This document shows, in pieces, positions 1 to 64,000 of a stretch of 64,000 nucleotides of DNA. Position 1 is the first letter of the stretch. The number at the start of each line of letters is the position of its first letter. The position numbers and the translations under genes are program-made. The stretch comes from Lingula anatina (lineage: Eukaryota; Animalia; Brachiopoda), in the NCBI GenBank assembly GCA_051362555.1, contig CM120641.1, positions 26,914,401 through 26,978,400 of the forward strand, in the 5' to 3' direction. Under the pieces are notes generated by a model. The model was given only the letters and a program-made list of their open reading frames with translations, made no database searches and was not told where the DNA came from.

Positions 1-79
1 CATAGGCATGTTCATGGATTTGTCCCTAAAATTGCAAAGATAGGTTCAGATCCATAAAATATATGATGTCTGATGCTGA

Positions 80-1454
<1,375 letters not shown>

Positions 1455-1879
1455 TGACAGCATACTATCAGGAATTTAGTATTCACATACCATGCCAGTA
1501 TTGTCTTTCCATCAGGATAAAAATTACTGAAAATGTAAATAATAATAGCAGGCAGAATACACATGACTGACAAAGGGTGATAACAATTTACCAGGCATAT
1601 GCATATAGTGAACATATATCATGGTGCTTCCTATGTGAAATTTCAGTGTATTTAAATCTTGTGGTGAAAGTGCAGCTGACAAAATCAGGACACATCTAGT
1701 CAAACTGTTCAAAACGCAAGGTCTTTTTATAACTGTAACTACTAACATTACAAAAGTTAGTTAATTTTCTAGATGCAAACCTAGACTTAGAATCTGAGAC
1801 ATGCAAGCCATTTCTGAATGCAGAACCTAGCTATATGAGTAAGAACTTGAAGCAGCCCCCAGCCATCGGAGGAAGATTG

Positions 1880-2210
1880 CAGCTCTATGATCAAGTTGGA
1901 CAAATTGCAGGATCTGTATGTGTACAAAAATTCATTAGAAGCAGCGGGGTACAACAGAAGGAAGGTGACCATTGAGTTTAAACCAAGCAATTTTAGCTCC
2001 AGTGAAAAGAGAAGACATAATAGAAAATTGAATTGGTTTAATTCGCCTTTCTCAAAAAATGTTAAAACACAAGTCGTATCTTTCTCCAGTTTTTAGAAAA
2101 ACATTTCCCTTGTGGAAGCAGACTCAGATCAACATTAAAGGTTACTTCCAGTAGCATGAAGAACATGCAGCAAATAATCCAGGGCCATAATAAGAAAATA
2201 TTCAAATAAG
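1880..2210 (+). mobile_element. Degenerate fragment of a Penelope-like retroelement (region C-terminal to the RT domain)
   Basis: Translation YKNSLEAAGY...KRRHNRKLNWFNSPFSKNVKT, then frameshifted LEKHFP and SSMKNMQQIIQGHNKKI. This resembles the PLE motif R-x-IIWFNPPYS-x-NV-x-T...KHFP...SYSCMPN...I-x-x-HN-x-KI. Confidence 0.65.
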
Positions 2211-4086
2211 TGACAGTAAATATGCAAGAGAAAAACTATGGGTATGTACGTGAAACTTGTAGTTGAGGTTTCGGCATGCCTCGGGGTTATTTAAAAAAAA
2301 AATGCATATATATATATATGATTTTCATAAATTGGAAGATCAAGTAAGTTTGTTTATTTTAGATGAGGTGCTCAAAATCTATTATAATAAGTCATTGTAG
2401 GTTATGGATGGAATATGATATTCCTTTTTGGCTTTTTCTCTTCCATTTTGTTATGAAATGTTCAAAATGATTATTGCATACTGTACAGCGCATTTAAGTA
2501 TAATGTAAAGTAAAATATGTCTACCATTCGCATGGATACAATCAGCATTATGTTAAGTTGTCATCAATGATTTTGTACTGCTTTGTTAATTTTTTTCCTA
2601 ATCTTTGATTATCACAATGTATAAAACATAATTTAATAATCTATTTTTTTTAAACGGAGGCATAGGGGACAGGTTATTACAACATAAGTGTTTGATCAAA
2701 CTATCAATACCCCCTAGCACTGAATGTCAACTGTATCTTGTACACTTTGTCCAAAATGGTATCCAAATGCCTTTAATTATTTTGATTGTGGATAACTTTT
2801 ACCATCTCTAATCACTACAATCTTTGATGTGATTTTTAAGAATTTGCTATGATATTTGCTGTTGTTATTTTTATTTTGTAAGAAAATACAGAATGATAAT
2901 AATATTTACCAAAACAAATGTTGTTTGTATCATGTCATCTTTACATGTTGCTTACAAGTATATTCTTAGATTCTTACTTTAGATAAAGTGAAAAACGATA
3001 TTTTTAAAAAGAAAGCAATGCAAGATGTAATTTATCATTTTATTGCAATTTCAAAGATTCAAGAAGTGATGTATTTGGGGGTTAATTTTACATAACACAC
3101 TCAAAGTCTACTGTACAGGCTTATTTTTGTTTTCAGACTATTCACTTGTCCTAGAGTAAATTTGCCTTATCTATTTACAATGTTACTTTATAAGACAAGG
3201 GTGACTAATAAATTAAAGCTCAATTCATTAAAAATGAAGGCAACATTTACAGCAGCCACTGAAGCAATGCTTCTTAATTCTTATCAGGAATTATATTGTA
3301 TGTTCTTATGCAGTTTGAATTATATCTTAAACAAAATATACAACTTAAAATAAAAGGACATCATCTTAAAAAGCATATATATGGTAGAGATATGCAATGT
3401 TCAGACCACCATTTGCAGTAAGTCCCATAGTCATTTCTTTGGTCTGAACTTTAATGTGGTCTTTCCATATTAGCCTTTCACCTTGAACACCATATCCGAT
3501 TTAAAGAAAAAATACATATATATCCAAAACACACTTTTTAAATAATGGCTTCAAGTCAATTAGAACAGTTAAAAGTGCTCACAGTATATTGAAGAATAGT
3601 GTGATGGACACTACCTTTCAATTATGTAACTCTTACAAAACGCCAATGTTAGTTGTCTTGAAGCACAAATATATTATGTATAGTTGCCCAAAACAATCCT
3701 CAAACTTTCCCCTTTCTCAGCAGCTCTTGTTGAAATTTGCAACCATTTTGTCAAAATATCTTGTTAAAAATTTGTGCAACTGCAAACCTCATGATACATT
3801 ATTTTGCAAAGTTGTGTTATCAACCATAAGATTCACACACAATGCAAAAAAAAAAAAACTGAATTACTTTTTGTCATTGCATAAATCTTTTCAGCATATA
3901 ACAAGGATGCATGACCCCTCTTGAATGGTCACTGTATCTCAAGAAGTGTTTTTTTTCTCTTATTTTTAGATCCATTGGTTCAGGTATTTAACCTGTCCAC
4001 ATTGCTTAACCAGATACTTATTTCATTCACTCATCTACAGCATGGTGTCATTGATTTCTGTTAGGTGAACTAATATATATCTTCTA

Positions 4087-7000
4087 TCATAACTTCACTA
4101 TGCCATTGTTATCAGCTTTGTCAATCAGTGCACATAGGATTGGAGACTCTACCTGTAAGTGAAAAAGAAACACCTTAACAGTCAGTTTATATTTTTAACA
4201 AAAACCATTTGAGAATTTCATACTGAAATATTTTTTAAGATTCAACACTAGAATTTACACTTTTTCACACAAAAAGCATAACATGATGATTCATTAGGCA
4301 TTTCATCTTTTTTCATTTGAAGTAACTAGATTATTACTTACCACTAAAATGTAGACACAAGATTCTGGTTCAACAAGGTACAATGATACTGCATGCGAGC
4401 TATCAGTATTTTCCTTACATCTGGATAAAAAAAAATAAAAAAGGATAATTAAACAAAACATCTCCACTTCACATGTTGTTAGAAGCTTTTTTATGGTGCA
4501 CTGTGTACTAAATGTTCATATTGCCATGCCATAACAGGTAATAAATAACTACTACTATATCTGTCATTTTAAGTATGACAAAAGAATACCGATACGGAAA
4601 TTGACATACTTTATCCTGACTTCTGCATGCCTTGGCTTTCCAGATATATCACAGTAATCACCAGCACCATAAAAATGGCTGATAAACCTGTAAAGAAGAT
4701 AAAACATTAGGCAAATCAAGTTACTCAATGTTTTACGTGCTTTGTACTATATCCTTAACAACTGGTTACGTATTAAGAATGGCCATCAGTGCAGATAACA
4801 TGTAGTTTACTTTTGAAATTTATAAGGGCAATTAGAGACGTTCCACATGTGTTTACATACTTCCTTTCTTTTATTGGTTTTGGTCTCTTAGAAGGATTCT
4901 CCCCAAGCCACTGCAGATGTCTTCCTTCACTCCACACCCCAAGTGTTATCACAGTTTTTGAACCACCTTCCTAAAAACAGGAAATGGGTGAGGTGTAAAA
5001 AGTTATTAGTTCTCTCTCTAAATTCTGAGAGATATTTTGTTTCAGTAGTTTATCTATAACCATGAATTTCACATTAAACTTTATATTTATATTTATATTA
5101 CTGTATATCAGTCTTGAAAGTCTATATATCATAAATTAAATAATTCAACTTTACAAACTAACAAATAATTTGAAAAATAAACTTGTGTAAATATAAATAT
5201 TAAATGCATTTGAGAAAAACAAGAAAATAAGCAGCCATTCAAAATATTGTCATAGTCAGAATGACATTATCCAAGTAACAATACTTCATACTCACTTCAT
5301 GGAACTGAATTAAATGTTTTCCATAGCAAAATTCATGTTTCCACCACCCCAGTCCCTATAAAGGAAAATATTCATGTTACAAAGGATTGTGAGAGTTGAT
5401 GAGCCAAGAATGGAGAATACTGTTACTTTTTCAGTCCTTGAATTTTATTTTAATGAGTCACCTATCTCACCTATCCGCATCACCTATCTCATAATTGCTC
5501 AATAATGCAAATGATCAGAAATATTTTTTTAAAAAATCATTATTCGTTCATCAACAGGAGTCTTATAGTTGCCATGTTATCCATAATCTTGTAGACTATT
5601 GCCCCAGAGTTTGGTAGAGTGGGCAGAGCAATATGTATTATTATAATTAGGCAATTCTACCCTGACCATCCAAGCAACAAATATTTGAAGAGGAAAAACT
5701 GAACAGCGACTCTCCCTTAAGCCCAAACAAACCTTTAACGAAATATAAAATTCCTGAGCTGAGAATCTTACCCCTTGGATGCAATATTCTCCTTTTAAAA
5801 AGTCGTTCAACAATTGCTGGTCTGTGCTGGACTTGAGATCTGTGCCATGAGAACCCTTGCTGGAATCCCACGATGGCTGCTGTACAGTTTCCTGCTGGGG
5901 TCTCTGAATAACTGGATGCACCTCTTGTGTCTAAATATAAATCTGAATGTTAATATCATTTCTAATTCAAAAGCATGAAGTAATTTTTCTTCAGTCAACG
6001 GTTTAATATTGAAAAAGTTACCTCCAATATTTGAATGTCTAACAGAACATCTTCATCAGTGAATGAGGCTTTTCAGGTGAACAGCCTCTATTGGAGGTAA
6101 CTATTTCAATATTAAGCTGTTGACTGAAGAAATATTACTTCATTCTAATAACATAACACAGTCGATGAAATTCTTCTCCAATTCAAAAGCAGGTTTTAAA
6201 ATATAAACATTTTTGTTTTGTAATATCTAATAAGGTCTTCTGGTCAGGTGGTGTTTAAGTAGTGACCTGGTCAAGCTGAAAACAGGTTGATGAACCCAAA
6301 TTGCACGAGGTGGTATGTTACATGTATAAAGAAATGGCATTTATTTCACTTGAAAAAGTATTCCATAAACCATACTGCTCAACTTTAAGAATTTCATAAC
6401 TGCTTCCTGGCATACAATGTGACAGCACCTTTCCAGTAGGTATAATCGAAAAGCTGTTTCAGCACAAACCATCTGGCTAGATCTTACCTGTTTTCTATTA
6501 TATCTCCCCTGAGTATTTTCTAGTTCAAGTAAATCTAGACTTTTTGGTCTTCTAGGAGAGCCATCTAAAGGCTCACAGCGTATTCCTTGCACAGGCTGGT
6601 CTGCTGTTCTAAAATAAAACAATATAACAACAGTTTTTATGATGATGATGATCATACGTCACTTCATTGACAAGACTTACATAGTGTAAAGATCAATTTC
6701 CAATCTTCCCCGCTCCATAAAACATCAACTGTACAAAACAATGCTTTATGACAGAATTATGATTTTATTAATTCATTTTTACATATTTAAAAATATGTAA
6801 AAAAAAAAAAAATATATATATATATAGGCATTGTTATATAGATATAGTTCTCACTCTTTTATTTTCATGTTTAAATTTTTGGTCAAAGTGACAATTAATT
6901 AAATTCTACCATACACTTCAAAGGTAAACCAAATAGTTTTGCTGTTGCTCTTTTATTTCAAAATCTATTATTTTCAAGATAATGAATTATCTTTTAAAAC

Positions 7001-9695
7001 ATTATGACATTATGTACTTAAGAAGAAATGCTATGTGACTTACTTATAAGCTGGATGAGAACAGAGTAGTGCTGTTAACACGACCACCTCATATTCACAG
7101 CTAGACGTCTCCTTCAGTTCATACACTTCTCCTTTGCCATCTGGTTGACAAACATAGTGCAATCGAGCCTTTCTGTGCTCTCCTGTCAGATCACATTTAG
7201 TGCCTTCTGTGAAGTTGACTTGGTAGTAAGTCAGCTCCATATTGTCTACTTTTCGCTTTTTATGAGGCTGGAAGATGCAAATATGACTAAGTTCTTGTAA
7301 AGATAGGAATACAATGTGACACAAAGTGTTGTTAAAATCGTGACATACATAAGGTTATGAAACTGATTGCAATCTCAATCTGCAAGAAAAAAAAGCAAGT
7401 TTTTAAAAACCTGTTCTCTTTTCTAACTGATGGTATAATAAGAAACAAGTAGTGTACCTTTTGCGCATCTTCTACAGGTGGTTCTTGGTTGTTATCTTCT
7501 TTTTTGTAATATCCAAGATAATATTCTTGCAGATGCCCCTTCTACAATATAACATGATTCTTCTTATATATGCTTTATGCAATGCATAACCCAATAAATT
7601 TTTCAAGGATATTTTTGCAAGACATTTTTTTCACATGTTTAGTGACACAATGAAGAAATTTGTTTAATATTCTTTTTTTTTTTAGATAAAGTCAATTCAT
7701 ATAGTTACCTTGCCACTTTCTTTGACTTCATGATATTGCCTCAAATATTTTCCATGGCACAGCTCATACGTCCAATAGCTCTCAATCTAAAAAAATATTG
7801 GATTAAACGGAGAACAATATAAATGGTAAATGAGAGATTTCTCACAAACAAAAAATAACATTAATACTACACAATTTATGAATAAAACATAACTATCAGA
7901 AAAATGTAATAGTTCATGGGGCCATCCTAAAATGTGCAATACAGCACAACATAGCACATAAAGTATTCACAGGAAACGGTCATTTGCAAGAAAATAGGGT
8001 GACATAGAAGCACAATATTTTACTAGGTAACAAATATTGTTGATTGTTGATACTGTTTGTTTATGGATTGTTAGTTCATCTGCCATATTGGCCACCAGAG
8101 AAGTTATAGGAAGTGTTTTTTCTTGGAAATATGGCAGATGACCTGGCATAAATAAATCATACCAATGTAATTTTCACAAAAGAAATCTTACAGATGAACA
8201 TAACTGGTAGATTTTCTTACCCTATATGAACAGCTACTTTGCTTATATAATGGACTTAACAGCTCTTCTTCACTTGGACCATTGTGATTCAGTTCTTCCT
8301 GCAAATAAACAGAATCAAACAGATGTCAGCAAATCCTTGCATAACAAAGCACGATGAAATGAATAAGATTACCATACTGTTTTTCATTCTGACAGTCTTC
8401 TGCATTGCTAAAAACCTTACATCTTAAAGGCATGAGTGTACTTTTAAATTCTACTGATCATTTCTAATTTTTTAATCCAAATTTTGAACTGTTTTTTCCC
8501 CCTCTTTTTTTCAATATCAATAACACAGAGTCCAGTACAATTTTCCACGTAACAGTGGTTCTTTATTTTCAACTTCCTTACACATCTACACCATTAGCCT
8601 TAACACTTACACACATAGCACTTTTTTACCTGTGAACGAGATCCTGAGGATTGAGGCTTTGGGAAAATGCATCTATATTTTTCCTTGTTGTTTGTGGTAA
8701 GCAATAAACTATCTTCATCCTAGAAAATAATCAGCATCCATACATAATTTGTTCATATACATTAAAACATACATTATACATTAAAAGGCATTGATTCTCA
8801 TCAAATACACATAGTAGATAATGAAAATGTTTAGACTACTTTTCTTCTTTCCCCTCCCCCTTAAATGCACAATACAGCAAAAACAACTCTGCTTGCAAGC
8901 AAACATAGGAAAAGGTCATTCCCAAGAAAATAGGGTGATATAAAAGTGAAATATTTGATTAGGAATGAACATGTTGATAAAACATAACAAACCAGTATGA
9001 TATGTGGTACAATTTGTTTATCTTAGGATAATATTTCTACGAAGAGCTACTAAGAAAAGCTACTAGCATATACGTGTAGCTCTTCATGAGTGGCCATCAT
9101 GGCAGATGATCTGACGATAAACAAAAACAAATTGGACATTTTTTTATTTGGATGAACGATATTAATAACCTCATATAAACGTTGCTTTTATTTCACCCTA
9201 TTTTCTTGTGAACAGTTTTTCCTATGTTTATATGTCACCAAACTCGTTTTTTCTAGTATACTGCACTGTATAATGTATTGTAGTATGATCCGTTCTTCAC
9301 CTGTTTTATTATTAATTACCTTAGGAAAAGTACTATACCCAAGGTTTTTCTCAGTTAACAAAATGGAAAAACTAATTTGTTCATTTCATATAAATATCAA
9401 TCTATGATGTTTTAAATTAGCTACAAAACGATACCTATAGAACGGCAGTTAACGAAGAAATTGGGGGCCTCCATCGATTCTAACATTAACGCCAGTCATC
9501 TTACAATTAAATAATTTAAACATCTTGGTGATTTTTAGAACTCACATTTAGAAGATTGTCTTCGTCGGGAAATGATGCTGCAGGCACCCAGTTAATGGTA
9601 TGTAAAACATCATCAGAAAAAGGATTAAAGTCTGTTCCCCCTGAAGTAAAAATACTGACGAAAATAACTAAGAAAACTTCCTTCTCAGGCTTCAT
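4087..9695 (-). CDS. ERLEC1: Endoplasmic reticulum lectin 1 (XTP3-B), two MRH domains, 13 coding exons
   Basis: Minus-strand exons 9695-9546, 8719-8630, 8298-8221, 7786-7709, 7541-7458, 7267-7044, 6608-6488, 5930-5772, 5355-5296, 4970-4861, 4687-4610, 4420-4342, 4152-4087 have consistent phases. Signal-peptide-like N-terminus, then [99 protein letters not shown] and [11 protein letters not shown]. Confidence 0.92.
5975..6143. mobile_element. Small palindromic MITE (hairpin element) in an ERLEC1 intron
   Basis: ATGAAGTAATTTTTCTTCAGTCAACGGTTTAATATTGAAAAAGTTACCTCCAATA pairs with the near-perfect reverse complement TATTGGAGGTAACTATTTCAATATTAAGCTGTTGACTGAAGAAATATTACTTCAT (about 55-bp arms). Confidence 0.75.
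8865..9268. mobile_element. Degenerate inverted-repeat MITE; a related partial copy lies at about 7935-8200
   Basis: Left arm AAACATAGGAAAAGGTCATTCCCAAGAAAATAGGGTGATATAAAAG versus right arm CTTTTATTTCACCCTATTTTCTTGTGAACAGTTTTTCCTATGTTT. The same CAAGAAAATAGGGTGA core recurs near 7987. Confidence 0.6.
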
Positions 9696-9970
9696 GATGT
9701 TTTTCTTACACACGAAACTGTCACGACATCGTGGAGATTACCCATTTGCTGTTCAACAGGTCAGCGCCACATCAATAAGAGTCCCGCATCGATACAAGGA
9801 ATTTTAAAAAATATAGATTATAAACTTATCGAATAGATTATTTCGCTCAGTATTTTATAGAATTTCTATATTTATTACTGATTGTTATATAAGCATTTAA
9901 ATTCATTTTGTCTTCTTAAACTTGTGAATTTTACACCTGTCACTCCCGTTTCTGCGAGACAACATTAAGG
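9696..9970. promoter_or_regulatory. Bidirectional promoter between ERLEC1 and TMEM87
   Basis: Divergent start codons (9695 minus, 9971 plus) only 275 bp apart, with local CpG retention. Confidence 0.75.
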
Positions 9971-12900
9971 ATGGCGAATAATTTAGAAGGGCTAGTGCTG
10001 GTGTTGTCGCTTTTTTTGGCAAGTGTAATTGCAGTAGAGCAAGGAAGATGGCAATTTTCGCTGAATCAGGTACATTTCTTAAATGTTTTTGATGGCATCA
10101 TTCGTTAATATGAAGGATAGATGTCTGTTCTTATTTCAGTGGGATATGTGACGTGGAATTATTTTTATTTTCACAGTTGTAACCTTATATCTTACTGATT
10201 TGATATTTTATATGACATTTCGTCTGAAAGAAGTACTTTAAGTGTTTATTATATAGTCTGTGCTGGATGAAAATTGTCCATTTATTCACTCTTTCCTTCT
10301 TGTTACGTCCCCATTGAATCCATCTTCCACTGATAGAGGCTACATACTGAGTATTTATATTTTCCCCCCGAGACATACTAAAATGCGTAATACAGAGCAG
10401 TATGCTAGTACGAAAATGAGTCAAAAGTTTCTCAACTTCATTTTCAAAAAACGTCACTTGGACTTTGTCATGCAATGAGTTTAGAAGCTAGTCATATACA
10501 TGGGAGAGGAACGTCCAAACAAGGAGTACATGCATACTAAAGTTGGTGTATTTAGTGTATTCTGTTGAAGTGTAAGAAACTTTCCTGAAGAGTAGCTGTT
10601 TTAAAATCAAGTGCAGATATTTCTCAAAACATTGTTATATAATAACAGTTAAAAGTGCTCTGCACAATCATAGAATGTTACATTATTGATAGTGACATAT
10701 ACCTATTTTTTTTATCTTTTAGGACAATGCATATGCCATGGTACACAAGACCATGTATAATAACACCCCTGTATCAGTAAAAGGTAAGTCAATAGTGTTT
10801 GGAAAATAATTTGATTTTCAGTTAACATTTACACTCCTCATTTGACAAAAGTGGTATGTTGCAGTTTGATGGTGAATGTTATTTTTCTGGATCTTAAATT
10901 TGAATTTTATTTGCAGTTGACTGCTCAAGTAATGTGAAGATAAGAGTACAGTGGAAGCTACGATATCTACCATGCTATATAAGTGCAGCTGAAGGGGTAT
11001 GTTTATTTTTTTTATCATTAAAGTTGTATAGTTTAGACATGCCCTTATCATTTGATTTTGACATGCTTGCATTTGTCAGAAAAATGACTAAATGAAATGA
11101 GAAACTGACAGTTCAAAATCCTTATTATTTCAAAATATCATGCATTAGCAATATATATGTCTTACTTCTTAACCAACCACATTTTCTATACTGGCAGACA
11201 TTTACAGAATCAACTTTGTATGTAGAATGCTTCACTGCATAAAAATCACTAACATGGATTGTTTTGAAAGAACAAGTAGTAACAAAGACATTAAGAATGT
11301 AAAAAATTATCTGTAAAAAATGTTCTGATGGTTGATTTAAAAATTGTAAAGTGAAAAATGTTTATTTAAAGGATGTACCTTCATGAATAACTTCAAATTA
11401 ATTTTAATCATTGATTTTCACGAATTTAGGCATACTTAATATTGGATTTTGATAGAAAAATTATTCATTGACAAGTATGATAGATCAGTTATGTCTTTTT
11501 TTTAAGGGAGACTCACAAGAACAAAATTCTAATAATTTTTACAACATGGATCACAGTCCCCTTGTGGAGTTTGAAAACACACTAGGACAGATTAGAGTCC
11601 AAACTAGTACTGGGAATAATACTGGAGATTGTGGACAGCTAACATTAAAGGTGAGGACAATAGTGTCTTTAAGCATTGCCATCATCTGGTGCTGGAGGTA
11701 TGACCATTCAACTTTTTTCTTATTGCAATAGCTAGGCAGTGATAATGTCATTTGGCTTCAAGCACATGTAGAAATCTCACTGCTCTAATATGACAGTCAA
11801 GCTCAAACATGGGCTTGATCTGATTTTCTTTTCAATAGTTTTGGCATTGTGGGCACTGTATCTTCTAAATGGTCACTGTTAAGTTAAAGCTTATATCTGC
11901 CAGGGTTAATTATTGGCCTTCAATGTACATCAAGTTCAAATTGGGCACAGTCTGATTATTCTTTTTTTTTTCATTTTATTTTTATTTTTGTAATTTTTAT
12001 TTCTCTATAACGTATTGTTTACCTTTCTTGTTATAAAGAGTTTCATAAGATTATATTGCTCTGCTTTCAATAAAAATGAAGTGCACAATTTGTTTTTGTG
12101 ACTTAACTTTTTGCATTTGATTAATGAAATATACTTTTTCCATGTATTGAATTTAACTCTAAAAACAAGGGATGGACAGAAATGAAGCACTTGTAAACCA
12201 AATGTGACTTTTAAACATTGGCTGAGATTTTTCAGTTCATTCATTTGAAAAGTTCCTTTTTATAAAGTTTTCTGATTGAACTTTTGTAGGATGAGAGTGG
12301 TGCGCCAATTAATGTGATACGATTTACCACAGTAAGTATTAGTGCACAGCCCACCATTATTATGAATTATTAAGAGGCATTATAAAGCAGGATATCATAG
12401 ATAAGTGTGTGGTATTAGTTTGTATAATTTTAGGTTTTCCCAGCAGCACTACAACAGTGAATATAAGATCAAAAAAGCTCTTTTCACATGGAATCTCTTA
12501 AATTGAGAAATAGTTACAATTTGGTGTTTTACATTTGAACAGATCTTTTCTTATTCCATGATTTCTGATAATGGTGGATTTAAAGGGTGGGACACAGTCT
12601 GTTAAATGGTACAATGATTTTACATTTTTGTTTGATGAAAATTTTAATTATTTTTATTCTAGACAAATATTACTGAAAAAGCCAGTGATTCAAGTGATAA
12701 AAGTGTAGGCTCAGAAGCTGGAAAGGTAAATAAGTAATATGTGTGTCTTGAAATCTTGCCTTCTTTGTACGTCTGCTTCTTCATACACTACATGTATGTG
12801 TCAGGCCTTCATGCTGTTTGAGGTCACAGTATATAGACTTTTGCAATCTCCTTTGTGGGGATACAAGTTTTTTTTAAATCATTTATAATATTCTCATGCT

Positions 12901-15900
12901 TATGTGAATTAAGAGACTTATTTTGTCTACAAAATTCTAATTTGGCTATTTGATCTAACTACCTACATATACCTAATACCTACGTATATACTAATCTTCC
13001 TACCTACCAACCTTCCCCCCCCCCCCCCCCCCATCCCCCTGCCTGCCTCTTTTAGCTTTTAGGTTTGTTTCATTTACGGTTAATTATCTCTGATTACATT
13101 TCAACTTTAAAAAAAGGTTGATATGTGTTGTATTATTTTTCATCAGGCTGGTAAAGTCAAACGTCAAGCAACGCCTCCTTTAAATGTGGTAAGAATGGTC
13201 TTATTCTTCAAAATGCTTCTGCCTTTGAAGGTTGAATGATTTGTTGACTTTCTGACTGCATGTCACCAGTAAATTATTTATTTTTGACAAAAATAATCTC
13301 TAATAGAAATCTCAAATAGAAAATAAGCTTGGTTTAAGAACTGCTTCAAAGACAAAACATTTCAGTTACTCATGTATATATTTTGAATGATAAACGTTTT
13401 AAAGTTTAAGACTTAAAAGACTTATTGTCCAGCATCTGTGATGTATTTTTGACAGACCAAAACAAAAGCAGTAACGACTGCTGCAGTCACGGTAGCAGGG
13501 CCACAACCAGTAGAACAAAGTACAAAAGGTCAAACCAACAAGCCAATGCCTGCTGGTAACAAGGTATTAACTTGTTCTTTTCTAATAAATAAAGACTGTT
13601 AAATGAAGAGGTTCCAATTTAAGATTTATGCAGCCATGACATAGTGGATGGCTGGTTTGATTAAAATTGATGCTGTCTCCTGTTTTGCGCCAGAAAATTG
13701 GACAGTTAGTTTGCCCATGCCTCTCAGGGTAGGAAATGTGTGCAGCCTTTAGATGGCTCTCTTCAGTCAATAAAAGTTGGAAGTTTGATGACCAAAAGCT
13801 CATTATTTGTTCATTGATGGTTGATTTTCTTGAAGGTTCTGATGTTTGTTAGTTTTTATCAATAAGAGTGGAGAACAAATGCTTATCCTTCTATTTAACT
13901 TTTTTTCTCATTAAGGAGGACACGTCATATGTGGCTCGTGCCTGGCAGGATGGTACCTATGTCTTTATGATAAAGGTGTCTTCAGAAGAAAAATTTGATG
14001 TATCAGGTAATATTTGAAGCCCATTGTTAGTTTTTGTCATCTATTTGTTGATTTACTTGTTTATATGTAAATGTGACTGTATTTTTCTGAGCATTTTGTG
14101 TTGGAAGTTTTTGAATGAGTTGTACTTGGATTTAACACTTAATAATTGGTGTCCATTGTTATTGTTTAAACTATTGGTCTGGTGATATGTTGATGTAACA
14201 CCTAATTTTTTGAGCATTTTGTGAGATATTTTAATATAAACCATACCTCATGTGTCATGATACTGCTTTATTTTCAGTGGATATCAGCATTGAGAATGCA
14301 CATGGTTATCTGTCAGCTGTGGATTGGCCACTTATTATCGTGAGTACCCGTATATTAAACATATATAACCTCTGTATTAGCATAGACCAAATTTGGTAAT
14401 TTCACAAAAAGTAAAAAGATCCTGTTTTTTTAAAGAACAACGTAGATGGGATTAAAGTTAAGCATTGGTGTTTTTCAGTTATTTTTCATGCAGTAAAATG
14501 TGTAAATATTATTGTTCTTATTTTCCAGTTTTATGGTGTCATGTGCATCATTTATGTGCTGTATGGATTATTGTGGCTTATCATGTCATTTTGTAATTGG
14601 AAAGATTTACTGAGAATTCAGTTTTGGATTGGAGCAGTCATTTTCTTAGGTATGAATACTTAATATATAACTATTTCACTTTAAGGACACTTTAATTTCA
14701 AAATTTGAGGACCTTGTGTCAGCACTGAGATAATAAGTAGTATCCTGTAAAATTGATTCATGCAAAAAGTTTCATAATACTATATAGATCTGAACAGCAT
14801 AAAAAGCCTGTTACATTTACTTTTCATTAATTTTTTTCAGGAATGTTGGAAAAAGCTGTATTTTATGCAGAATATCAGTCCATCAACTCAACAGGAAAAT
14901 CTGGTAAAAAAACCCCCAAAATTAGACTTATTTTAAAAAGATGTTCTATTTTTGTGTAAGTTGCCTGAAACCTTTTATAATTTTTTTTTCTGAAACTTCA
15001 AGTAATTCATTGCTAAGACTACCTTAAATGATGAGTGCAACATCTTTATTCATTGTTACAGTAAGAGGAGCCATTATAGTAGCAGAGTTGGTGTCCTGTA
15101 TGAAGAGAGCTCTGGCCAGAATGCTTGTTGTTATTGTCAGTTTAGGATTTGGAATAGTCAAGTAAGTACTTTGTAACTGTTTTCTTTTATGTGTTGTCCT
15201 ATACAACAGTGTTTGGGTATCATTCCCATCTTTTAAGCCATTTATTCTGATTTATTATTTGGGATATCTTTCCAAGGAACTGCTTTCACAAAATGAATAA
15301 AACCAGGAAACAGTCTTAGAAAATACTCCCCAGAATTTTAGCCCAGCTAATTGCCCTAGTTAATTGCTTTATAACAATAATTGAAAAAGCCTACAGCTCA
15401 TTATATATATTTACATTTACACTAAGATACATGTAGGTTGTTACTTATGAAGCCTTTACAGTCACCATCATTTGATTTTGATGGCTTCTTTGATGTGTTT
15501 ATTTTTTAAAATTCCAGGCCCCGTCTAGGTCCAATGCTTCACCGTGTGCTTGGTATGGGAGCCCTTTACTTTATTCTTGGATCAGTGGAAGGGTGCTTGA
15601 GAGTACTCAATGTGAGTATATGCTATATATAAGACAACAGAGAAAACAAGTGTGGCTGGGTGAGGACCTTATTGAAATTAGCATCGTCTATCTCTTCTTT
15701 AACCAGTTGGCATTTCCCTTGTTGAATGAGTATAATTTATTTATCTATATATTTATTACACATTTGAATAGAAAACATGGCCACAAAGTAATTGATTTTC
15801 TTCCAGTAGAAGATGAAAGAACATTGCAATGCTTGGTACTGTTTGAAGAAAGATACTGTGTACGCAGTCAATTTTCCATCACTTTCCCTCTACAAGTTAA

Positions 15901-18900
15901 ACACTCAGAGCTGCTTAATTAGGTATTTTTTATGCTGTTTTAATGAACGTATTCAGTTTGGAAAATATATGGCTACTGTTTTGTTTTGTTTTAGCCAAGA
16001 GAAGACCCAAAAAATCATGCTGCTCTTGCTAAAATCCCACTGGTGGTTCTCGATGCAGCAATTGCATTTTGGATATCCTTCCATTATGCCTGTTGTAGCA
16101 GTTTTGATGACTAACATTGCATGACCCCATATATAAATATATTATATTGGTCTTATCAAGCATGGGGTTTAGCAAGATCATGTTCTCTTTCCACATACAC
16201 ACACACACATATATTATAACCAATGCATGGTGTTACCTTTCAGCCTAGAGAAGACCCTGATAACCATGCTATGTTGGCACGCATACCTCTGGCAGTGTTG
16301 GATGCTGCCATTTGTTGGTGGATATCCTTTCTATTTATTAATTCCCTTGTGCTTAAAGTATTGCATGGGGATTATGCTAGTTTAGCTGTAGTTGGTGCTA
16401 ATTGTCATTTTTAACTTGCTACAAGGAGTAATTGGTTTTGGGTCAGCAAGGCATGTAACAGATAAACAACCAGGCAGCAAGGAGTTTTTGACACAGACAG
16501 GTGTGAGGCATGAGTGGATGTCACATACACATTGCTGGGGAATTGAGTAACTCACTTTAATTTGACTTGGGGATGGGTGTGTCATGCATGTATGCCAGGT
16601 CCACCATATTTGGTTCTTTTATTCTCAACATATACCATGGTATAAGAGCAGATATCATTACCTTATACTGACAATTGTGGCATGAGGGTGTAGTATATTA
16701 TTGTACCACCAGCGTTAGCGCTGGCGGTACACGTGGTTTTAGTCCCGTCCGGTCCGTTCCGCCGGCTCCGCCAGCTCTGCCGGCTCCGCAGCCATGTTAC
16801 CGTTACCGCTTCTCCTCCTAGACGGTAAGGGCCCCCATACCCATCTCTTGGATTTAGGTCACCTATAATCTCAACTCGTTCCACGTAAAATTTGGGCTTT
16901 GTCGGTATTGGGGCCTAGGTGTGGCATTCATTGCAATGCACCCTTGTCCAAAAATGGCAAAATTAAATGCTAATTATCTACCCTACGGAAGGAATTATGG
17001 GAAAAATTTCTACAGACGGCTTTCCAAAGGCATATGTGTAGATTTCAAATATGCCCTTGGATTTCACCTTTGACCTTTACTTCAAGGTCAAACGGGCCAA
17101 AATTTTCAAAAAAATGAATTTTTTTACAGAAAAAAAATTATTTGCGCTGTTATTCAGACACCACACAGACTTAACCAATAATATTATTGGAAAATGTTAC
17201 CCTTCAGGTCATCTTTCATATCCGTAATTTTGGGGTCAATCGGTGCATTTTCACGGGAGTAGCGGCCATAAGATACCGAAACTGAAAACTGTCTCTAATT
17301 CAGGAACCGTTAATGCTAGAGACCCATTCTTTTTTGCATTTTGTAGAGCATGTAAAGCCCAACACTGGAGGTGGTCTCCGTTTTTTTTTGTATTCCATAC
17401 GGTTTTCGAGTTACGCTGTATCAAAAAGTACATATTGGTGGTGAAAGCAAAATGTGCAGTGCGGTAATGGATAATAAATTTTAAACTCCGGAAAAATAAA
17501 ACATAAGGCTTGGTAAAGCAGACAACTTGTGGTCAAAAATGACATTATTTCATCAAATTTGAACTTCTGAAATTCAGAGCACCTCCCATTTCAAGAATTT
17601 TGACCAAAATGACCTTTTCTTTATTTTAATTAATTTTTTCTGTAGGAAATTTATGGCACATTATGGTAACCCCAAAATTATAACATTTAGTCCCTTATAT
17701 CTCCAAAACTGGCAGAGATAGGTCCATAGTTACTATTGAAGTTGAATAGGAAGTCATATACTGGCAATCTTACTGTGACCTTGAAATTGACCTTTGACCT
17801 ACTTTTCACCATGAACTGAACTTTGCAAATTTTGCTTCCCTTTTATCTCCAAAACTGGCAGAGATAGGTCCATAGTTACTATTGAAGTTGAATAGGAAGT
17901 CATATACTGGCAATCTAAATGTGACCTTAAAATTGACCTTTGACCTACTTTTCACCATGAACTGAACTTTGCAAATTTTGCTTCCCTTTTATCTCCAAAA
18001 CTGGCAGAGATAGGTCCATAGTTACTATTGAAGTTGAATAGGAAGTCATATACTGGCAATCTTACTGTGACCTTGAAATTGAACTTTGACCTACTTTTCA
18101 CCATGAACTGAACTTTGCAAATTTTGCTTCCCTTTTATCTCCAAAACTGGCAGAGATAGGTCCATAGTTACTATTGAAGCTGAATAGGAAGTCATATACT
18201 GGCAATCTTACTGTGACCTTGAAATTGACCTTTGACCTACTTTTCACCATGAACTGAACTTTGCAAATTTTGCTTCCCTTATATCTCCAAAACTGGCAGA
18301 GATAGGTCCATAGTTACTATTGAACTTGAATAGGAAGTCATATACTGGCAATCTAAATGTGACCTTGAAATTGACCTTTGACCTACTTTACACCATAAAC
18401 TGAACTTTGCAACTTTTTAATGCTTTTATTTTCAGAGATACGCCCATAGTTACTATTGAATTTGAATAGAAAGTCATTAGAGGCAATTAACTGTGACCTT
18501 TGACCTTCTTTTCACCATGAACTGAACTTTGCAAATTTTGCTTCCCTTTTATCTCCAAAACTGGCAGAGAAAAGTCCATAGTTACTATTGAACTTGAATA
18601 GGAAGACATATACTGGCAATCTTACTGTGACCTTGAAATTGAACTTTGACCTACCTTACGATGAACTTTAATTTGATTGTACCATTTTTAGTTATATATA
18701 TTTTTTGCATATTTTGAAAATTCTTGTTGATTGCATTTTTACAGCTTGTCAAGCACAAGACTGGTGGCTGTGTCCCTTATTTTGTGTATGTGGGGGTCTG
18801 TACGAATGCGCTTGCTCCAGCTGGTGGTACAATATTCGGAGGCGGTATCGCCTCTCTGATCCTCTAGTTTTTGAAATACTTTGATAAACTTTTTTATTGC

Positions 18901-21900
18901 CAAGATGCACTGAATTGCTCGATATAAAACAATAGATATGTTCCTTACCTTATCATAATTGTTAGCTAGGGGTTAACAAGCACCTTTTTTTTTAACCGAA
19001 AAAATTAGCATGACTTGTCCTATTATTACAACTGTTTTTACTATAACATGCCACAGATGACTGTTTTCAAACTGGAGGAACAGGGTTCGAGACATGCTTC
19101 ATTTGAGAATATTAAGAATTATTTTAGTATAATATAATTAATCTGATTTTCATTTTATTTGAAGAGGTGTTAAAAAGTTTGTTCAACTATTTTCAAAAGA
19201 TTGATTTTTTAAGAAGACTGTCAACACAAAGATTATATGAATTGAACAGGTCCATTTGTTTCCTTGACCTTTACCAAGTATTCTCCAGTCTTGTCCAAAC
19301 CACGAGGACTCTGAGACTGAGGAGAAATGTAGTGAAGCTGAGCTTGTACAGGCATTTTACAAATACCTTGATATTTGCTGTAGTAGGTGAGTCAGGCTTC
19401 CCAATGCAAGAGTTTAATTTGAGGCATTTTATTGATAAAAATGAGAGCATTGAAAGTTGCCTGTAGAAGACATATAAATAGTTTGTCATCATCCTGTAAA
19501 TGTAATGTGATGTGATAACATTTCATGGTTTTTGAGTAAGGGAAGTGGTTGGTTCACACAAGGATGCTTGTATTACCCATGTTGTTTAGTTTTTCTGAAA
19601 AGTAACTGGTTATGCTTGATCATTTTCGTTAAAAGAATTAAAATCTCTTTTCCAGCCTCTGTAGCATTCATGATTTGGTCCATCAAGCAGCATACATTTG
19701 CTGAGTGCTTGCAGGTAAGTTTGGCATACTGAGAAGTGAATTAACCCCATAGGATCCAGTTAATGCTGACCCATAAAGCTCTGCTGTGCCCAATTAATTC
19801 TGTGAGCTAGCCTTGAAAAGCCGGGTCACCTCAGTAAATTGGTCATAATTTATTTGTTTGCCTTTATTACCCATACAAAGTATACATTTTTAAAAAGCCA
19901 ATATTTCAGGCTAAATGAAAATAGAATTACATTTAAATTTTACATGCAGTATCAAAAGTTACAGCCGGTTAAAAACTACATTTTCATTTGGTAATGGGTA
20001 AAATAAAACAAAGTTGATTTATTTTATGCACATCAATTTTTTTTTTTTCTACATACATTTGCCTGAAAATTCACAGGGATGATGTCAATTATAGTAACTT
20101 TCAATCCAGGAAATTTCATCAATTTATCTCTATCAATTTTCAAGTTATGATCGTTTTGCTATCAGGTATACCAGCTTTTCAGCTCACCTGAACATAGTGG
20201 CCAGAGCTGAACAGAAGTCAAATTTTTACACCATCTATGACAAAAACATCTTTAAAACTTATATCATGAATAAAGGAATATCATCCCCACTGTCTATATC
20301 ACTGTCACTCGAAAACACCTTATCAGTGTCGTAGTTTTCAATCATTTCAATAACAGTATTCATTCGCAGGCCCCTTCCGTAGTGAGAAGTCGCCATTTTG
20401 ATTTTACTTTCACCAGCTAGGTCTAGAAAATCGCCGATTTCTCGCTCATATATATTTCTATCGTCCTTTATATCATAAATAAATGAATATCAACGCCACT
20501 GTCTATGTTACTGTCACACGAAAACTTCTCTTCAAAGTCCAGATTTTCAATCATTTCAATAACAGTATCCCTTCGCAGGTCCCTACCGTAGCGAGGAGCC
20601 GCCATCTTGATTTTACTTTCTCCAACTAAGTCTTGAAAATCGCCGTTTTCTCGCTCATATATATTTCTATCGCCTTTAAAAATGGTGGCAATGATAGACA
20701 AGAAATATACCCGGATGTTAAACTATATATCATTTCATGACTCACGATACAAAAGAGTACAGAAGACGATCTTTCCAAGATACGCACATATGCGGTTCTG
20801 GGCGTTTGGGGTAAGCGATAATTGAACCGCACATATGCGGTGACGGGCTCTATGGGGTTAAATCGTACTTAAAAACCTGTCTGATATAACCGCCCATAAG
20901 TGATCACTAGTGTTGGAAAGTTACTTACGGTAAAGTCTTGAAAATTTCGTCGCTTAAAAATTAATTAATATTTTTAATTGAGTAAATCCGACTAATTTTT
21001 CAAAATTACCTCTCCCCGACTCCTGGGTATGACGAAATTTTCAAAAATCCGGCCTTTGGGCTTTTATCCTTAGCGACTGTTATCTTTGACCCTCCTATAT
21101 GGTGGGATATTTATTACTACTTCCTAAGTCATTTTCTGGTGGTAAATAATAACCTATTTATTAGTGCATCTCGATTAAGTTGTATTTAACTTACTGTACC
21201 CGAAAACATGTTGAGAATTATTTTCTCGGTAAGAAACATACCTCCTGATAGAGGAGAAGGATCAAGATAAGCCTAATTGCAACCTTGCATCATAACCTGG
21301 ACGCGACATGTTAAAAAAAATTACGGGATAAAAAAAATATGGGAACGTTTGTTGCATGCAAGGCTTTTCCCAGGATTGAGTGTCAGGCCTTCTAAAAATA
21401 CCATCTGTAACTTCCTAAACATTTACAGGGAGTTAAATAATGATCTCCCGTTGACGATCTTCCGCAATTTAAGTTCCTTGAACTAATATGAAAACTGCAT
21501 ATTATTATTGCTTACATCGATGAAGATGTGAAAATTGCCTTTTCGTCTAGCAAGGATCGCAAACGATCTCCCGCTGACGATCTTCCGCGAACGAAGTTCC
21601 CTAAATCCCTTGAACTAATATGAAAATTGCATTTCATTCTTGCTTACATCGCGGACGATCTCCCAAAGAAGATATGAAAATTGCCTTTTCGTCTCGCTCG
21701 GATCGCGAACGATCTCCCTCTGACGATCTTACGCGAACAAAGTCTTGACGATATTACGCGAACGATTCTCCGCTGAAGATATGCCGTGAGCGGGGGAAGG
21801 GGGGGTTAAAGATAAAATGAAAAATATATATTATTTATAAAATTCAAAGGGGGAGGGGGGGGGGTTAAATAATGATCTCCTGCTGACGATCTTCCACGAA

Positions 21901-24838
21901 CGAAGTTCCCTTGAACAAATATGAAAAGTGCATTTTATTCAAGCTTACATCGCGAACGATCTCCCGCTGAAGATATGAAAATTGCCTTTTTGTCTCTCTC
22001 GAATCGCAAACGATCTCCCGCTGATTATCTTATGCGAACGGAGTCCGCTACAAATATGAAAATTATCTTCTCGTCTCGTTTGGATCGCGAACGATCTGTT
22101 GACGATATTACGCGAACGATTCTCCGCTAAAGATATGAAAATTGCCATCTCGTCCCATTCGCATTGCGAATGATCTCCATGTACGAGCCAGGTAATCGTT
22201 AAATGGTCCTAAACTGAACATGGGCATGAATAGAAGTGACGGGTACATTTCATTTGAGATAATATCTTGATTTTTTCATTGTGTCTTCCTCATTTAGGAC
22301 AGCCGCCGATAACAATAACGGCGTTACAAATGACAAAGACGCGGCCTGTGACTTCTATTTGCCGGCTTGATAACGCACCTTAAGCCAGGTAATAGTAATG
22401 CAACTAAAGACAAAAGGCCGACGTTCCCGCAATTGAGAACGGGAATTCACATCTAAACCATCTATATTGTGAGTAACTGCTCGCAGGGGCGCACTATTGT
22501 TCCTATCTCCCATTGAGAGTGTTATCGGCAATGATATCCTGATCGTATCATTGTCTTGAATCAACTGACGCATTACCTTCACGTTTGAGCAGGACAACGC
22601 CGCCATATTTGGTGACGAACTTTTCAAAAATTATCGAGTACCTCATTTTCAAGGTCGACGAAGTTTTCAAAGGGAAAAAAATTACGTCGGCGGAAAATCG
22701 TCTGTCGACGAAATTTTCAAGAACGACGAAATTTTCAAGACTTTACCGTAGTCCAGGTGCAGCACAAGTTCCTTTTTATCATGTTTTTGGAATAAAGAAG
22801 GATGCGTAATGCTTTTAAATTGCATACATTCTATGGTAATTTTACTCTGTATATGTCATTTTAATTAAAACTACGATGAATTATTATGAATTATTTTATG
22901 TATTCAGGACTGGGCAGAGTTGTGGTTAGATGACGCCTACTGGCACCTGCTGTTTTCTGTTATTCTAATGGTGATAATGGTACTTTGGAGACCCACTATC
23001 AACAACCAGAGGTAAGCTGCACAATTGGCAAGATTTTGAATGCAAAGAATCTTTGCTGGTTTTGTTTCTTTTTCTGTTGAAGCTCATATATCTTTCTCTT
23101 TTGTTGGCCTTTATGATGGATATGTATTAGATATAATGCAGTATGTAATATTTCTGCATTTTCTTTTTCATGGCTTCTTTTCATGGATTATTGAACTTTC
23201 ACCAATGCTCTCTCTGTTTCAGATATGCATTCTCCCCACTGCTAGATGCAGCAGACCAGGAAGCAGAGGAACCCATGATGAATGATGCTTTTGGTTAGAT
23301 TTGATGTTTAATTTTTAAAGGCCATAAAACTTATGGCAACAATAATGTGTAATTAATAGTAGCTACTGCATGGGGTTGTGATAAGTATTTGACTTTTTGA
23401 AAGGCACACAAGTTAAACATTAATACACAGATTTTAATATTTCTTGGAGATTTCAATTCCTTTCCATTAATATAGTCAGTTGCACAGTATTCAAAACTGT
23501 TCACAGATATATGATCCATGTAAGTTCAAAGTTTCTGGTTTTTGAGTGCCTCTTATAATGAAGATAGACTGGTGATTTTCACTTGTGGAGCTAAAAAAAG
23601 AATTTTAGAAGTCAAAAACATCTTGATAGATTGTAATTTTCTCAATGATTTTGGATATAGTTGTACCCCCAGCGTGGCGCTGGCGATACACATGGTTTTA
23701 GTCCTGACCTGTCTCGTTTACCTTGGTGATGGAAAATATGCTATATAAAGGTCTTACATCACATGCCTTTAAATCTGGATCACTTAACAACACTCTTTGC
23801 ATTTCAGAGGGAATGAAGATGAGAGGATTAAAAGCTGAAGGTCAAGTGAAGCCCAAGGAACCAGCCTCCAAAGTGGTACGTTCTGGCTACCCCTCTAATG
23901 CCCAAAGTGCTTCCTGTAGTGTATAAAAGATAGCTCTCTTGCTGATGTTGCATATGAAGATTATCTTTGAAACTGTGAATTTCAAAATAAAAATTTTACG
24001 AAATAAAAAAAAAAATATATATATATATATATATATTATAGCATTTTCTGTACCAAGTTTTGTACTATTGAAACTGTGTATATGGTATTTGATTTATTTA
24101 TTGTTTTACAGGAGGACGATCTGAAGTGGATAGAAGAAAACATTCCTGCATCAGTAGCTGATACGTAAGGATTGATTTTCGTGGATACTTCTGTTTTGGT
24201 CTTTTCATCAATGTTGAATTTTATTAACAATAACACAGTTCAACTTTGTTAAAGGGATAATAACTGTTCATTTTGGCCAAAAAATGAAATTTCCCGGAGT
24301 AAACAACAATTTTCCCATACTTACTAATGGTAAATGAACCCATTTCTACAATCAAAGTTAGTCCCTGTTTTTTTTTCTGAAAAGTTTGGTTTTATGTGAT
24401 AACCTCTTTAGAGATTATTACAGAGTATAGCCATCTATGGAGGTCACGTGGTCTGATGACAAGCTCAGATATCAGAATAATAGAAATACGTAACTGCTGT
24501 TTTTGTGGTAAAACATAATATATAATATTTCTATGAGTTGTTTACAATGTTTTTATTGTGAAATATAGATCTCATATGAAGAGTTATTATCCCTTTAAAT
24601 GACTCGAAATTAGTTTTCAACTGCATTTGTTAAATGATTTGAAGTTATCTTTTTCTTTATAGCTTTCCACAAAATAATCATGAATTATTATTGAACAACA
24701 ATATAGTGAAATGAAATCATTAATATTTCTTTTCTTAATCCCAATATAAATCTGTTCCCTTCTAGTGCCCTCCCAAGCCTGTTGGATTCAGATGAAGAAA
24801 TCATGACCACCAAGTTTGAGATGTCCAAGATGGAGTGA
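9971..24838 (+). CDS. TMEM87A: Transmembrane protein 87 (GOLD + 7TM, LUSTR/GOST family)
   Basis: Exons 9971-10069, 10723-10783, 10917-10996, 11507-11650, 12290-12331, 12663-12725, 13147-13188, 13456-13563, 13916-14006, 14278-14339, 14529-14649, 14841-14903, 15062-15161, 15518-15611, [15995-16072 or 16244-16321], 19278-19386, 19656-19714, 22908-23011, 23223-23293, 23808-23875, 24112-24164, 24766-24838. Motifs: [108 protein letters not shown]. Likely a single co-ortholog of vertebrate TMEM87A/B. Confidence 0.93.
15995..16072 (+). CDS. TMEM87A: TMEM87 alternative exon A (78 nt, [26 protein letters not shown])
   Basis: Acceptor TTTTGTTTTGTTTTAG, phase 0-0, open frame, followed by the U12 donor ATATCCTT at 16073. 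Confidence 0.85.
16244..16321 (+). CDS. TMEM87A: TMEM87 alternative exon B (78 nt, [26 protein letters not shown])
   Basis: Acceptor TTACCTTTCAG, phase 0-0, open frame, followed by the U12 donor ATATCCTTT at 16322. Confidence 0.88.
16699..18868 (+). mobile_element. Non-autonomous Helentron-type element (HINE/pearl-like) inside the U12 intron
   Basis: 5' subTIR TATTGTACCACCAGC with adjacent inverted repeat (GTACCACCAGCG-TTAG-CGCTGGCGGTAC) and a GTCC/CCG-type microsatellite. Internal tandem array. 3' inverted subTIR GCTGGTGGTACAATA (18820-18834), hairpin GAGGCG-GTAT-CGCCTC, and a CTAG end followed by a T-run. Confidence 0.8.
17695..18665 (+). repeat. 146-bp tandem repeat array, about 6.5 copies
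   Basis: CTCCAAAACTGGCAGAGA recurs at 17701, 17847, 17993, 18139 and 18285 (period 146). One shortened, diverged unit follows, then another copy at 18553. Confidence 0.95.
19745..20857. mobile_element. piggyBac-like non-autonomous transposon
   Basis: TTAA|CCCCATAG ... CTATGGGG|TTAA (TTAA target duplication, CCC/GGG termini). Internal ~210-bp direct duplication (about 20258-20467 and 20468-20676). Two CGCACATATGCG quasi-palindromes near the right end. Confidence 0.75.
20928..22748. mobile_element. Tc1/mariner-pogo-like non-autonomous element with internal minisatellite
   Basis: TA|CGGTAAAGTCTTGAAAATTTCGTCG ... CGACGAAATTTTCAAGACTTTACCG|TA (25-bp perfect TIR, TA duplication). Subterminal GACGAAATTTTCAA repeats. 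Internal degenerate repeats of GCGAACGATCTCCCGCTGAAGATATGAAAATTGC (about 21450-22180). Confidence 0.8.
23661..23720 (+). mobile_element. Isolated 5'-end remnant of the same Helentron-type family as 16699-18868
   Basis: TTGTACCCCCAGCGTGGCGCTGGCGATACACATGGTTTTAGTCC closely matches TTGTACCACCAGCGTTAGCGCTGGCGGTACACGTGGTTTTAGTCC at 16701. Confidence 0.7.
24253..24594. mobile_element. Short TTAA-flanked MITE (Kolobok-like termini)
   Basis: TTAA|AGGGATAATAACT ... AGTTATTATCCCT|TTAA. Confidence 0.6.
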
Positions 24839-26844
24839 AAATATGGATGAATTTACACTTTAGTTTCTGAAGGGATGAAGCACGATTTGATTATTAAGGG
24901 TTGGGTTTCCTTTATATGGAATTGTCAGTGATGTCATGCTCTTCAAGATATCTATTTGGGATGTCATTCCTCTCCTTTCTGACTAGCTCACCTGTGCTAA
25001 AATATCTCTCAAGCAACTTACAGGGAAAATTGATGAGACAGCTAACAGTTTTAACTTGTTAAAAGCAAAAGTTGTTTCTTTAAGTTGTTAACTTTAAAAT
25101 GCGCATTTCAGTATTTAAAAAGAAAAAAAAACGTACTTTTTATTAACCGTGCCCAATTGTTTGCACATCATATAGAGTTAAAAGTGAAGCATAAGTTGTT
25201 TAGTGTTTAAACCATCTTGGCTTACAATAACTTTAAAAGATGACAATACAAGGCCCTTTTCACATTGTGCAGTTTATTTAACTTCATCGCATTGTTTTGA
25301 GAGATTGATGACTCAATAGCCTGGCTATTATGTAAGAGTCATCTAAATGGAGTTACTGCCATGGCCACAAAATCGGATTCAATTTGATTGATCCAGGCAG
25401 TTGTATACAAACTAGTGATAGGGAGCATAACTCCCCATTACATTAGGGTCAGTCTTGATGTTGCGGTACAGGCAAGTAAACGAGTGAGAAGGGCCCAAAG
25501 TATACATCATTTGATTTCTTTACCCTGTCTATGTATGACTGGAAATCATTCAGTCGTAGATTTGTTGATTTTGTTACATCTCACATTCATGATCTCTCGG
25601 CTATAAATAAGGGCAAGTTATTATGAGGGATTGATTTATTTGCTGGGGTGATGCCTAGATTATTGTATATTCCAGAATTAAATGTGCAGCTGGTTAAGAT
25701 GTGTTGGGATCTTGTGGTATGTGTAGTTTGTTTCAATTTTTAGATTATTTAATTGGGGGATATAGATTTTGACTGTAGTATTCTGAGGAAGTGCACAATA
25801 TACAATTGCTTTTTGTCAAATCATGCTGATGTTTAAGGAGCTTATTTTGTTGTATATATGATAATATATATATTCATGTTCCATATGTAATAATTTCGAA
25901 GGAAATTTCAGATTTAAAGTTATTATTTGTTTTCAGTTTCCTTTAATTGTATAATATTTTTACTGTGTAAATAAAGTGGGTCAATCTCTATTGCCATGAA
26001 TTTTTTAAAGTTAATTCTTCATGAATATTTTTTCTAATAATCTGTGAACCTCCAGTATTGGGATGCAAAATGGTCTAAAGGTTGGATAGATTGACTTGCA
26101 AAAGTCCAGATTTTGTCAGATGGACTCCTTTTTCGTATAATTCCACAATGTATGTTATATTTGTACATGGTTATTTGATGAGTCGGCAGTTGATTATTAG
26201 GACTCTCTTTGGGAAATCCAAGAGCACCCTGGAGTAGACGTGCTCAGCCAGTTTCTGTGACCCAAAAACATTTAATTCATGATCCTAGAATAAAAAAATA
26301 GTATGTTCTTTTTGAAATGTAAATTCAAAATGCATAGAAGTTATCCTCAAGATAATATATGTCGCCAATCATAAAAAAACATACTGGTTTTTAAAACTTG
26401 GCTTAACACTGCTAACAAATGGACTTATAAGTGTAAAAATGACCGTAATTTACAACTGATAATCTGGAGCAATCCTTGTGTCTTTACTTACATGAATAAC
26501 TCCCACAAATACGAAATTTAATATCATTCGATACATATGTTGCCTATATTTTTAATAAGTTTTAGCTGCATTTAATGCATGTTTCTTAACAATGGAAGGG
26601 ATACTGAAAAAAAAACATAACTTGTCTTCAATACAAGGGTAACGAGACAAAAACATCACTTGTCTTTAATAAAAGGGAAACGGGGCAGAAAATATTACTT
26701 GTATTCAATCGATTTGTTAAAATTGTTCATATGATACATTTACCGACACATACTTTTCCATATTGCGTGTAGATATTTTTATTCTTATTTTCAATTTGTT
26801 GTCCCTCTTTTAAGCTAACACTTAATTCTTAGTGTATATGACGT

Positions 26845-26847
<3 letters not shown>

Positions 26848-26916
<69 letters not shown>
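26848..26916. repeat. (TA)n microsatellite
   Basis: Uninterrupted TA run of about 34 units. Confidence 0.97.
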
Positions 26917-26918
<2 letters not shown>

Positions 26919-27069
26919 TGTGAACATTTTTCGCAGATAGTTGAAGGCAAGAAATATTTTTTGTCTCGTTTTCTTTTATTTTAATGTAACATTAAGACAT
27001 GAGTGTTGGCAAAATAAAAGACAAAATGAAAGACAACCAATGAAAATGGAATAAATAAATATTTACACG

Positions 27070-27742
27070 CTTCATGGTAACGTATGTATCATATTTACGT
27101 AACTAAAAAGAATGAGCGACGCACATATACAACGTCGCACACAACCACAGAGTCGCGACAACAGAACAAACAATGGAATCAGAAAACAATACCTTCACGT
27201 TATTTGGTAAAGTATGTATCGGTAACGTATCTATCATATAAACAATTTCAACAGACGGTTTCAAGACAAGTAACCTTTACTTGCCCTGCTTTTCCTTTTT
27301 ATTGTAATGTAGTATACCGTAAGAAAATGGCGTTTGCTATCAAGACGGACAACAACCAATAAAAATGTATGAATTAATTTGTTGCATTGTTTGTTTTCAT
27401 TGTTTGTTGTCCGTTTTGTGAGCAAACGCCTTATTCTTACGGTATACGACATGACTATATTGTTTGGTGGGCCAACATTTTACTTTTCTGTTACAATACA
27501 ATAAAAGAAAACGGGACAAAAAAAAGTTTCTTGCCTTTAATTATTTGTGAAAATCGTTCATATGATACATAATTTATCGATACATACGTTATGTTAAGGT
27601 ATTGTTCTCTAATTCCATTGTTCTCTGTTGTCACGACTGTGTGGGTGCATGAGACGTCGTACATGTGCTGTCGCATGTTTTCATGCCGCTTTTCTTATAT
27701 GTTACGTTCATATGATTCATACGTTACCGATACATACGTTTT
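27070..27742. mobile_element. Degenerate foldback/MITE with long imperfect inverted arms
   Basis: GCGACGCACATATACAACGTCGCACACAACCACAGAGTCGCGACAACAGAACA (about 27116-27168) is the approximate reverse complement of TGTTCTCTGTTGTCACGACTGTGTGGGTGCATGAGACGTCGTACATGTGCTGTCGC (about 27619-27674). GTAACGTATGTATC / GATACATACGTT motifs recur in both orientations. Confidence 0.55.
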
Positions 27743-28746
27743 CTATTCTTCTGACACCATATTGAACCTGTTTTGATCAAGGAGACATAAAATTAATTGT
27801 ATTTATGTAGGAAATGGTTTGTTTTGGTGGTGGTAACAACTTTTTGATAATACATGAACTTTTTGTTTATAGGAATTGGGTCTTGTATCTGCACATTTTG
27901 ACCTTAAGTAGTTGACCAAGGCAAGGTGATAACAGATGCATAGGGTTACGGAATGTCTTAGCTGCTGTGTATCTAGGCACACGCATTTATATTTTATGAA
28001 AGATGTTCTGGGAACTATTTGTATCGAGCTGCATCAGTGAGAAGTCATTCAGCTTTTTAGCTACGGAGATAATTTCCCGCAGTTTTAGCAGCTACACTGT
28101 AATATTAGTTACGTTACTTTATTTGCACACTGGTTACCAGCCATCATGTGGTTTCATGGTTTGGGGACGGCTATTTGTTACTTTGTGACTTTATTTTCTT
28201 CGGATAATATTCAGCTTTCCCAGCCACCAGTTTTGTTATTCAAGTTTCGGCGACGGCCGTTTCCTTTTATTGGGTGACTTCCAAGTTCTTGGATCACACA
28301 CAGGGTAGTATTTCTTTAGTGTCTTCATTTTTTCCCCTTATTCATGTGCTCTTATCAACAGATTTGTAATTTGTTTTGTGTTGCAACTGCAGATGTTAAC
28401 TATTTTGTTTAGGTGTCCCTTCATCATGTTATTCTTGATTTTCTTCTTTTGTGTGCATCTATTTTATATATGTTTCTATTCCCACAGGTGTTTCAGAAAA
28501 CATTACTTGCTATTTTTCAGCACGTGTAAACTATACGAAAAACAGCAACAAAATTAAGACTAAAAATCCTGAAATAGGGCATAATCCTGAAAACTTTCAC
28601 CGGCATAATTTTTAACAGTTATAGACAATGATAATTAAAAATGCCATATTTGATTCAAAATGGTTTTATTATTCTATAGATTGTTTTGCTTGTGAAATCT
28701 GTCTTTATACAGCAACCATTTCTTCTGTACACAAATAACAGTTAAT

Positions 28747-32486
<3,740 letters not shown>

Positions 32487-32916
32487 TTTGTGGGTTCCTG
32501 AAATTAAAAAAAAATTACCAACTTTACATCAATATTTCAGTTTTAGAGAAAAATCACTAACAGTATCAGTTTCTTTAACATGCCATTCAACCAGAGTTAA
32601 GTACGTCACAATCTGACGAGGAATTTCAAGTTATTTGAAGCTACTCGACAAAAAGGGAACACATTTGCGCAAAATAAAAGTATCTGTAAGGTTGCATGAT
32701 TCCCACAATTTTAAAAGAAAACTGGACAGCTTGGACTACGAATGTGACAAAGTTATGGCAGATAAACCTACCAATTATTAAACTAAAGAACATACCTCTG
32801 AAAAGATACTTATATCACCAAAGAGTTTACTTCTTGGGCTTGCTTAAACAGCTAAATCAGGCATCGTTAGATCGTACTAAAGCACAAAATATCGTATTTA
32901 TACTAAACACACTTAC

Positions 32917-33059
32917 ACGTGATGGTGAAATCCAAAATGGCAGGTTTCCAAAAGATAGATAGTGCGCAGTTTTTCGCGCAGCGCAGGTTTGGGCACATCC
33001 TCTTTCGTCATCACTTTTAGTGTAAATCTGATGACGTTTTCACAAGCGCGGGGTCCGAA
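32917..33059. promoter_or_regulatory. FAU non-coding first exon with TCT/TOP-type start, and FAU/RNF8 bidirectional promoter
   Basis: Minus strand reads ATCTATCTTTTGGAAACCTGCCATTTTGGATTTCACCATCACGT|GTAAGT: polypyrimidine start, YY1-like GCCATTTT, then a splice donor at 32916. The RNF8 ATG lies at 33060 on the plus strand. Confidence 0.7.
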
Positions 33060-34120
33060 ATGGCTACTTTCATTTGTTGTCTTCGCAGAGTTGGAGAGAT
33101 ATCAAACAAACGAAGGATAGAGCCACTAGAAAACAAAAATGAGGTAAATCTAAGAAATATTTTATTGACATTTATAGCCATTATCCTTAAATAGCTTTTG
33201 TAAGATGATGTGTAAATAGGTGCTAAAATGGAACTTGCCACGACGCGGACCCAAGTAGTAAGTACATGTACAGTAAATGTACATGTGATACCTATGTTTT
33301 AATTTTTATATTTAATCGCTTATCTCATCAAGTTTTTTTGTGTGATTTGCGCTTATTTCATGTTGAATGAAGCATTTTCATCAAGATCAGTAAACGAGAG
33401 AAATATAAAAACTTCATGGGAGTGCAGGAGGCAGACTAACTTCACCAAGGGTTCATTCCCAGTTGAAACTATTGTTCTACTTAGATCGACCAAACTCCCT
33501 AGGAACTCGACGAATGCAATCAATGTGCCCTTCTCTTGTTTCCAACGTTCATGTATTGTACCAGCTATTCTGTATTCTACTAAATGCTAGGGGGTATGTG
33601 AATCTGTTAATCAGTGTTCAGCAACAGACCCCTAGCACGAAAATTCATGTGTTAGCACTCCTGTTGACGATTCTGATATGTACTGTCTGTGCTAACACAT
33701 TACATATTAGAATCGTCAATAGGAGTGCTAACACATGAATTTTCGTGCTACAGTCCCCATGAAGTTGGATCTGTCTGTGTAGAATGAAAGTTCTATTGTG
33801 CCCTAAAGCTTAACATGGAATTGCAACTTTGTTATTTTCTGTGTCATTGATATTGTTTTTCCTTCCCAGCTATGACATGGACTTTCATGGCTTTAATTTT
33901 TAGTTTGAAACAGAGTGTAGACATTTGTCCCAGTCATTTGTGTGAATTTATTTTTATAGTCATTCCTCAATAACATGCAATCTGCATTCTTCGATAGCAT
34001 ACAATCTGCAAATTTTGGTGAAAATAAATTTTATTAATTTCTTCTGTCAGTCTCATTTTTCATTCACTGCTCCAAATGCCATAAGATGTAAAAATACTTT
34101 GTCATCAAAATTCTTAGTGT

Positions 34121-34152
<32 letters not shown>

Positions 34153-37100
34153 GGCTTGACACTAACTTTTTTCGATACTGGCCCAAAATATCGGTAAATA
34201 TTGCAAGGATGATTTGACATATGACATTTTACTTGCTCTTTGGGCCAGTGACCCCAGCGATTCAATGGCCCCAGGTTGGTTTTCAGTGGCCCAGGGCCAG
34301 TGGGCCACCCTTAATGTCAAGCCCTGTATATATATATATAATTTATTTTTATTTTTATTTATTTATTATTTTTTTTTTGTATCCCAGGTCATCATTGGAA
34401 GACATAAAGAAAATGCCATATGCATCACTGACAGTGTCATGATATCAAGAAAACATGCGGTATTGAAGAAACTACAGGATGGTTCTTGGACTATTACAGA
34501 TAACAAGGTACTTGCCATAGGACCAGTGGTTACATCTCAACTATTTTGTTTTAAGTATGTCTTAAGTTTGCTTTATGTCTTATTTTAAGTATAATTTGAT
34601 AAAACATCAGGTATGCCGAAAATGAATACTTCAAGACTTAAACCCCAATAACTCAAATTATTTTTGAATCTCAAAAATGCATGTCATGATTTTTCATGAA
34701 ATGACAGGATGTTTATTAATTTATTTTGGTTTTTAGAGCCTTAATGGAGTTAAAGTCAATGATAAGCAGTTAATTCCTTCGCAGCCCTATTTGCTCAAAG
34801 ACGGAGACAGGATTCAGCTGGGAATTCCTCCAAATAATGCCAGTAGCGAGCCAGTAGTTGTATTTCAATATCACACTTGCCTTAGAGTCAAGTCAAAAAT
34901 GATTGATAAAATTTCATCCAAAAGGAAACATTCCGAGGACAGTGTAAGTTCAAAAAGTAAATGTGTAAAATATGATCATGTTTTCAAACATCCGCACTCA
35001 GAACAGATTAGAAATCCGGGCGCAGTTTGGTCGCCATCTTTGCAAATGAAGAAACAGCTAGAGGAACAAGAGCGCCTGCATCAGGAGAAGTTGAAAGCTG
35101 CAGAAAAGGAGATGGAAGAGATGAGAAAACAGTTAGAGGAAAAGGAAGCAGCACAAAAAGAGATGTTTAAACAGCTCCGAGAAAATGAAGAGAGAATCAA
35201 ACTTGAAAAACAGGTAGTGAGATTGAGAAAGTTATTTATGGAGAGAATAGATGTCAGTATTATTGTTTCAGTAAGACTTGATTATTAGGGTCACACAAAA
35301 AATGTGAATAGCTTAAGGTATACTGCACACTTATAAAAAAAGTCCCAAAGACATTTTTCATGTCTGAATATCCAGAAAAAGCTACTGATTTTTTCCAATT
35401 CGGACCTTCAAAATAATAAAACCTCTCAAATAAATTCACCTGGCGTCCATATTTCCTTATGAAATGTAAGGACAACATGGCAGTCTAATTGAGTTATGAT
35501 TTATTAAGATTTAATTATTTAATTAGCATTGGTACATATCACTTAATCCAAATGGAGAGAGAGGCTGAGCAATAATTTGTGTGAAGTAGATATTTTTTTT
35601 AGATAAAAAGAGATTTAGTGTAAAAATCTTGCACAGACTACCCTGAAGATTGACTTTATTTCTTTTAGGACCAGAAGCAGAAACTCCAAGAAGCAGAGAA
35701 TATGATCTCAGAAATGGTGCAGGCACTTAAAGAAAGAGAACAGACTGAAGCACAAATGATAGAAGATATTAGACAGAAAGAAGAAGAAGCAAGGCTAAAA
35801 CTGGAGGAACAAAGGGTAGGGATAACATAAATGGTGTATAATCTGGCTTAGGAATTTTATCACAATGAGAAATTATTACTTAAAACAAAGGCCCCTTTTC
35901 TCATTGTTTGTTTCTTCAGTGAGTGATAATCTTTTAGCTGAAAGTCTCACTTTTACCACATCGTTAGGGCATTTTTTCACTTAAATCCGCCTTTTCATTT
36001 CAGGACCTTATCAAATTAAAGATATAAAATTTTAATTTGAAATATTTAAGTTCTGATGGAATTTTACATGGGAAGTATAATAACGTTTTATTTAAGAGCA
36101 TTAAAAACTGGGGAATGTAATGGAGTTTGTCGCTTTAATTTTTGACATTGCATTTAGGCAAACATGGAAGAAGAAAGAAAGAAATTTGAAGAAGAAATGA
36201 AAAGCGAAGTACAGAAACAATTACAGGAAAAGGAGGAACTTTTGAGACAACAACTAACTGTCCAGAGAAATGCTCTTCTGGAAGAGAAAGAAAGGATTGA
36301 GAAAGACTTACAACAGGAGATGGAAAGAAAATTGGAAGAAAAAGACAAAGACCTGGAAAACAGACTGCTGAAGGAAAAAGAGAACCTTGAAAAAATAATA
36401 TCAAACAAAGAACTGGAACAGAAAATGTTAGAAAGTCAGTTGAATGAAACTAAGATTGAAAATGAAAAAACTAAAGAGCAAATGTTGAAAGCTAGGGAAG
36501 ATGTGTTGACCAATTTTGCTGATGTTATGGAAACAGAATTGCAGTGCAGCATATGTAATGAACTTTTCATCCAGGTTTGTGAAACGCTAGCTTGCATATG
36601 TATCATTACATTCAAGAACCAGTTCACATTGGAAACGTGATAAGATTTTCAGAGTAAGACAAAAAAATATGAAACCATATGGTATAACTTGTTCATAGTG
36701 TAAGGAGAGAGAGAAAGAGAACAAGCTTGCCCAAACCCATAAGGCTATTAACACTTTTTCTTGTGACTAAGACTTCCGGACATAATACTACATAAGACTA
36801 TTTGCTTTGTAAAGATGTTGTTAGTCCTGGTTTACTTTAATATTGTTTATAATAAATGTAATGTTTATAATTTTTTCCAGGCCACATCTCTGAACTGCTC
36901 ACACTCTTTCTGTGCATACTGTATTGGGCAGTGGATAGAGAAGAAAAAAGAATGCCCAATTTGTAGATCAGCAATTACATTTAAAAATAGGTATGTATTA
37001 TCCTCTTAGACAAATTCATGCTTGTGTTTTTTAATGAGTTTTGAAGTTGATAACATACTTTTATCTTAATTGTCTCCTAAAAGGAGGTATTGTTTAAAAA

Positions 37101-37583
37101 TTTTAGTGATGATTGATTAATTAATTATATAATCCTTTGATTAATTAATGGTTAATTACTACTTAATTATTTGTCTTGGCAGGGATTGTGCTCTCTAAGT
37201 GTTTATAGGTGCATTTAAAACATGAAAATGTATTTCAGTTGAATGCATGCTGGCACATTTAAGTAACACTTATTTAATTTTTGTTGCTTATGTTGACATT
37301 ATTAGTTACAGGGCTCTTTTAATATTCTCTTTAAACTGAAATGCATATTTCATTGCTCTTGTAGAGATAGTGTTTTTAACTTTGTTGTTTTGTTATTTAA
37401 CTAAAATAATAACACAACATGTATTATACATATGGGTGAATTTTGATGAAATTTGCTGGATAGGTTAGAAATGGGCTAGCTTTCATGATCCATTAATCAA
37501 TTAATCAATTAATTAGTTGAGATTTGAATGCCTTCGTGGCAGGCTGTGCTCTCTAACTGCTATTCTAGTTATTATTTATTCAT

Positions 37584-37614
<31 letters not shown>

Positions 37615-39613
37615 TTTCAATAGGTCCATAGTTCTGGATAGTTATATTGACAGGATGGTGGAACACTTGAGTGAAGAGATGAAAGAGAATAGGAAAATAC
37701 TAATAGAGAGTAGGAAAGGTATAATATTTTATTTCAATTATCAATAAGTGAGGTTGCTTGATGAACATAATGCTATATCAGATTTCATAGAAAGAGTCTG
37801 ATTGTCAGAGAAAAACTTTTTACTGAAATGTTTGTTATTAACTAAATACAAACAAACCTCTTTGTACCCATATCAGAATGTGTGATCTTTGTTTTTGAGT
37901 AGGTATAAAAAGAACACATTCATAATTAATTAACAAAAATATCAAACTCTTAAATGTTAACTGAAGTCCCCGTTTCCTTTACAGAGGAGCAGGCAGTAAT
38001 AGATGAGAAACAGAAATCTCTTCAAACGCACAGAGTTCCTCCTAGAGCTCATGATGTCATTGATCTGAGTAGTTCAGAGGATGAGGATGAAGATGAGGAT
38101 GAGGAGGATAGTGAAGTGAGCGTAGAAGGAGAAGACGGGGTTTACTATGGAGGATATGGACAGTGCTACAACTGTGGTGAGTTTTGAAATATGTTTTAAG
38201 GTACATATGAACCAAGCAACAGTGGGGCATGGATTCCCAGTAACACATATAAAGCACTTCTGTTACTTTCTTATATGACCCAAATAAAGTGAACATGCCA
38301 AGGGATAAACCGAATTAATAATTTGATCAGCCATAAAAGAGCTTTAATATCCACCTTCTTAAAATTTTGGGGTCATAAACTTAACTTACTTATCTGACAT
38401 ACTTTTCTGACCCATTTATATACAGCATAGAAAGCAAGTGGAAAAATCCATTCAAATATCATTTTTCAGGTAATATAAAATGATGTCTTTGGTATTTCTC
38501 TTAGTTATACTATTTGAAACTATGTGGTGGCATTTGGTAATCTTGTGTCAAAAAATTGAATTCATATGCATCTTTAAAGAAATTTTGTTAAACAGATTTC
38601 CACCAGTGTGCACCACAAAGATGACAGACATGATTTTTCCCAACCAGATTTAAATAAGAAATTCTTGTTGGTTTTCAGATCTAAGTGACCCCCAACCCCT
38701 TGGCCTTAAAGGCACCAACCACTTTCTTCAGAATTATTTGTTACAATAAATTCCAAAACCATGACTGACTAAGGATATACAAACTGTAATTGTGATGAAA
38801 GCAACATTAAGACTCGTGTTTTGGAACTGATTAACTTCCCCAGGCAACAGAATTATTTACAGGGGATTTGAAAGTGTGAGATTTTTTTTATCCTTGGCAA
38901 ATAAGTTTGGCTTTATGCTCATGTTTGTCAGACTAAAACTGTTTTAATTTACCTTAGTTATAAAAGGGACTGTATTTATGATTTGGGATGGAAAATGCAG
39001 TCTAATATTCCCTGCATCCTTGTCCATTTTATAGTGTATATATCTGTTGTCACTGCCAAGTTCCAGTACCCACAAGTTCTTACCTGTCAAGTTCTTAGAG
39101 GCACCCTGAAAATTAAATTTGAAATATTTTAGAATTGATTTTAATTTCATTATTTAAAGAAGGTTTAATACACCTCTAGGACACAAGCTTTTTAAAAAGA
39201 AAATATAAAAAGAAACATGTAGTACAATCACTTTAACAATTAATTAAATATAGTTTGATTTGGTAACCAGGTCATTTTTTTCAGTGTGTTTGTCTTTTGT
39301 TAATAAATTATATTAACTTTTTTGTTTTGTTTCCATTGTCACAGAAATGAGATTTAAAAAACAAGTTATTAAAATAACTTTATTATTAATTTGGTGTCAT
39401 TTTCACTTGGATAATGTGGCAAAAGTGTTCAGATCTGATAAGTAATATATCAGTATAAGAAAAGTTGGGAATTATGACAAAAATACAATGAGACCACTTT
39501 AAATATGCAGGCAAAAAGTGAAGCTTCAGCTTTATATATTTACATATAACATGTTCTTTTTCCATCTTTCAGGGCACAGAGGTCACTGGGCTAATGGTTG
39601 CCCATTCAGGTGA
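33060..39613 (+). CDS. RNF8: E3 ubiquitin ligase RNF8 (FHA - coiled coil - RING) with an extra C-terminal acidic tract and CCHC knuckle
   Basis: Exons 33060-33143, 34388-34507, 34737-35213, 35669-35815, 36158-36574, 36881-36990, 37624-37718, 37985-38176, 39573-39613. FHA motifs VIIGR...MISRKHAVL...WTITDNKSLNGVKVN. RING ETELQCSICNELFIQATSLNCSHSFCAYCIGQWIEKKKECPICR, then RSIVLDSYIDRMVE. Confidence 0.9.
33633..33750. mobile_element. Near-perfect palindromic mini-element in RNF8 intron 1
   Basis: TAGCACGAAAATTCATGTGTTAGCACTCCTGTTGACGATTCTGATATGTA pairs with TACATATTAGAATCGTCAATAGGAGTGCTAACACATGAATTTTCGTGCTA (about 50-bp arms, two mismatches, short loop). Confidence 0.8.
34150..34326. mobile_element. 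hAT-like MITE inserted in a (TA)n tract
   Basis: TIRs CAGGGCTTGACACTAA ... TTAATGTCAAGCCCTG, internal GGCCC/GGGCCAGT repeats, TA runs on both sides. Confidence 0.8.
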
Positions 39614-42600
39614 ATCCGAACTTAAGGCCATTGTTTTTACTCATTTTTTGCCTTTTTTTTAAATTATGTATCTAATGTCTCATGAGTAGTACAACTCTTG
39701 AAATATTTTGTAAACCCAAATATTATGTAGCTAGTAGTAAGCATGTTTACGTGTTATTGCTTAGTTAACATCTAATAATTTACAGAAACATTTAATCTTT
39801 TAATCATCTCTACATTTATTTTACATGACTGTACTATTATAAGAGATAAATGTGTCAGGAAGTGTTATTTTAGTATATTTCGGTGCTCAGTTGCAAATTG
39901 ACATTGGTATGACTTTGAAAATATGTATAAGTTGATGTTTTCCATCAAATATCCAGTGTATGTGCTACATGAGATTAGCATGTAATTGAAAAGGACTGTC
40001 CTCAGAATCTGTTCCAACGTGCCTGCAACAATAACCTTGATGCATATATTTAGAACATACTCTGTGTAATTTTAATCTTAAAGGAGAGTCTCTGGAAATT
40101 TGATTCTACGCTTCGGGCAACAATGCATACAAACCACTTAATAGTGTATAATTGAAGCAGTGCATGGGAACCGATTTTAAGTGCCTGGGATGACATTGTT
40201 ATCTACCTTAGGAATAGTTATTTTCATGTAACTTTATTGTGTGCCATTTTGAGATTATGAATAATTGAGATATTGAGTTCGAAATTTGATCCGAAGCCCC
40301 TGGGACAACACTGTACTTGCCTCGGGACAAAGGTATTAAATCTTACAGCATGCGCCCCCTTTTCAATGTAATGGGCAATTGAATTGAAAGCTTGTAACGC
40401 GATCTAGTTGCAGTATGAATGGTGGCCTGCGTAATGAAGCGAATGCTCTAGGTGAGATTGCAGTGCAGATCTCTGAACATTGTGTTGTACCTCGCAATCT
40501 CGTTGCAACGAAGGCGCATCATTAATTAATAGAAATGAAATAAAGTGTATTCCTCTAGCATGTTGCTAAAATTGCGTGCATTTGTCGATTTGTTTTCAAG
40601 AATCCCCACATTCTGCCCAATGTTGATGTTACAAATCGAAGGCTAATGGAAAGGACAGGGTTGTCACGCGACTACGGCGGTCATCAACGATTGTGTTAAT
40701 TGCCGCGAAGAGAATCCCATTGAACAAAGGATAGATTCAGTGCACCGAGGAAAGGGCTAACCCACCAAGTGGATATCTCCGCTGAAAAATGGGCGTGGTG
40801 GGTCGTGACTAACGGGACCGTAATAGCTTGATCGAAATTCATTAAATTTGATTTTCTGAGATGCCGGGTCAGCATTAAAGCCGCAAAGTTCACGGCAAAT
40901 TTAATCAAAACGTTTAACGACCCGCTCCTCTCCTCGCGGAGAAAGCATGATTAGTTTATCTCTCCTTAAATGCGGGAAATGTAATGGTATCGCGGGGCAC
41001 AAAATAGCAACATTTTCTCCACAGACAGCGAAAGGTCGTCGGTAATAGCGTTAAGCTATCGTAGACCTGATTATCAAGAAGTAAATTGAAATGGACTCGA
41101 GTGTTTAGTCACCAACAGTTTGATCAGTGTTGAAACAAGCGCTGGAAGCTATACAAGGCTGCTTTACAAGCTGAGGTGGAAGCGATGATGGACACGGTTG
41201 TCGGACATACATTACTTCTATATAACAGTTATGGATAAACTTTATTACAGGGATTTAATTCCAAAAACAGTTCCCTTTTTCGATCTGCTTTATTATATCC
41301 TTAAACTCGTCGACGGTCCAATGATTTTTTAAAATTATAACTGATAATGTTTTTTTTAAATTTATTTATTTATAATAATGGTTATATGAAGAAGAAAGTT
41401 AAAAAATACTTTCAAGATAAAATACATAAAAAACTTAGCAAATCCTTTAAATAAATGATGCATATTTTTATAAGCAAGGGCTTCAGTATAAAGAGTCATT
41501 TGAATCGGACATTTCAGTTACATCACATTCAAATGGAAAAAAGTTTCAGAAAGAACCACAGCCAATCAACCTGGGAAAAAACCATTTCATTACATATTTG
41601 TCCTAATTAATAAACTCTTCGTCTCATTTTTGAAAACTGTTAGCTGTGAGTGGTAACATGTGCGAAAGGCCCGGGTCATGTTTGCGGATCCCGGTGCGGA
41701 TACTCCCTCGGTTCCTGGCGATGCGTAATCAGTAGCAACTTTGTCGTAAGTGGAGCTTCCTTGCAAGGCCTTTGAAATGCACAGCATCTTATGTCGTTGA
41801 CTTTTCGTACAACATGTGTACGTTTCTGTGGGGTCGACTGTTTTCAATCAGCCACTTCCAATTCCTGTCATAAATTATGAGGAAACAAGCTCTACCATTG
41901 CCACACTTGACAATTCAATTTTTTTTTTTTTAGAAATTTTCCTTTGCTGAAAAAAGAACTGAATTTAAAGAGGTGTTTGTATTCGTGTTAGAGGAATTGA
42001 TTTTATCTCATCGTTAAGTATGTATTTCCTCATCAGAATTTCGATTGCAATGAATGATTATTGGCCATTTTCTCTTTCCGCTGTTAAGTTTATTTTCAGA
42101 TTAATTGAAATTTAATGAAAAGATCTCTGTCTCAAAAGCTGAGCGATATACATCTTCAATGAACCTATTTGAGCATTTCTTCTGCGGGGAGAATCTTTTT
42201 TTCAGATGCCAAATTCAGGTGTTATTGACCATTTTAGAGCATGTCTTAGCAACTCGAATTTGTTTGTTCTAAATTACGCTGATAAAACACTCATTTTCAA
42301 ACAATTAAATTTGTCGAGCATGCCCTTTCTATAAAAATCCAGGTTTCCTAGACTTAAAGCTTTTTAAAAGCGGTATTTCCAAGATAAATCAGAGACAAAT
42401 TAACTTATTAGAAATTTTATTTTTCTGTTTTCTTCTGTTACATGAGCATCTATAGTTTTTTGCAAAATAAGTTTTAAAAAAATGCAAATTTTTTGAGGGA
42501 CAAATGTGCCTTGTGAAGTGAAATTTGAAATTTCTTTTTTTTTTTTCAAATTTTTCAGCGAAGATTTGTGATGTTTATTAGCTTCATAAAGCTCGGTTAC

Positions 42601-45600
42601 TTAAAACATTTTTCTGTGACACACGTGCGTCAACAATGATGTTAGTATTGATAGAAGAATTCATCGTTTACAATGGTTGCAGTTGCCTCTTACTCCATCC
42701 GTGGTCAATTTGGGTTATGGAACAGAGGTTGAGGAATATTAAATCGAAATGAAATCCTTTTTGATGAAATGAACACTTTCTACCCCACCTGTCAAGCTAG
42801 GGTATAATTTCGCCAAACTTCAAATGTATCGAGTGGCCATACAAACAAAAACTCCGCTATTTCACTGTTGACGTGCAATGAATGGTTACAATTGAAGGAT
42901 ACAAGCATAATCGCCGTCATATTCGGTGGAACGCAGGTGAAGTGCGTTGGATTTTGATTTCAGTCATTCTAAAACGCTCTTGCGTCCTTGCATGCATTGA
43001 AAGTAACCACAACTGATCACATGTAGGGGTTTATTTCTTTCTTTGTCCAAGGTGTTCAAACAGAGTGATTTTTTTCTTTTCTCTATTCAGCGTTGCTTAC
43101 TCCATTAAATTATTGAAAATTCTCTTACAGTTACTCGGTCAGTCACCCTGTTAATTAGTAAGTTTGGAAAAGTGTTCTCTATTGCAGTGACTGATACGTG
43201 ATTCGGAACAGCGATGTCTTAAATACATCCTCTAACATTTGTGTTTAGTCTAGTCATTCCACATCCAGCCCTTTCATCTTTTTTAACCTGCCCTGAAAAA
43301 AAAAACTACCAGAAAACAAAAAGGTCCTTAGAGGTCTCACCGGTGGTAATTCACGGGGACCTGAAGTCATGTGATAACAGAAATCGTCAATTTTGTAAAC
43401 TGAGTTTTTGTGTTTTTCCCTGAATCGATCGTAAAACATTTATCTTGTCTCCGCCAGGGAAATTGAACTCACCTGACTGAGAGTATGCTTGTGTTATGGC
43501 GAGAGATACGGGTGGGCAAAACAAAATGGGGAGAATATTATTTTGCGCATAAAGCCACCGAGAGCACAACCTTTGCCTCCGTGTTGCATCTATTCCCTTT
43601 TCATTAAAGTTTCCCGATAACCTCGTTAAATGACATAAATAGTAACGCGTTTATCTGTCCCAGACACCTTTGCATTTGAGTGGATAACTTTTTTGTGGAA
43701 AAAATGCCCCGTTTAGTTGTGGTTCAATTAGAAAGTGAAACCTATCCCTCGCACCAAAGTGTCAGTAAAATGAATTGAAATTGACTACGATTGAACAACG
43801 CAGATCGTTTTCAAAAACAACAAGGCTGTCAAGTCGTGTCGCGGTCTACCGACGCACATGGAAATCTAGCCCTGTATCGATATCAAAGAGCTCTATTATA
43901 GGTTCTCGCAGGAGGCCGCATCTTGCCTCGCGACGATAGCGACATTTTAGAATTATTTGTGAAAATTTGAGGCGACGTCGTAGTAGGTTCGAGTCGGGCG
44001 TGTGCGCGAAAAACAGGGATACTGTTCATCAAATGTTTCAAACGCATTGTTTGGAAACTGGTACATTTTTTTCTCTAAAACTTAAGTGGATGGCCTGCGG
44101 TGGTAGGAGGATCAAGGAAAATTCAATTTTGTCATTTCACGTTCCTATTTATTTACTTTCATTACTATTGAAAGAACTGCTATCAAGGCGCAAGTACTGC
44201 GCAGAAATCTGGGCCCAATGCTAATTTATCCCGGTTCAGCCATTATGCTGAAGGTGTCAGTTTCCAAATTCTTTTTTCCCCCTCAATTTACCGTGTTGAA
44301 GGAGATCGTTTTAAGAGCTATAAAGAAGAAATCAACAACTCAGCCAGCGCAACAAAAACGTTTGCATATAAAACTGACAAATTTTCATTTCAATGTAAAA
44401 TTGCCTTCGGCGAGTAATCGACCGGCAATCCTCCCCGATTAGATGAAATATGAATCGACAACTAATATCGAAGAAAAGAGAAAATAAATTATGTGGAAAA
44501 AGCCTTGGGGTACAGGTGTTTCAGTCATCGTAGAAAAAAAAACCTTAACTCTAACGCTTTACTCGTTTAATTCCATCCGACAATAGCACCATTTCGCCTC
44601 GTTCATCCACCGCGCACCTCCGGTCTTTCTTAGGCCGCGTCCACTTGTTCAAACGTTAGCTTGGCAACAATAAATCTTAAAGCATTTCTTGTATATCTGT
44701 CCTATTGTGTCTTCTTGTGAACAAATATGATCAAGTTATTAATATTCAATCGATTGCGAAGGATTACCGTCACTTATGACTTCATTATTCGAATATCACG
44801 GATAGCGTTTCAACCCCTTGAGCGATGTCCAGTATCGTATGTCCTGTTTGAGTGCTTCAAGTTTGTCATTGCTAATTAAAAGTAACTATTATACAGCTTT
44901 AGTTTCAGTCAAATAAAATTTGACGATAAAAAGTTTATCAGCGTCTTAAACCGAATTAAGTGATATGAATATTGGCAGGGTGATTTACATGATGATGGAC
45001 CTCGCGGTGGTTGGAGAGATAAGGAAAGAAAATAATTCAATATTTCGCTCTCATTGGTGAATGTTTTTCTATGCCTTCTTCGGGTCTCGTTGTCATTCTC
45101 TTAGTCTAAATAATTCGATGGCAATATTTTTTGAATGCAAATTATAATTGACAAGAATCAAACTGCTGTTGTGTACAGATTTTTTTCTGTGAAATCCAGA
45201 GAACAGCTTCATCTGGATGTATTACTATAGATTTTGTAGGTCAAAATTCATTTAAACCACCCAGAAGTGATCAAGGGAAATGATGTTATATAAGGCTCCT
45301 TTTTTCTCAGAAATGTTCGGTTTTTCTCAGGAAAAGGGTAATGTTATATAACCTCAATTAATTCACCTATCCGCATATTTTGATAAAATATATTAATTGA
45401 AAGATCGGTATATTAGTCTTTATTTATTTATTTTTTTATTTATTCATTCATTCATTCATTCACATTTTTTAATCTTACGATTTGGTAAACGATTCATTAA
45501 CTGACTTGAAAAACTTTGGATGTTCGATCGAAACAGTAGCACCGATTGGTCGTCTCGTGTAATGTGTAATATTATATATATTCAGATTTCAGTCTTTTTC

Positions 45601-48600
45601 TAGATTTCTTTGTTCAAAGGAAACTAATAAGTTTTTCAAATTGAGCAAAGTAACGTTCGGTCTCTTAGGAATTAAATGCTCGCTAAATTTCATTTATTCG
45701 ATAAAACAATCAAGTGTAATTACATTATTAGGTACATATGAGATCAACAAACATTGACGGAAGAATAGTAAGCGCTAGTGTAAAGTTGGCAAATAAGCGG
45801 AGACAAACTTTCGCTAGGGAGCAAATAATGAAACTTCATTTTCCGAATCGGAGCAAATAGGAACATTTTGAAACTCACAGATGCAGGTGTTTGATGTGCG
45901 ATTAAGCCTTTAACTAGCCAGCGTATTGTTGCCAATTTAGTTCCCATGTACTGAAAAAGAAAAAAAAAAAAGAAAAAAACAGAAGAGAAAAACGTTATAG
46001 ATGTGCGTAATGTTTGTGTTAGTTTTTGCAGTAAAATTAATGTCCTTTCAAATGGTCACATCTGGGGGTTTCGAAATCCTTTGTCATTTCGGTCGATTTT
46101 TCCCATTTAAAAAGTTTTCATTGATAGTAAGAGAATATCAGTTTTGAAACGTTGGGGTATATTTTTCACATAATCCATATCGGCTAAAACGAGCGGTAGT
46201 GTAGAGAAAAGGGGCCGGAAGGCGTTAATCGAAGTGAGAGTGCCAGCCATAACAACAATGGCCATTTTTTTCTTAAGAATTCGATCTTGAACCGCAAATG
46301 ATATGAGACGCTGTTTATCTATCATTGTACATATTTAACCTTAATGTGCTTGCTTTGCTCGAAAAAGCAACCCAAGTGAAAATGATACCATAAGTCGTAA
46401 TTGACAACCAATAAAAAAGCAACCAGACTTTTTTCAGAATTGACTTTTCGTGAAAAAATGGTCACTCGTGCTTGAACTGCGATGAAAGTCAATCCTTTTT
46501 TGTTTGAGCATTTAACAATTAACACCACGCATAGTAAAATATTCCACAGGGAAGTCAATTTCATAACAATATTAATCGATGAGGTGTACTATAGTGAAAA
46601 TAAGGTGTATTGGCTTGTTGAACCTGGCATGTTTTCTTTGACATGGCACCATTAAGCAAAGGAAACATGGTAGGATGAGTCAAGGGCATACTTTATTCAG
46701 CCCCGCAATTTTACATCAATATGACGTAACTTAATCGTAAAAGTATTCAAGATTTGGATTATGCACAATTTGTATTACAATTAAACTAGATAATGAAGGC
46801 CCCGTTTTGAATGCAATTCCGTCTGCCGTGCGCGGATGTCTATTCTCAAACAGTCATTCCTACGTAGCCGTGTCCTTTATCAATAGGTCAAAAACAGTAA
46901 GCATTGATTTGAGATCAAGTTTTACTCACAATGGTAATTTTATCTCTTCCCTTTCACTCGTTAAAAATTCATCGATGCTTGAGAAAAGCCGGTTATTTGC
47001 TGGAACATGCTAATGTAGCTGACCTAGCCTGGATGGAAAATAATATTAAGCCTAAGGAAAAAACCCTGTCAATGCGCAAGAGTGGATTTTCGGTAAATTT
47101 GGGTAAATTCAATTCAAATAAACACACAAATCCTTAATGGAATCAGAAACGATTTGTTTTGACTTCTGCGTCTGTGTACGTAGTAATGCTAACAGAGGGC
47201 TCTAAACGGACCCCGGTATCTCCGTTTCCAAAGTGCATAAAAACCTCTTAGTTTTGTCTATTCATCGATTCTGATACCACTTCAATTTCCAGCTGATACA
47301 CAGAAGAGGTGGCTAGAATTTCTTATTCCTCCTTTATTTAAGCTTAAGATCTATAAAGAAATAATTCATATGTATCTTAACCGTGAGAAATCGCAAATGG
47401 TGGAGTGGACTCAAAAAAAGGATCTCAAAAGTGAGAAAATCCTTCCTGCTTTGGGTGCTGAATTGCTTTCCTATTATTTGCCAAGTGTTTCGCTTGAAGA
47501 CACAGGCGTTTGTTATGTTACTTGGATATTAATTTACCATTTCCCCTCATACTTTACGCCACTAGGAAATACACACCATGACGTTGGAAAATGGAAGAGA
47601 GCGGCGTGCAGCCTATTTCCTCTTCTGTCTGCTTTATTCTCTCTTCTTTTTAACAGATAACGCCTTTTTCGCTTCTTGCACGGCACTTAAACGACTCAGT
47701 TCCGTAGCAAAATTTCAAATTCTCTATTCTTTTGTTTGAAATATTGTCATTTTCAATTTTCGACCTATAACATTAGCGAAACACCAATATATGATGGCTC
47801 TTTATAACATGGAATTTTGCCTTTTATTTTTAAGAAAATAACTGCCCCGTCTAGTAACAGTAAATACTTTCATGTGCATGTACAGTAAGATATTTATGCG
47901 GTATCAAAGGCAGGTGTGCTGATTTGATTAGCCGGCGTCAATGAACGCATTTACAAAGACATCAGGCCAGCACCAAGGAATGACACCAATATGTAAACAA
48001 TAACAGTTTAGTTGACTTCTCAAATTCTCTTCGAGGTGCATAATGCGTGTACGTTTGAATAGACATGGCACCGCTCGGCAACAGGAGACAGATTCAAAAT
48101 GACGGATGGCTTTCAGAAAAGTTATTGAAGAATAGTGCATCGACTTTGACAGCAAACTGGCTCAAGTCTCATGGATTCATTCTTCATTGTCTGTTTCACT
48201 ACCAAAACTGACTTTTATACAAAAATGAATTAATCTGAAAATGGCTCAAATTTGTGCGCGCTTTGTGTGGTTTACTCGTCTGCCCCGCTTTGGCGCCAGA
48301 TCTGCGGAGCAGAAGATGGAAGCTCGGCGGGAAACATAATCAGGCATTATCAACCAGTGGGGATCGTAAGGAAAATGATTGAAGACATTTAAATACGATG
48401 CAAAAATAACAATGCCACGCTTCAGGGAAATAGTTGGAAATACTTGAGCTTCACTTTGGCATCCCTCTAACGTGCGGGAAATGAATAACGATTGTAGACT
48501 TAAAGGTTTTGTTAAAATACGTTACATATATAATAAAGATATTAAATTAAATAAATAAAATCTGATTCGATACTGATTAAATTGAATAATATTTCAAACT

Positions 48601-51600
48601 GATCTTTGGGCGAAAAGGATATATGTATAAGTGGATGGATTGGATAAAAAAATGAAAAGATTAAAGAGCCCGCCTCATAATGAATATGTGGAGCATTTTT
48701 AAGGTCTGAGAGTCAGTATTGTCAAAAAGAAAGAAATTACAGTGATTATCTAGGGCATCATGGCACATTATTCTATGATTACCCCTCTCATTTTGGTGTT
48801 ATTTGAGCAACAAAGGCTTCGTACGGAGCTGATTAAGCTTGCAAACGATCCCCCTATAGATTTCAGACCGCGCGGGTCGTTTTCAGACGGATCGGGTTTC
48901 AATTTATTAACTAAAACATATGCCTGGATCATTTGATACCTGTCAGCCCAGTGATTTTGCAGAAAAATTTCGAGATTTGAGACGGTGTAAGTATCCCAGT
49001 TAACGAGAGGAGAGAACATTGATCAGAACGACGCGTGAAGTTGATGGATGAAAATAGTAGCGAAAAATCGCATAATTACTAAATTGGAACATAATCTTTG
49101 CAAAAACGAAACAGTACTAAGCGCTTTATTGGGTATTACATATTACCAGGCAGATGGAATTATAAAGATAACGTGTCTCATAGAGCTTGGAATTGTAATG
49201 TCTTTGAGTTGGTGGCTGTCAGGCTAATTTGACATTCTCTAGACATACATAACAAGAAAGAAATAATAGCACATACATAAATTTCTGTTGTATTCTACCA
49301 CAAGTGCGCTTCTCCCAGGGCCTCTAGCGTGTAAACGAGAAGGGGTAATTTACCCATCTGGACCTCAGGCAGTTTTGAAATAAATGTTAATCGCGAGTGC
49401 ATTTCTTCGGCATTTCGATGTTGCACATGATCTTTTTTGTCTTTTGCTGAGGTGAATATTTTATGGTCAGTGACATACTTTGTAGCTGTAGCCCTTATTA
49501 GACAGTCACAGGTGTGCCACTCTTTTTATTGTGCGCTGTGGTCGGGACAAACTATCATATATATATAAAGAGATGGACAAGCCCTTTTATCATGGTGTAA
49601 CGCCTTAAATGCCTGGAATTGTTGCAGCACAATAGAACTTATCACAGCGTCATTTTCCTGAAATAAATGACAGGGGCCGATGGATGGCGCTGCGATCATT
49701 TGTCCAGTGTTTGAGTATGTAAATGTTGATCTTCAAGTGAAAGCCTGTTTGGTGAAAATTTTAATCCATTCAATATTTGTATAGCTACCGTTGATCGATA
49801 TGGAGCATCTCTTACGACGCTCTGCAGTCGCTGATGATGCTCTCCAAAACACCGTCGCTTTGATTCTGGTGGCGGTGGTGGTGGGGGTGAAAATTGACCG
49901 TGGAGAGCGAAATTGAAATGGTTTCATAAATTAATGATATCTCCTCGTTATGCCTGTTTCTTTTATGCTGCTGCTGGTGTGCCACAACTTTAATCGCAAT
50001 AGTTAAGCAAACAAACCTGTAAAACGGCTCAAAAAGTGGTTTCTTTTTTATTTTGTTTGCTATAGCTTATAATGTGTGTTCCGCTATAAACATGAGCGTT
50101 CTCAAATGTTAAAACTGAGTTGCAAGAGAGAGTGCTTTCCCATTAGTAGACATACGATCTGGCATTCACGACTGTTTGCCAAAACAACCCATATTATTCA
50201 AGAAGGATGCGTAAGGTCTGTGACTCATTGGTACCAAAAGAAAAAAAAAATGAAGACAGAAAAAGGCTATATTTCAGAAATGTTAATAAAGGTAATATAT
50301 ACAAATTGTAAAAAGAAAGAAAGTAAGAAAGAAAAAATAAGAAGGAAAGGCAAAAGAACTGAAAAAGAAAATCTTTACTAATTGAAAAAGGTAAACTCTT
50401 ATGCCAGGGGCGCAAACACAGAAAAAAATAATAAGTTGAACACTGTAGTTGCGTCAATTTGACAAACAGGAAGGACAAATCGTTAATACAGAAGAAAAGG
50501 GTGTAAGATTTTGGCAACACGTTCTCTTTCACGTATCTAAAAATATCATTGATTCTGTACAGCTTAATGTTGATCGTCTGCGCAGTTTTTAATCGTTTAC
50601 GTGCTTTTGATACTGCCCCATCCCTCCCCACCTGTCCTGACACATCAATATTTTTGTCTGCTGTTGAGTTTGTGTTTGGGGAAGTAACTAATTCACAACT
50701 CATTACAAGTCGGGTGCCCGTTATTGATCGGGCAGGGGGCTACTTTCGAAACCCAAAGATTTATATTAGAACGTTAGCCTCTTTTCCCCCCTTTCATAGT
50801 GACACGTCGGTAATTGAGGGAAACGTCGGTAAATGCAACGGGCACCTTCCTGCCTCGCGTTACAGGATAAAAGAAGAAATACCTTTTTCTGAAAAGAATT
50901 TGAGAAGTCTCGATTTTTGGATCATTGTTCCGGCGTTCAATTTGCGGAGAACGATTGCGCAACAATAATATTTTTAAATTATCGTATCGGTTTGAAATCT
51001 CACTTCGCGTGATCGATTCGCAGCTTGAAGAAAAATCGGCTATTAATTGATTTGAAAGGTATCAAAGCGTGAAATGCAATTTACGGTCAAATTTAATGAA
51101 GTTGCAGTTTGAAAGGGACCGTTGAACGCTATAAATTTCTGAAGCAAAAACAAACATTAACTTTGCACTACAAATTGTATGGAACAAAAATGGTTCCTTT
51201 AGTTTATGATCCGTGAAGTATTTGGATAAAAAGCAGACGTTCAATATGCTCTGACTTCTTTGGTGGCATGGCATTGAAGAAGACATTTCTTCAGATACGT
51301 TTTAATAGTTACAAAACATCTGGACCACTGCGATTTTGATATCACCCCCAACAGATGTCAAATTTTCGCGTCTGATACTAATTAAACTTTAAAGTCCCTT
51401 ACACCTAAACAACCCAGTTGTGAAATTCATCAAAAATTCATGACCATTCACTCTTATATTGAATATCCATTACAGATAAACAGTATTTGTATTGCTATAA
51501 TACCTTGCTAAGACTGAACAACATCTGTGTATTGTGAAGGAGTGCTTTTCTTAAGTGTACGGATTTTGTGATAATTGGCAATTGTTTCGTCTTACAGTTT

Positions 51601-52779
51601 CTTTAATAATTGAGCCGGGTTCTTTTCTTTACGCAAGGCTCGTGTTAAACAGATCAAGAAAAAAAAAAAAAAACTACTTCGATATGCTCGCAGCAGCTCT
51701 TCAAAGTTTTTGTCTTCATTTTGCTCTCGATTCAAACAAAGGTGATTCCTTCAACCGCACAGCGGAGCCGTTACTTGTCTACTGAAACAAGTGCAAAGAA
51801 AACTGTCAAATGATCATCTTTTATCCTCTGTAATACGATACGTCTAACTGCTATTTCTTTCGTGCTGAGATAATCACAAAATACATGGTTAACTTATAAT
51901 TTTCTTTTTGCAGTGCTTCTTCACGTGTGAACGCTGGGAGACTCTGGTGGGAGATTCGAAGCCGACATTGCCATTACGTCAGATGCGTTTCCCTCCCGCT
52001 CTGACGTGAGTCAGGTGGGCGGGACCGAAACCTCTGACGCAGAGGATCAAATTTCTTTTCTCTTCTGCCCCCTGCCCTCTGTGTTGATCCAACGTTACCT
52101 TACACTGATCAATTTAGAGCAAAACGTTAGAGCATTGGTCCAAGTAGCACTGGAACAGCTGTTTTGTCAATATTAGCGCAGTCTGGGGAGCATAAAGCAT
52201 ACCACTAATACCGGCCCTGTCAAATATTATCTTACCAAACATGTCAGGCAAAGTTGCACAGCCAAGCCGTGAGATTTACCTTCAAGAAACAAAAACATGG
52301 CGCTCAGGTTACTATTTGACTTTCTTGTGAAACAAAAAAAGTTTCCCAACAAATATACTCTCCTGTCATGTCAATAGAGGATAGTAGAACCTTAAAAGAA
52401 CTAGCTGGTGGAAAGCCTCCATAATCTTTCTCCGACATCCTGTAAGTTGGGTCGGTCCACGTGTCCTGACTGTCCTGTCCTACTTGAAAATATTAATAAG
52501 AAACTTTTCAAACACGCGCTCTTTTGCTACTTATCACTATCGACATATCATAATTTACCATCTCATTACATGACAATACATCCACCGCCGTCCTAAAGTT
52601 TGCTATCCATTTCTAAAAAAATTCTACTCGAGCGATTTTGCTTTCGATTTTTTACCCCCGAGCCTTTCTACATCAAGTACCTTACAATGGTGCTACTAAA
52701 CCGCGACCGTCTCTGAAAATAAACTTGGGGTTTTGTGGAGCGCGGAAGTTGACAGGCAGCATTTAAGTGTATAGAAATG

Positions 52780-52966
52780 GAGTGCATGAAGTCAGTCCAT
52801 ATCAACACCCCTTCCCGTATCAGGTTTCACTGATTGACGTGGTTGCCATGGTGTACCAACTCACTAAGTATTGTATGAATATCGATATTAGCAAGGGGTC
52901 GGGAAGCTGAACCAATCAGCTTCTAGCTTACTTCCACTAATGTCGCCTTAAAATAATAACGCCAAG
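52780..52966 (+). promoter_or_regulatory. Six1/2 proximal promoter / leader region
   Basis: MEF3-type TCAGGTTTC (52820-52828), TGACGTGG, X-box-like GTTGCCATGG and CCAATCAG (about 52911) immediately upstream of the coding exon. The TSS was not determined. Confidence 0.5.
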
Positions 52967-52972
52967 ATGTGA

Positions 52973-56901
<3,929 letters not shown>

Positions 56902-59900
56902 AAACGATAGCATTTACTATACATACACAAATATATATATATATAGAAATATATATACATTTACTTATTCTAAAATGAAAATTTCCATATGTTATGTTAT
57001 TCTGTCGTGTCTCCCCAGCGTTGCCAAAAACGGAACACAAGGCGTGCTGCTTTAATTTCCTGGATTTACATAGTACTTGTGGTCAAAGACCATTATGGAA
57101 ACAAACTCACTGTTCAAATTTATTGTCGTGTGTATGTACGAACGTGGAGTTTTTTCAAGTTCTCTTTTTATTTTTGGCGTTTTTTTTTTATTCTGTGGAT
57201 GGTGCTTCATTCGAGAGAATCAAAAAAGATATAGAGAATTAGATATTTTATTAATATCCTGTAATTTGCCAAGCTTGTTTTCACTAGTCCAGCGCTCGCT
57301 CTGTGGTTTCATCAATTTTGAGCTCTTAATTTGGGACTGCGTTTTTTTCTCACGTTTTTTAGCCTCGATATGAATATATAAGTCCTCATAAGCTCAGAAA
57401 CGCAGCAGAACACTTGCACTGCCGAGTCTTAAAGGCAAGCGCTCTTAATCGTGATGAGGACGCAAGTTTGACGACCGGGGGGAATCCCTTCATTCGGACA
57501 AATTGTCTTGTTAGATTTGACAGAACATTTTAAAATAGCAAGAAGAGTCAAAGACAGTTGCGTTAGGTCAACATTTCACCGTCAAACCGCGAAAGATCCG
57601 GCAGTGCTCTTGTTCTTCCCAAATGGAGATGCTTTAAACCAGTATGGAGAGGGTCTTTGTTTGGTTTAGTTACGGTAGGTGTTTCAAAAAGGATTTTCGT
57701 TTTAATTGATGAAAATGTTTAAGCTTCATAAAATTTTGATTGAGATGCCGGCATTTCATTTCATTATCTTAACGTTTCCCGTTTTAGAACTCTGTAATTT
57801 CTAACGCATTGTCCTGCTTAGTTGTAGTTTGTTATGATCATGTTGTTAATTAAAGAGATAAATGGAAAACAGTGTTTAGCTTAGCAAACTCTTCGGCCTA
57901 GAAAGCCGTTAAATCTTAGTTAGAAATAATCTCAAATACAAAAATAACTTAGTATGTCATAGACGCTACTGGTGCTTTTTCTGTGCAAGTAAATATATCT
58001 ATATTTTTGAAACAGTCGCCTTCGCTTTTGAAAACTATTCCTTTATTAGACAGCGAGATACATTGAAGCGAGTGTCCATTAGAAAGAGGTGCCTTTTCTT
58101 ATGAGAAAGTCAAAATATCCACAGCGGTCGTTTTCCGTACTCTGAGCTGTAGACGGATCAAAAGAATTCCATTTGTATGTATATAATATATTATTTTACT
58201 TGTAATTTTATATCGTGCATAATTTTTTCAGCTCTAGTATTTGTAATATTAGACGCTTCCAAAGCTTGTTACTATGGCGGTTGTCATATTTATTAGAATT
58301 ACAATTTAGAATTCTTTATATTAAAATCTTTCAATAAAAAATATCGGAATAAACATCAATGTCGTATTATCACTTGAACCTCAATTATTGGAGTACAGGC
58401 ACATCTATAATGATGATTAAGTCGCAATTATATTGGATTATTTCCCTGATGATCGAATTATCCATAATGTCATGTAGACCTCGAACCCGGCATTATATAA
58501 AGACGGGTTGCACAAGTCCTAGCACGTCTGAAGTGGTGATGTATTAGATCCACTGCATAAAGTAAGCTGCTCGCCACAATTCTGCTGATTCTTGCGGTCT
58601 GGCGAGTCCGATCATATCTCTTCATTCTTACTATGCCAGGGACTTTTCCGATGTTCTTTTGCCTTTTATTTGAAGACGGTGTAGGGTTCCTTTCGGTCTA
58701 TTAGGCAGGGCTTTTACTGTGCACCATTTGTTGCTCTGAAAGGAAACGACTTTTGGGGCAAAAGGGGAGAAAAGGCACAAGTAAGATATGATCTGTGTGC
58801 CGAGTTAGCGTATAATGCTCGTTTTTGAATGGAAGTAAACACACTTGTACACAGTACCTATTCTACGCACAGTGAATCGGGGTTACACATTAGGAGCGCA
58901 AGTTGGAAGTATTTTCATAACGGGTAAAAATATACAGCTCGGACAATTATGTAAATAGATCGGGTTTCCCCAACAAAATTCATACGAAGGAGACTAATGT
59001 GTCCCACCTGAGCTTCTTACTACGTACGCGTGTTAGGCAATTTAAAGGTTACCTAAAGTTGTACGGAGGTTTACTAGCCCAGCTTTCTACCAAATGTCGC
59101 TACTTATAATCTCGACGGCTGTATCCTTTTTTTGCTTTCCAAAGTCGTGGAAACACGAGGACAAGTGCCGCAGAAGTCGAAGTATGCCCCCAGTGAAAAG
59201 GCCAATTTTCGTTTGGTTCAGCGAACAGCGGGAGATCAACAGTAAAAGGCAAAATTATGCATTGTGCAGTGACTTTTCACATTCGTTTGTTAATTTTATT
59301 GAGTTGTTTTAAATGGGCATGTTTGTTCTTTTCTCAGGTGAGCCGTCGAAGCGATGCGAGTAAAAAGTAAAATAATAGTGGAATAATGCTCCCTCTAATT
59401 TGATATTCAGTTGATTGGCGTGACCGTTTACCATACCTACGACGTATATACGTTGCCCTTGACTCACAAAAGTGGCTGGAAAAACATTTGGTTTCCATTG
59501 TACAGGGAATCGTTGGTATTGTTCAGCGTTAACCCGGCTATTTAAAAGGAGTTGTGTTTTGATACTCAATACTTCAGCACAAAAGTCGCGCCTCGAGAGT
59601 CTGTGTGACAAGAAAGCTCTCATGCCGCTCAAGAGCACCACCTAAACGCTCCGTATTGTCACCTTTTCAGCCGTCCCCCTTCAAGTCTTGCTTACTTTGC
59701 CATTTTCCCGTACAAGTGTGTACACTGTTGGGATATCTAAATATATACCTGGGACTCCCGTGTTCATTATGTGGCTGTGGGATCAAAACCCGCCTGGCTT
59801 CTTGCCGTAATCATTCATTAAACACTAGTGTCAATAATACGGAACGTGATATACAGATATTGATATGATCATTTTGTAACTTCTGGATTTGACACAGCAG

Positions 59901-60838
59901 ACAATGAGTACGTGTAAGATTCTAAAGTAAGATTCTAAAAGTATAATATTCTGATAAACCTTCCATGGACTTGTACGATCTTAATGATGCACATTTTATT
60001 TCATTTTGTTATTTCTGTTTTTAAATGAGGATGTCTGTGATGTAGACATTTTAAATGCCATTTTTGTTCGGGATGTATTTGACAATGTTGATAACTATTG
60101 TTCCTGAATTGTTAGAACAAGTAATTATATGTAGTAATAATATGTTTACAAAAAAGAAAAGTAAAAAACGGCACACGAAAAATGGCATAGCCCTGAGTGC
60201 GACAGACGTTCTTACATTTCCTTCAAATTCTGTCAGCAATCACCTTGAAACCACGTGATTTGATTTTTAAAAAAATGCCTCTTTGTCATTATATTCCAGA
60301 TGGTTTATTTAAGAAATTCTTTTACAACAAATTATTTTTTCAAGCTTATCTTCATCTAGTTTCAACAAAATTAATTTCTGTTCAGATGTTAGTACTTAGG
60401 CGTTTCAACTAGGGCATAAATCACGTTAACTGCTTTTGTGTCGTGCGACCAGTTGAAACTTTCTGTCAGATTGTTAGTATATCTACTTTGACATACTCCA
60501 GCTTTTGTGGGGTTAATTATTTCGCAGTGACATAATTTTGAGTGTCTCGAACAACTGGTGGTTACTCGATCCCACTTAATGGGGTATCTGTTTATTTATT
60601 TCTTTGGACTAACGGCGGGTTGGAGTCGAGTGTACACTTTATATTAATGCCATTTACATTAACCTTTCCCGACTTCTCTTTGGCGAGGTCAAACGAAGTA
60701 TAGTTTCAATTGTACCAAACAGATATTTCATACTTGTACAAGTATACACTCTCGAGGACGGAAACGGGAACGTTTCGAGCAACATCCTTGAAACATCCTG
60801 TGAGGAGCATTCCACAAGCAAAAAGGTTCACTGAATCA

Positions 60839-61102
60839 TCATTCCCCCACGCTCCTCAATACTGTACTTTGCACAACATTGCGTACAAATGTCAGATACT
60901 GTTACTGCTCAGGTAATAACATAGTCAGATATTTCGGCCGAGAAGGCCTCACACAATCTGAATGCACTTTTAGCCCATATTTTGTCGGTATTGAGAATCG
61001 TATATCATTCCCTCACGCTCTTCAATACTGTACTTTGCAAGAACATTGCGTAAGAAAGTGGGATACTGTTACTGCTCAGGTAATAATATCTGCAGACATT
61101 TT
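60839..61102 (+). repeat. Two diverged direct repeats of about 95 bp, spaced about 166 bp apart
   Basis: TCATTCCC(C/T)CACGCTC(C/T)TCAATACTGTACTTTGCA...GATACTGTTACTGCTCAGGTAATAA at 60839 and 61005. Confidence 0.85.
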
Positions 61103-64000
61103 GGTTTAGAAGAGAAAGTCTCGAAAAACAAGAGAAGTACATTCTGTCGGCATTTGTGGCTTCTATCAATCATGCTTCCCATTTCAAGTTCTGCGAAATG
61201 CCAGTATAATGTTGGTTGTCGGATAAGTACTGGCATTCTCCTAAGAACACATATAATTTCGGTTACATGGATGTTCCAGGCGTATTGCTGACCTGCGAAC
61301 ACGATAAAGTAAGCATTATCAATAGCACCAATTGATTAACACAGTGGACCGGAGGTTTTAGGGAACTGCCGACGGATACGGCACTAAAATACACAGAAAC
61401 TATAATATTACTAATAAAAGGTGGATTTAAACCGTACAAGAATAATAAAATCACCAGGTTAAGGGCAACGTATTGTTTTTACTTCATTTCCTTGGTTTGT
61501 CGATAAGAAAAACAATGGTTGCGATCGCGGCAACAGGGGAGCATTAATTATTCTACGGAGGTATCGGGTTTCTGGCGAGCCACTCGTCTTATCTAAATTG
61601 TAATTCGAAATCGAGATGCTATGCCAGAAATCCGATGGCAGAAAATTAATTCTTATACATATTTGGGGCAACGTCATTTAGATCGGACTTGTGGTTGTTG
61701 CATACAGTTATTACGGAGCAGCCTTGAACAGGTGTTTTTAGTTTTAAGCGGTTTTTTTGTTGCTTTCGGGTCAGTGGAACAGTGGCAAACTTCATCAGTT
61801 TATGTGAATAGTTGGCAAAGCTGACAGCAGTAAAAAAACTATTTCAATTAGTAGGAACATTTATTAACTGAAAGCATTATTGAGAACAAAAATGGTTCGT
61901 TAATTTTACACGTCTGTGAATGAGTGCTGTTTGTGCACATTTCGGCATATTTGACAAGATGTAATGAAAACTCATTAAAAAAAATTAAAGATTCTCACCT
62001 TAGTAAACCCTATATTTCACATGTTAACACTTTTTGGACACAGAAATATAACACTCAAACACAGTCTAAGGTATTCTATTAAGAAGCTTAGATTGGAAAT
62101 ACTTAGATTTGAAATATATAATCCGATTACTACATATATTCATCTTTCCTCTTGATTGAAACTAATCTTCAGATATCTAGTTCACCAATATCTTGCCATC
62201 ATGAATTCTTCTCGTATTCCATAACGGATTAAAGCGAAAACATTCTGCACCTAAAGCTATGAAATGATTGTTGCTATTTCACAAGGGTTTTTCGAGTCCA
62301 TTTTCTTTCCTACCTCCTCGGCCACCCGATTACATAAATTGGGTAGCACACAGACTTTACTTTTTGATGCAAGATCGTGAGATCGCCACTGATTAAAAGA
62401 TAATTAATTTATAATTAAATGTTTTAAGGTCGTAATGAAAAAGACAAGAAAATAAGATAAGCTGTCAAGCGAAAATGGTTGGCAAGGCGCAGAAATGAAA
62501 TGCGACATCATTGCTCTCTAGAGACGAATGTTCATTTTGCCGTCGATATGAAAGCTGAAGTATGAGATGGTGTTGTCTCTCACTTCTCGAGCTCTCACGC
62601 ACATCACGGCAGCGTCCGCGCTTGCCATTTCTAGGGCTGCGACCAATTCTATTTATGTAAACCATATAGAATTTGCAAGATATTTTTCTTTGTTTATTTC
62701 AGTAACGATGGCTGGTTCTCGCTACTCCATTTTCTCCTTTTATTTATTGAACCTCCTCTATGAGAAAAAAAATCAACACCATTGTAGATAATCGGTTGAA
62801 TAACATATCGATCCTCCACTGTGCAGACTTTGAAGCATAATAATTTAAGGTGACAGTATTACCATAATTCGTTTTGAAATTTTTAATTAAGTCTCATTCC
62901 ATGTTGCGTATAATTCGTGTTAATAATAACAAAAAATAAGAATCAAATCAGAGAGTATATCAAAGTCAAATAAATATTTCCATTCTTCGCTAAGCAACTG
63001 TGCCGTTCGTTGGCAATATTGACTCACTTTAAAATCGGTGAGCCAAGTGTCTTTTTACACAGCGTTCCAGTTGCAAACATTAATATTATGAGATCAAACC
63101 TCACGACAGAAAGAAACACGACCTGTCATTGAAGAATAATCAAACATTTGCCTTCAAATGTTTCTGTTTTCTGCTTAAGTAATTTACAGGCATGTTTTCC
63201 CAAAAAATCAAATGCGAAGGTTTGTTTTTTAAAACAACTAAGATATTCAAAGGTTTGACTTTTACATTTTAGTCGTATATTATTTCTGTGTAAACCTATT
63301 AATGGCGGTCGTCTTCAACGGTGGGGGAGCTGTTTTCATGGGCTTTAAAACACCCAAACAGAAAGAGTACATATATATCTAAAGACATATTAAAATATTA
63401 CAAAGAAGAAACTTCAAAAGCCAGAGGATGATTACAGCGAGTTTATTAAGGGTTTTTGAGCCCCTCTCACCGGGCAATCTTATAGCAGAAAAAGTACAGA
63501 AGTCAAGCACTCCATTATCCACTAAGTAAACGAAGATCCCGCAGAAAAGAGTATTATTAACTTTATTAAGAAGCGTAAGTTAAAGTAAATTCCCTTCCAA
63601 TTCAGCCTTGGGCTAGCTTTTATACAAACGGCGAGATGTTAAGAGAAAATTACCAGGCTGTGCGTACGAACCTTAAAAAACAGATTCTTTGTAACACAGT
63701 GCTATCCAATTACCGTTTGGCCCAGAGCTAGTTAGGAGCGACAAAAGACGAAAATGGTTTTCCCGCGATTGAATAGCGGGCCGCTTCACGCATGAAAAAA
63801 TCTAAGTTTTCAATAAGAACATGTGCCTAAAGACAGTACGCTTTCAAATTAAAATTGTTTTTTTTTCTTCGTTTCTTTTTTATCATTGTCACACTAACCG
63901 TGATATATGCAACCGGGAGCTGAGAGTTACAGTTACTTAAAAAGGAAAGAGCGGTAAGGGTGAGTTGAATTGAACTTTTTTGGCAACGCGTTTATATCAA

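Follow-up and report, generated by a model that had tools for sequence, protein, structure and literature searches.

Duplicated exons within the Lingula TMEM87 gene

We analyzed a stretch of 64,000 nucleotides from the brachiopod Lingula anatina (hereafter, the window); all features described lie on its forward (+) strand. The host gene of the exon pair discussed here is TMEM87, which encodes a Golgi membrane protein. Its coding span (9971–24838), placed by tblastn of the RefSeq Lingula isoforms and by Pfam GOST_TM, encodes a GOST seven-transmembrane protein of 594 aa. A preliminary description had assigned the gene to TMEM87, and this was borne out by tblastn, by Pfam (three out of six TMEM87 exon peptides exceeded the PF06814 cutoff), and by the PDB matches of the protein, which were to TMEM87A alone, its nearest solved structure. 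RefSeq isoforms X1 and X2 differ at six out of 594 residues, every one inside the duplicated exon. Exon 1 of the RefSeq model was 94% identical to the window, and Rfam had no matches across positions 9000–27000.

With splice-site types assigned by consensus match, an upstream constitutive exon (15518–15611; joint 15161>15518 seen in four out of four RNA runs) ends at a U2 donor, GTGAGT at 15612. Two homologous 78-nt, phase-0 exons follow. Exon A (15995–16072; reads at 16009 in three out of four runs) is the derived copy, which ends in IAFW and belongs to RefSeq isoform X2. Exon B (16244–16321; reads at 16285 in four out of four runs) is the ancestral-like copy, which ends in ICWW and belongs to isoform X1. 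Exon A is preceded by a U2-type acceptor (15975–15994; a T-rich tract and TTTAG), and the 171 nt between the exons form a hybrid intron (16073–16243) with a U12 donor (ATATCCTT), a U2 acceptor (CCTTTCAG), and no U12 branch site. Exon B is followed by the same U12 donor (16322–16329). The sole U12 branch site, TTCCTTGAC (19260–19268; branch A at 19267), lies ahead of the downstream constitutive exon (19278–19386; VFSSLVQT..., from human I378). Exons, translations, acceptors, donors, spacer, and branch site had all been described beforehand, and each was recovered here. Across the three introns, no other sequence matched a U12 branch site exactly; within the final 45 nt of either the spacer or the upstream intron, the closest candidate had four mismatches, versus zero at 19260.

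Exons A and B are identical at 20 out of 26 amino acids and 50 out of 78 nucleotides, with 17 of the 28 nucleotide differences at third codon positions. Their donors occupy the position at which human and mouse TMEM87 have a minor donor (TGGATATCCTT, supplement of PMC6717393). The motif RTATCCTT alone was not enriched in the window (nine seen vs. 5.5 expected). Two copies fall precisely at the ends of the two homologous exons; for the other seven in the window, no exact branch-site partner was seen, and none was tied to exons.

The next exon, earlier placed at about 19278, most likely begins at 19278 after AA (19276–19277), rather than after AC, making AA the probable shared acceptor of an AT-AA intron. 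The W|V join common to RefSeq X1 and X2 and the human register both agree with AA at 19277, and no read across the junction was seen. Since exon 1 of the RefSeq model is not identical to the window, this join may stem from other DNA. We consider an AT-AC intron with an acceptor AC at 19273–19274 less likely: it conflicts with the RefSeq join and with the register of the human protein, would insert an extra Gln inside TM5, and would put the branch A at –8. A candidate U2-like AG lies one base past the AA (19277–19278), and its use would shift the frame, with a stop after 11 codons. The likely AA acceptor, this AG, and a cluster of Rbfox-type motifs (below) had been overlooked in the preliminary description.

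Origin of the exon pair

The layout is already published for exons 11/11a of mouse Tmem87a and Tmem87b (Olthof et al. 2019, PMC6717393; reviewed in PMC8329584). What we see in Lingula is therefore not a new kind of system, and the preliminary description, which had asked whether the TMEM87 arrangement was known, implied too much novelty. Sequence comparisons nonetheless suggest that the TMEM87 switch likely had two origins at a single exon, because A and B group together, pairings with the vertebrate copies are rejected, and other invertebrates show one version.

In a tree of only 26 columns, with long vertebrate branches and where gene conversion could mask an older origin, Lingula A and B formed a clade (100/96), as did the vertebrate copies V1 and V2 (100/99); copies did not sort by type across species. 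AU tests rejected all cross-pairings (A+V1, 0.013; B+V2, 0.004; A+V2, 0.0003; B+V1, 0.013). His8 is common to A and B and was present in 0 out of 70 other 26-aa segments. Among the best 120 of 2102 matches listed, from which divergent alternative isoforms could escape, a second exon version was absent in eight invertebrate genera with several named entries. All 14 amphioxus entries had a single version, as did those of nemertean, chelicerate, insect, copepod, abalone, and coral among the matches listed, which named no further brachiopod or phoronid. One metagenome locus (L011), the only one of 13 whose genomic sequence runs through the exon and its two introns, has one exon copy, with a U12 intron; two others (L008 and L009) end before the exon, and the remainder are transcripts, are intron-poor in this region, or cover other parts.

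The pair could instead be a bilaterian-ancient duplication shared with vertebrate 11/11a, followed by gene conversion in Lingula and loss in most invertebrates. The exon, its boundaries, phase, and donor and branch-site cores all match human and mouse; the boundaries align with the vertebrate pair, and GT and ISF read-through in vertebrate gene models marks the same sites. The divergent copy is also the upstream one in both lineages (read-through models P0377 and P0394). On the other hand, the AU tests and the V1+V2 clade count against every such pairing, the synonymous saturation of A and B argues against recent gene conversion, and the single versions in amphioxus, in the other invertebrates listed, and in L011 would require many losses. 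We therefore regard a shared origin as unlikely.

Exon use, probable exclusion, and possible regulation

Each RefSeq isoform carries exactly one of the two exons (X1, exon B; X2, exon A). No joint at either exon, and hence no junction read, appeared among the 15 of 101 joints listed from the RNA runs. In the deepest run (X9), depth was 16 at exon A, 33 at exon B, and 41–61 at constitutive sites (constitutive depth 54). Compared with site 15548, A+B did not differ (p = 0.69), whereas A alone (p = 6 × 10−6) and B alone (p = 0.03) did. The two depths thus sum to the constitutive level, which fits mutually exclusive use; in three of the four runs, depth was ≤6 at each exon. Purifying selection on the exons, suspected earlier from their third-position differences, was confirmed (pS 0.78 vs. 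pN 0.23; Fisher p = 5 × 10−5). Anatomy, selection, RefSeq models, and additive depth together support the earlier reading of one exon per message.

The U2 donor at 15612 would be able to pair with the U2 acceptor of A or of B, and the U12 donor of either exon could be joined to the likely AA acceptor at 19277 by way of the one U12 branch site. Joining A to B would require a U12 donor to work with a U2 acceptor, a step presumably blocked, as in JNK2. By analogy with JNK2 and with mouse Tmem87b, which has the same layout and no 11-11a reads (PMC6717393), we infer that spliceosome incompatibility causes the exclusion. Decay could not police double inclusion or clean double skipping, because both would be in frame; leakage to the AG at 19277–19278 would lead to the early stop noted above.

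Exclusion could instead be mainly steric, with a branch point too near donor A, or due to RNA pairing, with the U12 sites incidental. A CTAAC at 16111–16115, about 42 nt past donor A, offers a possible second exclusion route, and a 13-nt inverted repeat connects exon A with the spacer. Yet AGs at 16159, 16171, and 16175 intervene between the CTAAC and the acceptor at 16243, and a spacer of 171 nt is long enough for splicing. The region folded no better than shuffles (z = −0.46) and its 12 inverted repeats are short, and we rejected an RNA-structure lock; as the main cause, either route seems very unlikely. Decay or infrequent use of the duplicate exon A, or frequent retention of A and B together, is more improbable still: Exon A does replace residues invariant elsewhere (Cys24, 70/70; Trp25, 69/70) and run X4 had zero reads at 16009, but its frame is open, its sites are intact, its synonymous divergence is saturated with only six amino-acid changes, its variant in run X9 is synonymous, RefSeq models it, and the exon depths are additive, not each at the constitutive level. 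We thus consider it probable that Lingula TMEM87 carries a duplicated, U2/U12-interlocked exon pair, used one copy per message and likely independent of the vertebrate switch.

Eight GCATG motifs, of the Rbfox type ([U]GCAUG; 10.1101/2025.08.16.670673), cluster at 16119–16684: three in the spacer (16119, 16160, and 16225) and five past exon B (16363, 16451, 16508, 16586, and 16680). This compares with 0.44 expected and ranks first of all 5-mers (Bonferroni p = 2 × 10−5, for a region picked after the cluster was noticed). On the strength of these motifs, we lean toward an Rbfox protein tuning exon choice. The GCATG 18 nt ahead of the B acceptor suggests that Rbfox would repress B and favor A, a direction blurred because five out of the eight sites fall past exon B. 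In the openly accessible literature searched, at the level of titles, no paper was evidently on the TMEM87 switch and Rbfox.

Predicted protein consequence and comparison with known systems

The pair was earlier said to swap a luminal loop plus one transmembrane helix. The loop holds; the exons encode most of TM5, not the whole helix, as human I378 and F379, still in TM5, are encoded by the next exon. Mapped onto human TMEM87A (D371, C375, and W376), exon A swaps the equivalents of lipid-contacting C375/W376 (Cys-Trp to Ala-Phe), and the phosphate-binding Asp (D371) is kept in both exons. C375 is mostly lost in the vertebrate upstream copy too. The predicted effect of the swap is an altered luminal loop between TM4 and TM5 and a changed TM5 face where lipid is contacted; that this change, with the Asp kept, is the selected function is an idea to which we give slightly less than even weight. 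We are more tentative about the full history, in which the exon was duplicated once in vertebrates and once in brachiopods, on both occasions ahead of an old minor intron that kept the copies apart from the outset, in which the upstream copy each time lost the conserved TM5 cysteine at the lateral lipid gate, and in which the Lingula switch came under Rbfox control.

Where an exon combines a U2 acceptor with a U12 donor, duplicating it would make the copies mutually exclusive at once, and a second, separate origin within the same gene would be a natural replicate of this idea. In both lineages, the altered position is one that touches the bound phospholipid of the human structure; this hints at a role of the uncharacterized TMEM87 isoforms. 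Were the full history true, minor introns would repeatedly seed mutually exclusive exons, and selection would have found the TMEM87 lipid-gate isoform switch twice. Among openly accessible papers and a minority of supplements, we found none on TMEM87 with AT-AA introns, exon duplication, or brachiopods, and none on convergent invertebrate mutually exclusive exons with a minor intron.

The closest known system, mouse Tmem87a/b, is in the same gene family, with the duplicated exon at the same position and in the same phase. As in Lingula, both copies have a U2 acceptor and an AT-type U12 donor, a single U12 branch site is present, and the upstream copy is divergent and the downstream one ancestral-like. 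The Lingula branch-site core (TTCCTTGAC) is that of TMEM87A. In contrast, the Lingula exons are 78 nt, not 72, and are each other's closest relatives, not orthologues of 11 and 11a. Lingula likely has an AA acceptor (compared on the Lingula termini alone), and it has an Rbfox-type cluster; for mouse, the factor controlling the switch is reported as unknown and not Nova2 (PMC6717393).

Among the non-canonical termini of animal minor introns, AT-AA is the commonest (PMC10639083). Such introns have an AT donor, a consensus branch site, and an AA end in common with the one proposed here, where two alternative donors would share a single acceptor of this kind. Finally, a U2-U12 hybrid intron lies between exons 6a/6b of the vertebrate JNK genes (MAPK8/9/10; Chang et al. 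2007, PMC1874599); as in Lingula, it combines a U12 5′ site with a U2 3′ site and separates duplicated exons. JNK2 is a different gene, in which a long pyrimidine tract sets the default and Nova drives switching (PMC1874599), whereas in the Lingula spacer the tract is short and GCATG motifs are present.

Paired TMEM87 exons and a shared minor intron

The window holds two paired exons, A (15995–16072) and B (16244–16321), both 78 nt long and in phase 0. As in the preliminary description, each is preceded by a pyrimidine tract and AG (a U2-type acceptor) and terminated by a U12 donor, ATATCCTT. A constitutive exon in the window has 100% identity to Lingula anatina (brachiopod) RefSeq TMEM87A isoforms X1 and X2 (XP_013381526.1 and XP_013381527.1; 594 aa each). 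The isoforms share the W|VFSSL join and differ at six residues, every one within the A/B exon, with B in X1 and A in X2. Exon 1 matches RefSeq at 94%, so the window DNA is probably from another individual or assembly than the RefSeq source.

A and B agree at 20/26 residues and 50/78 bases. Nine of the 26 codons are the same, 11 differ synonymously and six nonsynonymously (Nei–Gojobori pS 0.78, saturated; pN 0.23; Fisher p = 5e-5), in line with the purifying selection first proposed for both exons. The exon-pair feature is real. The lone U12 branch site was likewise confirmed: TTCCTTGAC at 19260 is the sole exact match in the three introns searched, and the last 45 nt of the upstream intron and of the spacer (the 171-nt intron between A and B) had no U12 branch-site match better than four mismatches. 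The U12 donor motif is not enriched across the window (nine observed vs. 5.5 expected); its weight rests on its position at both exon ends, not on the window-wide count. The mechanism first proposed, in which U2 acceptors and U12 donors on both exons, with one downstream U12 branch site, allow one exon per message, is the best explanation.

Branch-site adenosines work best near 11–13 nt from the acceptor. Three dinucleotides were considered for the shared minor intron: AC (19273–74; in frame, adding Gln, branch A at −8), AA (19276–77; in frame, branch A at −11), and AG (19277–78; a frameshift with a stop after 11 codons). AA is the choice that agrees with the RefSeq W|V join and keeps register with human W377|I378. 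The intron is thus likely AT-AA, a terminus described as the most frequent non-canonical minor one in animals (PMC10639083). Because the AG at 19277–78 follows a fair pyrimidine tract, the block on skipping both exons may leak through it, with a product likely headed for decay. At L011, an invertebrate genomic locus spanning the TMEM87 exon, the orthologous minor intron, in the stretch 8508–8655, is GT-AG and phase 1 (TGG A|GTATCCTT...CCAG|TC TTC). In Lingula (window 16322, 19277) and human it is AT-type and phase 0, an offset of one base. Lingula retains an AG at the L011-equivalent position, so a slide by one base between minor-intron subtypes, in either direction, may have left AT-AA as its trace. 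Within the Lingula minor intron, a repeat element (16698–18870) contains 6.8 copies of a 146-nt unit (17691–18654) and shows high RNA abundance, with a depth that reaches about 3000 and loose ends that lead to many other loci.

RNA evidence came from four runs under the same species label (X3, X6, X9, and X4). Among the 15 of 101 joints listed, six were constitutive TMEM87 junctions and none was at A or B. In that order of runs, depth was 4, 6, 16, and 0 at the A variant site (16009) and 2, 4, 33, and 4 at the B variant site (16285), with constitutive means of 4.2, 12.4, 53.8, and 5.6. In X9, A and B together (49) matched site 15548 (54; p = 0.69); taken singly, each exon fell below it (A, p = 6e-6; B, p = 0.03). 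These depths fit one exon per message, but they could also have been lowered by clipping of reads at short exons. All five X9 coding variants examined were synonymous (seven are listed before 16300). The 14903–15064 splice junction carries a two-base difference in 45 X9 reads, and there are fixed differences elsewhere; the X9 sample is therefore a diverged population or sibling species.

Origin of the pair

Vertebrate TMEM87 proteins divide between two 24-aa segment types with boundaries as in Lingula, a divergent V1 (from sharks) and an IPLA-type V2 (from coelacanth), through to marsupials. In read-through vertebrate gene models V1 is upstream, and the donor is translated as ISF after both types. 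A tree was built over 26 columns from 36 segments picked by hand (22 from invertebrates, eight V1, six V2), excluding read-through rows that were mis-predicted; it joined A with B at 100/96 and V1 with V2 at 100/99. AU tests rejected A+V1 and B+V1 (both p = 0.013), B+V2 (0.004), and A+V2 (0.0003). His8 is common to A and B and occurs in 0/70 other distinct 26-aa segments. Among the best 120 of 2102 matches, no second exon version appeared in the eight genera of invertebrates that have several named entries (Lineus, Branchiostoma, Limulus, Tachypleus, Periplaneta, Acropora, Pocillopora, and Tigriopus); one member of the Tigriopus cluster had two residue differences. L011 has a single exon, with a U2 intron of 170 nt before it and a U12 intron of 146 nt after it. 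We consider it quite probable that the Lingula pair arose independently of the vertebrate pair. Weighing against this are the small number of columns, the long branches, old gene conversion that may hide a shared earlier origin, and a comparison confined to those 120 matches.

A GCATG cluster and other features of the window

Over the 545 intronic bases that follow A and B, a region fixed after the motif was noticed, GCATG occurs eight times against an expectation of 0.44. It is the top-ranked 5-mer there (Bonferroni p = 2e-5), its count was matched by 0/5000 shuffles, and the cluster is the densest spot in the window on either strand; the upstream intron has none. Rbfox sites repress an exon from upstream and activate it from downstream. 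Their motif is (U)GCAUG (10.1101/2025.08.16.670673). The copy at 16225, overlapping the acceptor region of B, suggests a choice tipped toward A, but five of the eight lie behind B, which makes the direction less clear. TGCATG stands 40–46 nt behind both U12 donors (16117–16123, 16360–16367), as if a single motif had been duplicated along with the exon.

A minus-strand multi-exon gene (about 2600–9698) with the look of an ERLEC1/OS9-like lectin sits head to head with TMEM87; about 270 bases separate the two start codons. Minus-strand exons at 28745–29300, reading a 12-letter protein stretch and ...NRRFVNVV, are presumably FAU/RPS30. Also on the minus strand, GTATCCTT at 42895–42902 possibly marks another minor intron, a near match to the branch site (TTCCTCAAC) lying 166 nt further on.

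Predicted protein consequence and known switches

B residues 9–26 align with human 360–377, and residues 20, 24, and 25 therefore correspond to D371, C375, and W376. The human structure as described contains a phosphatidylethanolamine whose phosphate is bound by D371 and whose acyl chain is in contact with C375 and W376 at the TM5–TM6 gap (PMC11239671). A retains the Asp and has Ala-Phe in place of Cys (70/70 other segments) and Trp (69/70). When the IP motif is used to sort vertebrate segments into types (teleosts predominate, and a few rows are mis-predicted), Cys is kept in 1/46 distinct V1 and 12/12 V2 segments. Because most V1 keep W376, the parallel between Lingula A and V1 is at the Cys position. 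The two lineages may share a functional target.

The literature searched yielded no paper on an invertebrate TMEM87 exon pair; subscription papers or supplementary tables of exon-duplication surveys might list one. New here are the likely origin of such a pair a second time, in a brachiopod, together with a likely AT-AA acceptor, a motif cluster of Rbfox type, and a lipid-gate hypothesis that can be tested. The kind of switch itself is already published for TMEM87 in mice: The 72-nt exons 11 and 11a of Tmem87b are reported as mutually exclusive, with no reads linking them, a U12 donor behind both, and 11a favored in cortex, and Tmem87a also shows skipping of the upstream exon (PMC6717393, Olthof et al. 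2019). For human TMEM87A the donor given there is TGGATATCCTTC and the branch site is AATTCCTTGACC; both have cores identical to those of Lingula. A review groups TMEM87a/b and JNK together, as switches in which U2 and U12 sites interlock (PMC8329584), the hybrid intron of JNK2 having been described by Chang et al. 2007 (PMC1874599).
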